The notes under the pieces: model-generated | The model's database searches: none | The model's input: only the letters and a program-made list of their open reading frames with translations | What the model was told of the DNA's origin: nothing | Program-made: the position numbers and the translations under genes | Sequence record: SRR22947725_833 | Direction: 5' to 3' (one strand) | Length of the DNA stretch: 42,272 nucleotides | In this document: piece after piece, positions 1-42,272 of the stretch | Layout: each line of letters starts with the position of its first letter | Numbering within the stretch: the first letter of the stretch is position 1

Positions 1-818
1 TTGAGGCTTACAAAGTAAAACCTCATAATAACTAAACTTAAGCCATAGTATATTCCTGTTTTTAATGACATTTCTGAGTATGTTTGATTATGATTCACGT
101 GAGCATCCTTCGCTACTATTAAGCGGTAGGAATGATGTAATGGATAACTATAGATTAAATCTTCACATGCAGCCCAATTAGTAGAAAAATCAATTGGGTG
201 CTCGTGGTTTTCGATTATAGATCTTTCCCAACCAGTTGCTCCTCCAATTAGCCACTCTGTTTCTATTACTTTCAAAGTAGGGAAGTATGTTGCGGCATAA
301 CCGGCTTTACTTACACCACCTTTTTCAGAAATACCCATGTAAAATATTTTTCTATAAATTGAATCTTTAGGGATCTCTGCATCTACCACATTTAAACTCA
401 TTCCACCTAACGGAAGACCAGGCTTCGATTTTTCTAGATTCCAACATATAAGAAAATTTTCTAACGAGTCCTCGTGAAGTGTTATATCGTCATCCAAATT
501 GATAACCACCTTTATTTTTTTATCAAGGTAACTGTATGCATAATTCCTTTGCAAAACTTGACCCATGTAAGGTGACTTAAGATATATTATATTTAGATCA
601 CTTATATATTTTTCCATGATCTCTGGAGCAAAAGTTCCGCTCTCACAAACAATTATTTGAAACGGTTTTTTTGTTTGTTTCCTTAAACTATCTAGTAGGC
701 GGTCTACATTTCTATGTTGATTTTTTGTTGGACACACTATTGCAATTTCCGAGAAAAAAATTTTCGAACTTTTTGAGATTATTCTCAAATTATTTTTTTC
801 TGATTTAATTACATTCAT
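1..818 (-). CDS. Glycosyltransferase family 2 (GT-A), truncated by the left window edge
   Basis: Not in the ORF track. Manual translation from ATG at 818 gives MNVIKSEK...IAIVCPTKNQHRNVDRLLDSLRKQTKKPFQIIVCESG...QRNYA...VINLDDDI...WLIGGATGW...CEDLIYS, open to position 1, with GT2 N-terminal, DxD and ED motifs. Confidence 0.85.
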   Translation of the reverse strand, partial: MNVIKSEKNNLRIISKSSKIFFSEIAIVCPTKNQHRNVDRLLDSLRKQTKKPFQIIVCESGTFAPEIMEKYISDLNIIYLKSPYMGQVLQRNYAYSYLDKKIKVVINLDDDITLHEDSLENFLICWNLEKSKPGLPLGGMSLNVVDAEIPKDSIYRKIFYMGISEKGGVSKAGYAATYFPTLKVIETEWLIGGATGWERSIIENHEHPIDFSTNWAACEDLIYSYPLHHSYRLIVAKDAHVNHNQTYSEMSLKTGIYYGLSLVIMRFYFVSL

Positions 819-877
819 TATTTATAACAGTTTACATTGTTTTTAAATTTAAAACTTACTTTTTACTTTTCTGCAAT

Positions 878-2350
878 CTAGTGATCCATTCCCTGGACAA
901 AATCGACTATAACAGACGGCTTCAAAGGAGTATAATACTCATTAGCAAAAGTAATCGACTTTTCTTTTTCAGGATTTTTTTTCAATGCCGAACCAGAAAT
1001 ATCACATTTTATTAAATCTGCGAGTTGAGAGCTCGAATCCACAATTTTTCGATAAGTAATTGAGTTTGGCACCGGATCATTAACTTTAATACTTTCATCC
1101 CCATTGAAGTATATTGGCCTTAAACCATGAGACATACCATAAAATACAACACTTGACGCTCGGTATAGCAACCAAGTTGCACTTTCAATATCTTTCTCTA
1201 AAGGGTCTGCTGATATCAAAAAATTTTTAGGTAGACTCGTAAGTTTCGGAATATAGCGTTTTATTTTATTTATAGTTATCAAGGGATGAAGACGTAGAAC
1301 AAACTTTACCCAAGGTAAAGTTTTTGCAGTTTCAATTCCAACTTCTGCCATAATACGAACTTCATTTATATCGCCTTCTGGGATTATCAAACACAAATTG
1401 TATTTTAATTTAAAAGGTAAATCTTGATTTACTTTAACATGCTTAACACTCCCAAGCACTGCAATACACTCAGGTTTATACTCTGATTCGTTTCTAAAAA
1501 TTTGTTGCGTAGTCTTTCCCGCCATCATTATTATATCTGGGTCAGCACCATTTCCATAAGTAAAATCTATTGCCCTAGGACCAGGAAATAAAACAGCGTG
1601 GTGGTAACCAATTACCTTTATTGGTTTTGATTGGGAATGTGCGGAAAGCGCATTCATCCTCTCCCAACCATGACCCTCAAATGTTTGCACTAAAACTTTT
1701 GGATTTAACTTTAATAACATAGTATTGACTTGCTCGTGTATCCTGGCATTGGCAATGGCTCTATGGTCAAATTGAGATAAGCTTGCACATTTAAAAAACT
1801 TCCTATTTCCAAGGTTAGGTAAAGAAAATGAAGCCAAAAATAACTTCATAAATATTTTCAGCTCTTCCAGTGGGGACAAATATGCTAAGAGTATAGATGA
1901 ATCTTTATTTTTATAGTTTTTTATAGTTTTTCTTGTTGCCTTACAGTGGTTTATTAAAAGCGTATATGGTTTTAAACCATTATCTCTACAAACAGAACTA
2001 ACATTACCAAAATAAAAATCTGAACTCATCTCTAAATGCGAAACATTAGTCAGATGTGACACGAATAGAACATCACATTTCTTGGGTAAGCTTTGTTTTT
2101 TAATTGCTTTTGGCCAATAAAGAAAACTCTTTAATAATACCGCTATGGATGTAAAAAAGGTAAACCCAAGCCGCCATAATATAGATTTACTTCCGGTCAA
2201 ATCAGGGAATTCATAAGAAGTTTTTGGACTCCCGTTTAGTATGCCTAAAAAACTATTAGCAAGGTGATATTTCTTGTGAGACGCTTTTGCTGTATTAACA
2301 CCCAGAACTATATACTGGAATATTTTTTGTGAACTTTTACCACCTAACAT
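878..2350 (-). CDS. Conserved hypothetical protein, candidate GT-B ulosonic-acid or glycerophosphate-type transferase
   Basis: 490 aa ORF coupled to the kdsB-like gene. The C-terminal half has GYHHA, LRLHP and SSV elements like GT-B sialyl/Kdo/CDP-glycerol transferase-like proteins. Function is inferred from context. Confidence 0.5.
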   Translation of the reverse strand: MLGGKSSQKIFQYIVLGVNTAKASHKKYHLANSFLGILNGSPKTSYEFPDLTGSKSILWRLGFTFFTSIAVLLKSFLYWPKAIKKQSLPKKCDVLFVSHLTNVSHLEMSSDFYFGNVSSVCRDNGLKPYTLLINHCKATRKTIKNYKNKDSSILLAYLSPLEELKIFMKLFLASFSLPNLGNRKFFKCASLSQFDHRAIANARIHEQVNTMLLKLNPKVLVQTFEGHGWERMNALSAHSQSKPIKVIGYHHAVLFPGPRAIDFTYGNGADPDIIMMAGKTTQQIFRNESEYKPECIAVLGSVKHVKVNQDLPFKLKYNLCLIIPEGDINEVRIMAEVGIETAKTLPWVKFVLRLHPLITINKIKRYIPKLTSLPKNFLISADPLEKDIESATWLLYRASSVVFYGMSHGLRPIYFNGDESIKVNDPVPNSITYRKIVDSSSQLADLIKCDISGSALKKNPEKEKSITFANEYYTPLKPSVIVDFVQGMDH

Positions 2351-3135
2351 TAAGTATCTCGTACTCCAAAAGTTGTGGCCAACAGCTCTCGCTGTAATTC
2401 ATTTTTCGAAAGATACTCAATGACAACATCAGCCTCATCAGGTTGATTTACCGATGGAAGGCTGTCTGAAAAAGCTACCGAGTTCAGTAAAAAACCATTT
2501 TCTATAACTCGCATCTGTTCGATTAATTCAAAACTCTCAATATTTGAAATTGGTAACTTAACAAGATCTTTAATAAAGCTTTTTCGGTATGCAATAATCC
2601 CTAATATCTTTCGGATATACCTTTCTTGATTTATAAAATTTGCATGTGAGGGGCCGCGCCGAAAACAATACAGGATTCTATTATCCGAGCTAACAGCACA
2701 CTTGACGAATGAGTGTCTATCTATGTCTTCCTGGCTTTCAACTGGACCTGTAGCATTCCATGCGTCACTTTCAGGATTTTTGGAAATAGCATCTACAACT
2801 CTGTCAATATAGGATGGCAACAATAACGGTTCATCTCCTTGAAGGAGTATAACATGACTGCAGTCAATTTCTTGAACAGCTTCTGCAACCCGGGTAGTAC
2901 CATTTAAATGATAATTACCAGTCATTAAGACTTTACCACCATAATCACGGACAATTTTTGCAATTACCTCGTCACAAGTTGCTACAAAAACATCATCAAG
3001 TTTGGCAGACAGCATTGCTCGTCTTCGCACATGCTCTATCATTGGGTAGCCAAAAAAAGGATGTAGTATTTTTCCTGGAAACCTCACTGAGGCCATATGT
3101 GCTGGAATAACACCCACTACTTTCAAACTATTCAT
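2350..3135 (-). CDS. kdsB: CMP-Kdo synthetase-like cytidylyltransferase
   Basis: VIPAHMASVRFPGKIL, VATCDEVI, NGTTRVAEA, QGDEPLL and ELIEQMRVIENG match the KdsB family. Divergent paralogue (PAR to PAH; VDTPED to VNQPDE). Confidence 0.8.
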   Translation of the reverse strand: MNSLKVVGVIPAHMASVRFPGKILHPFFGYPMIEHVRRRAMLSAKLDDVFVATCDEVIAKIVRDYGGKVLMTGNYHLNGTTRVAEAVQEIDCSHVILLQGDEPLLLPSYIDRVVDAISKNPESDAWNATGPVESQEDIDRHSFVKCAVSSDNRILYCFRRGPSHANFINQERYIRKILGIIAYRKSFIKDLVKLPISNIESFELIEQMRVIENGFLLNSVAFSDSLPSVNQPDEADVVIEYLSKNELQRELLATTFGVRDT

Positions 3136-3890
3136 TGTGGGAACACGCCACAGTCAACATTTATACATTGACCAGTAACAGCTTTATTTTTCTCCGATGC
3201 TAAGAATAAGGCAAGTTGACCAACATCCTCTCCTGAAGGCAAAACTCCCAATGCTGAGTTAGCATCGCAGAATTTTTTTATAAAACTATCAGGCTTACCT
3301 TTAGCAGGTGAATAATCACTTTTTAGGGCCTCCATTAATCCTTCTGTTTTAATTAATACTGGGCAAAGTGCATTAACTCTAATCTTCTGTGGTCCTAATT
3401 CCTTAGCAAGTGATTGTGTTAAACCATTCATTCCAAATTTTGTAGCACAATACATAGCATTATTTGCACTACCTCTTTTACCTGCCAAGCTAGAAATATT
3501 AATTATAGAACCGCCAGTTTTTGTCATTACTTTGGCAGCTGCTTTACAGCCCCAAAAAGCCCCTTTTAAGTTAACATCCATTAGTTGATCAAAAAAACTA
3601 TCATCAATTAAATTAATAGGTTTCCAAGAAGATACCCCAGCATTATTTATCCAAACATTTAGCCCACCAGTAGAATTTATTGCTATCTCTGCTAGTTCTT
3701 GATGAGCTAACTCGTTTCTAACATCCATAGCATGAAAAATTATATCTTTTGTGGTCAAACTTTCGAGATCACCCTTGGTTCTTGCCCCAACAATAACTTT
3801 ATAGCCTGCCTCAAGAAAAGACTCTGTAATTCCTATTCCTATGCCTCGGTTTCCACCTGTTATAACCACACTATTTTTTATTTCAGACAT
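3132..3890 (-). CDS. Short-chain dehydrogenase/reductase (sorbitol-6-phosphate dehydrogenase/FabG-like)
   Basis: TGGNRGIG, NNAG and YCATK catalytic motif. Start moved to the ATG at 3890, which has a GGGAG RBS. Confidence 0.85.
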   Translation of the reverse strand: MSEIKNSVVITGGNRGIGIGITESFLEAGYKVIVGARTKGDLESLTTKDIIFHAMDVRNELAHQELAEIAINSTGGLNVWINNAGVSSWKPINLIDDSFFDQLMDVNLKGAFWGCKAAAKVMTKTGGSIINISSLAGKRGSANNAMYCATKFGMNGLTQSLAKELGPQKIRVNALCPVLIKTEGLMEALKSDYSPAKGKPDSFIKKFCDANSALGVLPSGEDVGQLALFLASEKNKAVTGQCINVDCGVFPQ

Positions 3891-3973
3891 ATTGACTCCC
3901 CTACCAATTTTCTCTGTGACTATAGAATACAATTTCTTAGATTGAACTTTAATAAGACCATTTTGTAATCCTG

Positions 3974-4756
3974 TTATATTGTCATAGCAGAAAAACCACC
4001 ATCTATGACAAGTTCAGATCCAGTTACAAACGACGACGCATTTGAAGCAAGATAAATAACACCCCCAACTAATTCCACCACTTCGCCGTAACGTTCCATA
4101 GGCGTATGCCCTAAGATCGCTTTTTCTCGTTCCTTATTAATAAAGTTCTTTCTATTCCAGTCAGTTGGAAAAAAACCAGGCCTTATAGCATTAACCCTAA
4201 CACCTTTTGTACCCCACTCTCGTCCTAAATTTTGCGTTAAATTTAAAATTCCTGCTTTTGCTATTGAGTAGCTAAACGCTTTCGATAGTGGTGGCCCTGC
4301 AGATGCTGAAGATATATTAATAATGGAGCCAGATCCTTTATGAAGCATATGCTCTCCAAACACCTGGCAACCCAATAGAGTCGATGTTACCTGAGAAGAC
4401 ATTACGGTATTAAATTCTTCAAGTTCAATTTCGAGGAAAGGGGTAGGTGAATTTATACCGGCTCCATTAATTAGGATATCTACATCCCCCAACTGATCAA
4501 CTATCGTTTCACAAGATTTTTGAAATGAAGCCTTATCAGTAGCATCGACTTGAACCGCTATTGCCTCTCCACCACTTTCTCGTTTTATTTCATCAGCAAC
4601 GAAAGAAGCTTTGTCATACCGAATATCCATCACTGCAATTTTACACCCAGCCTTTGAAAGGCCACGCGCCATCTCTCCACAAAGGTAACCACCACCACCC
4701 GTTATCGCTGCTACTTTGCCTCCAAGCCCAAATAAATTTTCAATATAAGAAACCAA
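3974..4756 (-). CDS. Short-chain dehydrogenase/reductase (gluconate 5-dehydrogenase/mannonate oxidoreductase-like)
   Basis: TGGGGYLC, INGAG, YSIAK, PGFFPT and VTGSELVIDGG. Probable TTG start at 4756 behind a GAGGT RBS that overlaps the upstream stop. Confidence 0.85.
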   Translation of the reverse strand: MVSYIENLFGLGGKVAAITGGGGYLCGEMARGLSKAGCKIAVMDIRYDKASFVADEIKRESGGEAIAVQVDATDKASFQKSCETIVDQLGDVDILINGAGINSPTPFLEIELEEFNTVMSSQVTSTLLGCQVFGEHMLHKGSGSIINISSASAGPPLSKAFSYSIAKAGILNLTQNLGREWGTKGVRVNAIRPGFFPTDWNRKNFINKEREKAILGHTPMERYGEVVELVGGVIYLASNASSFVTGSELVIDGGFSAMTI

Positions 4757-4758
4757 AA

Positions 4759-5547
4759 CTACCTCATCGAAGAAATCAAAGATTTCATATCCGCCGCCCA
4801 TTTCCACAACACGAAAAGATCTGAACCTAAAACTATCGCGGTATAACCTTGTGCAAAAGCATCATTAACAGCTTCAGTATTAACATCTGAGATCTGAGTC
4901 ATGCAACTAACTCCATTTCGGGCACATGCCTCCACAACACGCTGACACGCCTCTCTTACTTTTGGGTGGTTAGTGTCTCCCGGGAGGCCCAAAGAGCCAG
5001 ATATATCGTATGGCCCTATCATTACAGCATCAATACCATCCACCTGAAGTAATTCCTCGATATTCTCTACTCCAACAATAGATTCAACCTGAATCATACA
5101 TATACTACTCTCATTCCATGTTTTAATATATGCATCAAAGTCAAATCCATAACCATGAGCTCTATTTACTCCAAAACTTCTCTTACCAATTGGTGGAAAT
5201 TTTTGTAGATTTAAAAGTCCTTGAGCTTCTCTCTTCGTATTAACCATCTGAATAATGGTCCCATCAGCTCCCGCCTCGAGTAACGGCTTTATATAATCAT
5301 TATTATGCGAGACTGGTCGCGGCAGACAAATACTTTCTTCTCCCTGAACAGAGGTAATTATTCTATTAGCATCATCTATACTTATAGTTGTGTGTTCCAT
5401 ATCTATAGCTACAAAATCTAACCCTGCTTTCGCAAAAGTTTCTGCTATCGCCGGTTCACGATAGGAAATCCATCCACCAAAAACCCGTTCTCGTTTTCTC
5501 AGTTTTTCTTTTAATTTTTTTCTTCTTTCAAGACGTTGTTCAAACAT
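4759..5547 (-). CDS. HpcH/HpaI (GarL/RhmA-like) class II pyruvate aldolase
   Basis: FVAIDMEH, PPIGKRSFG, IQVES, MIGPYDISGSLG and GSD motifs. Confidence 0.9.
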   Translation of the reverse strand: MFEQRLERRKKLKEKLRKRERVFGGWISYREPAIAETFAKAGLDFVAIDMEHTTISIDDANRIITSVQGEESICLPRPVSHNNDYIKPLLEAGADGTIIQMVNTKREAQGLLNLQKFPPIGKRSFGVNRAHGYGFDFDAYIKTWNESSICMIQVESIVGVENIEELLQVDGIDAVMIGPYDISGSLGLPGDTNHPKVREACQRVVEACARNGVSCMTQISDVNTEAVNDAFAQGYTAIVLGSDLFVLWKWAADMKSLISSMR

Positions 5548-5968
5548 TCCTAACTCCTAAGATAGCTTCTATTGCTGGGTGAAGATGCAAAAGTCCTTCG
5601 AGATTACCATTCTGATCAATAACTGGTAAGTCCCAAATCTGTTTTAACCCCATTGTAGCTATAGCATCAGATACCGAAGTTAGTCGATTAACAGTAACCG
5701 GATTTTTAACTGCATACTCAATAACATCGTCATTAAACAGTGCTGCAAAAGGCTTTTGCACTCTTGTGAGCATCCGCCGAATATCACCATCCGTTATAAC
5801 CCCTTCAAGTTTTCCAAATCCATCAGTTATACAAATAATTCCAAGCCTTTTTTCATCCATTAGATCAAGCGCCTCCTTTAAAAGCGCTCGGTTAGAAATT
5901 CTTGGGGTGAAACTTAAATCAAGCATAACCGATGCAACATCTAAATTACTATTCTTCACGGTGGACAT
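5540..5968 (-). CDS. Stand-alone CBS-pair protein resembling the C-terminal part of KdsD/KpsF
   Basis: LEGVITDGDIRR, NPVTV and LPVIDQNGNLEGLLHLH. No SIS domain is present in the 142 aa. Confidence 0.85.
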   Translation of the reverse strand: MSTVKNSNLDVASVMLDLSFTPRISNRALLKEALDLMDEKRLGIICITDGFGKLEGVITDGDIRRMLTRVQKPFAALFNDDVIEYAVKNPVTVNRLTSVSDAIATMGLKQIWDLPVIDQNGNLEGLLHLHPAIEAILGVRNV

Positions 5969-6830
5969 TATCTTCTCCCCATTTCTCTTGAAGCTCTCTT
6001 CTCAGATCATGCATTGCCTTAGCTTGAGAAAGAACGACTTCTAAATATTTCAAGTCCAAAACAGTGTTAGCATCAGATAATGCATTAGGTGGGTCATCGT
6101 GGACCTCAACAAAAAGAGCATCAATACCACAGGCCGCAGCTGATCTTGTCAAGTGAGGAATAAACTCTCTTTGGCCTCCAGAGATATTCCCCATAGATGT
6201 TGGCATCTGAATCGAGTGGGTTGCGTCAAAACAAACAGGATAACCTGTTTCCGCCATAATTGGTAAAGCACGCATATCGTTAACCAACATGTTATACCCA
6301 AAAAATGTCCCTCTATCTGTTAACAAAATTTCTGAACTACCAAATGACTCTAGCTTACGGCACGAATTTTTCATATTCCAAGGACTCATAAATTGACCTT
6401 TTTTCAAGTGGACAGGTTTTCCAGTCTCAGCAGCCGCTCTAAGAATGGATGTCTGCCGACAGAGATACGCTGGAACTTGGATAAGATCGCAAACCTCTCC
6501 TGTCGCAGCTCCCCAGCTAGGATCTGAAAAATCTGAAGTTACAGGAATACCATGCTCACCCCTAACTTCAGAAAGAACCTTTAAACCCTCCTCAATACCT
6601 AGGCCGTGAAAGCTAGTTGGTGAAGAACGGCAATCTTTGTCATAGCAAGCCTTAAATATCCATTTCACTCCCACCTTATAGCAAACTCTTCCTATAAGTT
6701 CAGCCATTTTCATGGAATGGTCCCTACTCTCAATAGCGCAAGGTCCAGCTATTAAAACTAGATCACCATCGCTGCCTATTAAAATGCTATTTCCTTGTGG
6801 ACCATTAATAATTAATTTTTTCGCTCTCAT
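5949..6830 (-). CDS. kdsA: KDO8P synthase family protein (divergent paralogue, probably metal-dependent)
   Basis: IAGPCAIES, QVPAYLCRQT, KKGQFMSP, RGTFFGY, FDATHSIQMP, GGQREF and EVHDDPPNALSD. The KANRS motif is replaced by KDCRS. Confidence 0.92.
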   Translation of the reverse strand: MRAKKLIINGPQGNSILIGSDGDLVLIAGPCAIESRDHSMKMAELIGRVCYKVGVKWIFKACYDKDCRSSPTSFHGLGIEEGLKVLSEVRGEHGIPVTSDFSDPSWGAATGEVCDLIQVPAYLCRQTSILRAAAETGKPVHLKKGQFMSPWNMKNSCRKLESFGSSEILLTDRGTFFGYNMLVNDMRALPIMAETGYPVCFDATHSIQMPTSMGNISGGQREFIPHLTRSAAACGIDALFVEVHDDPPNALSDANTVLDLKYLEVVLSQAKAMHDLRRELQEKWGEDNVHREE

Positions 6831-6935
6831 CTAATAAATCTTTCTAAGGGCTTTGGACTATTCATAGTTAGTCTACACCCGATAAATAGTACAGTCTGTT
6901 TCAGCTTTATATTTCTCATTAAATTTTTATGTGCA

Positions 6936-8564
6936 TCACACGGCTATATCTTTTTCATCAATATTTTCCTTAACCCAACGAGTTAACTCTTCCCTGCCAA
7001 CAACCACTGGAATGTCGGCTTGCATAGGGTTTACTTTTGAAATCAAGCCAGATGGATCATAGTAGCAACATTTCTTTCCCATATTATAAGCTATTATAGC
7101 AGTTGATGTAAAAGGCATACTAATAACTAAATCAACTTTCTCAATAAGGCGGTGGGCCGAAATGCCTGGGTCTATACTAACAGTGTTTTTATACTTTTTA
7201 GAAAAGCCTTCTTCAATTTTTTTTAAGTGCTTTTCCTGTCCAGATCCCAAACGTTTTTTTCGTTTTCTTATCAACATCACGTCATAAATATTAGAGATTT
7301 CTCCTAAGTCATTAAGAAATCTTTTAAGTAAATCCTCATTAATATATTCATACAATTGAGGAGTTATTGATCTTAAATAATGACGTTTCGGTTGAATGTC
7401 AAAAGCAGCAATAGATCGTCTGGGGACCTCTATCAACTCATCATTACTATCAAAATAAGGTATATCCGAAACAATATGAATAATAGGATTATTCTTAACA
7501 AAACTTTTAACAAATCGTTTCTGGCCTTCACCCCAAACCACATAATTATCCCAGCTCATCATATTCCAATGGCTTAATTCTCTCTTCTCAGCTTCAGAAG
7601 GTTGCACAGGGGAGTTGTTAGTTGAATAAAAATATAAAAATGTTTTTATTCCGACTTCATCAAGAACATAGGTCCACATAGGTCTATATACAAAATTTTC
7701 ATGGGCAAACCAGAATTCTCTGGCTGACAAACTAGTGCCATGCATTTTAGCTATATATGCCATGCAAGACTCAGATAAGATTAGTGCAGACCACCACCGC
7801 CCCATAAACATATGGAAAAAAGAAACGACAGAAGCTTTAATACCCCAATAGACAAATAAAAACCATTTTTTTAAACTTGTAAAACGGGGAAAAATACCTG
7901 ACGTAGAGACAACTTTTAGACCATTATAAGTCACATTCGGGGAAACTTTACATTGATGACTTATTTGTTTGATATCCTTATCTCTCTCAGCCCAGTCAAC
8001 GTACCATGTAACTATATTTCTTTGACCCTTATAGTTAAGGTTCGGAATATGTGATTCTACCAAGCCGAGGAAAACGGCGGTCGGTTCCGTATCTAATATG
8101 CCTTTTCTTAATGGAAAAAATTTTATTGCACCTAATACAATAGCCTTAACACCATATAGCCAAAGTAAAACTACATATAAACCCCAACCAATATTAGAGC
8201 ATAGTCTATTAACTGGTATCCCATTATTAATTAATATTTTTTGTAAAAATGGTGGGATACAATGAATAGGTATTGAACTTCCACCAAGAGCTCCATGGAT
8301 AGACCTATGTAAGCTCACCTCTCCAATTCTCTTTATTAAATACTGACGTATAATCAAAGCGGACTTATCACTAGTCGATATAAAAAATAATTTTGATGTT
8401 TTATAACAAAACGCTTTTGGATTGTATTTAGCCATCTCCTCTTTAACTCTAAAAACCAAAGAAAGGTTATTTTGCTCCTTAAGCAATCTATACCCTCTCA
8501 TCGTACTAATTGTTCTAGTACGGTGAAACCTATAAAAAAAAAAATTAAAAAAATTAAAAAACAC
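6936..8564 (-). CDS. Polysaccharide biosynthesis PFTS-motif protein (putative transferase)
   Basis: C-terminal VISMPFTSTAIIA and YYDPSG, internal YRPMWTY and YFYSTN. The start is uncertain (GTG at 8564 directly before poly-T tracts). Confidence 0.75.
   Translation of the reverse strand: MFFNFFNFFFYRFHRTRTISTMRGYRLLKEQNNLSLVFRVKEEMAKYNPKAFCYKTSKLFFISTSDKSALIIRQYLIKRIGEVSLHRSIHGALGGSSIPIHCIPPFLQKILINNGIPVNRLCSNIGWGLYVVLLWLYGVKAIVLGAIKFFPLRKGILDTEPTAVFLGLVESHIPNLNYKGQRNIVTWYVDWAERDKDIKQISHQCKVSPNVTYNGLKVVSTSGIFPRFTSLKKWFLFVYWGIKASVVSFFHMFMGRWWSALILSESCMAYIAKMHGTSLSAREFWFAHENFVYRPMWTYVLDEVGIKTFLYFYSTNNSPVQPSEAEKRELSHWNMMSWDNYVVWGEGQKRFVKSFVKNNPIIHIVSDIPYFDSNDELIEVPRRSIAAFDIQPKRHYLRSITPQLYEYINEDLLKRFLNDLGEISNIYDVMLIRKRKKRLGSGQEKHLKKIEEGFSKKYKNTVSIDPGISAHRLIEKVDLVISMPFTSTAIIAYNMGKKCCYYDPSGLISKVNPMQADIPVVVGREELTRWVKENIDEKDIAV
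8534..8561. repeat. Clustered homopolymer tracts A11, A7 and A6 (poly-T on the coding strand)
   Basis: A11 at 8534-8544, A7 at 8547-8553 and A6 at 8556-8561, each separated by tt. Confidence 0.85.
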
Positions 8565-8751
8565 TTGTTAAAATGCCCATCTATTAAGTATAAAATCTTT
8601 CGAAATAAAAAAAGTGGCACTTATAAGAAGGTTTTGTAAATTCTTCCAAAAACTTCTTATAAGGTTAGTGCTAGTTAAATTGACTGACAAAAGATCAACA
8701 ACCAATAAAAAAAAATATTCAAGATCTGATAACCGCCCTAAAAACCTTAAA

Positions 8752-10059
8752 TCATCTTTCATCATTTACTTGGTATTTCATTTTATGAATAGAGATGATT
8801 TCATGTTTCGTTAGCGTATCTATTATAGGATATAATTTCCAAATTGGGACAGCACACAAATCTGCTATTTCTAATAAGGACGTTTGTCCATCTGAATAAG
8901 AAATTACATCCATCAATAGTTTTTGGTTTTCAGTGTGTTTATTCTTTCCTAATGTAGAATAAAGCCCTCTACGACTCATTTGAGGTTCTCCGTAGGTCCG
9001 AACCAGAGGAAAATTATTTTTTTCTATGGCTTCAACGGCTCTAAGGATAGAGACGTATCCACCGTATAGCCCAGAAGGAGTAACCACATTATTTAAATCA
9101 TCCAACGAAGTATGATATTCTGGGTATTCCCCATATTTTGTTCGCATTATTGAGGCTACTGGGAGATCAATTAAGGGCGCACAATATTGTCGTTCATCGC
9201 TACCCCGATCATTCCACCCGAACGTACGGAAGTCTTCATCTATGAATTTTAGTACGTGTTTGGAAATATTATCACTAATCGTATTTCCCTTCCTTGAAGG
9301 TAAATACGAATACGCGCGATCGTCTCCAACGCATGTAATATTAAACCCTGCGTAAACCTTCTCCTTCATATCTTTTAAATTCTTACTCAGATACACGATT
9401 GATCCAATTGTTTCTGGAACAAATACTATCCTGTAAGTATACTCACGATCTTTCATTTCTGAAAAATATTTAGCTAAAAACGTAAGTACTGAAATACCTG
9501 AGATTTCATTATTACCCATTGATGGATGACAAATGTAAGTAGAAAGGAATATTTCCTTACTGCTTCGTCCTTTTAAAATTAATTCACCATAGTTCAAAAT
9601 TCCATCAAAATGTTCAGCGTCTATAAAAACTTCATACTCGCCATCTTCAAGACAGCTACGTTGATCATCCCTTATACAAAAGCCCCACCTCTCTTCATAA
9701 TAAGAAGTAACATATGGAATCGCGTCTGGCTGTTCAGGTAAAGAATACAAATTTTTCTGGAGTTCTTCCAAAGAAAAAAAGCCATGAACTGGCAAACTAT
9801 ATCCTAAAATATGAAGATTATTTTTTTTAAAATCACATATTTTTTTTCCATCAGGCGTCTTAATCCACGCATCTTTCACTAACCATTCTCTCGGCACAAC
9901 CCAGTCAAATGCTTTTGTACCAGTTTTTACTTCATTAACTCTAAGTTCTGGTATATGTTTTCTGATAAGTTCTAAGGTTTGCCTAACACCCTCACCCGTA
10001 ATACTTCTATTTAAGGGCCAGAGCTCTTTCGCAAACTCATGTATACTTTCACCTATCAA
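8752..10059 (-). CDS. DUF4910/DUF2172 aminopeptidase-like protein with C-terminal winged helix (Cj1295-like)
   Basis: LWPLNRSITGEGVRQTL, FDWVVPREW, PDAIPYVTSYY, STYICHPSMGNNEISG, PETIGSI, GSDERQYC, YPEYHTSLD and EPQMSRRGLY. TTG start with GAGG RBS. Confidence 0.92.
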   Translation of the reverse strand: MIGESIHEFAKELWPLNRSITGEGVRQTLELIRKHIPELRVNEVKTGTKAFDWVVPREWLVKDAWIKTPDGKKICDFKKNNLHILGYSLPVHGFFSLEELQKNLYSLPEQPDAIPYVTSYYEERWGFCIRDDQRSCLEDGEYEVFIDAEHFDGILNYGELILKGRSSKEIFLSTYICHPSMGNNEISGISVLTFLAKYFSEMKDREYTYRIVFVPETIGSIVYLSKNLKDMKEKVYAGFNITCVGDDRAYSYLPSRKGNTISDNISKHVLKFIDEDFRTFGWNDRGSDERQYCAPLIDLPVASIMRTKYGEYPEYHTSLDDLNNVVTPSGLYGGYVSILRAVEAIEKNNFPLVRTYGEPQMSRRGLYSTLGKNKHTENQKLLMDVISYSDGQTSLLEIADLCAVPIWKLYPIIDTLTKHEIISIHKMKYQVNDER

Positions 10060-10096
10060 ATTGTCCTCATTTATTTTTTACCTATTAATCAAATAG

Positions 10097-10882
10097 TTAG
10101 TCTATAGAGTACCTATTCCCCTGAGTCAGAATAAAAGGGAATACTTTAATAGTTTTTTTTAGAAATCTAGAGACATCACCACAACTATGTGAACAAATTT
10201 GCCCTCGACCTAAATTTATTTTCTTTGTTATACCTTCCCGTAAGCACATCGTATGAAAAGACTGAAAACTTGGTGTTGCACTCATATCATCTAAATGTCG
10301 TCCAGTGTATACCATTTTTTTTTCAATATTTTCTTCATTAATTAATATTGTTCCCGACAATTCAAAATCAGTTCGGTAGGTGACGCCTATTTCTCTCTCC
10401 ACCCAATGTAAAAAGGTTGAACCACTATCAAAGTTCAAATTACAAATAAGGGCATCTTCCTCAAATAATCGCTCCCAAATACTATTTGGGCCATAGCATA
10501 TATTTCCTACATTCTTAACGATCCGGTATGCTTTTTCTCCAAAACCTACAACTGACAACATTGGGTCTAATGATCTGATACCAACTCCACGCTCTATCAG
10601 TCGGTTAGCAATAGTAGACATTCCTTTAGCTGGTAAACTGGGGTCAAAAACTTTTTCAAACTTTTCAGAGCCAAATGAATATGTGAATGCTGGAACTATT
10701 AATGCACCGGTTGGACCCAGCACATCCATAAATGCCGATAAGAAAATATCAGCCAGCTCATTTGAGTTTGAACAGTTTTTTACCTGCCCAAAAAAAGCTA
10801 AATTAGAGTGACAAAATACGACTCCACCTTCCACAACTCCAGCATCTTTTAAGGCAACGCCAATATCAGTACTACTAATCAT
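10097..10882 (-). CDS. AAC(3)-family (Antibiotic_NAT) N-acyltransferase
   Basis: VFCHSNL, GALIVPAFTYSF, RSLDPMLS, TFLHWVE and YR motifs. Confidence 0.88.
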   Translation of the reverse strand: MISSTDIGVALKDAGVVEGGVVFCHSNLAFFGQVKNCSNSNELADIFLSAFMDVLGPTGALIVPAFTYSFGSEKFEKVFDPSLPAKGMSTIANRLIERGVGIRSLDPMLSVVGFGEKAYRIVKNVGNICYGPNSIWERLFEEDALICNLNFDSGSTFLHWVEREIGVTYRTDFELSGTILINEENIEKKMVYTGRHLDDMSATPSFQSFHTMCLREGITKKINLGRGQICSHSCGDVSRFLKKTIKVFPFILTQGNRYSID

Positions 10883-11136
10883 TAATCAGTTGTCCGTTCA
10901 GTTATTATCTCTATAATACCAAAAACTGATTGCAAGCGCCTGTCTTGAAAAGATTCAGCATCAAACGCAAACCCAAAACTCTCTTCAGCATCAAGTAATA
11001 AGTTCATTAAACTCATAGAATCTAACCTTTGTGAATCGAATAGATTAGTCAGTAGTTTTTCATCTTCACTTTTTTTTGAAAACTCAAAATCAATCTTACT
11101 AATATATTCAAAAATCCAATTTTTTACTTCTGACAT
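10882..11136 (-). CDS. Acyl carrier protein
   Basis: 84 aa acidic protein with the LDSMSLMNL phosphopantetheine site and EESFG. Confidence 0.85.
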   Translation of the reverse strand: MSEVKNWIFEYISKIDFEFSKKSEDEKLLTNLFDSQRLDSMSLMNLLLDAEESFGFAFDAESFQDRRLQSVFGIIEIITERTTD

Positions 11137-11150
11137 AGCAAAACCGTTGA

Positions 11151-11813
11151 TTAATTAATTATAGCAACTGCACGGACTGGAGAACCATCAGCATCTTGAA
11201 TTTTAATCGGGAACGCACTCAACGTAAACTCTGTATCAGGAACCTCGGAAAGGTTGCATAAATACTCCAAAATAGCTACATCGTTTTCAAGAAATATAGT
11301 ATGATTAGGTGAGTCTTTTTCACTATTTCTGCCGTTTGAAGGATTATCTGGCATTGGACTATCAAAACCTACAAGTACAACTCCACATGAAACTAGGTAT
11401 TTACACGCTTCCTCACTTAAAAAAGGATGGTCTGAATAATAACCGAGACTAGGGAGCCGCCTCTCCCAATCAAATCGAAATAATATTCTCTTTGGATAAT
11501 TACATGGTAGTTTTTTTTGTAACATTTCAAGAGTAATCTCTGTTTTGTCTGGTAGCTCAGTAAAGTCTAGCACAAGCGCATTTCCATAATAGATATTAAT
11601 ATCTGTATACTCAATCGTTTTCCCATTTTTTAAAAAGTGTCTAGGCGCATCAACATGGGTTCCTGTATGTGTACCTAAAGTTATCTTCCGAGTCTCTCTG
11701 CCTTCGACCTCGAACCTGCCAAGTTGAGTTATCGAAACAAAAGGATGCCAAGGCACAGGAAATGTCATCATCCCTTCACATATTTTCATACTTAGATCAA
11801 TTATTTTTGTCAT
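11151..11813 (-). CDS. Cyclase family (kynurenine formamidase-like) metal-dependent hydrolase
   Basis: IDLS, HTGTHVDAPRHF, GFD, LEYLCNL and DGSPVRAVA. Alternative TTG start at 11819. Confidence 0.9.
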   Translation of the reverse strand: MTKIIDLSMKICEGMMTFPVPWHPFVSITQLGRFEVEGRETRKITLGTHTGTHVDAPRHFLKNGKTIEYTDINIYYGNALVLDFTELPDKTEITLEMLQKKLPCNYPKRILFRFDWERRLPSLGYYSDHPFLSEEACKYLVSCGVVLVGFDSPMPDNPSNGRNSEKDSPNHTIFLENDVAILEYLCNLSEVPDTEFTLSAFPIKIQDADGSPVRAVAIIN

Positions 11814-12606
11814 TTTCAATCAACTCAAAAAAAGGGAGGGCTTCGCCTGAAAATAGAGCAATTATTAATCTTTGTCCATTAACATTTAAAATGAAACGAT
11901 CAATTTGATTTAAACCTGGGTAACGTCCATCATATTCAACTGGTAAATTTCTAGCCATAAACGCTAGAGCCGTGCATCCAGCATTGTCTATTTTACTATT
12001 AGGTCCCCAGTCCTTATGATATACCTTAGGCGCTAATATAATATGAGCTGACAAGGCTGGAATCGGTGTCAATAAAGACCAAATCTCGGTATTAGATTTT
12101 TCAAACCTTAAGCTAGACAATAAACCAGTTATATCTTTACCACTATCAACCAATATAATTGCTATGAAAAGGCCAGCACTTTCTTCTAATTTCAAAGGTG
12201 ACCAAAGTATGTGCATCTCTAACAATGAATCATAAAATATGAATATTTTTCTTTTTAAAGATCTTTCTATTTTTTTAATGGTCATTGCTGAAATTGGTAA
12301 ATCTTCAACTGTTTTTTGCTCCCACCCATTCAACAATTTATCACTTCTAAATATAGGAAGTATATTTGAATTTTCAGGGTTAAGCTGACTCCCGTGAAAA
12401 AGTAATTCAATCGACATACCAGAATCATTTTTAAGAAAGGTAATATCGTGGTTACTTACATAGTGATTTAAAAAAGGTTTCTTTGATAGATGGTTGCTCA
12501 ATTGTCTTTCTTCAAATTGAGTTTTATATCCAAATTCTTTTAATCTTTTTTTACTCACTGTCAGGTTAGTACTATTAATAGCTATATGACTGAGACCTAA
12601 GATCAC
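11797..12606 (-). CDS. VOC/glyoxalase-like protein
   Basis: N-terminal GLSHIAI, internal SIELL and C-terminal FELIE fit vicinal-oxygen-chelate metal ligands. Otherwise divergent. Confidence 0.55.
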   Translation of the reverse strand: MILGLSHIAINSTNLTVSKKRLKEFGYKTQFEERQLSNHLSKKPFLNHYVSNHDITFLKNDSGMSIELLFHGSQLNPENSNILPIFRSDKLLNGWEQKTVEDLPISAMTIKKIERSLKRKIFIFYDSLLEMHILWSPLKLEESAGLFIAIILVDSGKDITGLLSSLRFEKSNTEIWSLLTPIPALSAHIILAPKVYHKDWGPNSKIDNAGCTALAFMARNLPVEYDGRYPGLNQIDRFILNVNGQRLIIALFSGEALPFFELIENDKNN

Positions 12607-12607
12607 T

Positions 12608-14059
12608 TTATAGTCTATCTTTTGCTATATTTAGTTTTAGCTTTTTTCTTTTAATTTTACCTGTAGTAGTAACTGGTATCATTTCTACAAAGGCAACATG
12701 ATCAATAGAAATTCGACCTTTTTTATTTAAAATTTTATTACAATAAGCCTTAAATAAGTCAGCATTACGGTTGTCTATTTCACCTTGAACAACTAAAACT
12801 AAACTCTCACCCAATATTTCATCTAAAAAACTTGATATACAAAAGTTTGTTTGTCCTGGTAAATTTTTTATTTCTTTCTCTATACTAATAGGGTTTATAT
12901 TTACACCACCCCGAACAATTAATTCATCTGAGCGCCCATTTATTTTCAATCTCCCTTGCGAATTAATAAAAACCAAATCGCTAGTTTGGAAGGAACTCCT
13001 AAGCTCATAAAACTCTCCATCCTCTATCCAACCCAAACATCTATAAGGACTGTCTATCAATGCTAAGCCAGAGTCATCTATCGTAACTTCTATGCCTGGA
13101 AGCAACGTGCCAGTATAATCAAAGCAAAATTCTTCTAATTTATCTACAGATACATACAGTAACTCCGACAAACCGTATGATTGTAAAGGCGGCAGTCCAT
13201 ATTCTTTTAGAAATAAATGGGCTTTATCAGGTGCTAACGAACCGGTTCCTACAAATATATTTTTTAATAAAGGAGGTAACCTTTTATCAGTTCTGTCGAG
13301 CTTCATTATCATTATTAACATAGAGGGCGATAGCCAGAGGGAAGTAATATTATATTCATTCACTGTCTTCCAGAAATTTAGTGCCATCTTAGTGTCAAAA
13401 GCCTTATCAATTACAACAGAGGCGGTGGCAGTTAGTGGAGCAAATATTCCATTAAATATTCCGGCCATATAGTGCATGGGCATTACATTGAGAAAAGTAT
13501 CCGCACCTGAAATTCCTGTCATTTCATTAAAAGAATATGCACATTTCAAATAACTTTCAGCGGAGTGAATGATACCTTTTGGTTTACCAGTAGTTCCACT
13601 AGTAAATGTAACAGTAAGTGGACTGTTCTCTGGCACTTCGATTGGCTTATTTACTGGCAGTTGCTCAATTTTTTTCCAGTCAAAATTAATTATTTCATGA
13701 ACGCTAGTCTCATTTAAGTTTTGTCTACTACAATCTATAATCTTGGCTTTAGGTGAAAATTTTATAATTTCGAAAATTTCTTGATCTTTGATTGTTGGTG
13801 GCAAAACATACGTACAAAAACCGCCGCGCATACAACTTAGTAAAATTACTGCTGACTCTAACGTATTATCACATATGCTAATAATTTTCTTATCTTCACC
13901 AAGATCTAAATTTAACAAAAATCCACAAAATTTGTCGATAAGGGTAATCAGACGAGCCCCTGACAAATATGTTATCTCCGGCTCATAGGTTCGATCAGTT
14001 ATGATATTTTTTTTACAGTCTAAAATATTATAAAAAAATTGATCAATCAGTTTTGACAT
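12608..14059 (-). CDS. AMP-dependent synthetase/ligase (acyl-CoA or acyl-ACP ligase)
   Basis: TFTSGTTGKPKG, SYGLSE, FQTSD, GRSDELIVRGGVNINP and TTTGKI. Confidence 0.92.
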   Translation of the reverse strand: MSKLIDQFFYNILDCKKNIITDRTYEPEITYLSGARLITLIDKFCGFLLNLDLGEDKKIISICDNTLESAVILLSCMRGGFCTYVLPPTIKDQEIFEIIKFSPKAKIIDCSRQNLNETSVHEIINFDWKKIEQLPVNKPIEVPENSPLTVTFTSGTTGKPKGIIHSAESYLKCAYSFNEMTGISGADTFLNVMPMHYMAGIFNGIFAPLTATASVVIDKAFDTKMALNFWKTVNEYNITSLWLSPSMLIMIMKLDRTDKRLPPLLKNIFVGTGSLAPDKAHLFLKEYGLPPLQSYGLSELLYVSVDKLEEFCFDYTGTLLPGIEVTIDDSGLALIDSPYRCLGWIEDGEFYELRSSFQTSDLVFINSQGRLKINGRSDELIVRGGVNINPISIEKEIKNLPGQTNFCISSFLDEILGESLVLVVQGEIDNRNADLFKAYCNKILNKKGRISIDHVAFVEMIPVTTTGKIKRKKLKLNIAKDRL

Positions 14060-14080
14060 TGGAAACCAACCAAAGAATCA

Positions 14081-15142
14081 TTATAACTCATTTTGTTCTT
14101 CTCCAAAATATTTCGCTAATGAGAATCGGTGATTAAATCCTTCTTCCTTTGTAATGGCTCGAATTTCTTTAGCTTTACGTTCGACCAAATCTGCTGGAGC
14201 AAAGTCAATATTTTCAGAACAAACTTCTACAATTAATCTCCTTGGGTCAATATCATATTTGAGTGAAAATTCTTGAATTACCTTCATATAACTGGAATGA
14301 AAGCCTGAATACCCACAAATTACATCAATGGTATCCGATCCGATCTGACTTAAAAGGGGTCTAATAAAAGTCTCAGAAATATCTAATAAGCGCATCAAAT
14401 CAATATCTAACAACTTTCCTTCGCGTTGCATAATACCAACAAATTGTTCTATTTGAGTGTTGCCAGCACTTCGTCCCATTCCTTGTAGTGAACAATCAAT
14501 AATTGCTGCACCACAGTCAGCAGCAACCATTGAGTTGGCGACGGCTAATCCCAAATTATTATGCGCGTGGAAACCAAAAGATAAATCCGACAATCTTTCA
14601 CAGTATGTTCTTGTCATTTTGGGTGTTAAGTTTCCAGCAGAGTCCACGATATATACATGGTCTGCACCAAAGCCAATCGCCTGTCGAGCAGCTTTCTCAA
14701 AAAGAATAGGAGATCTGGCATATGATTTCATAAAGTTTACACACGTAACTATTCCAGCGGTCTTTGCCTTCCGTATAAATGGTTCGGCCTTCATAACATC
14801 ATCAATACTAACTCCAATACGAATAAACCCCATATTATAATCAATACACATGTCCAAGTCACCTACAGAACTAATACCAGGTATCGCAAACATTCCCCAT
14901 AAAGATCTTGATAACGAACTAGAGGCGGCCTTCATGTACTCTTCGTCACTTTCTCGAGCAAGCCCATAACCTGCTTCAGACGCATTTAAACCTACACCAT
15001 GACCAATCTCAATTAAATTTATGTTAGCCTGCTGAAGTTCGGAACAAATTTCAGACGTCTGTTTCGAATTAAAGTCAAAATTGTTTACGTAGGATCCATC
15101 TCGAAGAGTAGTATCTAGTATCTTCATTTTTTCATTCGTCAT
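14081..15142 (-). CDS. 4-hydroxy-2-oxovalerate aldolase-like (DmpG/HMGL-like DRE-TIM) enzyme
   Basis: LDTTLRDGSY, EIGHGVGL, VDSAG, GFHAHNNLGLAVANS, GMGRSAGN and a C-terminal GYSGFHSSY communication-domain-like segment. Start set to the ATG at 15142. Confidence 0.88.
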   Translation of the reverse strand: MTNEKMKILDTTLRDGSYVNNFDFNSKQTSEICSELQQANINLIEIGHGVGLNASEAGYGLARESDEEYMKAASSSLSRSLWGMFAIPGISSVGDLDMCIDYNMGFIRIGVSIDDVMKAEPFIRKAKTAGIVTCVNFMKSYARSPILFEKAARQAIGFGADHVYIVDSAGNLTPKMTRTYCERLSDLSFGFHAHNNLGLAVANSMVAADCGAAIIDCSLQGMGRSAGNTQIEQFVGIMQREGKLLDIDLMRLLDISETFIRPLLSQIGSDTIDVICGYSGFHSSYMKVIQEFSLKYDIDPRRLIVEVCSENIDFAPADLVERKAKEIRAITKEEGFNHRFSLAKYFGEEQNEL

Positions 15143-15207
15143 TATTGTTACCCTAATTGTCCAGCCTAGGCCAACCCCGGACTTAAAACAGGTTATAATC
15201 AAAAAGC

Positions 15208-16251
15208 CTAGTTTATTTTTATTGGCTCTCCAAAATCAAAATTTCTATCAGAACATTTACCAAGCAGTGTAGCATAATATCTTGGATGTGCACCAAAACC
15301 AGGTCGTACGACTTTTATATTTCTTTTTGTAAAAATATCACCCTTTTTTATTTTTTCTGACGCATAAATAGATCGCCTAAACTGAATATTCAGTTTTTCC
15401 TTTTCTGATAGATCAAAGCTAATATTTCCTAAAGACTTCCACGCATTTTGGCACTCTGTTACCAAAGACTTCATCTCCACTGGGTCTGCTGAAAAAGACG
15501 CATCCACACCTCCCAAACTTTTATCTGAAGTAAAATGCTTTTCAATAATAGTAGCACCAAGTGCTACACTAGCTACGGACACACCAATTCCCATTGAATG
15601 ATCTGAAAGCCCAATTTCACAACAAAACTTTTGTCTCATGTAAGGAATTGACAATAAATTACTATCCCCTACATCTGCTGGGTAATCAGAAGTACATTTT
15701 AACAATGCCAGCTCAGTACATCCAGCAGCCCTCGCCGTGTCAACAGCTTCATCAATTTCATCCTCAGAGGCCGTTCCAGACGATATAATTAAAGGCTTTC
15801 CGGTAGAAGCTACCTTCCTGATTAAAGGAATGTGATTATTTTCAAATGATGCGATCTTATAGGCAGGTGTATTTAAATCCTCCATAAATTCAACAGAGGT
15901 TTCATCAAAAACTGAGCTAAAACAGGTCAAACCATATTTAGAGCATTCCAACATAATATCTTTCACCCAATCCCAGTCTGTATACGCATCCCGGTAGAGG
16001 TCATATAAATACCTATTGGACCATAAGCTGTCAGGGTTTATAATTTTAAAGTCGTCTTTTTTACTATTTAAAGTAATAGTATCTGGAGTGTACGTCTGAA
16101 GTTTCAACGCATCTACTCCGCAAGCCGCTGCTGATTTTATTATGGAAAGTGCGTGATCAAAGGACTGATTATGATTGCCAGACATTTCAGCAATTATAAA
16201 AGGTTTTTTACTTTGATTAATAGCTCTTTGACTTATAAAGAATGGTTCCAT
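15208..16251 (-). CDS. pseI: Pseudaminic acid synthase
   Basis: FIIAEMSGNHNQS, KLQTYTPDTITL, YKIASFE, LKCTSDYPA, GLSDH, IEKHF, GGVDASFS and a SAF domain (RRSIY, RPGFG). Located with pseB/pseC. Confidence 0.93.
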   Translation of the reverse strand: MEPFFISQRAINQSKKPFIIAEMSGNHNQSFDHALSIIKSAAACGVDALKLQTYTPDTITLNSKKDDFKIINPDSLWSNRYLYDLYRDAYTDWDWVKDIMLECSKYGLTCFSSVFDETSVEFMEDLNTPAYKIASFENNHIPLIRKVASTGKPLIISSGTASEDEIDEAVDTARAAGCTELALLKCTSDYPADVGDSNLLSIPYMRQKFCCEIGLSDHSMGIGVSVASVALGATIIEKHFTSDKSLGGVDASFSADPVEMKSLVTECQNAWKSLGNISFDLSEKEKLNIQFRRSIYASEKIKKGDIFTKRNIKVVRPGFGAHPRYYATLLGKCSDRNFDFGEPIKIN

Positions 16252-16275
16252 GGCAGTATCCCTATGATCTGACCG

Positions 16276-16905
16276 TTAATTAATGCTTTTAGTGAGTTTT
16301 TTAAGTAATGTGGCAATAGTTCCATCATCTGTGTTTACTTTTTTAAAAATTTCTTCTGCTTCCTTAGGCGCAACTCGGAAAGCTAACCTCATTAGATTCA
16401 TCCAATTAACATTATTTTTTGAACGTATTCTCTCTATTTCATTGATAATTAATACTTTATTTAAATATAATAAACTTTCCCTACCACTCTCGTACAATGA
16501 AAACCCACTTCGTTCAAAACATTTTTGGCTAGAAATATTTTCTGGCCTGATACTTGCCGATAAAACTAAAACTCTATTAAGTGAAAAGGCTTGAATAGCC
16601 GTATCTAATAGTATCGAAGAAACCTTTCTTCCTCTCCACCTAGTATTAACATTAATAGAAACACTCGCATAATCCTGATTTTTATCAATATCAAAACGAA
16701 CCATTCCAACCGAGGACCCATCATCATTGACCCCTATAAAAATTTCGGAATCCACATCTTCTAGCTTATTATGAAACCATCTCTTATGTTCATCTTTATT
16801 GATTTTTTTTGTTGAAAAAGAGTTATATTTAGCATCTTTTTCATTGCGCCATTCTAATAGTTTTGTTTCATCTTCTATAGTCATTTTTCGTACTTTTAAA
16901 TTCAT
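16276..16905 (-). CDS. PseH-like GNAT N-acetyltransferase with a fused ~55 aa C-terminal helical domain
   Basis: LLEWRN, EHKRWF, VGMVRFD, RWRGRK and NISSQKCFERSGF. C-terminal extension IINEIERIRSKNNVNWMNLMRLAF. Alternative GTG start at 16914. Confidence 0.8.
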   Translation of the reverse strand: MNLKVRKMTIEDETKLLEWRNEKDAKYNSFSTKKINKDEHKRWFHNKLEDVDSEIFIGVNDDGSSVGMVRFDIDKNQDYASVSINVNTRWRGRKVSSILLDTAIQAFSLNRVLVLSASIRPENISSQKCFERSGFSLYESGRESLLYLNKVLIINEIERIRSKNNVNWMNLMRLAFRVAPKEAEEIFKKVNTDDGTIATLLKKLTKSIN

Positions 16906-16954
16906 AATACTCACCTAAAACTTATTTTTACTTTTTGAAAAATAAATAATTCTA

Positions 16955-17644
16955 CTATTTTTTTCTTGCTACAAAAATATGCCACTTATATGAAAGACCA
17001 AACCAATCCATATTAATTTCAGCTACAGAAAAATCGGTAAACTTAGACGAAAAACAACTCTTAATTTCCTCTATTGAATTGAAACATCTCATTAACTCAC
17101 CATCACGGGCTCCAAAATAATCATTCACTATTACTCGGTATCCTGCCTTAGAAGCAGGCAAACTATCCTTAAAAATAAAACAATCTTCTTTGGGTATAGA
17201 GGCAATAATCCATCCATTTTTCTTGATCACACGCGCCATTTCAAGCACGTGATCTGAAAACGTTGTGTGGTTTAAAGACATATAGTAACAACTATTCCAG
17301 GTTAGTAAAAAATCAAATGTATCACTTTCATAGGGCAACTCACCGCAATGACCTGTAACGATATCAAAATCTAAACCAATATCATTTAAATTTTTTTTAA
17401 CGGTGGTACAGATATCATCTGAAATCTCTACACCATCGGCTTTCAAACCAATACTTTCGAAAAAACTTAAATGACGTCCATCCCCACATCCTACATCCAA
17501 AATTTTTGCACCTTCAAGCGGCTTATCCATTTTTAGTTTTGGAAAGCTACCCTTAAAAATACGGATAACACCTTCAGCTGGATATGAGATAGAAGAACTT
17601 TTTTTATAAATATTATGCCATACATTAGCTGCATTGAACTTCAT
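16955..17644 (-). CDS. Class I SAM-dependent methyltransferase
   Basis: ILDVGCGDGRH, GVEIS, LPYESDTFD and RVIKKNG. ATG at 17644 has a GGAGG RBS. Confidence 0.9.
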   Translation of the reverse strand: MKFNAANVWHNIYKKSSSISYPAEGVIRIFKGSFPKLKMDKPLEGAKILDVGCGDGRHLSFFESIGLKADGVEISDDICTTVKKNLNDIGLDFDIVTGHCGELPYESDTFDFLLTWNSCYYMSLNHTTFSDHVLEMARVIKKNGWIIASIPKEDCFIFKDSLPASKAGYRVIVNDYFGARDGELMRCFNSIEEIKSCFSSKFTDFSVAEINMDWFGLSYKWHIFVARKK

Positions 17645-17746
17645 ATTATCCTCCAATTCAAAAACACTTTATCGTATTAAACTCTTTATTGTAATATTAA
17701 TATGATCAATGCCCCGAGCAAGCATATGGGTTTCAATTCAATTAAT

Positions 17747-18508
17747 TTATTGATTTTTTATCAACGTATTAAAACGTTCTGTCTCATCTCGTGGTGGGGT
17801 AGAATTAAAATGTAATAACTTCTTATCTTTAATGCTTAATTGATTCACCTTATCAGTCATCATAAGCGGAAAGTTAAAGTAAGGCTTGATAAACCATGGA
17901 CCGTATAGATTAAAGACACCCCATCGCCTCGCCGATGTCGATACTCCGCCCTTATGCCAAATACCTGAATCAAATATTACGACATCTCCCACGCTACCCT
18001 CCATTAGAAAACTACTATAATCACCGTCCCTCAACGGTCTATCAGTTCTTAAATGTGAATTAGGTACATATGCAGTTGCACCATTTTGTTCAGAAAACGA
18101 ATCCAGCATCACAAGAACGCTAAAAAAGATACCTGGTTCCATTCTCTTACCACCAACATATCTACTATCAGTGTGCCAGTCTTGACCAACTGCTATACTA
18201 CTTTCATTATCTTCAGATGAAATCCTATTGATTGCATTACAAGCCACCAGAACATAATCTTCGTCAATAACTTTGGTTAAAATCGAATCAACTGGGTCAA
18301 TATTTACTAATCTCATTAATTCTGGCTCGTGGCGCATAAAGTTTGGGGTAAATGTAGAATCCTTACCCACTGTGTAGCTCAATTCTGAAGAATTTTTTTC
18401 TACAATATTTTCTAAATGGTGAATAAATATTTCACACTCTTTCAAACTAAATACATCTCGTATTATTGTATAACCATTTGATTTTAATTCATTTACATTA
18501 TCCATCAT
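17747..18508 (-). CDS. PhyH-family Fe(II)/2-oxoglutarate dioxygenase
   Basis: NGYTII, WHTD (HxD), NGATAYVPNSH, GDVVIFDSGIWHKGG and a distal Arg. Confidence 0.9.
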   Translation of the reverse strand: MMDNVNELKSNGYTIIRDVFSLKECEIFIHHLENIVEKNSSELSYTVGKDSTFTPNFMRHEPELMRLVNIDPVDSILTKVIDEDYVLVACNAINRISSEDNESSIAVGQDWHTDSRYVGGKRMEPGIFFSVLVMLDSFSEQNGATAYVPNSHLRTDRPLRDGDYSSFLMEGSVGDVVIFDSGIWHKGGVSTSARRWGVFNLYGPWFIKPYFNFPLMMTDKVNQLSIKDKKLLHFNSTPPRDETERFNTLIKNQ

Positions 18509-18541
18509 TTAACCTTTCATCCTAAAGTTACCAAAACTGTG

Positions 18542-19228
18542 TTAGCGTTTTACAAACATTCCAATCATCGTTCTAGATTTTCCTTTCAAAAAATTAGGTA
18601 CAAATTTTGTTCTACCAGAAAACGGAAATAACTTACCTATGAGAAATTGGAGTCTCCATGGAAGTGACCAAATAAATGCCGGCTTCCCTACTGTCCATAA
18701 CCCTACTTTACAAGGATCAAAATTGTACATTTGCATTAACCAAGATAGACCCCGAGGGGTGTAAGCTTTTTTGTGATCTGGATCATCATAGAAAGTAAAA
18801 CCCTCCGATGATACATTAGTGGTTATAATTACACAAACACCACCTTTATCAAGGATACGGTGTATTTCTGTAATTATATTATAAGGATTGCCAATATGCT
18901 CAATCACGCCATAAAGAGTTATTAGTTTAAATTGTCCATCAGAGAATGGCAGTGGATCTTTTTCAAAGTTTACCCCATCAGATATATCGATCCCTTCAGA
19001 GACCCAGCCATTATCAGCATATACCTTACTCAGACATCGATCACCGCACCCTAAATCAAGATGTTTAGAGTTCTTACTTTCAAAACCATGAAATTTAATA
19101 AACCTTTTAATTGTTTCATAACTTCTAACACAAGTTTTATATCTGAACGGGTCATAAAGAGTTTCGATACGGCGTTTATTATAAATAATTGTAGACAGTA
19201 CTTGTTTGTCCATAAAAAAGTCTTTCAA
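18542..19228 (-). CDS. Class I SAM-dependent methyltransferase (Methyltransf_11-like)
   Basis: HLDLGCGD, LPFSDGQF, VIEHI, RILDKGG and FYDDPDH. The start may be the ATG at 19213. Confidence 0.88.
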   Translation of the reverse strand: MKDFFMDKQVLSTIIYNKRRIETLYDPFRYKTCVRSYETIKRFIKFHGFESKNSKHLDLGCGDRCLSKVYADNGWVSEGIDISDGVNFEKDPLPFSDGQFKLITLYGVIEHIGNPYNIITEIHRILDKGGVCVIITTNVSSEGFTFYDDPDHKKAYTPRGLSWLMQMYNFDPCKVGLWTVGKPAFIWSLPWRLQFLIGKLFPFSGRTKFVPNFLKGKSRTMIGMFVKR

Positions 19229-19319
19229 TAGTTTTACTGCTAATTTTTTAAGTCTTAAAATCTAAACTTGTCATCTACTATTCTATAATAAAACTCAAGT
19301 TAATCATAATAAAAAACTT

Positions 19320-20735
19320 TTAATCTATGCGTTTAGCTATACTAATATTTTTATCCTTAAATATTACCTCAAAGTGACCTAGCTCCACAAGTTTATCATT
19401 TATTGGTTCGTGAGTTGGTAAAATTGATAAAGAAAAGCCATTTCTAATAATGAATTCTGGCAGTGCAGACTCTGGCCGCTTATTAGCTATAATTTCATGA
19501 TGCATATTATGAATTCTTAAATTATTTAATCTTTTTCTAATAAGGCCATAGTAGTTTGAAACAGTAAAAATGAGATCATCTTCATCTAAGTGTAACTCAT
19601 AAATAAAATCTTTTTCAGCTATATAAGATTTATAATTTTTGTAACCACGATATGCTTCAGGAGCAGAGATCACCAAACCAAGACAAGCTAAAGAAAAATA
19701 AAGTTTATAATTAAGTTCTCGAAAAATAACAAATGCAAAAGGTAAAAGCATAATAATCGAGAGTTCTGTATTTCCAACATTTCCTCCTGCTTTAAGGCCG
19801 CTGATAAATGATGCCCCAGAAGCGAATAGAAGTGGTAAAGCCCAAGGCTTTTTGAACAGTGCGACTTTACGCATTAAGAACTCTATTGGCTTCTTTAGAG
19901 TTAAAAATGGCTCTTTCCCCATAAGAAAAATAAAAATAATTAAAAAAGTTAGTAACTTAAGTGATAATTTAAAATGCTCATAAAGCCAGGCTTTTAAGTT
20001 CACCAAGCCATCATCAGAAAGAGCCTCAACGGTCCAGAACCAGGCATTTTCTATTGTCCAAACGAACACAATGATAGCAATTGACGTCAAAAAAGTAATA
20101 ATTGCTGAAACGGTAAAAAAAGCATTTCTTTGTATGCAAGCAAAAATAAAATATCCCAATATAAAGGCGATGTATTGCTGTTTGAAAATTAAAGGTAGAC
20201 TTATCAAAGCCGACAAAACTATTACACCTACCCAGTTGTAATTTTTTTTGTGATAAGAGTTGGTCATTAAAACAAAAGTAAGACCTAGAGAAAGCGTCAA
20301 GGTATCCGGCTTCAATTTAAGAGCGTATAGATACCAGTTGGTAAGAATTACACTTGAGAAAAATACCCAAAAGCAAAAAAAATGGAAAAAATCAATTTTT
20401 TCAATGAGGTCACGAGTTACAACATACTGAATCAAAAATAACCAAACTATTATAAAAATTCCTGCTAAATGCATAATTTCAATAATTAGATTATCAGGGA
20501 CAACAAAAAGTGTTAGGCTAATCAGATAGCTAAGCCCAGGGAAATAATTACTGGCAGCCATACTGGGGAACTCTGTTACACTGGGGTATAAAGGAAGATC
20601 ATTTTTCCATCTATCAACCATTGCAAGATGATCCAAAATATTCCAGTCCGGCATAACACCAAGACTATATCCAACTGATACCCCTAAGAATAAAATAGTC
20701 AAAAAGCATTTGAAAAATATATCTTTTTGTAACAT
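19320..20735 (-). CDS. Polytopic membrane protein, putative GT-C fold glycosyltransferase
   Basis: Many hydrophobic segments, YFPG, KPD and FKQQ motifs typical of ArnT/PMT-like proteins, and a soluble C-terminal domain. Confidence 0.55.
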   Translation of the reverse strand: MLQKDIFFKCFLTILFLGVSVGYSLGVMPDWNILDHLAMVDRWKNDLPLYPSVTEFPSMAASNYFPGLSYLISLTLFVVPDNLIIEIMHLAGIFIIVWLFLIQYVVTRDLIEKIDFFHFFCFWVFFSSVILTNWYLYALKLKPDTLTLSLGLTFVLMTNSYHKKNYNWVGVIVLSALISLPLIFKQQYIAFILGYFIFACIQRNAFFTVSAIITFLTSIAIIVFVWTIENAWFWTVEALSDDGLVNLKAWLYEHFKLSLKLLTFLIIFIFLMGKEPFLTLKKPIEFLMRKVALFKKPWALPLLFASGASFISGLKAGGNVGNTELSIIMLLPFAFVIFRELNYKLYFSLACLGLVISAPEAYRGYKNYKSYIAEKDFIYELHLDEDDLIFTVSNYYGLIRKRLNNLRIHNMHHEIIANKRPESALPEFIIRNGFSLSILPTHEPINDKLVELGHFEVIFKDKNISIAKRID

Positions 20736-20768
20736 TAAAGTTTCCCACTTCAGTGTAAATAAATTACT

Positions 20769-22811
20769 TTAGGTTAATCTTTTAAAACCAGTATGGCAAA
20801 TAGGTCCATTTAATAGAGTATTTATGTCTTTACCATTTTCACATTCACAAATAGTTTTAAAAATATCATCTAAAATCATGAAATAATCATCTAATATTTT
20901 ATCTGTATGCGCAGTTGACACATAAATAGAGTTTCCTGCTAAGTATCCCTTTGATAACATTTCCTGAGTTATATACGTCTTATATTTGAGGGCATCTTTC
21001 GAAAGAATTGAGAAACTACATAATGCATCTAACCCAGTAATATTAAGATCGATAGAGTTATTTTCGGCAATCTGTTGCCATATTTTTTTAATCTTTTTAC
21101 CTGTCCTTGTTACCTTCTCCCAACTTCTCTCCCTTTCCATGACTTCCAAAGTCTTTAATGCTGCTACACTTCCGATACGTTCTGTCCAAAATGTGCTTGA
21201 TATGAAAGAACTGTTTCCAGCCTCCATAATAGATCGTCGTCCAATAACACTGGTAACAGCGTACCCATTACCTAACGCTTTACCAAAAACTGCCAAATCA
21301 GGTTCAATTTGATACTTCTTATGAAGGCCACCAAATGTCTCTCGAAATCCTGAAGTACATTCATCAAATATTAGCACAATGTTGTTTTCAGTTGCGATTT
21401 TACGAACCTTACGCAAAAAATCCTTATCTGGCTCTCTATCGCGGCAGACCTCCATCTTGATCGCGGCTAGTCTTTTTTCCTTAACTATGACTTCTAATTC
21501 ATCTATTCTATTATATTTAAAAGGTACGACTGTTCCCTTTAAAGAACGTGACACACCGTTTGGCTCAAGACCGGGTAAAAGGTGACCATCTAATTTATCA
21601 GTATCCCCAAGGTTCGCTGCTAGGTACCAATCTTGCCATCCGTGATAACCACAAATTGCGATAGTTTCCCGTCCAGTAGCCGCTCTTGCAATGCGTACCG
21701 CAACTGCATTTGCTTCTCCCCCAGTACGACAAAACTTCGCCATTTCCGCAAAGGGGTGCATAGAGATCAGCTTTTCAGCTAACATCACTTCTTCAGGCGC
21801 ATTTAAACTAGACAAATTACCGTCATCAACCGCTTGCTTAACTGCTTCGTTCACTTCTGGGTGATTGTATCCAAGTAAATTTGTACCAACCCCCATGAGA
21901 TAAAGGTCATGGTAGTTCTTATTATCAAGATCCCACACCGTACATCCGTCAGTCCGACTAAAGTATGCAGGCCAATGATCCGGTAGAAACATCTCTGGCC
22001 GTTTTGATAACAACATATTTCCAGCTGGGATTATTGTCTTGGCACGTTGCCAAAGCTTTTGACCTGAATTCATTTCAACTCCAGCATTCCTTCTTGTGTC
22101 CTTGTTCATTATAACAGTATTTTTACCATCAGTCTTTAAAAATTGAATAATCTCCTCAAACGAAAAATCAACCCTTGGATTAAAATAATTACAGACTGAC
22201 TTAATTACTTTTAGATCATTTTCATCATCTACGGTTAACCTCAAAGAAGATAGATCCTCTGAACAAGAGAAATTATGCCGTTTTATTTTTTTTGAAGATC
22301 TCATAAATGATGTTACATGTTCTTTATCAAATTCTGTTTTTGCATTCTCAACCGCATTTTCTAATGCCTCATAAGAAAAAACCTCAACATCCATCCCATC
22401 TGGATAAGTAGGAGGGTCCACATTCGATACATAGTCAAATACGCCATCTCTAAATATAGAAATAGCTTCTTTAACAATTATAGGATCAATTAATGGACAA
22501 TCTCCTGTAATTCTTACTACCACATCAGGGTTATAAACTTTTGCGATCTCATAGAAGCGCTTCAAAACATTTAACTCATCGCCACGATGAACTATTAATC
22601 CTAAATCTAAACAATGTTTAAACAAAATATCATCATCAGTCCCCTCGGGGATAGCCAGAATCATTTTATCAAAACAATCTAACTTATTTAATCTTTCAGT
22701 TAATATATTAATTAATGTCCGACCATTGATTTTTTTTAAAACCTTGCCAGGCAATCGACGCGAATTCATCCGTGCTTGTATTAGTATAATTACTTTCAAT
22801 TTACTTTCCAT
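20769..22811 (-). CDS. Fusion of SpsF/PseF-like cytidylyltransferase and class III (GSA aminomutase-like) aminotransferase
   Basis: N-terminus IQARMNSRRLPGKVL, RITGDCPLIDP, YPDGMDVE and RLTVD. From about 22073: LLSKRPEMFLP, RTGGEA, GYHGW, LIFDECTSGFR and FGKALGNG (PLP lysine). Confidence 0.92.
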   Translation of the reverse strand: MESKLKVIILIQARMNSRRLPGKVLKKINGRTLINILTERLNKLDCFDKMILAIPEGTDDDILFKHCLDLGLIVHRGDELNVLKRFYEIAKVYNPDVVVRITGDCPLIDPIIVKEAISIFRDGVFDYVSNVDPPTYPDGMDVEVFSYEALENAVENAKTEFDKEHVTSFMRSSKKIKRHNFSCSEDLSSLRLTVDDENDLKVIKSVCNYFNPRVDFSFEEIIQFLKTDGKNTVIMNKDTRRNAGVEMNSGQKLWQRAKTIIPAGNMLLSKRPEMFLPDHWPAYFSRTDGCTVWDLDNKNYHDLYLMGVGTNLLGYNHPEVNEAVKQAVDDGNLSSLNAPEEVMLAEKLISMHPFAEMAKFCRTGGEANAVAVRIARAATGRETIAICGYHGWQDWYLAANLGDTDKLDGHLLPGLEPNGVSRSLKGTVVPFKYNRIDELEVIVKEKRLAAIKMEVCRDREPDKDFLRKVRKIATENNIVLIFDECTSGFRETFGGLHKKYQIEPDLAVFGKALGNGYAVTSVIGRRSIMEAGNSSFISSTFWTERIGSVAALKTLEVMERERSWEKVTRTGKKIKKIWQQIAENNSIDLNITGLDALCSFSILSKDALKYKTYITQEMLSKGYLAGNSIYVSTAHTDKILDDYFMILDDIFKTICECENGKDINTLLNGPICHTGFKRLT

Positions 22812-23701
22812 TTTGTTGGGTCTCTTAAAGACTCATCAATATCCATGAGTTCATCAGGAAAATCGTTAGCTAAAGTATTTTTATAACGCAAAACTTCTTT
22901 AAATTGTTTTATATTTTGAAAGCCAACAACCACTCTTTCTATACCCAAAGGTAAGTGAGTGTTTATGAATGAGATAGCCCCCTGAACCTGTGAAAAATTA
23001 TTTTTCTCTAACCAAATATCCCATAGAGTCCATATCTTAGCCCACTTATCAAAATACCTTGGCCGTTCTTTTGGAGAACAAATCAATAGCCCCTGCAAAA
23101 AAATAGAGCGTACGTGTACGGAAATATTATTATCTTTACAATACTTTAACCCTCCCGAATGTATCATTCTTTGATCAAAGATACTCAGAGGTGCTTGAAT
23201 CAAATCAATTGGAAATTTTTCTGATAAGGGTTTTATATGATCGGGATTGTAAATTGACACACCTATTTTCTTACACAAACCCTTATCTTTAGCTTTCAAT
23301 AAACCCCTTACTATTTTATCACTAGTGGGACCAAACAAAAGATCCACATTATGGATAAGAACTGCATCTAATTGGTTTACCTTAAGACGCTCCATTGAGC
23401 CTATGATAGCAGTATCTACCCTATTCTCGACCCTAGAGGAATCATTACCAATATCAGATATTTTAGTCACTATTTCAAAAGCGCTTAAATCAAAATTTCC
23501 TAACCTTGTTTCACTTACGCCATAACTGGCCGCCGTATCAATTGTTTGTACATTTTTCTTTTTTGCCAAATTTAAAACAAGTTTTATTTGTTCATTCGAA
23601 ACCGTTCCTGTGTTATTGGTTATGCCATAATCTAAACCAAACTGGGCTGCTCCTAAAGCTAACTTCACGTCATTCCAATCCATTTTTCTTTTTAACTTCA
23701 A
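22796..23701 (-). CDS. Aldo/keto reductase
   Basis: LALGAAQFGLDYG, IDTAASYGVSE, VTKI, KIGVSIY and HVRSIFLQGLL. Confidence 0.92.
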   Translation of the reverse strand: MKLKRKMDWNDVKLALGAAQFGLDYGITNNTGTVSNEQIKLVLNLAKKKNVQTIDTAASYGVSETRLGNFDLSAFEIVTKISDIGNDSSRVENRVDTAIIGSMERLKVNQLDAVLIHNVDLLFGPTSDKIVRGLLKAKDKGLCKKIGVSIYNPDHIKPLSEKFPIDLIQAPLSIFDQRMIHSGGLKYCKDNNISVHVRSIFLQGLLICSPKERPRYFDKWAKIWTLWDIWLEKNNFSQVQGAISFINTHLPLGIERVVVGFQNIKQFKEVLRYKNTLANDFPDELMDIDESLRDPTKWKVN

Positions 23702-24270
23702 CCACCTGTAACCACCAGTTTTAACTTTTTATATTGTAAAATCTCCTGACGAAATCCATCTAACATTAAATACTTAGTCAAAGCAGCATCTTTAATAAAA
23801 CCATTATTTTCTAGAACCTTTATTGAACCCAAATTATTTATATAAACTCCTGCTAAAACCTTCTCTATTCTTAATTTTTGAAATGCAATTTCTACAACCA
23901 TTCCAATTACTTTTGTACCTATTCCTTTATTCCAGTAGGATTTGTTGCCAATGATATATGAAACTGTGGCTGTGAGATTATTAACATCTATATCTCCTAG
24001 CTTTACGTTTCCAATATGTTTTTCACTAGAGTATATCCCCATCAACAAATCACATTCAGATTTATACTTTTTAACAACATATTCTCTTATTGTGTGGATA
24101 TTCTGAATACTGTGCCTCTGCTCCGTAAACTTAACCACTTCATAATCTCTCATCCAACTCAGATATTCTTTGCTAACTACAGTTTCTTTAAGTGCACAAA
24201 GCACCAAATCATCCTTGCTCGATATAATTTCTAAGGTTTTAAGAGTATTTAGATCTAACAATTCACTCAT
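23698..24270 (-). CDS. RimJ/RimL-type GNAT N-acyltransferase
   Basis: YLSWMRD, HIGNVKL, YWNKGIGT and NLGSIKVLENNGF. Confidence 0.88.
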   Translation of the reverse strand: MSELLDLNTLKTLEIISSKDDLVLCALKETVVSKEYLSWMRDYEVVKFTEQRHSIQNIHTIREYVVKKYKSECDLLMGIYSSEKHIGNVKLGDIDVNNLTATVSYIIGNKSYWNKGIGTKVIGMVVEIAFQKLRIEKVLAGVYINNLGSIKVLENNGFIKDAALTKYLMLDGFRQEILQYKKLKLVVTGG

Positions 24271-26361
24271 TCACATTTTATTCCGTATGATATCAGTGAT
24301 TTTCTCTACTACAAAGTCTTGCTCCTCATAACTCAAGCTAAAGTAAAGTGGCAGGGACAGCGCCTGTTCATAATATGCCATAGTATTTGGAAAATCGATC
24401 GACTTAAAACCTCTATCTTTATAAAAAGGTTGAGTATGAACCGGAATGTAATGAACTTGAGTTACAATATTATACTCTCTTAACGAATGCATAAAGTCAT
24501 TTCTTGATTTCCCTATACTATCATAATCAATGGAGACCGTGAACAAATGGTTCGCGGATCTATCTATATCTATTTTTTGACTCGGGCATATAAAATCAAG
24601 GTGTTTTAGTAACTCTACATAACGATGGGCCAGTTCCCGTCTTTTATTCATGAATAAATCAAGTTTACATATTTGAGAACTCGCTAATGCCGCCTGTATA
24701 TCTGTCAACCGGTAATGATACCCAAGAGTAGACATCTCATAATACCAAATATTTGGTTTACCATCAGTAAACCCACTCGCTTTATCAGTTATAGGATCAT
24801 CATTTTTATTTATACCGTGTGATCGCAATCTTAGTAAGGAACGATATATCTCTTTATTATTTGTAGTTATAACACCTCCTTCACCTGCAGCTATTGATTT
24901 AACTGGGTGGAGAGAAAAAACTGTACAATCGCTATACTTGCATGACCCAACTTTTGACCCGCATGAATAAGATGCACCCAAACCTTGGGCTGCGTCCTCA
25001 ACCACAACTTTGCCAGAAACGGAAGCCGCCTTACATACCTCAGGTATTCCATCGGACGCACCCGAAAACAAGACAGGAGCGACTAAATGAATTTTTTTAT
25101 TTGATTCAAGTGAGTGCTTTAAACCCGCCAAATCAATGTTTTTTGTTGCCACATTTATATCTGAAAAACTCACTCCTCCTCCACAGTAAAATGATGCGTT
25201 AGCTGTCGCTACAAATGTATTTGGTGATGTAATGACATTTTTTTTTGGTCCAACCCCTAAAGCCAGGTAGGCAAGATGCAGACCAGCCGTAGCCGATGAA
25301 ACCGCAACAGCATATTTTGCACCGACATAGTCTGCAACCTGACCCTCAAAGGTTGATATAGTTGGCCCTTGAGTTAAAAAACTACTTTTTAAAGTTGTTG
25401 TTACAGCTGTAATATCATCCTGATCAACATAATGTTTTCCATATGGTATTATTTTACCGATACGAGATATTTCACTCTGGAATATCATATCCTCTTTTAA
25501 GCCATCCATTTCCTTTTCAATACTAATGGGCTGGATTTCTAAAGTCGTCACAAGTTTACTGCTTGAAAGGCTCAGATCCTGCGGGCGTTTGATTTTTTGA
25601 ATCAACCTTTCAGACTGAATGGGTTGAATGCAATCTGCATCAAAATTAAATTTATTAGCCAACCGAACACTAAACTCATACTTTGAAAGGCGTTCGTTTG
25701 AGCAAATATTAAAAATCCCAGATTGTTTCTTATCTATAAGGTCATGAGTCAACTCTATAAGAGATTTTATAGAAATTGGGGTAAAAAAAACATCATCAAA
25801 CATCTGCAGATTAATTGAATTTTTCAATGAATCAATAACAAGATCAGATATTGATCTTCTATAGCTCGGTCCCCACCCAAAAAAATTCGATCGTACTATT
25901 AATGCCTCAGGGTTTGAGTTTAATATCTTTTTTTCAGCTTCTCCCTTATGACAACCATAAACATTTTGTGGTTTAATTTCTTCAATCTCAGATTTATACT
26001 GTGTTAAACCATCAAATAGATGGTCGGTGGAAATATGTACTAGTTTAATACCGTATTTGCTAGAAGCTTTCGCCAGATTAGAGGTCACTTTAACATTCGA
26101 AATAAGGGATTTTTTTGGGTCCAACTCACAGCCATCAACATTAGTAAAACCCGCTGTATGAATAATTAAGTCAGGTTTTATTTTATCTATCATCTCTCTA
26201 ACTTTAACGAGGCATGAAAGGTCCACTTTGTGACAGGTAACTCCTTCAATTCTAATTATTCTGTCATTTAGAAGAATATGAATATCGTCACTACTTCTAC
26301 GCCTGATTGCCCAGTTTACACCTAATAGACCAGAACCACCTGAGATAATAACAGTCGACAT
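24271..26361 (-). CDS. pseC: Fusion of RmlD-like reductase domain and PseC (DegT/DnrJ family) aminotransferase
   Basis: N-terminal GGSGLLG, HTAGFTNVDGCE, HISTDHLFDG, YGCHK and RPQDLSL. From about 25453: IPYGKHYVDQDDI, LTQGP, SSATAGLH, EDAAQ, FSLHPVKSIAAGEGG, GYHYRLTDIQAAL and QVHYIPVH. Confidence 0.88.
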   Translation of the reverse strand: MSTVIISGGSGLLGVNWAIRRRSSDDIHILLNDRIIRIEGVTCHKVDLSCLVKVREMIDKIKPDLIIHTAGFTNVDGCELDPKKSLISNVKVTSNLAKASSKYGIKLVHISTDHLFDGLTQYKSEIEEIKPQNVYGCHKGEAEKKILNSNPEALIVRSNFFGWGPSYRRSISDLVIDSLKNSINLQMFDDVFFTPISIKSLIELTHDLIDKKQSGIFNICSNERLSKYEFSVRLANKFNFDADCIQPIQSERLIQKIKRPQDLSLSSSKLVTTLEIQPISIEKEMDGLKEDMIFQSEISRIGKIIPYGKHYVDQDDITAVTTTLKSSFLTQGPTISTFEGQVADYVGAKYAVAVSSATAGLHLAYLALGVGPKKNVITSPNTFVATANASFYCGGGVSFSDINVATKNIDLAGLKHSLESNKKIHLVAPVLFSGASDGIPEVCKAASVSGKVVVEDAAQGLGASYSCGSKVGSCKYSDCTVFSLHPVKSIAAGEGGVITTNNKEIYRSLLRLRSHGINKNDDPITDKASGFTDGKPNIWYYEMSTLGYHYRLTDIQAALASSQICKLDLFMNKRRELAHRYVELLKHLDFICPSQKIDIDRSANHLFTVSIDYDSIGKSRNDFMHSLREYNIVTQVHYIPVHTQPFYKDRGFKSIDFPNTMAYYEQALSLPLYFSLSYEEQDFVVEKITDIIRNKM

Positions 26362-26366
26362 TTTAT

Positions 26367-27365
26367 CTACAAATTCCCTATATTTTTGGTATTATATTTT
26401 ATCCATTTTCCAAGTTCTTCTTTTGTCATCCAATTTGCATTCTTGTCCGAGGTATACGAAAAACTATCAGAAACTCTTATACCAGAACCTATACGATCAG
26501 GGTCCTCTGACCATTTATTAATCGATGGTAGTATCTTGTAATAATTATCAAATTCGAAGGTGTGTGGAGCGTCCTCAATACCAATCATCTGTTCATGCAG
26601 TTTTTCTCCAGGACGTATCCCAATAATCTCATGATCTGAGTTTGGAGAGATTGTTTTAGCGATATCCACGACTTCCATAGAAGGAATTTTTTTAACATAT
26701 ATCTCTCCACCCAGCATATCCTCAAATGCGTGCCAAACCAATCTAACTCCTGCATCTAAAGAAATCATAAAACGTGTCATTCTAACGTCAGTAATGGGAA
26801 TACTAGCATTTTTCTCTAATGACATAAAAAACGGAATCACCGAGCCACGAGATCCCATTACATTTCCATACCTAACAATTGAAAATCTAGTTCCTGAATT
26901 ATCACTATTAGGGTTGCTGGCTACGAATAACTTATCAGATGCTAACTTAGTAGCTCCATAAAGATTTATAGGGTTACTTGCTTTGTCAGTCGACAGTGCT
27001 ACCACGCTTTTCACATTTGCTGCTTTACATGCCTCAATAACATTCATCGCACCATTTATATTTGTTTTAATGCACTCTGAAGGATTATACTCAGCTGTAG
27101 GCACGATTTTTGTTGCAGCCGCATGTACCACATGATCCACTCCAGAGAGGACATCCGTAAGCCTGGACTTATCGCGAACATCGCCAATAACAAATCTGAC
27201 GCGAGAGTTTTTGTCAAACTTCATTGCCATATCCCATTGTTTCATTTCATCTCGAGAGTAAATAATAATCTCTTTTGGATCATATTTTGCAAGAGTCATT
27301 GGCACAAATGTGTTACCAAACGACCCAGTCCCACCAGTAATTAAGATTCTTTTATTTTTAAGCAT
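26367..27365 (-). CDS. pseB: UDP-N-acetylglucosamine 4,6-dehydratase (inverting)
   Basis: ITGGTGSFG, YSRDEMKQ, HAAATKIVPTAEYNP, LSTDKASNPINLYGATKL, RYGNVMGSRGSV and GIRPGEKLHE. Confidence 0.96.
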   Translation of the reverse strand: MLKNKRILITGGTGSFGNTFVPMTLAKYDPKEIIIYSRDEMKQWDMAMKFDKNSRVRFVIGDVRDKSRLTDVLSGVDHVVHAAATKIVPTAEYNPSECIKTNINGAMNVIEACKAANVKSVVALSTDKASNPINLYGATKLASDKLFVASNPNSDNSGTRFSIVRYGNVMGSRGSVIPFFMSLEKNASIPITDVRMTRFMISLDAGVRLVWHAFEDMLGGEIYVKKIPSMEVVDIAKTISPNSDHEIIGIRPGEKLHEQMIGIEDAPHTFEFDNYYKILPSINKWSEDPDRIGSGIRVSDSFSYTSDKNANWMTKEELGKWIKYNTKNIGNL

Positions 27366-27399
27366 TTAGACCTCTGAAATTATTTATTCTATAAAAGTT

Positions 27400-29157
27400 T
27401 TAACTTTTTTTCTTCGTAAGCTCTTCAATTTTTCCATCCTTCATTCGGTAAATTCGATCACAATATCTCAACGTAGAGGCGCGATGTGCAATATAAATTA
27501 CAGTAATATGGTTTCTTAATTTATTTATTTCTTTAATTATTTCTGATTCTGTTTCTTCGTCGAGAGAGCTTGTAGCTTCATCTAATACCAGAATTTTACG
27601 TTTAAAATAAAGAGCTCTAGCTAAAACCATCCTTTGTCTCTGCCCACCCGAAAGTAGGATGCCTTGCTCGCCCATCGATGAGTCTAACCCTTCAGGTAAT
27701 AAGTCAATAACAGAAATTAAATTAGATCTAGTTATGGCTTCAGATAAGCGCGTGTCGTTAATAAGACTAGGATCTTCGCCAAGAGCTATGTTTTCTTTTA
27801 TAGATCCATCAATAAAGAAAAGTTCTTGCGGAATATAAGCTACCTCGTCCCATAATACAGTGGGATCTTCATAAAGTGAAACACCATCCAGTTTAATATC
27901 TCCTTCATCAGGTGAGAGCAAACCTAATAAAACGTTAAGTAATGTCGTCTTTCCTGAACCAGAAGAACCAATAATCCCTATAGAATCTCCATTTTTAATT
28001 TTCAAATCAATACTCTTTAAGATTTTTCTATCTGATTTAGGATATGTGTAGCTTATACCTTGAAGATTTATTTCTTTAAGACTGTCTTTCCGACTTTTAT
28101 TTATGCGTGTAGAGTTAGTTTTATCGTTAATAGTGGTCTTAATTAAATCAAGCTCTTTTAAGTCAATCGTAAGTTTGTTTACGGTATCTTTGTAGAAATG
28201 TATTCTGTTTAATACTGTGGATAAATTTCTTGCCATTGGTAGCATTCTTACTGCAACAACCCCATATAAACCAAGCGTAAAGACTAATGTATCTGACTGC
28301 CCCTCTAAGAAAAATGTGGAAATAGCTAAAAAAACAACAAATATAATTATTGTAGTTTCAAGAATATATTTTGGTAATAACCCGTAGAAAACTAAGTAAA
28401 CCTGTGTGTTGGCAAAGCCTTTTGCGCTATCAACCAAACGGGTGTGAAAGTATTTTTCTTGACCCAATAGACGTATCTCTCTTAGACCCTTAAGTGCCTC
28501 AGTTGTATATTGAATGATCTCTCCTGAGGTACTATTTGCTTCACGCCCGTAGGTTAGTAGTTTATTTCTGACAAAAAGGTTATAGCACGAAATACTAACT
28601 CCCAAGAGTATGGCCATTAAGAAAAATGCAAATGGGTTTACCCAGATTAATAAAGTTACAATAAATAATGATAAAATTAACTCTCCTAAACTCTGGAGAA
28701 TGAGCATGATCAGGGTTGAGAAATTTGGTACTAAAACTTGAATTGAATTTATATAGTCAGAGCTATTTCTGTACATATAAAGGTTGTAAGGAAGACCTTG
28801 GTAAGAAGCGAGTAGAATATCACGCAATCTGATTTGCTGAAATTGGCTAAATTCGATCACCTTTCTTGATAGCCAAGCAGACACTATAGATTTACTAACG
28901 TACAATATTATTACACAAAAACCAACCATAATCATCTTAGATTGTATATCCAAAGCTAGTAACTTTTCTGGGAAAATGGATAAAACAAAAACAGGTATGG
29001 GGAAGTCACCACCAGTCACAATTCCCAGAAAAGGGCCGACCATTCCCAAACCAATCAAGTCAAACATTGAAATGAAAACAAACATCCAAAAAATCCTCGG
29101 CAATTTTTTACGAGAATCACCTAAAAGGAAAATAAAATTTTTATAATATGATAGCAA
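27400..29157 (-). CDS. ABC transporter, fused permease/ATPase (PglK/MsbA-like glycan flippase)
   Basis: N-terminal TM domain, Walker A GSSGSGKTT, LSGGQRQR, VLDEATSSLD and IAHR. Confidence 0.92.
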   Translation of the reverse strand: MLSYYKNFIFLLGDSRKKLPRIFWMFVFISMFDLIGLGMVGPFLGIVTGGDFPIPVFVLSIFPEKLLALDIQSKMIMVGFCVIILYVSKSIVSAWLSRKVIEFSQFQQIRLRDILLASYQGLPYNLYMYRNSSDYINSIQVLVPNFSTLIMLILQSLGELILSLFIVTLLIWVNPFAFFLMAILLGVSISCYNLFVRNKLLTYGREANSTSGEIIQYTTEALKGLREIRLLGQEKYFHTRLVDSAKGFANTQVYLVFYGLLPKYILETTIIIFVVFLAISTFFLEGQSDTLVFTLGLYGVVAVRMLPMARNLSTVLNRIHFYKDTVNKLTIDLKELDLIKTTINDKTNSTRINKSRKDSLKEINLQGISYTYPKSDRKILKSIDLKIKNGDSIGIIGSSGSGKTTLLNVLLGLLSPDEGDIKLDGVSLYEDPTVLWDEVAYIPQELFFIDGSIKENIALGEDPSLINDTRLSEAITRSNLISVIDLLPEGLDSSMGEQGILLSGGQRQRMVLARALYFKRKILVLDEATSSLDEETESEIIKEINKLRNHITVIYIAHRASTLRYCDRIYRMKDGKIEELTKKKS

Positions 29158-29273
29158 AAGTTATTTCCTCACAACATTATGGTAACTACCGACAAACTCT
29201 TATCTCAATTATTTTAAGCCTCATTAAAGTTTTGAATTAAAAATAATAAATTACCCAAAAATAATTTTTAATC

Positions 29274-29861
29274 TCACTCCCAAAAGCTAGGGTTTTTTGT
29301 ACATATAGCATCAAACTCTAACTTACCTTCAATAATAGATTGCCGAATATTTTCACCTTCAATTAACAAATCTTGACCCTGCAACTCGGGTGAAACCAAA
29401 CATAGTTTAAATCCCATATTTTTTAAATTTTTATTTTGCTCCGAAGTTAATGTAAACCTGTCGAAACTATCTATCCAAACCCAATCTACTTTACCAGTGA
29501 GAGACATTACCGTCTCTATAGATTCGAAATCAGAGTATCGAACTGCAGTTCTTTTCTCATTTGTACGCATCAATTTCATCAAAAAAGGGAATGACTGATC
29601 TAAAAAGAAGAAATTAGTAATATTTCTTTTCTTAAACTCTTTAAGGACTCTACCTTCCAGACCTTCTTCTTTTACATTTGCAATTATAGTCTTGTGATCA
29701 AAATATTTTAACCAATTACGTAAGCTTTCACCACATTGAAAAGGATCATGGTGAAGAATTAATTCATCTCCATATGTCCTTATATCAACTTCAACACCAT
29801 ATTTTTTACCAACAAGCTTTAGCTGTTGAGTAGTATTTACTTTATGTAAAATTATTTGCAT
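29274..29861 (-). CDS. PI-PLC/glycerophosphodiester phosphodiesterase-like protein
   Basis: ILHKVN, GVEVDIR, LHHDP, NVKEEG, WVWIDSF, LVSPELQG and DAICT. Confidence 0.78.
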   Translation of the reverse strand: MQIILHKVNTTQQLKLVGKKYGVEVDIRTYGDELILHHDPFQCGESLRNWLKYFDHKTIIANVKEEGLEGRVLKEFKKRNITNFFFLDQSFPFLMKLMRTNEKRTAVRYSDFESIETVMSLTGKVDWVWIDSFDRFTLTSEQNKNLKNMGFKLCLVSPELQGQDLLIEGENIRQSIIEGKLEFDAICTKNPSFWE

Positions 29862-30192
29862 ACGAATCCCAAAATTAACTAAGTATAATCTTTCTGTGTT
29901 CGAAAGAAAATAAGGCCTTCACAAATATTACTCGATATCTTTTTTTTTGGTAAACTGAATAGTTTATGGTGGTATAAAGCGGTGAAAAGTACTGAATAAG
30001 AAATTAAACTTACATTTTTTATATAGCTTTTAAAAACCTATTTAAGTTCTTCACGAATCACATATTTCAACAAAAAATAATTTATCAATAATAAACGGGT
30101 CAGGTCACTTCAATTATTTGAAAAAAAGATCGCTTGTGTTAATTCTAATATTGATTTTGACAACAATAGTTTTGTCAATGATAGAAATTCTT

Positions 30193-30330
30193 CTACTTTA
30201 CTTGTACCGTTTTCAAATAGAAATTGGTGCTTAACACTTCGTCGTACTTCATTGATTTAGGATAAGATACAGAAAAGGAATTTCTTAAATGTGCACCTGT
30301 TACTGTCACCATTCCCCTTTGCTTCAACAT
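30193..30330 (-). pseudogene. Degenerate IS3-family transposase (OrfB integrase core) fragment
   Basis: Manual translation MLKQRGMVTVTGAHLRNSFSVSYPKSMKYDEV keeps the exact spacing of the recalled IS3 motif GAWRDNVFVERLWKSVKYEEV, but the catalytic Glu is lost. Confidence 0.5.
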
Positions 30331-30496
30331 GTTGTCATCTTTTAAAAAAAAGACAACAAGAACTTATAAAATAGCCCAGTCATTTTTTGCAACTTGATTG
30401 AGTAGAAAAAGGTCTAAAGGTTGGAGGAAGATCTTCATTTTAGTTACCTCAAAATGAACTCTGGTAAATATTAAAGATAAATGAAATAAATAAATA

Positions 30497-31105
30497 TTGT
30501 CGTATAGTTTAGAAAAATTTTTAAGAATGAAAAACATAACTAATCCAAATGCAATAGATGACATTAAACTAATTATATTTGATGTTGATGGTGTGCTGAC
30601 AGATGGAAAAAAAACATACGACACCAAAGGACAAAAAATATCTAAATCTTTTGGTGATCTGGATTTCACAGCAATAAAAATATTACAATCTTTTGGTTTT
30701 AAAGTTGTTTGGCTCTCTGGAGACGAAGTTGTTAATGAACCGTTAGCCGTCATCAAGAGTATACCTTTTTATTGTACTCGGCTTTCTGATGGTAGCAATC
30801 AAGATAAAATTTTACTGCTTCCTAGTATATTAAATTTTTTTTCTCTTTCAAAAGAGCAAGTTTGGTTTGTTGGAGATGATATATTCGACTTAAATATAAT
30901 TAGAAATGTTGGCTTTTCCTCCTGCCCAGCAAATGCCTCTTTCTTGGTCAAGCGAGAAGTAGATTTAGTTCACAATAGTAAATCCGGAGAAAGCGTGGCC
31001 TCAGAAATATTAGAACTACTATTTGACCACCATCAATTCCGTGATGTTAATATACCTAGCATATTAGAAAATCAAAACAAAGAGGGTCAAAGGAACAAAA
31101 AATAG
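30497..31105 (+). CDS. kdsC: KdsC-like HAD phosphatase (ulosonate-phosphate phosphatase)
   Basis: IFDVDGVLTDG, KSFGDLD, LSG, DK, VGDDIFD and CPANA. Alternative ATG at 30527. Confidence 0.8.
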   Translation: MSYSLEKFLRMKNITNPNAIDDIKLIIFDVDGVLTDGKKTYDTKGQKISKSFGDLDFTAIKILQSFGFKVVWLSGDEVVNEPLAVIKSIPFYCTRLSDGSNQDKILLLPSILNFFSLSKEQVWFVGDDIFDLNIIRNVGFSSCPANASFLVKREVDLVHNSKSGESVASEILELLFDHHQFRDVNIPSILENQNKEGQRNKK

Positions 31106-31208
31106 TATCTTGAACTCAATACTATATCAAAAAACCGTATTCATACTCTAACATACACCCAAGCACTACAAGGGTTTCAAATGTAGGCTGTTAGATACTT
31201 TAAGATAG

Positions 31209-31231
31209 AAAAACCTAAAATAGGTTTTTTT
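31209..31231 (+). terminator. Possible intrinsic (bidirectional) terminator between convergent genes
   Basis: aaaaaccta-aaa-taggttttt hairpin with a T run on one side and an A run on the other. The stem is weak and AT-rich. Confidence 0.35.
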
Positions 31232-31260
31232 GGAAAGACAATAATTTATATTTCTTAGCG

Positions 31261-31560
31261 ATAGTAGAAACACTGTTCGGCTTAAAACTGAGATGCGAGT
31301 ATTATTCTACTCACTGCCGATGAAACTATATTACCAACACTAAAGGGCCCAAGGTCTGAGGCGGACACCTCACCCTGGTTTTGAATACTCTGACCCGGCG
31401 TTTTAATTCTTAACATTGGAGGTCAAAAAAATACCTCAGTCTTAAGGAATTACCTAGATATCTGTGTTACAGAACCTTTAACAAGTAGGGTTATCTAAAG
31501 TTAGAATCATAGCACCAGAAACTAATGTGCCTATCCACAGAAGTCTTATTTGCATGGGGG
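31261..31560 (+). mobile_element. Highly degenerate IS3-family (IS407-group-like) transposase C-terminal relic
   Basis: Collinear, frameshifted peptide remnants G-KLR-E, FYSL, NTKGP and APETNVPI (31512 onward) resemble the recalled OrfB tail GKLRDE...IFYSL...HYNTKRPH...PAPETIVPM. The stretch is locally richer in GC. Confidence 0.4.
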
Positions 31561-31760
31561 TACTTTGATAACCAAGAAAGACCTTGAACCACAAAAATAC
31601 GCTGCCTATGATATTCTTTCCTTCCGAAACTCCCTTCTCAAAACCCTTTTATTTTTCAAAAGAAAAAATATTTTAGGAGAATAGAGCTCAATACGGCTTT
31701 TATTATTATAGCTAATAGTCTAAAATATGTGGAACTCTACCTAAATATTACCACTATTTA

Positions 31761-33320
31761 CTATATTGGAGTAAAATAATCTTCCCAGTATTCAAATATC
31801 TGTAATTCAAATGGATCTCCAAAACTGATCCACTGATCAACTTCAAATGTTACGAATTTTAATCCCTTAGATAACAGATAATTAATTGAATTACCCACAT
31901 AATGCTCTCCATTTACTTTTATATCATTTTGGATTGTATAGTGTGCGGTCTCTAAAAAATTTTCTGCTCGCCTAAACCAAAATGTACCCAAAACAAGTGG
32001 GTCATTATTTGGAGTTTGACTAATCACCTTTTTTTCTACTATTTCACTAACCGTACCATCTTCGTTCGTAATGCAGTAGGCAAATGCCTCAGGATTCTTC
32101 ACCGGGATATTCCCTGTTTTTGTTACCCAGATAGCTCCATCAATGGACAAATCTAATAATATCGAGTCCCATTTTTTGTCATTATAAACTACTCGATAAT
32201 CACAAGATGTTATAAACATTTCTGCAGAAATGCACATTCTGTTTTCTGCCAATAAACAAGTAGCAGCTTGACCTGAAGTTTCACTTTTAACTTCAATTAA
32301 TTCAAAGGACCCATCGATATTATGGAAAAGCTTTGCTAGGTCATATTTACCACCATCATTTGCTCTAACAAGTATGAGGTATTGGTCCTGTTTTGGAATC
32401 GAGTCAATCGCGTGTAAAATCATAGGCTTGTCTTGTACAGTAATAAGCGGCTTACTAACTCTATAACCATAACTAGAAAACCTAGTACCCTTCCCCGCCA
32501 TGGGAATTAATGCCAATTTAAGATTTTTTTCCTGCGATCTAGATTTTGGTAAATAGGTTTTTTTAAAGTATTTGTCCCAAAAATTATACTGTTCATAATC
32601 ACTTGGAGTACCCAAACAAATAAATTTAGAAACCTCTGTTACTAATACATTAAGTTTATCCCTAACCATAAAATTGTAGAGAAGACTTACGTACGCTTCT
32701 TTTACATCACTAGGCATATTTTTGAGTAGCTCGTCAGCATAATGGTCAAATGTTTTTTTATCCCTAAAATAATAAATTCCAGCAGACGCGGGTTCATTTT
32801 GCCTTTCATTAGTGAACGATTTCTTTTCTTTCAATTCCAGCATATCGTTATGGGCATTAGTTTTCATATAAGCAAAGTATGTTGTTCCAAAAGATGCTGG
32901 GTGGAAACCTTTAAACGATGGGATTGCACCATCATAACTCACAACCTTTTCTAAAAAATACCTAAAATTCCATTCAACAATAAAATCACAATAACAGATT
33001 ATTATTGGATCGTCTGGGTTTAAGTCAGTTACCTTCCTTACAGAGAGTACGGGCCCAATTTCATGAGGTTCTATTACCGTTATTGTAGATTTTAATACCA
33101 AACTTTTAAGGAAGTTTATAAGGTTTGAATCTTCATTTACTTGGCTCAAGTTAACAACAAAATGGAATTCACATAAGTTTCCATCAAACATATCTAAAAC
33201 ATGTTCTATCATTGTTTTTTCGCCAACAGGTAATAAAGCCTTGGGTCCTGTATAACCTAATTGATGGAATCTACGCGAGTGACCACACAAAGGTATTATT
33301 ACATTTATTAAATTCACCAT
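31761..33320 (-). CDS. Tandem two-domain sugar-phosphate nucleotidyltransferase
   Basis: Domain 1: IIPLCGHSRRF..GY..PKALL, CYCD, LGTPSDY. Domain 2 from about 32520: LIPMAGKGTRF..GY..SKPLI, GQAATC, TSCD, EIVEK, VNGEHYV, FGDPFEL. Confidence 0.88.
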   Translation of the reverse strand: MVNLINVIIPLCGHSRRFHQLGYTGPKALLPVGEKTMIEHVLDMFDGNLCEFHFVVNLSQVNEDSNLINFLKSLVLKSTITVIEPHEIGPVLSVRKVTDLNPDDPIIICYCDFIVEWNFRYFLEKVVSYDGAIPSFKGFHPASFGTTYFAYMKTNAHNDMLELKEKKSFTNERQNEPASAGIYYFRDKKTFDHYADELLKNMPSDVKEAYVSLLYNFMVRDKLNVLVTEVSKFICLGTPSDYEQYNFWDKYFKKTYLPKSRSQEKNLKLALIPMAGKGTRFSSYGYRVSKPLITVQDKPMILHAIDSIPKQDQYLILVRANDGGKYDLAKLFHNIDGSFELIEVKSETSGQAATCLLAENRMCISAEMFITSCDYRVVYNDKKWDSILLDLSIDGAIWVTKTGNIPVKNPEAFAYCITNEDGTVSEIVEKKVISQTPNNDPLVLGTFWFRRAENFLETAHYTIQNDIKVNGEHYVGNSINYLLSKGLKFVTFEVDQWISFGDPFELQIFEYWEDYFTPI

Positions 33321-33333
33321 GGCTTTCTTATTT

Positions 33334-34254
33334 CTACTGCAAAACTATTTCACGCCAATAATCGACTGACTCTTTGAGTACTTCAACAACTGTTGAGTCT
33401 GATGGTTCACGCTCTCTAAAACTTAACTCCAATATTAATTCTATTGGCTGATCTGTGTTTTCTTTTATCGTAGAAATAACCTTTTCAGGGATTATGCGTC
33501 CCAATTTATTGTTCTCTTTTGTAAACGGCCAATGACCTGATTTATTCTCTGAGCTTTGTTTTAAATGAATTAGCGGTGATTCATGACAAAACTCTTTCAA
33601 CCATACGTAAGGATCAGTATCATCTTTATTTTCAGACATTATATTTCCATGATCAACATCCAAGCACAGTTTGAAAGGTAATGGCGCATTATCATTGACA
33701 TCTTTCTGTAATCTCTGCGTTTCTAATAATGTTTCACCTTGCTCTCTACTGATAGACATTGGCTCCCAAGTCAAATATTGAAGCCCTTTTTGTTTGGCAT
33801 AATCAGCTATTTCGTGCCAACCTTCAATATTTTGGCGTCGTCGTTCGTTTCGACGTGAAAGACTGGTTTCATCAAATTTTGTAAATATTCCGAAATGACT
33901 GCCCATAGAAGTACAACCAAGGTCAACAGATAAATCAACAAATTTTTTAAACCATAAAATCCAATACTTCCTTATTTCAGGGTTAGGATGAGCCAGATGA
34001 TTCACCCGAGTGAAGGCTCCAGTAAAACTACTATTTATTTTTACATTATATTTTTTACAGTTTTTCAATATAGCTTTTGTTTCACTAATAATAATATCTG
34101 CTGGTAAACTAACATTTAGCATGTCCGCAGTTATTTGCGCATATCTTAGGCCTAAACTATCTCCAACTATACGAATCCACTCTTCGTGCTCAGAATAACG
34201 GTTCACTGCAAACCCAGTATTAATACCCAATGAAAATTGATGTGGTTTCTTCAT
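33334..34254 (-). CDS. eryC: EryC-like D-erythrulose-1-phosphate 3-epimerase family TIM-barrel protein
   Basis: VNR, RVNHLAHP, WEPMSISREQGET, DVDHG, DPYVW, SPLIHLKQS, GHWPFT and LELSFREREP are collinear with Brucella/rhizobial EryC as recalled. Confidence 0.75.
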   Translation of the reverse strand: MKKPHQFSLGINTGFAVNRYSEHEEWIRIVGDSLGLRYAQITADMLNVSLPADIIISETKAILKNCKKYNVKINSSFTGAFTRVNHLAHPNPEIRKYWILWFKKFVDLSVDLGCTSMGSHFGIFTKFDETSLSRRNERRRQNIEGWHEIADYAKQKGLQYLTWEPMSISREQGETLLETQRLQKDVNDNAPLPFKLCLDVDHGNIMSENKDDTDPYVWLKEFCHESPLIHLKQSSENKSGHWPFTKENNKLGRIIPEKVISTIKENTDQPIELILELSFREREPSDSTVVEVLKESVDYWREIVLQ

Positions 34255-34256
34255 CT

Positions 34257-34970
34257 CTAATATTCCCGGTTACTCAAACCAATATCTATACTTTTTCTCA
34301 TATTTTTAATAGAATTTTCTAAATCTCCATCCGGAAGAAATAGCCCAGAAGAGCCCCCTACCAAAATATCTGCACCAGCTGCAACCATACCAGGAATATG
34401 CTCTAAACTGACATTTCCATCAACAGATATCTTTGTGTCAACTTTCATTTCATTTATTCGTTTACGTAAATCAGAAATTTTTCTTATACATTGCTTAACA
34501 ATTTTTTGTCCCTTAAATCCAGGGTTAACAGTCATTATTATTACCAAATCTACCTCTTCTAAAATATAATCTAGGGCTTCTAGAGCTGTCCCTGGGTTTA
34601 TGGCTACACCAACTTTTGCACCCATACGTCTTATTTTTACTAAATCTCTATGCAGGTTACGGCAACACTCCTGATGAATGGTAAAAGTATCGTTAGGAGA
34701 TACTGAAAAGTTGTCAAAAATTGACGAGGGCTCTTCCACCATAAGATGATAGTCAGATGGAATTTTAGTAACCGCTCTAAAAGTATCTATAATACTACTA
34801 CCCATAGTGAAATCTGGAGCAAAGCGCCCATCCACTACATCCCAATGCAGGTAATCAATATCCATCTTTTCCAGTAAATCTAGCTGGACCTTTGCTTGCA
34901 ACCAGTCGATACACATCATAGAGGCAGAGATCGCAACAGTATTTTGCTTTATTTTATCCTCTTTTTTCAT
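34257..34970 (-). CDS. rpe: Ribulose-phosphate 3-epimerase family protein (Rpe/AlsE-like)
   Basis: SASMMC, HWDVVDGRFAP, DYHLMV, TIHQE, AINPGT, MTVNPGFKGQ, VDGNV and VGGSSGLF (AlsE-like). Confidence 0.85.
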   Translation of the reverse strand: MKKEDKIKQNTVAISASMMCIDWLQAKVQLDLLEKMDIDYLHWDVVDGRFAPDFTMGSSIIDTFRAVTKIPSDYHLMVEEPSSIFDNFSVSPNDTFTIHQECCRNLHRDLVKIRRMGAKVGVAINPGTALEALDYILEEVDLVIIMTVNPGFKGQKIVKQCIRKISDLRKRINEMKVDTKISVDGNVSLEHIPGMVAAGADILVGGSSGLFLPDGDLENSIKNMRKSIDIGLSNREY

Positions 34971-36016
34971 GGTTTTATTACCACTTTACATGCTTTACCA
35001 CTTTCAGCTAATTTAAATGCTTTATTAATATCTTTTAATGGATACTCGTGTGTTATTAAGTCGTTTAATTCGATACTCTTATCTTCAATTAGTTTAAGAG
35101 CCTGTGCGTGCTGGGCTGGTGTTGAGCCATGTGACCCAGTAACATAAAACTGCCTATAATGAATATGATTTGATAGTAATGATAAAGGTTTTTCGTATTT
35201 ACCAATACCACCGAATAGGTTTATTACACCGTTCTTTGCTACGATTTTCACTGCATCTTTGTGAGCCTCTAACGAAGGACAAGCAGTGAAAACAATATCT
35301 GCTTCTCCCACGCCTAAAGAGCCTGAAAATTGTTCTAAACTTGTTTTTTCATCTATTCGATCTAAAACAAGGTCTGGTGCAAACTTTTTGGCTATCTGAC
35401 GACGAAACTTTGAAGGTTCAATAATCGTACTATGCTCAATTCCATAGAGTGCTTTTCCTAAAGCTAATAACATTAAGCCTATGGGCCCAGCACCAAATAT
35501 AACGAGTTTTTTTGGCTTCTTTATCGGAGCTAATGCCTGTTCATAACCGTTTATACAGCAAGCCAGAGGTTCTGCCAAAGCTGCTAGGTTCCATTCTAAT
35601 TCGGTACCAAATTTTTGTAATGGCCCATACTTTACAATCAGTGGATCTAAAATCATGTATTGACTAAAACCACCATCAAATTGATAGCCAATCGCTAAAT
35701 TCATTTCACAACTATTAGGAAGCCCCTCATTACAATAACTACATTGTCCACAAGGGATATCAGCACCTGTTGAAACTCTATCATTTACAGAATAATTTGT
35801 TACCCCTTTTCCAACCTCCACTACTCGTCCTGCAATCTCATGACCTAAAACTCGGGGTGTCTTTATTCTCTTTTGACCCTCCCTCATGGTCCGTAAATCT
35901 GATCCACAAATTGCGCACGCCATAACTTCAATTACTATAGTGCCAGGAAGAGCCTTAGGAGATTTCTTTTCTACTAACTCCAGTTGGTTTACCCCATTAA
36001 AAACTGCTGCAATCAT
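34967..36016 (-). CDS. Zn-dependent medium-chain polyol dehydrogenase (L-iditol 2-dehydrogenase-like)
   Basis: ICGSD, GHEIAG, CGQCSYC...C, EPLACC and GAGPIG. Confidence 0.92.
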   Translation of the reverse strand: MIAAVFNGVNQLELVEKKSPKALPGTIVIEVMACAICGSDLRTMREGQKRIKTPRVLGHEIAGRVVEVGKGVTNYSVNDRVSTGADIPCGQCSYCNEGLPNSCEMNLAIGYQFDGGFSQYMILDPLIVKYGPLQKFGTELEWNLAALAEPLACCINGYEQALAPIKKPKKLVIFGAGPIGLMLLALGKALYGIEHSTIIEPSKFRRQIAKKFAPDLVLDRIDEKTSLEQFSGSLGVGEADIVFTACPSLEAHKDAVKIVAKNGVINLFGGIGKYEKPLSLLSNHIHYRQFYVTGSHGSTPAQHAQALKLIEDKSIELNDLITHEYPLKDINKAFKLAESGKACKVVIKP

Positions 36017-37794
36017 TATTGTATTTCCATTTCTGATAACTGCTCCACCATTTCTTTGTCATAAATAACACTAAGTCTATCTAAATAATTACCTTTCAAT
36101 ATCCTCTTTTGAGAACTTTTATCAAACAAAAGCCAGTGACCTAATCCAAAAATTGGTTCATTACTGAAAACCTTATTTTCGATTCGATCCGAAAAAGTTT
36201 TATCCGGTGACATAAAACCTATAAACTCATCTTTCGACCATCCCACCAGTTTTCCATAAAGAGCAAATCGTTTTAATCTTTCCTCAAAATCTATTGAAGA
36301 TGTAAAAGCATTTGTCCAAAGAGAAGGCAACGTAGTTTTAGATATAATGATGAGATTACTGAAAGCTGTATGCCCATAAAAATATTTTCCGATTGAACTA
36401 TATGAAGCATCCCTGGTAATCTCATTAGTAGCTTTCTCATATTGAGGTTTGATCTCAGTAGTGAACTTTTCAAAAGATACTTTTGATCCTTGAGCAACAA
36501 ATATCCCTAAAAATAATATTAAAATTGGAAGATAAATAATGCTTGCCTTCCCAATTAAGAAATGGAGTATCGTTCTTGCTAACACCACTCCCTTTTTTGA
36601 TTCTATACCTTGAGAATATTTTACTGGTACGCGTTGTAAAAAATAGACTGGTGGAATGTAGTAACTTATATGTAAGAAAAATAACCCCAGTCTGGATACT
36701 AACATCTCAGTAGGAACACCAAAGCCGAATACCTGCCAACTGATTATTAAAAATAATTCAACCAACATTGTTACCCAAATTGGTGTAAAGCGATACCATA
36801 ACTCCACTTTATCTATTCGAAACGCTATGTAACAAATCACAGTCATGAAAACTGGTATTATGAAGTACGCAGTAAGAGTAAACCAATCGAAACTTAAATT
36901 AGAATTAGGTTGCGTCTGTATGCTAGTAAATGTTGATGATAATAAAGAAAGCATTACTGGAGCGGATAACAAATAAAGTACTAGTAAATTCTGAATAATA
37001 AATTTAGCCGAAGTATGACGCTGACTATGCCCCAACCTTCGCCAATAACATATCAAAAGAACCATAGTCCAAAAGGGAACACCAAAGAGTAAATTCAAAA
37101 TATGAACCTGCGCCTGAAGTCCCCACAGCACTGATAAAATTAAATGCCCTGAAGAAGTCGAATTTTCTCGTCCAAGTGATTTGTAAAAAAGGTACAAAAA
37201 GCACAGTAATGACAAAGTAGGGAATGGAAAACTAGTTATACTAAGACTTAATTCATTGGCTACTTCAATTCGATTTTGAGTAAATATTGATAAAAATGTA
37301 TTTACTAAAAATTCTCTAAAAGGATAATTATCAATAGCAATAATACCAAGAAACCCCATAAAAATGGACCATCTTAGCGGAAGGTAGGTATTAAAGATTC
37401 TTACCATTAAATAATAACAGAATGTCGGTATAACTGTTAAAACTATTAAATAGCTTGCTTTTAACCCTAGAACCCCAATCACTAAGGATGAAACCCATAA
37501 TGACAAATATGGGATTAGAACGGATAAAGATAAAGGTTTAAAAATATCCGAAGAGTTTAAAAAAATATCTCCACTATTAATTAAGAAGATTAATTTTTGC
37601 CAAGTAACAAAATTACTTATATCAGCAATACTTGTCTTATGGAGACCAAGAAATTCGGCATCAATTGACCAAATAACACGTGCATCCCAAGCTGAAATAA
37701 GAAGAATTACAAATACACATGAAATGAAAATAGCTAAGTTTTTAATTGTAAATTTTTTATTACCTATTTTTAATTCGTAGTTTTCAAAATCCAT
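36016..37794 (-). CDS. Polytopic membrane protein, candidate GT-C transferase, polymerase or ligase
   Basis: 592 aa with many hydrophobic segments and a soluble C-terminal domain. Directly downstream of the GtrB-like GT2. Confidence 0.5.
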   Translation of the reverse strand: MDFENYELKIGNKKFTIKNLAIFISCVFVILLISAWDARVIWSIDAEFLGLHKTSIADISNFVTWQKLIFLINSGDIFLNSSDIFKPLSLSVLIPYLSLWVSSLVIGVLGLKASYLIVLTVIPTFCYYLMVRIFNTYLPLRWSIFMGFLGIIAIDNYPFREFLVNTFLSIFTQNRIEVANELSLSITSFPFPTLSLLCFLYLFYKSLGRENSTSSGHLILSVLWGLQAQVHILNLLFGVPFWTMVLLICYWRRLGHSQRHTSAKFIIQNLLVLYLLSAPVMLSLLSSTFTSIQTQPNSNLSFDWFTLTAYFIIPVFMTVICYIAFRIDKVELWYRFTPIWVTMLVELFLIISWQVFGFGVPTEMLVSRLGLFFLHISYYIPPVYFLQRVPVKYSQGIESKKGVVLARTILHFLIGKASIIYLPILILFLGIFVAQGSKVSFEKFTTEIKPQYEKATNEITRDASYSSIGKYFYGHTAFSNLIIISKTTLPSLWTNAFTSSIDFEERLKRFALYGKLVGWSKDEFIGFMSPDKTFSDRIENKVFSNEPIFGLGHWLLFDKSSQKRILKGNYLDRLSVIYDKEMVEQLSEMEIQ

Positions 37795-37857
37795 TTGTCA
37801 ACAATCTCTAATTTTAAACCATTATAATTTATCACTCTCTATCTGCTAGAAGCGGAT

Positions 37858-38604
37858 TCAAATCAATGTTTTTCTAATCTTCCGCAACTCTAATGAAAAG
37901 AGGATAGTACGGTAAGACAGCTTTAGCTTTGATAAAAAGTGATCATTATGACCAATGCCATAATTTCGTATACCAAAATATACAGGAAAACGTACCACTG
38001 ACAGCTTTAGTTTTTTTGCCATATAAAATGCGTAAAGGTCCAAAGAAAAATCTTTGGGTGGGTTTCCCCATTTTGTTAAAATATCTCTATGGAATATGTT
38101 AGGTTGTGAATTAATATCTGACATCCAAACACCTAACAAACCTACCTCAATTACTGTCATAGCGTATGAAAAAATAACATCTTTGAATTTACGGCCGATT
38201 CTTTTTGCCTTAACATAGCTTCGGCAAGGAGACTTTTGTTCTCGTAACAAATTAATACATTCTAAAAATACAATTGGATCAGTCTGTAAATCAGCATGGC
38301 ACCAACCCACAAAACAACCTCTAGCAGCATTAAGCCCACTTAATATTCCATGACCATAGCCTTGGTTTTTAGTAAGTGTGACACATTTCAATCTATCTGT
38401 GTTACTAGTAATTAAAATCTTATCGAGAGCACTATCAGATCCGTCAGTAGACCCATTGTTTACTAATATAACCTCTATGTCATCCCTTTTCTCTAACAGG
38501 GACATACAACTTTTCCAAAGTCTTTCTAGGTTCTCTATTTCATTATAACATGGTATGATTAAGGAGTATTCAACTTTACTTTCTAGCCGGACTGTTTCAG
38601 TCAT
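37858..38604 (-). CDS. GT2 polyprenyl-phosphate glycosyltransferase (DPM synthase/GtrB-like)
   Basis: LIIPCYNE, VNNGSTDGS, NQGYGHGILSG, HADLQTDP, DINSQP, DFSLD and FPVYFGIR. Confidence 0.88.
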   Translation of the reverse strand: MTETVRLESKVEYSLIIPCYNEIENLERLWKSCMSLLEKRDDIEVILVNNGSTDGSDSALDKILITSNTDRLKCVTLTKNQGYGHGILSGLNAARGCFVGWCHADLQTDPIVFLECINLLREQKSPCRSYVKAKRIGRKFKDVIFSYAMTVIEVGLLGVWMSDINSQPNIFHRDILTKWGNPPKDFSLDLYAFYMAKKLKLSVVRFPVYFGIRNYGIGHNDHFLSKLKLSYRTILFSLELRKIRKTLI

Positions 38605-39680
38605 CTTAACTCTACTAACGTCTTTATATTTTTGAACTCAGAGATTCTGTTCTTATGATCATTCATTTTCAAGAGTGTTTCACCAACTTCAGAAATTTTG
38701 ATTCTATTAGAAATTAGTTTTGATGGGCTGAAACCTTTAGACATAAGATCTAATGTGGCAGTCCAATCACATGATGAATTAATTTTATAATCAGAGTTCC
38801 AACTACCTAAAATTCGTAGCTCTTTACGTAAAATACTACTCACAAGAGATTTAGGAATACTGAGGTCAGCAGAGATATTTCCTATCCAAACAATGGTACC
38901 ATTCGCTTTACACAATTGAATTGAGTTAACAAATGTCTCCGGAGCACCAACAAACTCTAGGACACAATCAAAACTTGATTTCATCTTATCACAGAAAAGT
39001 TCCATTTCTTCACTAGACGGAATTGTTTCCGCTTCAGCACCTAAACTTCTTGCTTCCTCAGTTTTATAATTATTCCTATCGAGCACGGTAATCTTACAAT
39101 TTTGATAATTTTTTTTGAGTAAATTAATACATAATAAGCCTAGGAATCCTGCACCTAATATACAAATATTTAATGATACATCCCTACTTAACTCAAGTTT
39201 TTTTATTGCGTGCAGTACTACCGCCGAGGGCTCTAGTAACGCGGCATCCTCCAGACTGACATTGTCTGGTATCTTCAAGAGGTTCCACGTATTGACATTC
39301 AAGTAAGATGACATTCCTCCATTTGTTCTAGAACCATAATAGCTATAAGATTTGCAAAGGGCAAATTTCTTACGATCACAGCTTTCACACGCAAAACAAG
39401 GAAGCAATGGGAAAACAGCAACCCTATCTCCTATTTTGAAGTTTAACCGACCCTTATCTTCTACTCTGGAAATTATCCCACTCATCTCATGGCCAATAAC
39501 CAACGGATAGGTATAAGCACCAAACCTGCAGGTTCGCTCAATATCAGATGCACAAATTCCAACTTTGTGCATAGCTATTTCTACCTGATCTCCAATTGGG
39601 ACTGTACGGTTTTGCTGAAGTACTTCGAAACATGCATTTTTTTTTAGACTTAAATATTTCCCTTTGACTTCTTTGTTCAT
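38601..39680 (-). CDS. Zn-dependent galactitol-1-phosphate 5-dehydrogenase-like protein
   Basis: GICASD, GHEMSG, VFPLLPCFACESC...C, YGSRTNGG, EPSAV, GAGFLG and ILRKELRILGSWNS. ATG at 39680 has a GGAG RBS. Confidence 0.9.
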   Translation of the reverse strand: MNKEVKGKYLSLKKNACFEVLQQNRTVPIGDQVEIAMHKVGICASDIERTCRFGAYTYPLVIGHEMSGIISRVEDKGRLNFKIGDRVAVFPLLPCFACESCDRKKFALCKSYSYYGSRTNGGMSSYLNVNTWNLLKIPDNVSLEDAALLEPSAVVLHAIKKLELSRDVSLNICILGAGFLGLLCINLLKKNYQNCKITVLDRNNYKTEEARSLGAEAETIPSSEEMELFCDKMKSSFDCVLEFVGAPETFVNSIQLCKANGTIVWIGNISADLSIPKSLVSSILRKELRILGSWNSDYKINSSCDWTATLDLMSKGFSPSKLISNRIKISEVGETLLKMNDHKNRISEFKNIKTLVELR

Positions 39681-39896
39681 GAGTTTCTCCGTTAGGACTA
39701 TAATAAATACATGTCTTTTCTCCCTAAAGCATACCTCATCTGTATACAAAAAAAAAACTAATATAAACTAAACTTTACTTAATTAAAAATAAGAAGCTAT
39801 ATAAACATTTTTAAACAACTCTTTTAAATGGTTAATAGAAAATTATATGTGACCTTTTTTGATTAACTTTGGTAAATAATTAGAAAGATCTTCGGT

Positions 39897-40307
39897 GTGC
39901 GTATCAAAAAAATTAATTCCTCACTATTAAAGTTATTTAATCAATTAGCTAAATTTACAATAGTTGGCTTTTTTGGGATATTTATAAATTATTTAATATT
40001 TATAATTTTTTTAATTGTCCTTGATGTTAATTACTTGATTTCTGGGTTTTTAGGGTATTTAGTACCAGCTATACCAGTATTTTTGATAAATCGCTATTGG
40101 ACATTTAAATCAAATATTTCAATATCTAAAGGTGTCGCAGTATATTTTTTAATAGATGGAATGAAAGTATGTTTACATGCCGTAGTACAACTCTTATCAA
40201 CGGAATTATTTTTAGTGCCAGAGTTATATTCTCAGGGAATAGGTATTTGTTTTGCAACAGTATTAGGTTTTATTCTTGTAAGAATGTTAATGACTAGTAA
40301 ATTATAG
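39897..40307 (+). CDS. GtrA-family small membrane flippase
   Basis: 136 aa with about 4 TM segments, QLAKFTIVG and FLINRYWTFKS. Confidence 0.85.
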   Translation: MRIKKINSSLLKLFNQLAKFTIVGFFGIFINYLIFIIFLIVLDVNYLISGFLGYLVPAIPVFLINRYWTFKSNISISKGVAVYFLIDGMKVCLHAVVQLLSTELFLVPELYSQGIGICFATVLGFILVRMLMTSKL

Positions 40308-40322
40308 CTCAAATATTTTTTA

Positions 40323-40667
40323 ATGAAAAAAATTTTTAGATATACAGAAAAAAAACTCCTTATCTCATGTTACAGTGATGAATTAGAACAAATCTGTAAA
40401 AATAAACTCATAGCTGTAAAAGTAATTGAAAACTTTTATACTTCTTATAGTAACTTTAATGTATACCTAAAAATATTAATAGTTTTTCATTTAGTTTTAC
40501 TATTTTTTATTAATTTTGTAATTTTTACTGGGTTACTTTTTCTAAAATATAATAATTTTAATATTATATTTAAATTAGTACAAAAAATTCCTTTTATAAA
40601 AAATATTCATAACTTTATAATAGCAAATTTACTATTGCATTTTGAAAGGAGTGATAATGTACATTGA
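40323..40667 (+). CDS. Hypothetical protein coupled to the GMC oxidoreductase
   Basis: 114 aa ORF in extremely AT-rich DNA, with one hydrophobic stretch. It overlaps the start of the GMC gene. Confidence 0.6.
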   Translation: MKKIFRYTEKKLLISCYSDELEQICKNKLIAVKVIENFYTSYSNFNVYLKILIVFHLVLLFFINFVIFTGLLFLKYNNFNIIFKLVQKIPFIKNIHNFIIANLLLHFERSDNVH

Positions 40668-42132
40668 CTTAGACACTTTTGAAAAAGATATCATTACCGA
40701 AGAAAATGTTATTATAGGTTCAGGAGCGGGAGGTGCCACCACCTCATTTGAACTAGCCAAAAAAGGTAAAAAATCTATAATTCTAGAAGGAGGCCCTTTT
40801 CCGTCCTCGACACCTGAAAGAGTGGGTAGTTCAATTTCAAAACTTTATAAGAATAATGGTGCAACCCCTATGTTATCCAGTAATGGAGGGCCTGTCATAG
40901 GATATGGGCAAGGTAGCTGTGTAGGGGGTTCCACTTTTATTAATGCCGGTTATTTTTCTTCTACTCCAGAATGGGTTTTTGAAGAATGGTGCAAAAAAAA
41001 TAGAACAGAAATAGACTTTAAAACCTATAAAGCATATAGTGATGAGATTAGGAGTGAAATAAGTATATCTAAAGAAAAATTAACCTCAAGAGATAAGGAT
41101 TCGAAGAAACTTCTTGACGGTGCTAATAAATTAAATTGGAAAATCGAAAGATGTGAAAGGTTTCTAAAAAACTGTAATAGAAACAACATGTGTCCGGTTG
41201 GATGTCCAAGTGAGTCCAAACAAAGCATGAATGTGACATACTTAAAAGAATTGATAGCAAACGGGATTGATGTGTTTTTCAACTCTGAAGTTATAAAAAT
41301 AGATGTTAGAAATAGTAAGGCATCATCTCTTCTAATGATTAATAATAATAAAAAATTAATTCGAGTAAATTTTAAGAATTTATTTATTTGTGGAGGCCCA
41401 ATAAGTACACCACATTTAGTATTAAAAAATCGATTAGCAGATTTTAAAAAAAATCATAATGATTTCGAATTTCATATAAATTTTAGAACCGTTGCTAAAT
41501 TCAAAAATGAAATGATAGAGTCTAATTTATCTACAGTTAGTATTTTCTTTATGCGAGAGTTTGAAAAAGAAGGAGCTTTGCTTTCAGCAGCAAACTCAGA
41601 CATCCCTTACTTATTAGCCACACTAAGCCACTTCAACAACACTCTCAAAAAAGATGTGTATAACAACTTTAATAACTTTGCGCTCTACATATATCAGATC
41701 AAAGCTTCATCAAAAGGCCAAGTTAAAAGCATTTTTGGGAATCAGTACATATCATATGCATTTGAAAAAAATGACGTCAAACAAATTCAAAAAGCAATAC
41801 TAAGAATTTCAGAACTTTTTTTTATGGCTGATGCTGAGTATTTATTATTTCCAATTCAGGGTTCAAAAAAAATCAAATCTATGATAGACGCCAAAGAGTT
41901 AGCAGATAGCTTCTCTGTAAAAGATCTCCATCTGATATCTGTACATGGGATGAGCAGCTTAAGGTCTGGATCAGAAAATGAACAAAAAACAGATTATTTT
42001 GGTAAGTTAAAGAACTTTGAGAATATCTTTATTAATGATGCTAGCATAGTGCCAGGAAACACTGGTGAAAGCCCTCAATCGACCGTTATGAGTTTTGTAA
42101 AACACAATGTGAAAAACAATGTACTACTATAA
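40657..42132 (+). CDS. GMC-family FAD oxidoreductase (long-chain alcohol oxidase-like)
   Basis: IIGSGAGG, LEGG, GSCVGGSTFINAG, CNRNNMCPVGCP, SVHGMSS and DASIVP..GESPQ. ATG at 40657 follows AAGGAG (the ORF track start is 40642). Confidence 0.9.
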   Translation: MYIDLDTFEKDIITEENVIIGSGAGGATTSFELAKKGKKSIILEGGPFPSSTPERVGSSISKLYKNNGATPMLSSNGGPVIGYGQGSCVGGSTFINAGYFSSTPEWVFEEWCKKNRTEIDFKTYKAYSDEIRSEISISKEKLTSRDKDSKKLLDGANKLNWKIERCERFLKNCNRNNMCPVGCPSESKQSMNVTYLKELIANGIDVFFNSEVIKIDVRNSKASSLLMINNNKKLIRVNFKNLFICGGPISTPHLVLKNRLADFKKNHNDFEFHINFRTVAKFKNEMIESNLSTVSIFFMREFEKEGALLSAANSDIPYLLATLSHFNNTLKKDVYNNFNNFALYIYQIKASSKGQVKSIFGNQYISYAFEKNDVKQIQKAILRISELFFMADAEYLLFPIQGSKKIKSMIDAKELADSFSVKDLHLISVHGMSSLRSGSENEQKTDYFGKLKNFENIFINDASIVPGNTGESPQSTVMSFVKHNVKNNVLL

Positions 42133-42244
42133 AAAAGCTATTTGTGTTAAGATTAAACACCAAATTTATAATTATAAGTATAAAATTTATTTTATTAGCA
42201 GAAACAGCCTAATGTAAAAAAGTTATCAGTTTGAGTTGGAAATT

Positions 42245-42272
42245 TGGTAGCGGAGGAGGGACTTGAACCCCC
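42245..42272 (-). tRNA. tRNA 3' part (T-arm, acceptor strand, CCA), probably elongator tRNA-Met; truncated by the window edge
   Basis: Reverse complement GGGGG-TTCAAGT-CCCTC-CTCCGCT-A-CCA. The anticodon is outside the window. Identity rests on recalled similarity to alphaproteobacterial tRNA-Met. Confidence 0.85.

Follow-up and report, generated by a model that had tools for sequence, protein, structure and literature searches.

Within a 42,272-nt stretch of DNA (sequence record SRR22947725_833; hereafter the window), homologues of KdsA and KdsB are encoded in one cassette together with a CBS-domain protein, an HpcH/HpaI-type aldolase and two SDRs (SDR1 and SDR2). The locus raises the question whether ordinary Kdo or another ulosonic acid is made, and what the aldolase and the two SDRs (together referred to as the trio) contribute. 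On balance, we favour a horizontally mobile pathway, complete in itself, whose product would be a CMP-activated 3-deoxy-oct-2-ulosonic acid, probably not Kdo, for use in a surface polysaccharide.

Gene organization

3..818, minus strand: GT2 glycosyltransferase (Pfam Glycos_transf_2), truncated at the window end
878..2350, minus strand: 490-aa GT-B-fold protein (structure-model matches); 1-nt overlap with KdsB
2350..3135, minus strand: variant KdsB, CMP-ulosonate synthetase (CTP_transf_3, 138 bits); 4-nt overlap with SDR2
3132..3932, minus strand: SDR2, classical SDR of the acetoin-reductase / glucose-dehydrogenase type, NADP-type signature
3974..4807 (longest ORF), minus strand: SDR1, classical SDR of the gluconate-5-dehydrogenase / mannonate-oxidoreductase type, NAD-type signature
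4759..5547, minus strand: HpcH/HpaI class II 2-oxoacid aldolase (Pfam HpcH_HpaI, 101 bits, cut-off 25); 8-nt overlap with the CBS gene
5540..5968, minus strand: stand-alone CBS pair (Pfam CBS, 52 bits); 20-nt overlap with KdsA
5949..6830, minus strand: variant KdsA, KDO8P-synthase family, metal-type, distinct subfamily (Pfam DAHP_synth_1, 215 bits)
6936..8564, minus strand: PFTS-motif polysaccharide protein (TIGR04417), upstream neighbour of KdsA
30497..31105, plus strand: KdsC/Kdn-9-P-phosphatase-like HAD protein, weak (TIGR01670, below cut-off)

The six genes from KdsA to KdsB are co-directional, mostly overlapping minus-strand ORFs with the bounds given in an earlier sequence-only reading, and the six assignments made there hold in Pfam. 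Homologues of SDR1 are approximately 260 amino acids long and thus shorter than the longest ORF, so that its true start is probably located near 4760. The unit is longer than six genes, with the GT-B and GT2 genes following KdsB and the PFTS-motif gene preceding KdsA. The sources annotate the two variants as plain KdsA and KdsB, names which would hide a separate pathway.

The best solved relative of the aldolase is YfaU (2vws, E 1.2e-33). His52, Arg77, Glu155 and Asp181, invariant in 43 sequences, align with YfaU blocks, and the scores for the named equivalogs HpaI, RhmA and GarL were all far below the cut-offs. Both SDRs (adh_short, 160 and 167 bits) contain the Gly-rich motif, NNAG and the Ser-Tyr-Lys triad of classical SDRs; no equivalog-level assignment was obtained for either of them with NCBIfam. 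SDR1 has the conserved Asp at the end of beta-2 that marks the NAD type and stays below the cut-off of NF006132 (255 versus 281 bits). Among solved proteins that match it over the full length, gluconate 5-dehydrogenases are the closest; the top structure row, 4wuv, is a partial match without a passing stretch. In SDR2, the NADP-type signature consists of the conserved motifs TGGN[RK]GIG and G[AS]R.

The CBS gene adjoins that of the variant KdsA in 78 of 80 loci. Its product (142 aa) matches TIGR00393 only at positions 165–268 of the 268-position KpsF model. The SIS catalytic domain of KpsF/KdsD is absent from this protein and from all 41 window ORFs scanned, in agreement with the sequence-only reading. 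The CBS pair is best read as a KpsF remnant left after loss of the SIS domain, homologous to the C-terminal half of KpsF/KdsD, and is probably a regulator of the KdsA step. The lack of an SIS domain in the window would suit an alternative in which the trio supplies KdsA with its aldose phosphate, by synthesis or by conversion, e.g. of ribose 5-phosphate to arabinose 5-phosphate via redox chemistry at C2 in place of KdsD. The NAD/NADP SDR pair would be suited to such an epimerisation. However, pyruvate aldolases of the HpcH family give 2-oxo acids, not aldose phosphates.

A distinct KdsA subfamily

The variant KdsA subfamily forms a single full-length cluster at 50% identity (484 bits; next cluster, 288 bits). 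The window protein scored above the equivalog cut-offs of TIGR01362 (328.9 versus 314) and NF003543 (335.7 versus 242). Most PEP-side blocks are conserved, and GPCAIE aligns with the Aquifex enzyme. C31, H205, E242 and D253 do not vary among 64 sequences and match the Cys-His-Glu-Asp metal site given in PMC3052366 for the metal-dependent class of KDO8P synthases. The NCBIfam scores, the retained metal ligands and the PEP-side blocks all speak for a diverged but normal KdsA, which would provide ordinary CMP-Kdo for a Kdo-containing capsule or O-antigen in the manner of kpsF/kpsU, with the SDRs and the aldolase serving another sugar or substituent.

A different picture is obtained on the substrate side, where the motif KSSFDKANRSS of ordinary enzymes (compared with solved 3fs2/1fwn) is replaced by K-A-C-Y-D-K-D-C-R-S-S. 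The KANRS motif presumably belongs to the arabinose-5-phosphate site of KdsA, with the Asn touching a substrate hydroxyl. All 120 homologues of the variant have the D-C of K-D-C-R-S. Among the best 150 cluster representatives, 108 carried the motif, as KANR (103), KDCR (three, all of the variant subfamily), KGNR (one) or KSNR (one), and a KANRS-type motif was unmatched in 42. In the other KDO8P synthase clusters of this sample, KANR is thus nearly universal; its replacement in the variant offers a natural experiment on how substrates are chosen in the DAH7PS/KDO8PS family. In comparison to five ordinary KdsA proteins, 11 subfamily-specific changes were found, including S62C, A66D, N67C, H102S, Q106W, S176F and G211T, some of them in blocks aligning with substrate-side segments. 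The fixed D-C and these further changes argue against an ordinary KdsA; the substrate may differ from arabinose 5-phosphate, ribose 5-phosphate being a guess.

Distribution and carrier genomes

Many marine and freshwater bacteria possess the variant KdsA. Per species, the cassette is rare, yet it is scattered over many phyla; among 400 further alphaproteobacterial genomes, sampled evenly, no protein exceeded 51% identity to the variant (the unpublished G095 and G295 among them are counted as non-carriers only). Of 56 related loci in which the sequence continues for 5 kb or more on the downstream side of the KdsA-like gene, 35, from many phyla, encode HpcH, two SDRs and KdsB, and this shared order shows that the association of the genes is not due to chance. 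Minimal cassettes composed of KdsC, KdsA, CBS and KdsB without the trio occur as well.

In 15 of 55 carrier genomes, no KpsF/KdsD match reached or approached the cut-off; in 12 of these, the variant was also the sole KdsA found, many of the KdsD-less carrier genomes being single-cell or metagenome assemblies. WaaA was sought in 11 of these 12 genomes and found in none, while LpxC was present in eight of the 11. Such genomes speak against an ordinary Kdo supply, although arabinose 5-phosphate could be provided by an enzyme other than the KpsF/KdsD type searched. Conversely, the SAR11 single-cell genome G043 encodes KdsD, WaaA and LpxC with the variant as its only KdsA, which could supply real Kdo there unless the genome is incomplete. 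In seven loci, the variant KdsA and the CBS protein are accompanied by a near-ordinary KdsB (PAR, TGTDR, GVD), so that the primary product may be similar to Kdo.

Five Devosia-type genomes and two of Prochlorococcus belong to the 12. KdsD was missing in all five Devosia-type genomes and the four Devosia-titled ones carry the trio, as would be expected if the trio replaced KdsD; the fifth (G023) has no trio in the stretch examined. The two Prochlorococcus loci (L067 and L070) argue against such a replacement, since they encode KdsC, the variant KdsA, CBS and KdsB, with neither trio nor isomerase.

KdsB and its coupling to the trio

The window KdsB, whose best solved relative is KpsU (1gq9), scored below the cut-offs of TIGR00466 (200.6 versus 255), NF009905 (188.7 versus 193) and NF003952 (123.5 versus 155.2). 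The deviations pointed out in the sequence-only reading, PAH for PAR and VNQP for VDTP, are visible in the alignment to 1gq9. His13, Val17 and Asn230 replace Arg, Thr and Asp of ordinary KdsB, with Arg18 and Lys22 kept. According to PMC3149649, the CTP loop of KdsB comprises Arg10, Thr14, Arg15 and Lys19, of which Arg10 and Thr14 (positions 13 and 17 in the window protein) contact the CTP triphosphate, and two conserved active-site Asp residues bind Mg-A. The first of these is kept (QGDEP), whereas Asn replaces the second in all 66 relatives of the window protein; all 50 ordinary KdsB compared have Asp there. The window KdsB therefore deviates from CMP-Kdo synthetases in profile scores, CTP-loop residues and the second Mg-A ligand, which again weighs against ordinary Kdo.

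Four KdsB columns (residues 13, 17, 177 and 221) separate 36 sequences with the trio from eight without. Residue 13 is His with the trio and Arg without it, residue 17 is Val, Ile or Leu versus Thr or Ser, and at position 221 an acidic residue is lost where the trio is present. No separating column was found in the variant KdsA (44 versus eight sequences) or the CBS protein (37 versus six). In a quick tree with a weak backbone, at least three Arg/His switches are needed. In a separate metagenome set, SDR2 was encoded just upstream of 13 of 14 His-type KdsB (the 14th has only 723 nt upstream), and the trio accompanied none of ten Arg-type KdsB. Exceptions are L158, a distant clade (37% identity) with SDR1-SDR2 upstream of an Arg-type KdsB, and L142 and L146, where a His-type KdsB is accompanied by SDR2 only; L159, the neighbour of L158 (38%), has the same SDR pair, with an unreadable state at residue 13. 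In addition, two Arg-type sequences have Val at residue 17. In the split cassettes L032, L042 and L055, the trio remains with KdsB.

The covariation with KdsB ties the trio to this pathway, contrary to a role for another sugar or substituent, and we consider an ordinary CMP-Kdo supply unlikely. Trio-linked columns in KdsB and none in KdsA or CBS place the action of the trio after KdsA, not before. The earlier suggestion of an aldose phosphate made for KdsA by the trio is not sustained by these columns, nor by the trio-less minimal cassettes and the split cassettes, and we regard such a role of the trio as very improbable. Of the non-Kdo pathway proposed earlier, this part is thus not supported, whereas a non-Kdo product is the likelier one in view of the KdsA motif, KdsB and the genomes in which KdsD, an ordinary KdsA and WaaA went undetected. 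The second option offered at that time, redox remodelling of the product, would fit the pair of an NAD-type and an NADP-type SDR. The Arg/His switch in KdsB represents a clean, testable case of co-adaptation between enzyme and pathway.

HpcH might also be a second condensing enzyme, leading to a C11 dicarboxylic ulosonic acid or, with the octulosonate as nucleophile, to a C3-branched acid. SDR1 would convert the terminal alcohol to an aldehyde, HpcH would add pyruvate and SDR2 would reduce the new keto group, so that NAD-dependent oxidation, aldol addition and NADPH-dependent reduction would each proceed in the usual direction of the enzyme; the loss of the acidic residue 221 from KdsB would be in line with this. 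In KdsA-free metagenome cassettes, an HpcH gene adjoins a KdsB-like gene and is accompanied by genes for SIS_2, a phosphatase, GFO and a 2-hydroxyacid dehydrogenase, so that the condensation is probably carried out by HpcH there. However, the window HpcH is only 33–39% identical to the HpcH proteins of these cassettes, and the closest full-length solved relatives of SDR1 use secondary alcohols. Furthermore, we know of no eleven-carbon dicarboxylic or C3-branched ulosonic acid of this kind, and literature searches for an extended or branched acid of this type returned none. A second condensation thus appears quite unlikely.

Proposed pathway and related systems

In the favoured pathway to a CMP-activated octulosonic acid, KdsA would join PEP and a pentose 5-phosphate of non-KdsD origin, and a KdsC-type phosphatase would remove the phosphate. 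The free acid would then be remodelled by SDR1 (NAD-dependent oxidation), the HpcH aldolase and SDR2 (NADPH-dependent reduction), an order within the trio that we infer, with C–C bond chemistry of HpcH either at the 4-hydroxy-2-oxo end or at the newly made carbonyl; to our knowledge, no aldolase role after KdsA is established anywhere. KdsB, with its altered CTP loop and metal site, would form the CMP-sugar, to be transferred by the GT-B protein. More specifically, but only tentatively, KdsA may use ribose 5-phosphate or another non-arabinose substrate and the trio may give an undescribed acid, either a Kdo diastereomer or a higher ulosonic acid, extended by pyruvate or branched at C3.

Like the LPS Kdo pathway (KdsD-KdsA-KdsC-KdsB), the cassette includes a PEP-dependent synthase of the KDO8PS family, a CTP_transf_3 cytidylyltransferase and, in 14 other loci, a clear KdsC. 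It differs in the missing SIS isomerase, KDCRS for KANRS, the inserted aldolase and SDRs, the His/Val CTP loop and Asn metal ligand of KdsB, and its occurrence in genomes without detected WaaA or KdsD. With kpsF/kpsU, the CMP-Kdo supply of group 2 capsules, it shares dedicated Kdo-type gene copies within a polysaccharide locus, KpsU as the best solved relative of KdsB and the likeness of the CBS protein to the C-terminus of KpsF. KpsF, however, retains the SIS domain and makes arabinose 5-phosphate, whereas the cassette has the CBS half only and its own KdsA variant.

Tailoring of a free octulosonic acid before CMP activation, with oxidation first, has a precedent in the Kdo8N pathway of Shewanella, in which KdnB oxidises free Kdo at C8, KdnA transaminates and KdsB activates. 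There, an iron alcohol dehydrogenase and an aminotransferase are used, without an aldolase or a variant KdsA. In the IdnD-IdnO system (L-idonate / 5-ketogluconate / gluconate), C5 is inverted via a keto intermediate. NAD-dependent oxidation followed by reduction with an NADPH-dependent SDR thus inverts one centre of a sugar acid, and gluconate 5-dehydrogenases are closest to SDR1 among solved proteins matched over the full length; in contrast to the cassette, this system is catabolic, acts on six-carbon acids and lacks an aldolase.

The undescribed acid considered above would be displayed on the cells of SAR11, SAR116, Prochlorococcus, Leptospira and others. Should the cassette make a new ulosonic acid, some of the ocean's most abundant bacteria, as well as a Leptospira O-antigen locus, would have it as a surface determinant, with a bearing on phage receptors, grazing and serotyping.

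Transferases, phosphatase and neighbouring genes

The 490-aa protein, whose family follows KdsB in 34 loci, has no Pfam match. Its AlphaFold model (pLDDT 92) gave a GT-B match by Foldseek (E 7e-11) and VIA Z-scores of 16.2 to 4nes (rmsd 4.9 over 311 residues), 12.7 to WaaA (2xci) and 12.4 to a polysialyltransferase; R-x-H-P is invariant in the family. It is presumed to be the CMP-sugar transferase. The GT2 family of the last gene occurs in 26 loci. The PFTS-motif protein (TIGR04417, 226 bits versus a cut-off of 100), present in 19 loci, is weakly GT-B-like (pLDDT 84; Foldseek matches to GT-B enzymes at TM 0.3–0.5).

A candidate for the missing phosphatase is the HAD protein at 30497..31105, encoded 24 kb from the cassette on the opposite strand and scoring 87.2 bits against the TIGR01670 cut-off of 106.95. 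Elsewhere, the same cassette region contains methyltransferases, a PhyH-type dioxygenase, an O-acetyltransferase or a radical-SAM enzyme, and the cassette thus has a modular tailoring slot.

PseB, PseC and PseI are also encoded in the window, so that pseudaminic acid, another CMP-activated ulosonic acid, is assigned to the same locus. Unlike the cassette, that pathway uses a NeuB-type synthase on a hexose derived from a UDP-sugar and has its own cytidylyltransferase domain (20769–22811). NeuB-family genes are located close to the cassette in 20 loci.

Gene content of the locus

Almost all genes of the 42-kb window are encoded on the minus strand and form a single polysaccharide locus. The six-gene set proposed in the sequence-only reading was confirmed at its exact position, 2350-6830 on the minus strand, with overlaps of 20, 8 and 4 nt along the six genes and a further 1 nt into the following gene.

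Genes of the cassette and related genes of the window
6936-8564, minus: PFTS-motif protein, upstream of the variant KdsA gene
5949-6830, minus: variant KdsA (KDO8P-synthase family), first in transcription order
5540-5968, minus: CBS pair, 142 aa, second
4759-5547, minus: HpcH/HpaI aldolase, third
3974-4807, minus: SDR1, classical SDR, fourth
3132-3932, minus: SDR2, classical SDR, fifth
2350-3135, minus: KdsB-like cytidylyltransferase, sixth
878-2350, minus: 490-aa protein, no Pfam match, downstream of the KdsB-like gene
3-818, minus: GT2, downstream of the 490-aa protein gene
30497-31105, plus: weak KdsC-like phosphatase (87 bits, cut-off 107)

A GT-B fold is predicted for the 490-aa protein (model pLDDT 92), in whose family R-x-H-P is invariant; fold searches with this protein and the PFTS-motif protein gave nothing beyond generic GT-B likeness. 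The single KdsC-like gene of the window is oriented against the locus, whose genes otherwise share one direction; it is situated in a gap between them and overlaps with an ORF of 130 aa on the minus strand. A pseudaminic acid pathway is also encoded in the window (PseB, PseC and PseI above their cut-offs), and two unusual fusion proteins are encoded in its part of the locus: one of 680 aa joins a CTP_transf_3 domain to a class-III aminotransferase (20769-22811), the other, of 696 aa, joins an RmlD-like reductase domain to PseC (24271-26361). The genes at 8752-15202, encoding a DUF4910/DUF2172 aminopeptidase-like protein, an AAC(3)-like N-acetyltransferase, a cyclase/arylformamidase-like protein, an AMP-binding enzyme, an HMGL-like lyase and, as carrier protein candidate, an 84-aa ORF product, are probably an acyl-substituent module. 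Those at 31761-36016 (double nucleotidyltransferase of 519 aa, xylose-isomerase-like TIM-barrel protein, ribulose-phosphate 3-epimerase homologue and zinc alcohol dehydrogenase) may represent a pentitol- or pentose-phosphate activation pathway; this set was not found conserved beside the variant KdsA elsewhere.

The variant KdsA subfamily

The variant KdsA passes the NCBIfam KdsA cut-offs, that of TIGR01362 narrowly (328.9 versus 314), and is approximately 50% identical to the solved enzymes. In KdsA, the arabinose 5-phosphate site is lined by the KANRS motif, which to our knowledge has been described as absolutely conserved. Where the solved enzymes have KSSFDKANRSS, the variant has KACYDKDCRSS, and Asp-Cys occupies both motif positions in all 120 best homologues (71-100% identity). 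Among 1.84 billion cluster representatives searched, the subfamily is one full-length cluster (484 bits), followed by the next cluster at 288 bits. The 150 best representatives comprise 103 with KANR, three with KDCR (all of this subfamily) and one each with KGNR and KSNR; the motif was unmatched in 42, many of which are fragments. Compared to five ordinary metal-type KdsA of carrier genomes, eleven differences are fixed (S62C, A66D, N67C, R75H, H102S, Q106W, F122Y, E172D, S176F, G211T and D274H). The metal ligands, with roles as given in passages of PMC3052366, are retained.

We infer the substrate and the product of the cassette. Ribose 5-phosphate as substrate of the variant KdsA is a guess; erythrose 4-phosphate was set aside, since the loop carrying the motif is as long as that of KDO8PS, the DAH7PS loop being shorter. 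A complex prediction for the variant KdsA and the CBS protein, run without alignments, scored 0.00 (mark 0.34) and is evidence neither for nor against a complex. No fusion of the two was seen, as there was none among proteins of 514-2000 aa and all 120 best near-length homologues have 283-312 aa. A phage search returned no subfamily member, the closest phage KdsA being less than 42% identical, the cyanophage S-SCSM2R gene included. Literature searches gave no description of the cassette, of the subfamily, of a KdsA with its motif or of ulosonic acid synthesis involving an HpcH aldolase. Passages of a Leptospira genomics paper (PMC4758666) and of a Pontimonas paper (PMC6106888) mention Kdo genes but not the variant.

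Distribution and core of the cassette

A scan with one genome per species yielded 141 stretches encoding a relative of the variant KdsA. The best 80 of these (67-83% identity) belong to SAR116, SAR11, Prochlorococcus, Leptospira (including L. noguchii), Devosia, Legionella, Bacteroidota, Nitrospirota, Verrucomicrobiota, one actinobacterium and others. Identity this high across phyla indicates that the cassette was spread by horizontal transfer. Among 400 additional genomes of Alphaproteobacteria, sampled evenly and with the unpublished G095 and G295 counted as non-carriers, no match exceeded 51% identity.

The CBS gene follows the variant KdsA gene in 78 of 80 loci. Of the loci with 5 kb or more of sequence downstream of the latter (n = 56), 35 encode the aldolase, both SDRs (together termed the trio) and KdsB, ten encode KdsB without the trio, eight have neither within the stretch examined and three (L006, L007 and L055) have partial content. 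Variable genes are located between the CBS and KdsB genes or immediately upstream of the variant KdsA gene and encode a NanM-like O-methyltransferase (23 loci), an FkbM methyltransferase with a PhyH-like dioxygenase, an O-acetyltransferase or a radical-SAM protein; a clear KdsC is encoded inside the cassette in 14 loci. From this survey, the core of the cassette consists of variant KdsA-CBS and KdsB; a slot for tailoring genes varies between loci, and the trio is one of its occupants.

Two adjacent families of approximately 262 and 278 aa, without Pfam or NCBIfam match, are encoded immediately upstream of the variant KdsA in 17-18 loci, both trio-containing and trio-free (e.g. L024:8360-9963 and L021:1233-2866), and are absent from the window. 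In L. noguchii, the SDR1 and SDR2 genes of the cassette are separated by a PhyH fragment and a transposase of the IS3 family (L026:14329-15714); the flanking genes appear intact.

Covariation of the trio with KdsB

Alignment columns were compared between trio cassettes and close trio-free cassettes. The trio had been proposed to make the aldose phosphate used by KdsA. This finds no support, as no column of the variant KdsA separates cassettes with (n = 44) and without the trio (n = 8), while four columns of KdsB do (n = 36 and 8, respectively). The CBS protein has no separating column either (n = 37 and 6).

KdsB residues separating cassettes with and without the trio
Residue 13: His with trio; Arg without
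Residue 17: Val/Ile/Leu with trio; Thr/Ser (one Arg) without
Residue 177: Ile/Val with trio; Met/Leu without
Residue 221: non-acidic with trio; Glu/Asp without

On a quick maximum-likelihood tree with a weak backbone, presence of the trio requires five changes, at least three of which are forced by well-supported branches. One clear switch on this tree is in Prochlorococcus, where L025 and L071, with His at residue 13 (His-type), are sister to the Arg-type L067 and L070.

As an independent test, metagenome contigs were scanned with the KdsB alignment. SDR2 is encoded directly upstream of 13 of 14 His-type KdsB, the 14th having only 723 nt upstream; SDR1 is also present at ten and HpcH at nine of the 14, and L142 and L146 have SDR2 without SDR1 or HpcH. 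None of the three trio genes was found at any of ten Arg-type KdsB (at least 41% identity), seven of which are directly preceded by the CBS or variant KdsA gene. Exceptions are Val at residue 17 in two Arg-type proteins and L158 (37% identity) of a distant clade, where SDR1-SDR2 precede an Arg-type KdsB; the same pair is present in L159 (38% identity), with residue 13 unreadable.

According to PMC3149649, Arg10 and Thr14 of solved KdsB bind the CTP triphosphate, and a pair of conserved Asp coordinates one of two magnesium ions. Residues 13 and 17 are the equivalents of Arg10 and Thr14. The second metal-binding Asp is replaced by Asn in 66 of 66 sequences of the window KdsB and its relatives, compared to Asp in all 50 ordinary KdsB. 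In the simplest reading, the variant KdsA would catalyze one and the same reaction whether the trio is present or absent, and the trio would alter what KdsB must accept.

Occurrence without KdsD and WaaA

The KpsF/KdsD family search covered 55 carrier genomes. A match above the cut-off was found in 38, a match slightly below it or truncated at a contig end in two, and CBS-type partial matches only in 15. In 12 of these 15 (G003, G005, G017, G021, G023, G033, G034, G036, G042, G049, G051 and G052), which include four Devosia and one related genome, one actinobacterium and single-cell genomes of two Prochlorococcus and two Bacteroidota, the variant is the only KdsA found. WaaA was found in none of the 11 searched (all but G017), and LpxC in eight of them. 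The Prochlorococcus loci L067 and L070 encode KdsC, variant KdsA, CBS and KdsB, surrounded by TPR proteins and without an isomerase. This suggests that the cassette works where neither the usual arabinose 5-phosphate source nor the usual Kdo user was found, many of the assemblies being incomplete; another arabinose 5-phosphate route in these carriers is possible. In G043 (SAR11), KdsD, WaaA and LpxC are present and the variant is the only KdsA, so either the genome may be incomplete or the variant may be able to serve LPS. Taken together, several independent lines at the sequence level support the earlier claim of a non-Kdo ulosonic acid, short of proof.

LpxC was found in the Devosia-type genomes G003, G023, G033, G034 and G042, and WaaA, KpsF/KdsD and an ordinary KdsA were not; this lineage may have a lipid A core without Kdo.

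Possible functions of the trio

Among SDRs, an Asp marks NAD preference and basic residues mark NADP preference. By this rule, SDR1, which carries the Asp and is closest, among solved proteins matching over the full length, to gluconate 5-dehydrogenases, would be NAD-dependent, and SDR2, which resembles acetoin reductases and carries the basic residues, NADP-dependent. An NAD-type oxidase and an NADPH-type reductase would suit inversion of one alcohol via a ketone. In HpcH, the His, Arg, Glu and Asp required for catalysis in class II pyruvate aldolases are retained; the enzyme could invert C4 through cleavage followed by renewed addition, or add pyruvate to a new carbonyl.

A second cassette type on metagenome contigs has HpcH adjoining a KdsB-like cytidylyltransferase, and KdsA is absent.

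KdsA-free HpcH cassettes
L189:6243-11217
L194:4789-10554
L178:317-8103
L158:3047-11285 (additionally transaldolase/FSA)
L159:5414-11374

These cassettes also encode a SIS_2 isomerase, an IMPase- or HAD-type phosphatase, a GFO/IDH/MocA oxidoreductase and a D-2-hydroxyacid dehydrogenase, and resemble a pathway in which formation of a CMP-ulosonic acid depends on the aldolase. Condensation is probably catalyzed by the aldolase in these cassettes, so that the HpcH of the window may likewise have a synthetic role.

Follow-up and report, generated by a model that had tools for sequence, protein, structure and literature searches.

A conserved gene cassette downstream of pseI with a possible role in unusual N-acylation of pseudaminic acid

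Organization of the cassette

The window, a 42,272-nucleotide stretch of DNA (SRR22947725_833), carries seven closely packed minus-strand genes downstream of pseI (8752-15142; Table 1). They encode an aldolase, a ligase, a VOC protein, a cyclase, a carrier protein (ACP), an AAC(3)-like protein and a DUF4910 protein, all as open reading frames on the same strand, so that the preliminary description of seven contiguous, co-oriented genes right after pseI is confirmed. Its gene list was nevertheless incomplete, as a conserved methyltransferase gene had been overlooked.

Table 1. Coordinates of the cassette genes and of associated genes in the window
Feature	Coordinates	Strand	Remarks
DUF4910 protein	8752-10059	-	37-nt gap after AAC(3)-like gene; 187 nt to next gene
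AAC(3)-like	10097-10882	-	TAATG stop/start overlap with ACP gene
ACP	10882-11136	-	14-nt gap after cyclase gene
Cyclase	11151-11819	-	overlaps VOC gene
VOC	11797-12606	-	1-nt gap after ligase gene
ANL ligase	12608-14059	-	21-nt gap after aldolase gene
Aldolase	14081-15142	-	start ATG at 15142; 65 nt past pseI
pseI, pseudaminic acid synthase	15208-16251	-	TIGR03586 454 bits (cut-off 340); context, outside portable cassette
SAM methyltransferase, eighth cassette partner	16955-17656	-	orthologues adjoin cassette in other loci

Conservation and genomic context

The same genes recur in the same order at 11 further distinct loci; their sources are a cyanobacterium, two alphaproteobacteria and marine metagenomes. 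The arrangement is therefore not due to chance, and this synteny upholds the earlier view that the seven genes form a single functional unit. Kaiparowitsia (L001), Nioella (L002), Pelagibius (L003) and a 167-kb metagenome contig (L007) all share the order aldolase-ligase-VOC-cyclase-ACP-AAC3-DUF4910, and two to six consecutive members, with their order kept, lie on six partial contigs cut by contig ends. A further locus (L005) has the first six cassette genes and the methyltransferase gene and shows no trace of DUF4910, which is thus not always needed in cis. The 233-aa methyltransferase belongs to class I of the SAM-dependent enzymes; its orthologues in L001, L003, L005 and L007 are 47-53% identical, and the gene lies divergently, directly upstream of the aldolase gene, in four of the five loci whose upstream side is visible.

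Identity to the window proteins amounts to 59-63% for the aldolase, 40-42% for the ligase, 51-57% for the ACP, 48-49% for the AAC(3)-like protein and 47-50% for the DUF4910 protein. The VOC protein is 32-36% and the cyclase 63-68% identical, with values of 58-61% and 84-87%, respectively, in L004 and L010. The G+C content of the cassette hosts spans 35% to about 65%, and the Pelagibius cassette (52.7% G+C) lies between flanks of 61-66%. Judged by these comparisons, the cassette is most likely a self-contained and horizontally mobile unit.

The cassette directly follows pseI in the window, and in Kaiparowitsia it sits among pseI, pseB, pseC and a pseG-pseH fusion; a cytidylyltransferase::aminotransferase fusion is common to both loci. 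A PseI-type synthase was detected in all three cassette-bearing genomes, in two of them above the cut-off and in one just below it (331 versus 340 bits), and the cut-off was passed by one of 14 control genomes. However, among the five loci whose flanks are visible, three have a cassette that does not adjoin pse genes. None were found in the 7-10 kb flanks of the Pelagibius and L007 cassettes, and in Pelagibius pseB, pseC, pseG-pseH and pseI reside on a different contig. In Nioella there is no pse gene upstream, the contig ends right after DUF4910, and the sole NeuB-type synthase of this organism is 35% identical to the PseI of the window and falls below the PseI cut-off. Since pseG was not found and there is no clear pseF in the window, the sugar pathway of the window is itself non-canonical.

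Enzymes predicted to build the acyl group

The aldolase (353 aa) matches PF00682 (HMGL-like, 111 bits) and NF006049 (269 bits, cut-off 229), stays under the cut-off of the TIGR03217 equivalog (240 versus 286 bits), and is matched in the PDB by 8ih7 and 1nvm (E = 1e-43). It shares with DmpG/BphI the HMGL TIM barrel, the Asp/His/His metal site, the Arg of the LRDG motif and part of the communication domain. In contrast to these enzymes, it has LRDGSY in place of LRDGSH and GFHSS in place of GVYSS, which in the 1nvm alignment amounts to a swap of His21 and Tyr291 to Tyr and His. These two residues (DmpG numbering) we take to be the catalytic pair of DmpG, so the chemistry of the aldolase may differ from that of DmpG. 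The swapped motifs are invariant in six orthologues, as are D15, H192 and H194 of the metal site and R14. The N-terminal motif is nearer to that of the orphan 'putative aldolase' 3dxi (RDGGY...DFNSK) than to that of DmpG. A DmpF-type dehydrogenase domain was found neither among the scanned open reading frames of the window nor in the flanks of the other loci, in line with the previously noted absence of an acylating acetaldehyde dehydrogenase. Going by its sequence, the protein is an orphan class II pyruvate aldolase of the DmpG/BphI-like type; the earlier assignment as DmpG-type thus holds for the barrel and the metal site but not for the catalytic His/Tyr pair or the equivalog cut-off.

The VOC protein (269 aa) has no Pfam match even at E = 10, and its earlier assignment is supported by three concordant lines of evidence. 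An AF2 model (pLDDT 67) matched the two-domain VOC protein 1zsw, GLOD4 (3zi1) and maize glyoxalase I (6bnx) with a Foldseek probability of 1.0 and a TM of about 0.5, the Atlas model of a homologue (P0004) aligned to VOC clusters with a TM of 0.7-0.8, and among the window protein and 49 distant relatives Glyoxalase_4 was matched by 29 and Glyoxalase by 22 of the 50 sequences. Matches to extradiol dioxygenases and HPPD were also obtained, at a low TM of 0.2-0.3. The models thus indicate a two-domain metalloprotein of the glyoxalase fold with paired beta-alpha-beta-beta-beta modules that form a metal cup. H7, K42, H53, E67 and E261 are invariant, and the His/His/Glu/Glu metal set, which spans the first and last modules, looks more like an isomerase/epimerase site than a dioxygenase site. 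The family is rare, with only four close homologues among 5.8 billion clusters; representatives numbered 684 at E ≤ 1e-3 and 21 at E ≤ 1e-30.

Of all cassette proteins, the cyclase (222 aa) is the best conserved. It matches PF04199 (91.9 bits), scores 101 bits on the TIGR03035 arylformamidase equivalog, under the cut-off of 223, and is matched in the PDB by kynurenine formamidase 4cz1 (E = 1e-20). The motif HxGTHxDxPxH and the distal His/Glu, represented by GTHTGTHVDAPRHF, DSPNH and E185, are invariant in nine orthologues, and we take this His/Asp/Glu set to be the six Zn ligands of KynB. The protein is accordingly classed, from its conserved residues, as a KynB-type binuclear-metal amidohydrolase. 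It keeps all six amidohydrolase metal ligands and is no worse a candidate for a deacylase than the DUF4910 protein, if not a better one.

Ligase, carrier protein and transferase

The ligase (483 aa) matches PF00501 (AMP-binding, 130 bits) and carries the P-loop-like ANL motif TSGTTGKPKG (also TFTSGTTGKPKG) and a C-terminal GKIKR. Its top NCBIfam match is MenE-like (148 bits), it lies under all equivalog cut-offs, and the nearest solved structure, oxalyl-CoA synthetase, is reached at an E of only 9e-21. It is an adenylating enzyme of the ANL superfamily and presumably loads the carrier protein.

The 84-aa ACP scores 18.8 bits on PP-binding, under the cut-off of 20.8; the same model is matched by all eight ACP orthologues at E ≤ 0.01 (best 1.1e-5). 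Ser40 of the LDS(M/I) motif (LDSM in the window protein) is invariant, and the family profile matches D-alanyl carrier proteins in the PDB (DltC 1dv5, E = 9e-6). These features identify the protein, at the level of its family profile, as a DltC-like acyl or aminoacyl carrier protein. The pairing of the ACP with the AAC(3)-like gene proposed earlier is borne out, as the ACP gene always lies directly upstream and is translationally coupled to its neighbour; in the window, L001 and L002 the ACP stop codon and the AAC3 start codon overlap. The cassette resembles DltA/DltC systems in its small stand-alone carrier and stand-alone ANL ligase, in the presumed decoration of a cell-surface polymer and in that the best PDB matches of the carrier profile are DltC proteins. 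It differs from them in that the ligase is MenE-like and not DltA-like, that an AAC(3)-fold transferase takes the place of DltB/DltD and that a nucleotide sugar with an amide group is the presumed product.

The AAC(3)-like protein (261 aa) matches Antibiotic_NAT (PF02522) with 74.8 bits (cut-off 25). A resistance-type AAC(3) identity was rejected, as the score on the NCBIfam AAC_3 equivalog is far under the cut-off (33.5 versus 270 bits). A single-sequence search of the PDB returned FrbF (3sma, E = 1e-4), whose substrate is presumably a CMP-linked phosphonate and which the PDB itself annotates merely as 'FrbF'; the family profile matched solved structures of AAC(3) enzymes with E values of only about 2e-6. 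The protein is a predicted N-acyltransferase of the AAC(3) fold, and comparison with other DUF4910 loci lends good support to its dependence on an acyl carrier.

The DUF4910 protein and known relatives

The DUF4910 protein (435 aa) matches DUF4910 (PF16254, 323 bits), DUF2172 (125 bits) and a C-terminal HTH_47 (75 bits), and aligns to PDB 3k9t (CA_C2195) over 420 residues (E = 8e-104). The motifs CHPSMGNNE and EYHTS are present. According to the published description, the single Zn of CA_C2195 is bound by H189, D195 and H324 (Das et al., 2014); both His residues are kept here, and Asp195 aligns with Asn followed by Glu ('NNE'), a variant seen in 16 of the 19 surveyed DUF4910 loci in which the motif pair was found. 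The protein has the single-Zn site but lacks the catalytic Asp and Glu of M28. By its sequence it is clearly homologous to CA_C2195, and it is assigned to the Cj1295 type. For the proposed deacylation of a sugar amine, the KynB-like cyclase is at least as good a candidate as this protein. With their metal ligands invariant and the DUF4910 Zn motif kept, the aldolase, the cyclase, the VOC protein and the DUF4910 protein are likely to be active.

In C. jejuni, acp, HAD and fabH genes presumably neighbour Cj1295, and we take Cj1296/7 to be a member of the AAC(3) family. The preliminary statements on Cj1295 and dimethylglyceroyl-modified pseudaminic acid (Pse) agree with the published account, in which Cj1295 is required for di-O-methylglyceroyl Pse and its role as a deacetylase is put forward as the authors' hypothesis (Hitchen et al., 2010). 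According to Table 1 of that account, neither flagellin variant of NCTC 11168 has its Cj1296/7 N-acetyltransferase tract in frame, and Cj1295-ON cells make the acylated sugar nonetheless. These data suggest that C. jejuni can do without the AAC(3)-like gene; the out-of-frame tract in the dimethylglyceroyl variant speaks against AAC(3) as an obligatory transferase there. A 2026 survey of C. jejuni lists cj1295 as a putative transferase correlated with pse genes. The C. jejuni locus resembles the cassette in combining a DUF4910-type protein with a neighbouring N-acetyltransferase gene within a pse locus and in the nature of the modification, an unusual O-methylated hydroxyacyl amide on Pse; it differs in that an aldolase, a VOC protein and a cyclase go unreported in the portions of that account available and in that the acyl group is derived from glycerate (Hitchen et al., 2010).

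The neighbourhood of CA_C2195 in Clostridium acetobutylicum, as far as it is described, comprises an aminosugar N-acetyltransferase, acpA, an N-acetyltransferase+HAD fusion, a NeuB-type synthase and a 'glyoxylase' (Das et al., 2014). The association of DUF4910 with an aminosugar N-acetyltransferase and an ACP had thus already been described. The two loci share a homologous DUF4910 protein with an N-acetyltransferase, acpA, NeuB-type synthase and 'glyoxylase' nearby; the Clostridium neighbourhood as described differs in that ligase, aldolase and cyclase are missing and that the feeder is apparently of the HAD/FkbH type. The function of CA_C2195, too, was deduced from gene neighbourhood alone (Das et al., 2014).

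Other DUF4910 loci

We surveyed 20 other DUF4910 loci (fetched regions of 20 kb or less). An AAC(3)-like gene was present in eight and absent from the fetched region in 12. Carrier-protein ORFs occur in four of these eight loci and AMP-binding ligases in three (L069, DltA-like; L073; L076); L079 carries a fusion of the AAC(3)-like domain with FkbH (TIGR01686, 270 bits; cut-off 147), and L063 one with DUF4910. A NeuB/PseI-type gene lies within 10 kb in seven of the 20 loci, three of which also have AAC3, and neither VOC nor cyclase was found in any of the 20. The earlier proposal that AAC(3) transfers the acyl group from the carrier is strengthened by the ligases, carriers and FkbH fusion beside AAC(3) in these loci, while the C. 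jejuni variant with Cj1296/7 out of frame (Hitchen et al., 2010) speaks against an obligatory role.

Three loci are sister modules that resemble the cassette in combining a carrier protein and a loader with AAC(3)-like and DUF4910 genes by pse or maf genes. The module in L076 (pseB-pseC-...-pseI-ACP-ligase-FabG-like SDR-AAC3-DUF4910) is simpler and follows the same logic, L069 has a DltA-like ligase-ACP-unknown-AAC3 array beside a Maf glycosyltransferase and DUF4910, and in L079 AAC3::FkbH adjoins DUF4910. They differ from the cassette in their feeder enzymes, in having non-orthologous ligases and in AAC3 proteins that are only 26% identical. On the basis of the survey and the synteny, we therefore read the cassette as a putative new variant of the recognisable carrier-protein-dependent N-acylation modules for nonulosonic acids.

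Proposed function and alternatives

From the gene content, folds, metal ligands and synteny observed we infer the chemical steps, the acceptor and the acyl group as follows. On balance we lean towards the view that the seven mobile genes and the methyltransferase would make an unusual short acyl group and install it as an amide on an amine of a pseudaminic acid precursor; the acyl group is probably a short O-methylated hydroxy or oxo acid derived from pyruvate. The aldolase would join pyruvate to a small aldehyde, yielding a 4-hydroxy-2-oxo acid that the VOC metalloenzyme may reshape and the methyltransferase O-methylate. The ANL ligase would then adenylate the acid and load it onto the DltC-like carrier, from whose phosphopantetheine arm the AAC(3)-fold enzyme would move it to the sugar amine, after one of the two metal hydrolases, KynB-like or single-Zn DUF4910, had stripped off the acetyl group placed by the ordinary Pse pathway. 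The cassette would thus edit a finished Pse5Ac7Ac-type sugar. Adenylation of a 2-oxo acid is unusual, and this counts against the proposal. Also counted against it are the unlinked pse genes in L002, L003 and L007, the absence of DUF4910 from L005, the out-of-frame Cj1296/7 of C. jejuni, the missing canonical His21 of the aldolase, the lack of pseG and of a clear pseF in the window, and the fact that ligases of different module types are not orthologous.

The division of labour might be different, with DUF4910 as the real acyltransferase or transamidase that swaps acetyl for the carrier-bound acyl group and the AAC(3)-like protein as an acetyl-CoA-dependent N-acetyltransferase or accessory. 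Such a role would fit the published switching-on of dimethylglyceroyl by Cj1295 alone, with Cj1296/7 out of frame (Hitchen et al., 2010), the transferase label in the 2026 survey, the 12 of 20 DUF4910 loci without AAC3 in the fetched region, and the single-Zn site retained without the M28 catalytic Asp/Glu. We nevertheless regard it as unlikely: L005 has ACP, AAC3 and all feeder genes yet no DUF4910, an AAC(3)-like domain is fused to the carrier-loading FkbH, the ACP and AAC3 genes overlap in the window, L001 and L002, and the AAC3::DUF4910 fusion is more readily explained by two activities that cooperate than by a single redundant one.

It is likewise improbable that the cassette acylates another target, such as an amino sugar of another polysaccharide or a non-sugar amine, and came to adjoin pseI by insertion into a variable surface-polysaccharide island. 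The direct pse linkage in two very distant hosts, that of the window and the cyanobacterium, the NeuB/PseI-type genes near seven of 20 DUF4910 loci (three with AAC3) and a weakly BFO_1060-like glycosyltransferase upstream in L002 and L005 argue against another target, even though linkage to pse genes is lacking in L002, L003 and L007, the Nioella synthase is so distant from PseI, and FrbF is the closest solved relative of the transferase in the single-sequence search. It would be a surprise if the genes formed a catabolic or small-molecule route taken over from aromatic meta-cleavage and had nothing to do with glycans. Meta-cleavage operons do contain two-domain VOC, hydrolase and DmpG-like aldolase enzymes, the very classes of the cassette, and the low-scoring fold matches of the VOC protein include extradiol dioxygenases and HPPD. 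Against this, DmpF, hydratase and dehydrogenase were not found in the scanned window ORFs or the flanks of the loci, a carrier protein, adenylating ligase, AAC(3)-like transferase and DUF4910 protein are out of place in catabolism, the best VOC fold matches are of the glyoxalase type, and the invariant His/His/Glu/Glu set is spread over the first and last modules.

Implications

If the cassette acts on pseudaminic acid precursors as proposed, one conceivable product would be a di-hydroxy C4-C5 acid that is O-methylated, another a lactone or lactam of such an acid, and the AAC(3)-like protein would be the first AAC(3)-fold enzyme shown to draw its acyl group from a carrier protein and not from CoA. 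The aldolase with its swapped His/Tyr pair, the new VOC family and the KynB-like hydrolase/cyclase would be three biosynthetic enzymes recruited from catabolic classes. It is less likely than not that all of this holds jointly, namely a nonulosonic acid N-acyl group new to description, this trio, a carrier-fed AAC(3) and a plug-in unit that deacetylates and re-acylates. Such a unit could retrofit any Pse-making bacterium through horizontal transfer.

Gene content of the cassette and of its surroundings

Apart from a KdsC-like phosphatase listed on the plus strand, every gene between positions 3 and 39749 of the 42-kb window is encoded on the minus strand, and together these genes make up a single long surface-polysaccharide island (Table below). 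The preliminary description had proposed that seven genes following pseI encode an ACP-dependent assembly line for an unusual N-acyl substituent on a sugar of the pseudaminic acid (Pse) type. Its coordinates proved exact, and seven contiguous open reading frames with gaps of -23 to 65 nt are present, but an eighth member, a methyltransferase, had been overlooked. The stop codon of the carrier gene overlaps the start of the AAC(3)-like gene (TAATG), and pseB (503 bits), an RmlD::pseC fusion and GNAT genes are found upstream of the cassette. A promoter and terminator scan showed no excess over shuffled sequence (39 versus 37.2 sites; one terminator versus 4.9) and was uninformative on operon ends. 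The genes between pseI and the cytidylyltransferase fusion may carry out additional modification of this sugar or of the acyl group, and the block at 31761-39749 looks like a pathway to an alditol- or ketose-phosphate unit.

Positions of features in the window, in cassette-bearing loci (L002, L003, L005) and in loci surveyed around DUF4910 genes (L063 to L079). AAC3, AAC(3)-fold putative N-acyltransferase; ACP, carrier protein.
Sequence	Position	Strand	Feature	Remarks
Window	2350-6830	-	Second ulosonic-acid module	KdsA-like synthase (336 bits), CBS pair resembling the KpsF C-terminus, HpcH/HpaI aldolase, two SDRs, KdsB-like cytidylyltransferase
Window	6936-8564	-	PFTS-motif polysaccharide biosynthesis protein	TIGR04417, 226 bits; no Pfam match; directly downstream of DUF4910
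Window	8752-10059	-	DUF4910/DUF2172/HTH_47 protein
Window	10097-10882	-	AAC(3)-fold protein
Window	10882-11136	-	Carrier protein	84 aa
Window	11151-11819	-	'Cyclase'/kynurenine-formamidase-family protein
Window	11797-12606	-	VOC protein	269 aa
Window	12608-14059	-	ANL ligase
Window	14081-15142	-	DmpG-like aldolase
Window	15208-16251	-	pseI	TIGR03586, 454 bits (cut-off 340)
Window	16276-19228	-	Genes between pseI and the fusion gene	PseH-like GNAT, cassette methyltransferase, PhyH-type Fe/2OG dioxygenase, second methyltransferase
Window	16955-17656	-	Class I methyltransferase, eighth cassette member	Separated from the aldolase by pseI and a GNAT gene
Window	20769-22811	-	Fusion, 680 aa	CTP_transf_3 cytidylyltransferase and class-III (GSA-aminomutase-like) aminotransferase
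Window	24271-26361	-	RmlD::PseC fusion	RmlD-type reductase domain at the N-terminus of PseC (TIGR03588, 443 bits)
Window	30497-31105	+	KdsC-like phosphatase	Belongs to the second ulosonic-acid module; opposite strand, further upstream
Window	31761-39749	-	Gene block	Double nucleotidyltransferase, xylose-isomerase-like TIM barrel, ribulose-phosphate 3-epimerase homologue, two Zn alcohol dehydrogenases, 592-aa family-less protein, GT2
L002	6280-7332	-	Conserved protein, ~350 aa	Upstream of cassette
L003	7509-13826		Cassette of Pelagibius
L005	307-1356	-	Conserved protein, ~350 aa	Upstream of cassette
L063	5551-7512	-	AAC3::DUF4910 fusion, 653 aa	Also an ACP-like ORF (19.9 bits, under cut-off)
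L066	6636-8975	-	779-aa protein with C-terminal AAC3 domain	Adjoins glutamate-mutase-like gene and methyltransferases
L069			DltA-like ligase (TIGR01733, 279 bits), ACP, unknown ORF, AAC3	Adjoining Maf glycosyltransferase, DUF4910, methyltransferase
L073			Ligase, then ACP (22.9 bits)
L076			pseB, pseC, ..., pseI, ACP, AMP-ligase, FabG-like SDR, AAC3, DUF4910
L079	2309-4855	-	AAC3::FkbH fusion, 848 aa	TIGR01686, 270 bits versus 147

Conservation and mobility of the cassette

Related loci were sought with the narrower of two VOC alignments, the wider one being too divergent for a locus scan. With one genome per species, 15 pattern matches yielded three loci, in a cyanobacterial MAG of Kaiparowitsia implicata (L001), in Nioella halotolerans (L002) and in Pelagibius litoralis (L003), and a metagenome scan gave nine loci from 69 pattern matches, eight of them new since L011 is the L001 contig. 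Searches with the window proteins (tblastn) recovered the full order aldolase-ligase-VOC-cyclase-ACP-AAC3-DUF4910 in L001, L002, L003 and the metagenome contig L007. Another contig, L005, carries the first six genes followed by 900 nt without trace of DUF4910, and six short contigs hold two to six consecutive members in the same order, running to the contig ends. An orthologue of the methyltransferase (47-53% identical) lies divergently and directly upstream of the aldolase in four of the five loci in which the upstream region is visible; none was found at this position in L002.

Host G+C content spans 35% to about 65%, the cyanobacterial and alphaproteobacterial copies of aldolase, cyclase, AAC(3)-like and DUF4910 proteins are 70-77% identical, and the Pelagibius cassette has 52.7% G+C compared to 61-66% in its flanks. 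Because of these features we take the pattern to be the signature of horizontal spread of the cassette as a whole unit. The neighbours in L003 and L007 are transport and housekeeping genes; in P. litoralis, the cassette is bordered by FdhD and, at the opposite end, by sugar-ABC-transporter and PfkB genes.

Probable link to pseudaminic acid

The Kaiparowitsia cassette lies among pseI, pseB, pseC, an aldo-keto reductase gene and a pseG-pseH fusion (TIGR03590, 254 bits), and the locus also carries a 54%-identical copy of the window's cytidylyltransferase::aminotransferase fusion. No orthologue of this fusion was found in the Nioella and Pelagibius genomes; its N-terminal part is weakly KdsB-like and falls short of PseF. 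Kaiparowitsia PseC matches only the aminotransferase half of the RmlD::PseC protein. Despite the presence of pseB, pseC and pseI, pseG was not detected anywhere in positions 1-42272 by tblastn with the Kaiparowitsia PseG-PseH fusion, and the same stretch holds no clear pseF.

The genes pseB, pseC, pseG-H and pseI of Pelagibius are located on a different contig from the cassette, and the NeuB-type synthase of Nioella scores 331 bits, just short of the PseI cut-off of 340. Among the L002 neighbours are genes for a sulfotransferase and for a glycosyltransferase that is weakly BFO_1060-like. The ~350-aa proteins of L002 and L005 share 54% identity and match BFO_1060-family glycosyltransferases at E 1e-8, far under the cut-off. 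A PseI/NeuB-type synthase is present in all three cassette genomes and above cut-off in one of 14 control genomes, a co-occurrence that supports the Pse link but is statistically thin. That the cassette would work at a distance from the pse operon is in keeping with an editing role, in which a finished diacetyl sugar would be taken, one acetyl group removed and a different acyl group attached.

Putative feeder enzymes and the carrier protein

The aldolase passes the HOA-aldolase subfamily model (269 versus 229 bits) and fails the equivalog model (240 versus 286). Its metal ligands are kept; however, whereas DmpG has His21 and Tyr291, the cassette enzyme carries Tyr and His at these positions, a swap that is invariant in six orthologues, and its N-terminal motif resembles that of the orphan 'putative aldolase' 3dxi. 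The DmpF partner is indeed absent beside it, as had been claimed. The aldolase probably still makes or breaks a C-C bond adjoining a 2-oxo acid. The 'cyclase' retains every kynurenine formamidase motif and is the most conserved cassette protein (63-87% identity). Since a cassette that deacetylates and reacylates needs an amidohydrolase, it is a candidate deacetylase competing with DUF4910 for that role; alternatively, it could form or open a lactone or lactam on a 4-hydroxy acid. By analogy with the C. jejuni sugar, the methyltransferase suggests an O-methylated product.

The VOC protein has no Pfam match, even at E=10, and its assignment is backed by other evidence. An AlphaFold model (five sequences, pLDDT 67) resembles two-domain VOC proteins with a Foldseek probability of 1.0 and a TM of about 0.5, the matches including Bacillus cereus 1zsw, human GLOD4 and maize glyoxalase I, and an Atlas model of the homologue P0004 reaches TM 0.7-0.8 against VOC clusters. 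Among the 50 sequences scanned (the window protein and 49 distant relatives), 29 match Glyoxalase_4 and 22 Glyoxalase. The family is rare, with only four close homologues in a word-indexed search of 5.8 billion clusters; an exhaustive profile search gave 684 representatives at E<=1e-3 and 21 at E<=1e-30. No relatives were found in a plasmid collection, and one of 401 sampled genomes from the class of Pelagibius, Pelagibius itself, contains the family, a count that means not found in the genomes searched and is not proof of absence. Residues H7, K42, H53, E67 and E261 are invariant in the 50 sequences. The invariant His/His/Glu/Glu set, a predicted metal site contributed by the first and the last module, seems closer to the sites of glyoxalase I or methylmalonyl-CoA epimerase than to the 2-His-1-carboxylate site of dioxygenases. 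Alternatively, the protein might act by oxidative decarboxylation, turning the 2-oxo acid into a 2-hydroxy acid shortened by one carbon.

The carrier protein alone scores 18.8 bits against Pfam PP-binding, just short of the cut-off of 20.8. The ACP assignment of the preliminary description is nevertheless upheld by its orthologues, all eight of which match PP-binding at E<=0.01, by the invariant Ser40 in LDS(M/I) and by a profile search that retrieved D-alanyl carrier proteins in the PDB (E 9e-6).

Genomic context of AAC(3)-like and DUF4910 genes

DUF4910 (PF16254) was detected in 29 of 401 sampled genomes from the phylum of Pelagibius and in none of 14 controls. Up to 20 kb were surveyed around the 20 matches with most flank, leaving out Pelagibius and contig-end matches. 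By tblastn, eight of these 20 loci contain an AAC(3)-like gene and seven a NeuB/PseI-type gene, while relatives of the VOC protein or the cyclase were found in none. Counts of carriers, ligases and fusions are lower bounds, 58 of 88 greedily called ORFs having been scanned against Pfam and NCBIfam. The ligases of the different module variants are not orthologous. An 'aldolase-like' match beside DUF4910 in L067 turned out to be a LeuA-type isopropylmalate synthase and not a cassette relative.

FkbH domains put glyceryl units on carrier proteins, as is established for methoxymalonyl-ACP pathways. The AAC3::FkbH protein of L079 is the same fusion as the 'aminosugar N-acetyltransferase + HAD phosphatase' that, in Das 2014, adjoins acpA and CA_C2195. 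Since the transferase is fused to a carrier-loading domain and repeatedly lies beside carriers and adenylating ligases, genomic context provides the strongest support available for the predicted carrier-dependent acyl transfer by the AAC(3)-fold enzyme. The same observations also show the window to be one variant within a family of modules that combine a constant core with differing feeder enzymes.

Role of DUF4910 and alternative explanations

Hitchen 2010 reports that Cj1295 is required for di-O-methylglyceroyl Pse and proposes that it removes the 5-N-acetyl group. However, Table 1 of the same source gives Cj1296/7 ('N-acetyltransferase') as out of frame in the Cj1295-ON variant as well as in the other one; should this apply to the strain that was analysed, the adjacent acetyltransferase would be dispensable there, and the transferase could be DUF4910 itself. 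Conversely, L005 lacks any DUF4910, and we regard the same system with DUF4910 as transferase as unlikely. Because of L005 and of the L063 fusion, the AAC(3)-like and DUF4910 proteins may cooperate with neither being universal. According to Das 2014, CA_C2195 binds a single Zn via H189, D195 and H324, and the catalytic Asp and Glu of M28 are replaced by Ser and Pro. Both His ligands, together with this Ser and Pro, are present in the window protein too, which has Asn-Glu in place of the Asp-Asn of CA_C2195; this 'NNE' variant occurs in 16 of the 19 survey loci in which the motif search found the pair.

Overall, the reading that we consider somewhat probable is that the cassette N-acylates a Pse-type sugar in a carrier-dependent manner, along the lines set out above. 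An acceptor other than a Pse-type sugar appears quite unlikely, and a non-glycan pathway very improbable.

Occurrence and possible expression

Parts of the window recur in 19 sequencing runs, which belong to 11 studies and carry the labels marine, estuary or seawater throughout. Four of these runs were aligned to the window, and uncovered stretches in them are no evidence of absence. Two metagenome runs labelled marine and estuary yielded contigs that are nearly identical to the window, with 0-4 differing letters in each listed piece. Two metatranscriptome runs of two studies also gave short, nearly identical contigs, over parts of pseI, the GNAT gene, the aldolase, the junction of ligase and aldolase, the cyclase, AAC3 and DUF4910; as DNA can occur in RNA libraries, they are only a weak hint of cassette expression. 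According to a 2026 preprint, a DUF4910 family occurs in 19 of 135 Pelagibacter genomes and bears signs of having been exchanged with Prochlorococcus, which would fit a general mobility of DUF4910-type genes.

Significance

Flagellins, capsules and O-antigens are capped by nonulosonic acids such as pseudaminic acid, the N-acyl groups of which influence surface properties. Little is known about the synthesis and attachment of these groups; Friedrich et al. 2017 called the genetic and biochemical basis of such N-acyl substitutions 'a major challenge', and a 2026 C. jejuni survey, in its accessible part, still lists cj1295 as a 'putative transferase'. That DUF4910, an AAC(3)-like acetyltransferase and an ACP occur together with nonulosonate genes has already been described by Das 2014 and Hitchen 2010. 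No publication on the present enzyme set with pseudaminic acid was found in the open-access literature, a search that did not cover the supplementary neighbourhoods of Das 2014 (229 genomes). The features that set the cassette apart are the His/Tyr-swapped orphan aldolase, the new VOC family and the KynB-like hydrolase.

The cassette brings no new principle, yet it offers a compact, testable way into an open problem, as an eight-gene test system carried by two cultured, harmless marine strains, Pelagibius litoralis DSM 21314 and Nioella halotolerans W635. The sister modules, fed by FkbH, DltA-like or ketoreductase enzymes, suggest a general rule, namely that carrier, AAC(3)-fold transferase and DUF4910 are constant and exchangeable feeders set the acyl group. 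If true, this rule would account for a large part of the variety of N-acyl groups on nonulosonic acids and would give a function to many 'AAC(3) family' genes that are annotated as resistance-like but score far under the resistance-enzyme cut-off.

Follow-up and report, generated by a model that had tools for sequence, protein, structure and literature searches.

We wanted to investigate why a locus for pseudaminic acid (Pse) synthesis carries an aldo-keto reductase (AKR) next to a protein that joins an SpsF-type cytidylyltransferase to a class-III aminotransferase domain (AT3). The locus lies in a stretch of DNA of 42,272 nucleotides from sequence record SRR22947725_833, which in its whole length is referred to below as the window. 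The first-pass annotation of this stretch had suggested that the reductase and the fusion protein provide the sugar with an additional amine, by oxidation and then transamination at C8. We asked how far gene layout, catalytic motifs and comparison with related loci agree with this suggestion.

Gene layout of the locus

Profile searches placed the AKR and the SpsF/AT3 fusion within a PseB / RmlD-PseC / PseI locus (Table 1). Both reading frames lie on the minus strand, as had been annotated. They overlap by 16 nt, as read from ATGGAAAGTAAATTGA, and the TGA stop codon of the AKR gene (22796-22798) falls within the first codons of the fusion. The TTG listed as the AKR start overlaps the stop codon of GNAT1, and an ATG is available six codons further in. 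PseC forms the C-terminal half of a 696-aa protein (TIGR03588, 442.7 bits, cut-off 423.5, residues 305-691), while the RmlD-like domain of the same protein scored 153.3 bits with TIGR01214, below the cut-off of 224.05 (residues 4-284). These reading frames, together with the Pfam domains, bear out the earlier statement that the AKR overlaps an SpsF/class-III fusion and that PseC is present additionally.

Table 1. Positions of the features of the window that are discussed in the text.
Feature	Position	Strand	Basis or remark
HMGL / AMP-ligase / carrier-protein acyl module	8752-15202		in the window
AAC(3)-like protein	10097-10882		part of the separate acyl-carrier module
SDRs	3132-4807		only SDRs of the window; in a Kdo-like module
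PseI, pseudaminic acid synthase	15208..16251	-	TIGR03586, 453.8 bits, cut-off 340.25
GNAT2, PseH-like N-acetyltransferase adjoining PseI	16276..16914	-	Pfam GNAT families
SpsF/AT3 fusion, 680 aa	20769..22811	-	
GSA-like class-III (fold type I) aminotransferase domain, fusion residues about 241-680	20769..22091	-	Pfam Aminotran_3
SpsF-type cytidylyltransferase domain, fusion residues about 1-240	22092..22811	-	Pfam CTP_transf_3
Aldo-keto reductase, 301 aa	22796..23701	-	Pfam Aldo_ket_red
GNAT1 N-acetyltransferase, 190 aa	23698..24270	-	Pfam Acetyltransf_3; directly upstream of AKR
RmlD-like reductase domain + PseC fusion, 696 aa	24271..26361	-	TIGR03588 and rmlD TIGR01214
PseB, first step of the Pse pathway	26367..27365	-	TIGR03589, 502.6 bits, cut-off 407.75

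The canonical Pse set (PseB, C, H, G, I and F) was incomplete in the window. PseB, PseC and PseI scored above their cut-offs, PseH and PseF were represented by relatives below the cut-offs only, and a PseG profile that detects 33 ORFs in related loci matched no frame of the window. As the window has no PseG, its Pse pathway is not fully canonical. The AKR and the SpsF/AT3 fusion come in addition to the canonical Pse enzymes, as had been claimed, and form one unit with GNAT1 just upstream. The window yielded no Gfo/Idh/MocA gene. Between positions 14000 and 31000 we counted 62 promoter-like sites (mean of shuffled sequences, 71.1) and 10 terminator-like sites (mean, 8.3); neither number exceeds what shuffling predicts, so these sites say nothing about where operons begin or end.

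Catalytic domains of the reductase and the fusion

The 301-aa protein matched Aldo_ket_red of Pfam over residues 13-275 (E 2.5e-28, 99.5 bits, cut-off 24). Its residues D55, Y60, K80 and H117, which we take to be the Asp-Tyr-Lys-His catalytic tetrad of the superfamily, were invariant across 50 aligned homologues. The top NCBIfam match, KidO, reached 116.6 bits where 244 is the cut-off, and no solved relative was found at E 1e-8.

The N-terminal domain of the fusion matched CTP_transf_3 (PF02348) over residues 8-206 (E 3.9e-26, 92.7 bits, cut-off 22.6) and the solved structure 6oew, named 'Cytidylyltransferase' (E 3.4e-35). The conserved N-terminal R/K motif of CTP_transf_3 is present (R14, S17, R19, K23), and these residues as well as D138, D141, D195 and D199 did not vary among 18 homologues. 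PseF (TIGR03584) did not appear among the 25 top-scoring of the 72 NCBIfam families for the fusion of the window.

The C-terminal domain matched Aminotran_3 (PF00202) over residues 281-624 (E 9.2e-42, 143.6 bits, cut-off 30.5). Its scores with the equivalog models were below the cut-offs (PRK06209, NF004856, 245.8 against 486; hemL, TIGR00713, 182.8 against 527.3), and on these scores we rejected AT3 as HemL, the glutamate-1-semialdehyde (GSA) 2,1-aminomutase. The database name 'GSA aminomutase' carried by its relatives thus reflects family resemblance and not function. The motifs DE..GFR and fGKalgnG of AT3 align with GSA aminomutase (fGKiigGG in 6w80), with the aminopentol aminotransferase 6hbs and with the C-6' aminotransferase 7lld. 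D483 of the first motif, presumably the catalytic aspartate, and K511, presumably the PLP-binding lysine, were invariant in 18 sequences. The nearest solved aminotransferases were 7lld and 6hbs; to our understanding, the former acts on a sugar 6'-aldehyde and the latter on the amine beside the terminal methyl of aminopentol. In a quick tree, relatives consisting of AT3 only were nested inside the biosynthetic clade, and their genes adjoin NanA-like, NanE and ROK-kinase genes, which ties the family to nonulosonate metabolism.

Linkage of the module in related loci

Relatives of the SpsF/AT3 fusion are encoded in at least 595 species loci, usually in the order PseB-PseC-(GNAT)-AKR-SpsF/AT3-PseG-PseI. 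Linkage was counted in 80 related loci that were kept. In 59 of them AT3 was joined to a cytidylyltransferase or lay next to one: SpsF and AT3 were fused in 43, an SpsF-type gene adjoined AT3 in 14, and a NeuA-type cytidylyltransferase did so in 2 (L068, L077). The AKR lay no more than three genes from the fusion in 34 of the 36 fused loci having at least 1.2 kb upstream, and in one locus (L022) it was itself fused to SpsF; a bifunctional gene of this kind is also described from a Pse cluster of Vibrionaceae (PMC7371886). Where a fused locus was flanked by 5 kb or more on each side (n = 28), PseB was present in 24 cases, PseC in 22, PseG in 18, PseI in 20 and a NeuB of any type in 26; 7 of these loci had a further cytidylyltransferase. 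A Gfo/Idh/MocA dehydrogenase occupied the position of the AKR in 3 of the 14 SpsF-adjacent loci (L063, L064, L067). The protein of L064 had no solved relative at E 1e-6, and the SDR neighbouring it matched a single structure, 6uh2, an unnamed short-chain dehydrogenase.

The two GNATs of the window both scored below the PseH cut-off. GNAT1 matched Acetyltransf_3 (E 3.2e-16) and reached 31.9 bits with the PseH model TIGR03585, GNAT2 reached 51.7, and the cut-off is 93.1. A GNAT1-type gene was directly upstream of the AKR in 9/9 module loci of Flavobacteriaceae. In a broader set of 44 loci such a gene was directly upstream of the AKR or fused to it (as in L023) in 13 and present anywhere in the locus in 21, and none was recognised in 23; minimal loci, for example L019, have one GNAT only. 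This count refuted, as a general rule, the idea that surplus acyltransferases are constant companions of the module. It had been argued that the surplus N-acyltransferases of the window fit an extra amine. This stands for GNAT1, which in Flavobacteriaceae is part of the module, and does not stand for the AAC(3)-like protein, which belongs to the acyl-carrier module.

Replacement of PseF in Flavobacteriaceae

We compared Pse loci with and without the module in a sample of 401 Flavobacteriaceae genomes. AT3 was found in 10 of them, and the SpsF-type gene and the AKR in those same 10. All 20 examined Pse loci without the module have a PseF/NeuA-type cytidylyltransferase after PseC. In the 9/9 Pse loci with the module, GNAT1-AKR-SpsF-AT3 stand at the place of PseF, no PseF-type gene was found between PseB and PseI, and the backbones are otherwise collinear. 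The loci L113 and L120 have 13 collinear genes in common (54-91% identity) and differ solely by the swap of PseF for the module; each retains its own second GNAT. No module genome had a PseF match above the TIGR03584 cut-off of 205.7 bits (0/10). Partial weak matches were all that was detected, in 5 of the 10, and the model matched the SpsF-type gene once in these ten genomes (26.6 bits, G167).

We infer from these loci that SpsF-type enzymes, and not PseF of the TIGR03584 type, activate the sugar. The swap agrees with further steps of oxidation, transamination and N-acetylation, which would convert -OH to -NH(Ac) and be coupled to CMP activation. The layout of the genes, the intactness of the catalytic motifs, the linkage between the parts and the replacement of PseF were all obtained directly. 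In the covered parts of a report on B. subtilis, SpsF is required for the transfer of legionaminic acid and not for its synthesis (PMC7439481). On the basis of these genetics and of the replacement of PseF, the SpsF-type domain is proposed to be a CMP-nonulosonate synthetase in the stead of PseF.

Proposed pathway and alternatives

The reading that we prefer, and hold tentatively as not quite probable, is that GNAT1, the AKR and the SpsF/AT3 fusion constitute one tailoring module of the Pse pathway, with CMP-5,7,8-triamino-3,5,7,8,9-pentadeoxy-nonulosonate as the product. The SpsF-type domain would replace PseF as the CMP-nonulosonate synthetase of the locus. The NAD(P)-dependent AKR would oxidise (CMP-)Pse to a ketone at one of its two free secondary hydroxyls, the PLP-dependent class-III domain would transaminate this ketone to an amine, and GNAT1 would acetylate the new amine. 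It is from comparative genomics that we deduce what the substrate is, in which direction the AKR works, which carbon is aminated and whether this precedes or follows CMP activation. AKRs usually work in the reductase direction, which counts against the role of oxidant; no oxidant other than the AKR was found in minimal loci. For the oxidation we prefer C8, since a methyl ketone would result there, while sequence alone gives no choice between C8 and C4.

The sugar expected from amination at C8 has a natural counterpart. According to the part of the source covered, 5,7,8-triamino-3,5,7,8,9-pentadeoxy-manno-nonulosonic acid is known from the O-polysaccharide of Flexibacter maritimus (PMC3210612). 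The best 120 of 7959 homologues listed for a Polaribacter AT3 query included none from Tenacibaculum, and the covered parts and two supplement files of a paper on the Tenacibaculum maritimum O-antigen name no class-III aminotransferase, AKR or cytidylyltransferase (PMC9796276). A literature search, with most subscription journals outside it, found neither a functional assignment of the module nor a biosynthesis of triamino-nonulosonates.

We weighed four other explanations. An unlikely one is stereochemical tailoring with no net new amine. The AKR would then be a ketoreductase and the class-III domain would make or epimerise a centre via a keto or quinonoid intermediate, yielding an epimer of Pse, much as Ela/Aci for legionaminic acid. 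In two loci (L092, L093) AKRs of the same clade stand without AT3 beside a Gfo/Idh/MocA enzyme, an SDR and a NeuA-type cytidylyltransferase, a composition that resembles ElaABC, and the AKR may there be a ketoreductase. Racemases exist within the class-III fold (PDB list), and the 23 of 44 loci with no recognised extra GNAT would agree with a product that has gained no amine. A Pse cluster of Vibrionaceae likewise has a bifunctional SpsF+AKR gene, then a dehydrogenase, and no AT3 (PMC7371886). However, the catalytic Lys and Asp of a transaminase are invariant in AT3, the module of Flavobacteriaceae always carries its own GNAT besides that of the backbone, and it would be wasteful to remove an amine newly installed by PseC.

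It is rather unlikely that the same oxidation and transamination take place at another carbon, namely at C4 of (CMP-)Pse, or at C7 in loci that have an RmlD-like reductase and no PseC. Besides the hydroxyl at C8, CMP-Pse has a single free secondary alcohol, at C4. Three loci (L026, L027, L033) contain PseB, an RmlD-like gene, a different NeuB and AKR-SpsF/AT3, with no PseC or PseG within reach; as AT3 is their sole aminotransferase, the second amine may be introduced by it at a late stage. Nevertheless, a methyl ketone, as at C8, suits class-III transaminases, and we know of no natural 4-amino nonulosonate. The natural triamino sugar mentioned above also bears its amine at C8, and the precedent of Ela, as far as that report was covered, concerns C8 (PMC13656337).

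We consider it improbable that the SpsF-type domain does no more than serve the locus as its PseF and that the AKR and AT3 act on a non-sugar, for example on a keto acid of the HMGL/AMP-ligase/carrier-protein module, to give an amino-acyl side chain. Such an acyl module is present in the window, and parts of it recur beside the AKR-SpsF/AT3 module in L067 and L078, but most module-bearing loci are without it. The swap of PseF for GNAT1-AKR-SpsF-AT3 on otherwise unchanged backbones argues against this reading too, as do the fusion or adjacency of a cytidylyltransferase to AT3 in most loci counted and the occurrence of AT3-only relatives within nanA/nanE/ROK clusters.

Most improbable is that the SpsF-type domain activates something other than a finished nonulosonate and that the three enzymes act on a hexose intermediate before PseG and PseI: the order PseC-(GNAT1)-AKR-SpsF/AT3-PseG-PseI, the GNAT1-AKR fusion of L023 and the second cytidylyltransferase in 7/28 loci speak for it, but the CTP_transf_3 enzymes of known function have, to our knowledge, ulosonic acids as substrates, the module takes the place of PseF, with only partial weak matches to the PseF model elsewhere in 5/10 module genomes, and SpsF of B. 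subtilis acts after legionaminic acid synthesis in the part of the report covered (PMC7439481).

Significance

Nonulosonic acids influence how a bacterial surface is seen by hosts, phages and antibodies. A broader form of the preferred reading, in which the module makes CMP-8-acetamido-8-deoxy-pseudaminic acid (or free-amine or N-methyl forms) and is the missing route to 5,7,8-triamino nonulosonic acids as widespread surface sugars, is possible but doubtful. If true, a common module of four activities would define a new and widespread class of nonulosonates with a third nitrogen, and the 8-amino sugar of Tenacibaculum maritimum would have its origin explained. Triamino sugars, so far known from the O-antigen of one fish pathogen, would then occur in hundreds of species of many phyla, including SAR11, Prochlorococcus, Synechococcus, Leptospira, Legionella pneumophila serogroups 6 and 12 and a methanogen, with matching catabolic aminotransferases in marine alphaproteobacteria. 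It would also correct a frequent mis-annotation, as the parts of the module are currently named 'glutamate-1-semialdehyde aminomutase', 'aldo/keto reductase' and 'spore coat protein F'. Natural pairs of loci that differ only by PseF versus the module make the route open to a direct test.

Comparison with known systems

HemL, 7lld and 6hbs share with AT3 the fold and the PLP motifs and are its nearest families by score; AT3 differs from HemL in scoring below every equivalog cut-off. The trio WbpB/WbpE/WbpD consists of a dehydrogenase, an aminotransferase and an N-acetyltransferase, and converts C-OH to C-NHAc on an activated sugar. The same three activities are predicted for the module, but the Wbp enzymes have UDP-hexuronates as substrates, their dehydrogenase is of the Gfo/Idh/MocA family and their aminotransferase of the DegT type; WbpE was among the solved DegT-type relatives.

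KdnB/KdnA, which form 8-amino-Kdo in Shewanella, had been offered as a precedent, with KdnA taken for a class-III aminotransferase. The logic of the analogy is sound, in that C8 of an ulosonic acid is oxidised and then transaminated. The assignment of KdnA was mistaken: its chain 5k8b matched the DegT/PseC-type domain (E 5.1e-20) and was missing from the class-III matches listed (60 of 90), and 'type III' applies to KdnB, an iron alcohol dehydrogenase (PMC5125639). KdnB/KdnA further differ from the module in acting on the primary alcohol of Kdo and in having no link to a cytidylyltransferase, whereas the oxidoreductase of the window is an AKR and its aminotransferase is of class III.

SpsF of B. 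subtilis is the namesake of the N-terminal domain of the fusion, and genetics assign it to a CMP-activating step after legionaminic acid synthesis. Unlike the fusion, it is a stand-alone protein, and the sps operon, as described in the part of the report covered, is without an AKR or a class-III aminotransferase (PMC7439481).

ElaABC of Acinetobacter baumannii KL49 provides 8-epi-legionaminic acid, on the basis of genetics, structures and docking rather than enzyme assays (PMC13656337, as far as covered, here and below). It differs from the module in having no aminotransferase and no fusions, in yielding an epimer and not an amine, in using Gfo/Idh/MocA and SDR enzymes instead of an AKR, and in acting on legionaminic and not pseudaminic acid. 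The Ela-type set of Gfo/Idh/MocA enzyme, SDR and cytidylyltransferase was not found in the window, where an AKR and a GNAT adjoin the fusion. ElaA, of the Gfo/Idh/MocA family, is the proposed C8 oxidase acting on CMP-legionaminic acid (PMC13656337). Oxidation at C8 thus comes after CMP activation in that precedent, and not before it as the first-pass annotation had supposed. ElaABC resembles the module in its dedicated cytidylyltransferase (ElaB) and in oxidoreductases proposed to work at C8 of a CMP-linked nonulosonate via an 8-keto intermediate (PMC13656337), and the likeness extends to L063, L064 and L067, in which an enzyme of the family of ElaA takes the place of the AKR.

Organization of the locus

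We observed that all genes from position 29157 down to 878 of the window are tightly packed and share the minus strand (see table). The first-pass annotation described an aldo-keto reductase (AKR) gene overlapping a gene for an SpsF-type cytidylyltransferase fused to a class III aminotransferase (AT3). The reading frames, the domains and the overlap were all confirmed; the AKR gene runs 16 nt into the fusion gene before its stop. Upstream are located, in this order, PseB, an RmlD-like/PseC fusion and GNAT1. The SpsF/AT3 gene is followed by a membrane protein gene, two methyltransferase genes flanking a PhyH dioxygenase gene, a second GNAT gene and PseI, past which lies an acyl module. A PseG profile built from the PseG proteins of 29 loci picked up 33 ORFs in related loci and, across all frames of the window, none. 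Nor did the window show a PseF equivalog (NCBIfam, best 25 of the 72 families listed for the fusion).

Features of the window (scores in bits)
Feature	Position	Strand	Details
PseB	26367-27365	-	502.6 vs cut-off 407.75
RmlD-like/PseC fusion	24271-26361	-	696 aa; RmlD-like reductase domain N-terminal; PseC 442.7 vs cut-off 423.5
GNAT1	23698-24270	-	GNAT upstream of AKR
AKR	22796-23701	-	301 aa; Pfam Aldo_ket_red, 99.5
SpsF/AT3 fusion	20769-22811	-	680 aa; Pfam CTP_transf_3, residues 8-206, 92.7
C-terminal class III aminotransferase domain of the fusion	residues 281-624	-	Pfam, 143.6
Membrane protein	19320-20735	-	471 aa, polytopic; no family match
PseI	downstream of second GNAT	-	453.8 vs cut-off 340.25
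Acyl module	8752-15202	-	HMGL-like (4-hydroxy-2-oxovalerate-aldolase-like) aldolase, AMP-ligase, 269-aa protein, cyclase/arylformamidase-like protein, 84-aa carrier-like protein (PP-binding, E 0.002), AAC(3)-like protein, DUF4910/DUF2172 protein with winged helix
Second ulosonic-acid module	2350-8564	-	PFTS-motif protein, KdsA (335.7, over cut-off), HpcH-type aldolase, two SDRs, 142-aa CBS-only piece of KpsF without SIS domain, KdsB-like cytidylyltransferase below its cut-offs
Alditol-phosphate-like module	31761-36016 and 38601-39749	-	519-aa double nucleotidyltransferase, xylose-isomerase-like TIM barrel, ribulose-phosphate 3-epimerase, Zn-dehydrogenases
Gene-poor region	29862-31760		
Short ORF	30497-31105	+	matches only both ends of HAD hydrolase models

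The membrane protein gene occupies the slot that holds PseG in most related loci. The RmlD-like/PseC fusion is also present in the comparison locus L122, and in L035 and L036 the RmlD-like gene is separate, between PseB and PseC. It occurs mostly without PseG (the window, L026, L027, L028, L033 and L036), the exception being L035, which has both; a 4-reductase beside a 4-aminotransferase is a puzzling pairing. The region of the short plus-strand ORF may be a gene remnant, and GC skew flips sign near 28-31 kb. The alditol-phosphate-like module has high-scoring counterparts in a marine alphaproteobacterial single-cell genome (L077:1158-7871), which also carries AT3 next to a NeuA-type cytidylyltransferase.

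Distribution and conservation of the module

The protein search gave at least 8000 scored candidates, all passing E 0.001. The best 120 of these were 665-692 aa long with both domains present, at 56-83% identity; sources named among the matches listed were Leptospira, Bacteroidales, Chlorobium, Cycloclasticus, Pontibacterium and Cypionkella. With one genome per species, at least 600 stretches matched, of which at least 595 held up on confirmation. The best 80 of these loci, from Pseudomonadota, Cyanobacteriota, Bacteroidota, Chlorobiota, Verrucomicrobiota, Actinomycetota, Chlamydiota, candidate phyla and a Methanoregula, were labelled using the proteins of the window, clusters of unlabelled neighbours and NCBIfam/Pfam checks on cluster representatives.

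SpsF and AT3 were fused in 43 of the 80 loci and adjacent in 14, the usual form in Bacteroidota; a NeuA-type cytidylyltransferase adjoined AT3 in two (L068, L077), and AT3 stood alone in 21. Where a fused locus had 1.2 kb or more of upstream sequence, AKR was found at most three genes from the fusion in 34 of 36 cases (exceptions L028 and L069). The 28 fused loci flanked on each side by 5 kb or more contained PseB (24), PseC (22), PseG (18), PseI (20) and any NeuB (26), and a further cytidylyltransferase in seven cases. The usual order was PseB-PseC-(GNAT1, methyltransferase or amidotransferase)-AKR-SpsF/AT3-PseG-(PseH or formyltransferase)-PseI. Further fusions tie the parts of the module together: SpsF+AKR followed by SpsF-AT3 in L022, GNAT1+AKR in L023, and a bifunctional SpsF+AKR gene in a Vibrionaceae Pse cluster (PMC7371886).

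The catalytic parts of the module look intact on alignment. In 18 aligned homologues R14, S17, R19, K23, D138, D141, D195 and D199 of the cytidylyltransferase domain were kept, as were D483 and K511 of the aminotransferase domain; K511 is aligned to the Schiff-base lysine motif found in GSA aminomutase, 6hbs and 7lld. In AKR, D55, Y60, K80 and H117 were conserved in 50/50 sequences. The aminotransferase domain reached none of the NCBIfam equivalog cut-offs (PRK06209 245.8 vs 486; hemL 182.8 vs 527.3), and therefore the database name glutamate-1-semialdehyde aminomutase is not a functional assignment. Its best solved relative is 6hbs, named aminopentol aminotransferase; 7lld is named C-6' aminotransferase.

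Several related arrangements were also seen. In L094:1032-9780, L036 and L068 a variant cassette has a second, divergent NeuB between AKR and the cytidylyltransferase, followed in L094 by a divergent class III aminotransferase and an FAD amine-oxidase-like oxidoreductase. A second set resembling an oxidation-amination-acylation module lies downstream of PseI in L001:10071-14522, L018:10014-14431, L023:14721-19461, L123 (3' part) and L042; it comprises an SpsF-type cytidylyltransferase standing alone, a 301-aa protein without known family, a Gfo/Idh/MocA dehydrogenase, a GNAT and an aminotransferase of DegT type, which scores 202 bits with the PseC model, below its cut-off.

Natural exchange of PseF-type gene and module

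Further, we analyzed 401 sampled genomes of Flavobacteriaceae, the family holding the Polaribacter locus L049. AT3 was present in 10, the SpsF-type gene in the same 10, adjoining AT3, and AKR in the same 10, plus three weaker matches. PseI was over cut-off in 39 genomes, eight of which carry the module. We compared loci from 20 of the 31 PseI-positive genomes without an AT3 match and from the nine other module genomes. In all 20 module-free loci the order was PseB-PseC-(small ORF)-PseF/NeuA-type cytidylyltransferase-...-PseI, and in all nine module loci with PseB and PseC upstream (L115-L122, L049) it was PseB-PseC-(small ORF)-GNAT1-AKR-SpsF-AT3-...-PseI; none of these nine has a PseF-type gene anywhere from PseB to PseI. 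The PseF model was over cut-off in 0/10 module genomes, five showing partial weak matches only. Thirteen genes are collinear between L113 (without module) and L120 (with module), at 54-91% identity, and the exchange is the sole difference between these loci; both retain their own GNAT, SDR, metallophosphoesterase, ATP-grasp enzyme, PseI and flippase-like gene. The same exchange was found on two further backbones (L100 and L111 vs L115; L106 vs L119).

In L113 and L120 no PseG is recognisable; the metallophosphoesterase, which may be a UDP-sugar hydrolase replacing PseG, and the ATP-grasp enzyme are flanked by the GNAT/SDR genes on one side and PseI on the other. In L115 alone, two reverse-strand ORFs (570 and 380 aa), possibly an insertion, separate the SpsF-type gene from AT3.

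This exchange is, among the genomic comparisons, the strongest evidence for the role of the module. Since the module stands at the place of PseF, we infer that the SpsF-type enzyme is probably the CMP-activating enzyme of these loci, which agrees with B. subtilis, where spsF is described as needed for transfer of legionaminic acid and not for its synthesis (PMC7439481). With it the module would bring one oxidoreductase, one aminotransferase and one N-acetyltransferase, by predicted function the set needed for conversion of C-OH to C-NHAc.

Proposed reaction and its alternatives

CMP-Pse has two free secondary alcohols, C4 and C8. AKR would oxidise one of these, C8 being favoured, to a ketone, the class III domain would transaminate the 8-keto-9-deoxy sugar, and the N-acetyltransferase would acetylate the new amine. 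An 8-keto-9-deoxy sugar is a methyl ketone, a usual substrate of class III transaminases. A Gfo/Idh/MocA dehydrogenase at the place of AKR in three of the 14 SpsF-adjacent loci (L063, L064, L067) fits AKR as oxidant. We consider that the module may add an extra amination to (CMP-)Pse, preferably at C8, and place this just short of an even chance; that the product is specifically the C8 triamino sugar, and widespread, seems to us rather unlikely.

AKRs mostly reduce, which argues against AKR as oxidant. In L092 and L093 an AKR of the same clade lies beside Gfo/Idh/MocA, SDR and NeuA-type cytidylyltransferase genes, with AT3 missing, and this also argues against an extra amination. These loci (L092:4418-13614 and L093) further hold PseB, PseC, PseG-GNAT, formyltransferase, PIG-L deacetylase and PseI; the set may carry out an Ela/Aci-like epimerisation of Pse, with AKR perhaps as the reductase. 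Nor does every locus have the acetyltransferase partner, which likewise counts against extra amination: among 44 loci of the broad set GNAT1-type genes were directly upstream of or fused to AKR in 13, anywhere in the locus in 21 and unrecognised in 23, and a methyltransferase was upstream of AKR in four. The lack of PseG in the window points the same way, as do L026, L027 and L033, which have an RmlD-like reductase and another NeuB without PseC or PseG; their composition suggests that the module serves more than one backbone.

The first-pass annotation had counted the AAC(3)-like protein among surplus acyltransferases for the extra amine. Its gene sits in the separate acyl module, which recurs beside the cassette in few loci only (L067, L078; DUF4910 also in L055, L061 and L079). 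In L067 DUF4910 is fused to the AAC(3)-like protein.

In a quick tree, AT3-only relatives nest within the biosynthetic clade. They adjoin NanA-like DHDPS-family genes, NanE, ROK kinase, an ABC importer and PhyH dioxygenases, which connects the AT3 family with nonulosonate metabolism running the other way. Such catabolic-looking clusters, without cytidylyltransferase or AKR, lie around position 10000 in L034, L037, L038, L039, L052 and L059; they contain a Dpp-type importer, two DHDPS/NanA-like genes, an M81 peptidase-like gene, a class IV aminotransferase and AraC/IclR regulators.

Comparison with known systems

In the full-text literature searched, mostly open access, we found no paper assigning a function to the module or describing triamino nonulosonate biosynthesis. 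A sugar of the expected kind, 5,7-diacylamido-8-amino-3,5,7,8,9-pentadeoxy-manno-nonulosonic acid, is listed from the O-polysaccharide of Flexibacter maritimus in a review (PMC3210612). The module genes appear, in the gene lists of PMC3694923 without function, in LPS clusters of Legionella pneumophila serogroups 6 and 12: CapD, DegT, aldo/keto reductase, an amidotransferase set, acetyltransferase, cytidylyltransferase, class III aminotransferase, PseG, GNAT and NeuB. Serogroup 6 lists a 'putative aminopeptidase' after NeuB.

The analogy with 8-amino-Kdo drawn earlier was apt in its logic of oxidation followed by transamination at C8, and failed in the enzyme class: KdnA is not class III but DegT-type. 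Its chain 5k8b matches the PseC domain of the window (E 5.1e-20) and is absent among the best 60 of 90 class III matches listed; 'type III' refers in PMC5125639 to the iron alcohol dehydrogenase KdnB. In ElaABC, for 8-epi-legionaminic acid, genetics, crystal structures and docking led to the proposal that, beside a dedicated CTP-transferase, a Gfo/Idh/MocA oxidase acts on the CMP-sugar at C8 and an SDR reduces the resulting 8-keto form (PMC13656337). We rate the module as falling under nonulosonate tailoring at the CMP-sugar level, or ulosonic acid oxidation-transamination.

What the first reader, a model, noticed from the sequence alone, without database searches (positions are those of the whole stretch)
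29274..40307. Candidate undescribed system: rare ketose/alditol-phosphate donor synthesis coupled to a three-component lipid-carrier glycosylation set
Seen: one operon ordered Zn-dehydrogenase, GtrB-like GT2, polytopic membrane protein, Zn-dehydrogenase, Rpe/AlsE-like epimerase, EryC-like epimerase and tandem nucleotidyltransferase, then a GDPD-like gene, with GtrA divergently adjacent. No sugar importer, kinase or regulator is present. Established: GtrB/GtrA/GT-C trios add side-chain sugars outside the cytoplasm, and ketose-phosphate epimerases with polyol-phosphate dehydrogenases interconvert D/L ketoses through alditol phosphates. Inference: normally catabolic enzymes run anabolically (epimerise, reduce, re-oxidise at the other end, epimerise) to make a rare ketose or alditol phosphate. 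This would be NDP-activated, loaded on polyprenyl phosphate, flipped and transferred to the glycan.
Basis: partly seen in the sequence, partly recalled or inferred. Interest (0 to 1): 0.85.

Follow-up and report, generated by a model that had tools for sequence, protein, structure and literature searches.

The report
Rare-sugar side-chain glycosylation gene module
This is a conserved nine-gene set that seems to make an unusual activated five-carbon sugar and attach it to a surface glycan by a lipid carrier, and its sugar-making half also occurs in phages and giant viruses without ever having been described.

Summary
Window 29274-40307 encodes a GDPD-like barrel, a tandem nucleotidyltransferase (NTase), an EryC-like epimerase, Rpe, two Zn-dehydrogenases, a GT-C-fold membrane protein, a TM-less GtrB/DPMS-like GT2 and GtrA. 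The genes are strongly co-conserved: in 28 related metagenome loci of at least 11 kb, each of the eight non-GtrA genes is present in 25-28, and GtrA in 10.

Comparison splits the set in two.
- **Donor cassette:** feeder enzymes, tandem NTase and GDPD-like protein.
- **Lipid-carrier part:** GT2, GtrA and GT-C.

The cassette also occurs without the carrier part, next to a DNA glycosyltransferase in a phage contig and next to GT61 enzymes in giant-virus contigs. A second feeder replaces the redox enzymes with a phosphoribulokinase-like kinase, a ribulose-1,5-bisphosphate 5-phosphatase-like HAD and a class II aldolase. It is found in Bdellovibrionota and on E. coli and Azospirillum plasmids.

Both feeders point to a pentulose-1-phosphate. 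My best reading is a new nucleotide-sugar pathway feeding a Gtr-type side-chain glycosylation system. The sugar's identity and the GDPD-like step are inferred only. Five literature searches found no description of this gene set.

The parts
29274..29861 (-). GDPD/PI-PLC-like compact TIM barrel (195 aa, called o195 here); part of the donor cassette
   Evidence: No Pfam or NCBIfam hit. AF2 pLDDT 96. Foldseek matches GDPDs at E 1e-6, TM 0.68-0.74. H6, E24, D26 and H38 are invariant in 31 homologues. Present in 26 of 28 long loci. Lies beside a tandem NTase in 17 of 18 viral loci. Found fused to NTase, GT2 and GT61.
31761..33320 (-). Tandem nucleotidyltransferase (519 aa, two homologous NTP_transferase domains)
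   Evidence: Pfam PF00483/PF12804, two stretches. The halves are 24% identical, E 5e-19. Both halves keep invariant G-x-x-x-R-F...K, C/S-D-F/Y, E-K and G-T/D-P positions. More than 120 full-length homologues at 44-64% identity.
33334..34254 (-). EryC-like xylose-isomerase-fold epimerase (306 aa)
   Evidence: PF01261. PDB 4k3z E 1.1e-69. Present in 27 of 28 long loci.
34257..34970 (-). Ribulose-phosphate 3-epimerase family protein (237 aa)
   Evidence: PF00834 E 1.3e-56. NCBIfam subfamily NF004076 scores 177 bits, above its cut-off of 165. Present in 27 of 28 long loci.
34967..36016 (-). Zn-dependent medium-chain dehydrogenase MDR2 (349 aa, threonine/polyol dehydrogenase-like)
   Evidence: Pfam ADH_N and ADH_zinc_N. 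PDB best match L-threonine 3-dehydrogenase 7e-42, with polyol dehydrogenases lower in the list. Present in 26 of 28 long loci.
36016..37794 (-). GT-C-fold polytopic glycosyltransferase candidate (592 aa)
   Evidence: No Pfam hit. About 10 hydrophobic segments followed by a soluble C-terminus. AF2 pLDDT 81.5. VIA-align Z 17.1 Pmt4, 16.7 Pmt1-Pmt2, 14.9 AftB; rows 1-14 are all GT-C enzymes. Present in 25 of 28 long loci.
37858..38604 (-). Short GT2 (248 aa) of the polyprenyl-phosphate glycosyltransferase clade, without C-terminal TM helices
   Evidence: PF00535. PDB GtrB sll0501 1e-9, Pyrococcus DPMS 1.2e-7 over residues 11-216, ArnC 1e-6. No terminal TM segment. Present in 25 of 28 long loci.
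38601..39680 (-). Zn-dependent medium-chain dehydrogenase MDR1 (GatD-like; the ORF extends to a TTG at 39749, the likely ATG start is at 39680)
   Evidence: NCBIfam galactitol-1-phosphate 5-dehydrogenase 1.4e-56, below its cut-off. PDB 4a2c 5e-44. Homologues are 350-360 aa. Present in 25 of 28 long loci.
39897..40307 (+). GtrA family four-helix membrane protein (136 aa), divergent; an optional member of the module
   Evidence: PF04138 E 2.1e-15. Present in 10 of 25 complete loci. Not found in the genome that holds L002. Present in the E. coli and Azospirillum plasmid versions.

Best explanation
The region is a self-contained glycan side-chain module made of two separable halves.

**(1) A six-gene cytoplasmic donor cassette.**
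- Rpe, the GatD-like MDR1, MDR2 and the EryC-like epimerase take a pentose-phosphate-pathway pentulose-5-phosphate.
- They reduce it to a pentitol phosphate, re-oxidise it next to the phosphorylated carbon, and epimerise C3. The product is a pentulose-1-phosphate.
- The tandem NTase and the GDPD-like phosphodiesterase then turn this into a true nucleotide-activated glycosyl donor.
- My preferred route: domain 1 makes NDP-(1)-pentulose. The GDPD-like enzyme expels NMP, forms a 1,2-cyclic phosphate and opens it to the anomeric 2-phosphate. Domain 2 then makes NDP-pentulofuranose.

**(2) A lipid-carrier half.**
- The TM-less GtrB/DPMS-like GT2, helped by GtrA where it is present, loads the sugar on polyprenyl phosphate.
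- The GT-C enzyme transfers it outside the cytoplasm onto the polysaccharide made by the neighbouring locus.

**Status of each step.**
- Shown: gene content, folds, co-conservation, the separability of the two halves, and the existence of a second feeder.
- Inferred: every chemical step, the pentulose-1-phosphate intermediate, the cyclic-phosphate mechanism, and the identity of the sugar and of the acceptor.

The confidence given (0.6) is for the overall architecture: a dedicated nucleotide-sugar cassette feeding a Gtr-type lipid-carrier system. For the cyclic-phosphate route and a ketopentose product alone I would give about 0.25-0.3.
For: **Gene families and folds:**

**Co-conservation.**
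- In 28 loci of at least 11 kb: NTase 28, EryC-like 27, Rpe 27, MDR2 26, GDPD-like 26; GT-C, MDR1 and GT2 25 each; GtrA 10. The HAD, GMC and o114 genes of the window are in 0 of 28.
- Clustering all ORFs of 80 loci (79 metagenome loci and L002) found no other family in more than 8 loci.
- The same genes occur in a permuted order in a Bacteriovoracaceae MAG.

**Separability of the two halves.**
- A phage contig carries EryC-like, two MDRs, Rpe, tandem NTase and GDPD-like, followed by a TET-associated DNA glycosyltransferase (PF20691, 44.5 bits, above its cut-off). It has no GT2 or GT-C.
- Giant-virus contigs carry the other feeder with the NTase, the GDPD-like gene and GT61 enzymes.

**NTase and GDPD-like coupling.**
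- They lie together in 17 of 18 viral loci and in 13 of 13 distant Bdellovibrionota loci.
- Fusion proteins join NTase to GDPD (P0286, P0287, P0353 and the 726-aa ORF in L124).

**The second feeder.**
- It has a PRK-like kinase (NF005655, 190 bits), a HAD whose best hit is ribulose-1,5-bisphosphate 5-phosphatase (E 5.6e-56), and a class II aldolase-like protein.
- In haloarchaea this phosphatase makes ribulose-1-phosphate (PMC9700705, abstract read).
- EryC is a tetrulose-4-phosphate racemase (PMC11508834, figure legend read). By structure its substrate is a ketose-1-phosphate; that equivalence is my own reading.

**Both NTase halves** keep the invariant catalytic-type motifs.

**One GDPD-like fusion partner** is a 2H phosphoesterase domain (P0396). 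From recall, this family hydrolyses cyclic phosphates.
Against: - No enzyme activity was tested. All the chemistry is inference from family membership, and the best NCBIfam hits for MDR1, the PRK-like kinase and the HAD fall below their curated cut-offs.
- The GT2 has no TM helices, and GtrA is missing from 15 of 25 complete loci. How the GT2 reaches the lipid is therefore unclear.
- The GDPD-like domain is also fused to glycosyltransferases (one GT2, three GT61). This would equally fit a role at or after the transfer step.
- In the window the GDPD-like protein has Lys where at least 90% of homologues have Arg7.
- The isolated cyanophage S-SM2 has a tandem NTase but no detectable GDPD-like gene within 8 kb on either side. 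No isolated phage record matches o195.
- GT2 and the GDPD-like protein are more conserved between the two feeder variants (45-52% identity) than the NTase (33%). The model does not predict this.
Confidence: 0.6

Rival explanations
1. **Nucleotide-activated aldopentofuranose.** The feeders make a pentulose-1-phosphate. The GDPD-like TIM barrel acts as a ketose-1-phosphate to aldose-1-phosphate isomerase. From recall, this is the chemistry of MtnA and of ribose-1,5-bisphosphate isomerase. The NTase then makes an NDP-pentofuranose for the GT2 and GT-C, or for viral glycosyltransferases.
For: - The feeder logic is the same as in the best explanation.
- GT61 partners in giant-virus contigs. From recall, this family includes pentosyl (xylosyl and arabinofuranosyl) transferases.
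- Foldseek also lists sugar-phosphate isomerase TIM barrels such as PRAI, at weaker scores.
- PMC7685785 (passages read) states that no nucleotide-activated ribofuranose has been shown.
Against: - It does not explain why two apparently active NTase domains are conserved.
- The invariant H, E-x-D and H residues and the best fold matches are of the phosphodiesterase type, not the isomerase type.
- A cell could reach ribose-1-phosphate far more simply.
Confidence: 0.17
2. **CDP-pentitol type pathway.** The cassette makes an NDP-pentitol, or an NDP-ketose that is then reduced. From recall, this resembles TarI/TarJ or AbpA/AbpB. A pentitol phosphate is added to the glycan, with the GDPD-like protein acting as the phosphotransferase. 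The second NTase domain activates an ordinary hexose for the GT2.
For: - MDR1 is GatD-like. From recall, TarJ is in the same dehydrogenase class.
- From recall, the NTP_transferase family includes enzymes acting on non-anomeric phosphates, such as LicC.
- It gives a role to both NTase domains and to a phosphodiester-handling enzyme.
Against: - No TagF, LicD or CDP-alcohol phosphotransferase family occurs in the region or is co-conserved.
- In viruses the cassette is paired with Leloir-type glycosyltransferases and lacks the GT2.
- Two dehydrogenases plus two epimerases are more than a pentitol phosphate needs.
- The second feeder has no reductase at all.
Confidence: 0.12
3. **Catabolic polyol or rare-pentose operon** that merely sits beside unrelated glycosylation genes.
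For: Homologues of each soluble enzyme (GatD, Rpe/AlsE, EryC) work in catabolism.
Against: - There is no transporter, kinase or regulator.
- The genes are tightly co-conserved with the NTase, GT2, GT-C and GDPD-like genes inside polysaccharide loci.
- The same enzymes occur in a phage contig next to a DNA glycosyltransferase.
Confidence: 0.03

Closest known systems
GtrA/GtrB/Gtr* three-component O-antigen glucosylation (Shigella and Salmonella phages) and its Gram-positive CsbB/GtcA/YfhO counterparts (reviewed in PMC8035078, listing seen; described in PMC11127046, passages read)
   Same: A GT2 of the polyprenyl-phosphate glycosyltransferase clade, a GtrA protein and a GT-C-fold transferase. 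The module sits beside a polysaccharide locus and is also plasmid-borne in E. coli.
   Different: - The GT2 lacks the C-terminal TM helices.
- GtrA is optional.
- Unlike Gtr systems, which from recall use housekeeping UDP-glucose, this module carries its own six-gene donor-synthesis cassette.
PRPP-based three-component pentofuranose system (Citrobacter youngae O1/O2; GT136; Kelly et al. 2024, PMC11127046, abstract and passages read) and the mycobacterial decaprenyl-phospho-arabinose pathway
   Same: Periplasmic side-chain addition of a pentose-derived sugar from a polyprenyl-phosphate donor by a GT-C enzyme. Auxiliary enzymes diversify the sugar.
   Different: Those systems load ribose-5-phosphate from PRPP with a polyprenyl phosphoribose synthase and use a MATE flippase. 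Here there is no such synthase. Instead there are a tandem NTase, a GDPD-like protein and a GT2.
[quoted passage not shown]
   Same: The sister variant of the cassette has a PRK-like kinase, a HAD closest to RuBP 5-phosphatase and a class II aldolase-family protein. This points to ribulose-1-phosphate.
   Different: - The archaeal pathway is catabolic and ends in DHAP and glycolaldehyde.
- Here the enzymes sit with an NTase and glycosyltransferases.
- The matches are below the curated cut-offs.
- The window itself uses the redox feeder, not this one.
Brucella erythritol catabolism enzyme EryC (tetrulose-4-phosphate racemase; PDB 4k3z)
   Same: Strong sequence similarity, E 1.1e-69 over residues 7-301.
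   Different: The context is anabolic and linked to glycans. No EryA, EryB, EryH or EryI partners were seen. The substrate is probably a C5 ketose-1-phosphate, which was not tested.
Glycerophosphodiester phosphodiesterases / PI-PLC superfamily
   Same: TIM-barrel fold. Invariant His, Glu-x-Asp and His near the N-terminus. PGAP names the plasmid homologues as this family.
   Different: - It is only 195 aa, compared with 226-297 aa for the full-length matched GDPD chains.
- It has no Pfam hit, and none of the 120 listed homologues has one either.
- It is cytoplasmic and sits inside a nucleotide-sugar cassette.

Membership tests
Gtr-type three-component glycosylation system | GT-C-fold integral membrane glycosyltransferase | tested here: met
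   AF2 model pLDDT 81.5. VIA-align Z 17.1 (rmsd 4.8, 358 aligned) to Pmt4; rows 1-14 are all GT-C enzymes. Foldseek's best matches are STT3, AftA, PglB and ArnT, but at a weak E of 1e-3.
Gtr-type three-component glycosylation system | GtrB-like GT2: a polyprenyl-phosphate glycosyltransferase anchored by C-terminal TM helices | tested here: inconclusive
   The catalytic domain is closest to GtrB, DPMS and ArnC. No C-terminal TM helix is present. The 33 homologues aligned are all 230-249 aa.
Gtr-type three-component glycosylation system | GtrA-family small membrane protein encoded with the system | tested here: met
   Met in the window: PF04138 E 2.1e-15. Across the family it is optional, present in 10 of 25 complete loci and absent from genome G001.
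Gtr-type three-component glycosylation system | Formation of a polyprenyl-phosphate sugar and its periplasmic transfer | not testable with these tools
   Needs lipid LC-MS and glycan analysis.
GDPD / PI-PLC-like phosphodiesterase | TIM-barrel fold with a catalytic His pair and acidic metal ligands | tested here: met
   Foldseek gives 52 matches at E<=0.001, mostly GDPDs. H6, E24, D26 and H38 are invariant. Assigning these residues to catalytic roles rests on recall.
GDPD / PI-PLC-like phosphodiesterase | Match to the curated family model (Pfam GDPD) | tested here: not met
   No Pfam or NCBIfam hit at E<=0.01 / 0.001. The PDB profile search found nothing significant.
EryC (tetrulose-4-phosphate racemase) | Close sequence similarity to the Brucella enzyme | tested here: met
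   E 1.1e-69 to 4k3z over nearly the full length.
EryC (tetrulose-4-phosphate racemase) | Erythritol catabolic context (EryA kinase, EryB dehydrogenase, EryH/EryI isomerases) | tested here: not met
   None of these families is in the window region or co-conserved.
CDP-pentitol pathway (TarI/TarJ-like) | IspD-family cytidylyltransferase plus a polyol-phosphate transferase (TagF or LicD type) | tested here: not met
   The NTase is of the NTP_transferase family, with IspD reaching only E 1.3e-3. No transferase of these types is in the region or co-conserved.
Sugar-1-phosphate nucleotidyltransferase (both domains active) | N-terminal G-x-G-x-R-type loop, conserved Lys, Asp and E-K motifs in each half | tested here: met
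   Invariant positions G13/S15/R17/F18/K27/D112/E165/K166 and G276/R280/F281/K290/D374/E429/K430 in 26 sequences. The halves align end to end. Naming these as catalytic motifs rests on recall.

The most novel reading that the evidence does not exclude
The tandem NTase and the GDPD-like protein together form a mutase-free, two-step activation machine. It converts a ketopentose-1-phosphate, by way of an NDP-(1)-ketose and a 1,2-cyclic phosphate, into an anomeric NDP-ketopentofuranose.

If so, it would supply three things:
- the missing donor pathway for xylulofuranose- or ribulofuranose-type side chains of bacterial glycans;
- a previously unknown pentulosyl hypermodification of phage DNA;
- sugars of giant-virus glycans.
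Probability: 0.25. Interest if true: 0.9.

Novelty: new variant of a known kind. Interest (0 to 1): 0.78.

Why it matters
- **Scale.** The GDPD-like marker alone has 1,410 relatives at E<=1e-10 among 50%-identity cluster representatives. It has at least 6,472 among 90%-identity clusters. None of the 120 listed homologues carries a Pfam domain. PGAP gives the plasmid copies only generic names.
- **Range.** The same donor cassette is used by marine bacteria, Bdellovibrionota, plasmids of E. coli and Azospirillum, phages and giant viruses. In phages it lies next to a DNA glycosyltransferase. A single biochemical solution would therefore annotate thousands of genes and could reveal a new nucleotide sugar.
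- **An open question made testable.** The E. coli O-antigen review states that Xulf occurs in O95 and O97. [quoted passage not shown] The sugars concerned there are Ribf and Xulf.
- **Practical use.** Such modules change serotype and phage receptors. In phages they may protect DNA from restriction.

Tried and rejected
- **Whole-genome context.** No genome is held for the window.
- **GT2 with GtrA complex prediction.** The result was 'no answer', score 0.00, and the alignments were not used. It says nothing either way (after queue refusals).
- **Profile searches of o195 and the 592-aa protein against PDB sequences.** Nothing significant. Only fold comparison worked.
- **Foldseek on the 592-aa model.** Weak, E 1e-3. 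VIA-align was needed.
- **Single-sequence scans.** They found few relatives, so alignments were used instead.
- **Isolated phages.** o195 has no tblastn match in 50,697 phage records. The tandem NTase is full-length only in the cyanophages S-SM2 and Bellamy, at 30% identity, and no o195 was detected near it in S-SM2.
- **E. coli.** The plasmid version is in only 2 of 5,426 complete genomes at DNA level.
- **Rfam and tRNA scans of the gap 29100-31900.** Nothing found.
- **Promoter and terminator scan.** No more sites than in shuffled sequence.
- **Literature.**
  - Five searches for a description of this gene set found none. The search on ketofuranose names returned only irrelevant papers. Subscription journals are not covered.
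  - A further search on arabinosyl-hmC phage DNA led to the Shewanella phage Thanatos paper (PMC12838424, passages read). That paper concerns a different, single-domain pyrophosphorylase.
- **Catabolic reading.** Considered and rejected; see rivals.

Full report
**1. What is in the window**

The window (42,272 bp, GC about 30-42%) is almost wholly a one-strand polysaccharide locus. Upstream of the finding lie NeuB, two CMP-type cytidylyltransferases, a PseB-like dehydratase, a fused RmlD-DegT protein, acetyl- and methyltransferases and an ABC exporter. No whole genome is held for it.

The finding's region holds, on the minus strand:
- MDR1 (38601-39680, GatD-like);
- GT2 (37858-38604);
- a 592-aa polytopic protein (36016-37794);
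- MDR2 (34967-36016);
- Rpe (34257-34970);
- an EryC-like xylose-isomerase-fold protein (33334-34254);
- a 519-aa tandem nucleotidyltransferase (31761-33320).

From MDR1 to the NTase, neighbouring genes overlap or lie at most 63 bp apart. GtrA (39897-40307) is divergent.

It lies about 1.9 kb beyond the NTase. In between are an opposite-strand KdsC-like HAD gene and about 650 bp with no long ORF, Rfam match or tRNA.

**2. Identity of the parts**

- **EryC-like protein.** It matches PDB 4k3z at E 1.1e-69. EryC is a tetrulose-4-P racemase (PMC11508834, figure legend).
- **Dehydrogenases.** MDR1 matches E. coli galactitol-1-phosphate 5-dehydrogenase at 5e-44. MDR2 matches threonine and polyol dehydrogenases.
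- **GT2.** Its best solved relatives are GtrB (1e-9), Pyrococcus dolichol-phosphate mannose synthase (1.2e-7, across the whole catalytic domain) and ArnC. It has no C-terminal TM helix.
- **GDPD-like protein (o195).** An alignment of 31 homologues gave an AlphaFold model with pLDDT 96. Foldseek finds glycerophosphodiester phosphodiesterases (E 1e-6, TM 0.68-0.74; 52 matches at E<=0.001). H6, E24, D26 and H38 are invariant.
- **592-aa protein.** The model has pLDDT 81.5. It is a GT-C-fold protein: Z 17.1 to Pmt4, 16.7 to Pmt1-Pmt2, 14.9 to AftB, and rows 1-14 are all GT-C glycosyltransferases. Foldseek alone was weak.
- **NTase.** The two halves are homologous end to end (24% identity, E 5e-19). 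Both keep invariant NTase-type motifs in 26 sequences.

**3. Co-conservation**

A scan of metagenome contigs with an NTase alignment returned 80 loci. One of them is a copy of part of the window.

Of the 28 other loci of at least 11 kb, the counts are:
- NTase 28;
- EryC-like 27;
- Rpe 27;
- MDR2 26;
- GDPD-like 26;
- GT-C, MDR1 and GT2, 25 each;
- GtrA 10;
- the window's HAD, GMC oxidoreductase and o114, 0.

Twenty-five of 79 loci hold all eight non-GtrA genes. The block MDR2-Rpe-EryC-NTase keeps this order wherever it was seen. MDR1-GT2-GDPD moves as a unit. Clustering all ORFs found no further family in more than 8 loci. A Bacteriovoracaceae MAG has the same genes in a rotated order. It has no GtrA anywhere in its 2.5-Mb assembly, though the assembly may be incomplete.

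**4. A wider family with a second feeder**

- In 301 Bdellovibrionota genomes, 42 match the NTase profile at E<=1e-40. I fetched 16 of these loci.
- Three are orthologous modules. In the other 13, the NTase is only 28-35% identical. All 13 have the GDPD-like gene and 12 have the GT2. None has Rpe, EryC or an MDR.
- I annotated four of the 13. Each instead has a HAD, a class II aldolase-family protein and a large polytopic protein ending in a phosphoribulokinase/uridine-kinase domain. In L102 that protein has a GT87-like N-terminus.
- The HAD's best NCBIfam hit is ribulose-1,5-bisphosphate 5-phosphatase (E 5.6e-56). The kinase's best hit is phosphoribulokinase. Both are below their curated cut-offs.
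- The same variant, with GtrA, is on an E. coli IncR plasmid and on an Azospirillum brasilense plasmid. On the latter it lies next to ABC-transporter and gmd genes.
- Against the window, the GDPD-like protein is 49-52% identical, the GT2 45-47% and the NTase 32-33%.
- In haloarchaea, RuBP phosphatase gives ribulose-1-phosphate, which a class II aldolase then uses (PMC9700705, abstract).

**5. The donor cassette stands alone in viruses**

- A scan of viral contigs with the GDPD-like profile gave 18 loci, several labelled as giant-virus MAGs. Seventeen have a tandem NTase beside it. Thirteen have second-feeder genes. Only two have the short GT2.
- L129 and L130 look like the same sequence. They carry a thymidylate-synthase-family gene, EryC-like, two MDRs, Rpe, the tandem NTase, GDPD-like, a TET-associated DNA glycosyltransferase (44.5 bits, above its cut-off) and a DNA ligase. 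This is the window's own six-gene cassette coupled to a DNA glycosyltransferase.
- L083, from a 158-kb T4-like contig, has the second feeder with a weaker TAGT match.
- L118 and L124 pair the cassette with GT61 enzymes. In L124 the NTase and the GDPD-like domain are one 726-aa ORF.
- Among the 150 best representatives of the GDPD-like family, 16 are longer than 260 aa. Their extra domains are NTase (3), GT61 (3), GT2 (1), inositol monophosphatase (1), GT87 plus PRK (1), a 2H phosphoesterase (1) and nothing recognised (6).

**6. Reading**

*Shown:*
- The nine genes form a module.
- Its membrane half is a Gtr-like system with a GT-C transferase.
- Its soluble half is an autonomous cassette that serves ordinary glycosyltransferases elsewhere, so its product should be a true glycosyl donor.

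*Inferred:*
- Both feeders would move the phosphate of a pentulose from C5 to C1. One does it by reduction and re-oxidation plus a ketose-1-phosphate 3-epimerase. The other does it by kinase and 5-phosphatase.
- A ketose-1-phosphate cannot be a glycosyl donor directly. Two active NTase domains plus a phosphodiesterase-type barrel suggest a double activation through a 1,2-cyclic phosphate to an anomeric NDP-ketofuranose.
- The rival readings are an aldopentofuranose donor, a pentitol phosphate, and catabolism. They are weighed in their own sections.
It lacked the step that makes an anomeric donor, the role of the GDPD-like gene, and the separability of the cassette.

**7. Known or new**

- Gtr-type systems and the PRPP-based pentofuranose system (PMC11127046) are the nearest kin, but both obtain their donors differently.
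- Five full-text searches found no paper describing this gene set. Subscription journals and supplements were not seen.
- The E. coli O-antigen review says Xulf is present in O95 and O97. [quoted passage not shown]
- I rate the finding a new variant of a known kind, with an undescribed nucleotide-sugar pathway inside it.

Noticed in passing
window 30497-31105 (+) and 31106-31760: An opposite-strand KdsC/KDN-9-P-phosphatase-like HAD gene and about 650 bp with no long ORF separate the NTase from the GDPD-like gene. In other loci these two genes lie within one gene cluster. The HAD is in 0 of 79 related loci. No Rfam or tRNA match was found. It may be an insertion, or it may belong to the upstream nonulosonic-acid genes.
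   Followed up: partly
window 40323-42132 (+): A 114-aa one-TM protein and a GMC-family FAD oxidoreductase follow GtrA. The same pair (43% and 51% identity) lies beside the module in one other locus, L074, that is 1 of 79. This may be chance, or an accessory oxidation step.
   Followed up: partly
L129:1106-8447 (and the identical-looking L130): A phage contig carries the same six-gene donor cassette between a thymidylate-synthase-family gene and a TET-associated DNA glycosyltransferase. It is a candidate for an unknown sugar hypermodification of phage DNA.
   Followed up: partly
L118, L124 (IMG/VR giant-virus MAG contigs, GC 0.24): The second-feeder cassette lies next to GT61 glycosyltransferases. 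In L124 (5423-7603) the tandem NTase and the GDPD-like domain are fused into one 726-aa ORF.
   Followed up: partly
L112 (E. coli plasmid NZ_CP145712.1, 6022-14984): An IncR plasmid from E. coli carries the second-feeder version with GtrA, GT2, a PI-PLC/GDPD-family protein, a membrane-anchored 'uridine kinase', HAD, class II aldolase and a 586-aa polytopic protein. It is in 2 of 5,426 complete E. coli genomes, both times on a plasmid.
   Followed up: partly
window 37858-38604, residues 103-107 of the GT2: The motif at the usual D-x-D position reads H-A-D-L-Q. His103 is invariant in 33 homologues. From recall, GtrB, DPMS and ArnC have Asp there.
   Followed up: no
G114:C35 (L110 9956-11505): In one Bdellovibrionota genome the two NTase halves are separate adjacent ORFs of 259 and 272 aa. 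The fusion is therefore not obligatory.
   Followed up: no
window 20769-22811 and 24271-26361 (-): Two unusual fusions lie in the upstream locus. One joins a CMP-type cytidylyltransferase to a class III aminotransferase (680 aa). The other joins an RmlD-like reductase to a DegT aminotransferase (696 aa).
   Followed up: no
L085 (Synechococcus phage S-SM2, 154113-155681 of the record): An isolated cyanophage has a tandem NTase (30% identity) inside a large sugar island. The island holds a Zn-dehydrogenase, a transketolase-like protein, kinases, a class II aldolase, SIS isomerases and glycosyltransferases. No GDPD-like gene was detected.
   Followed up: partly
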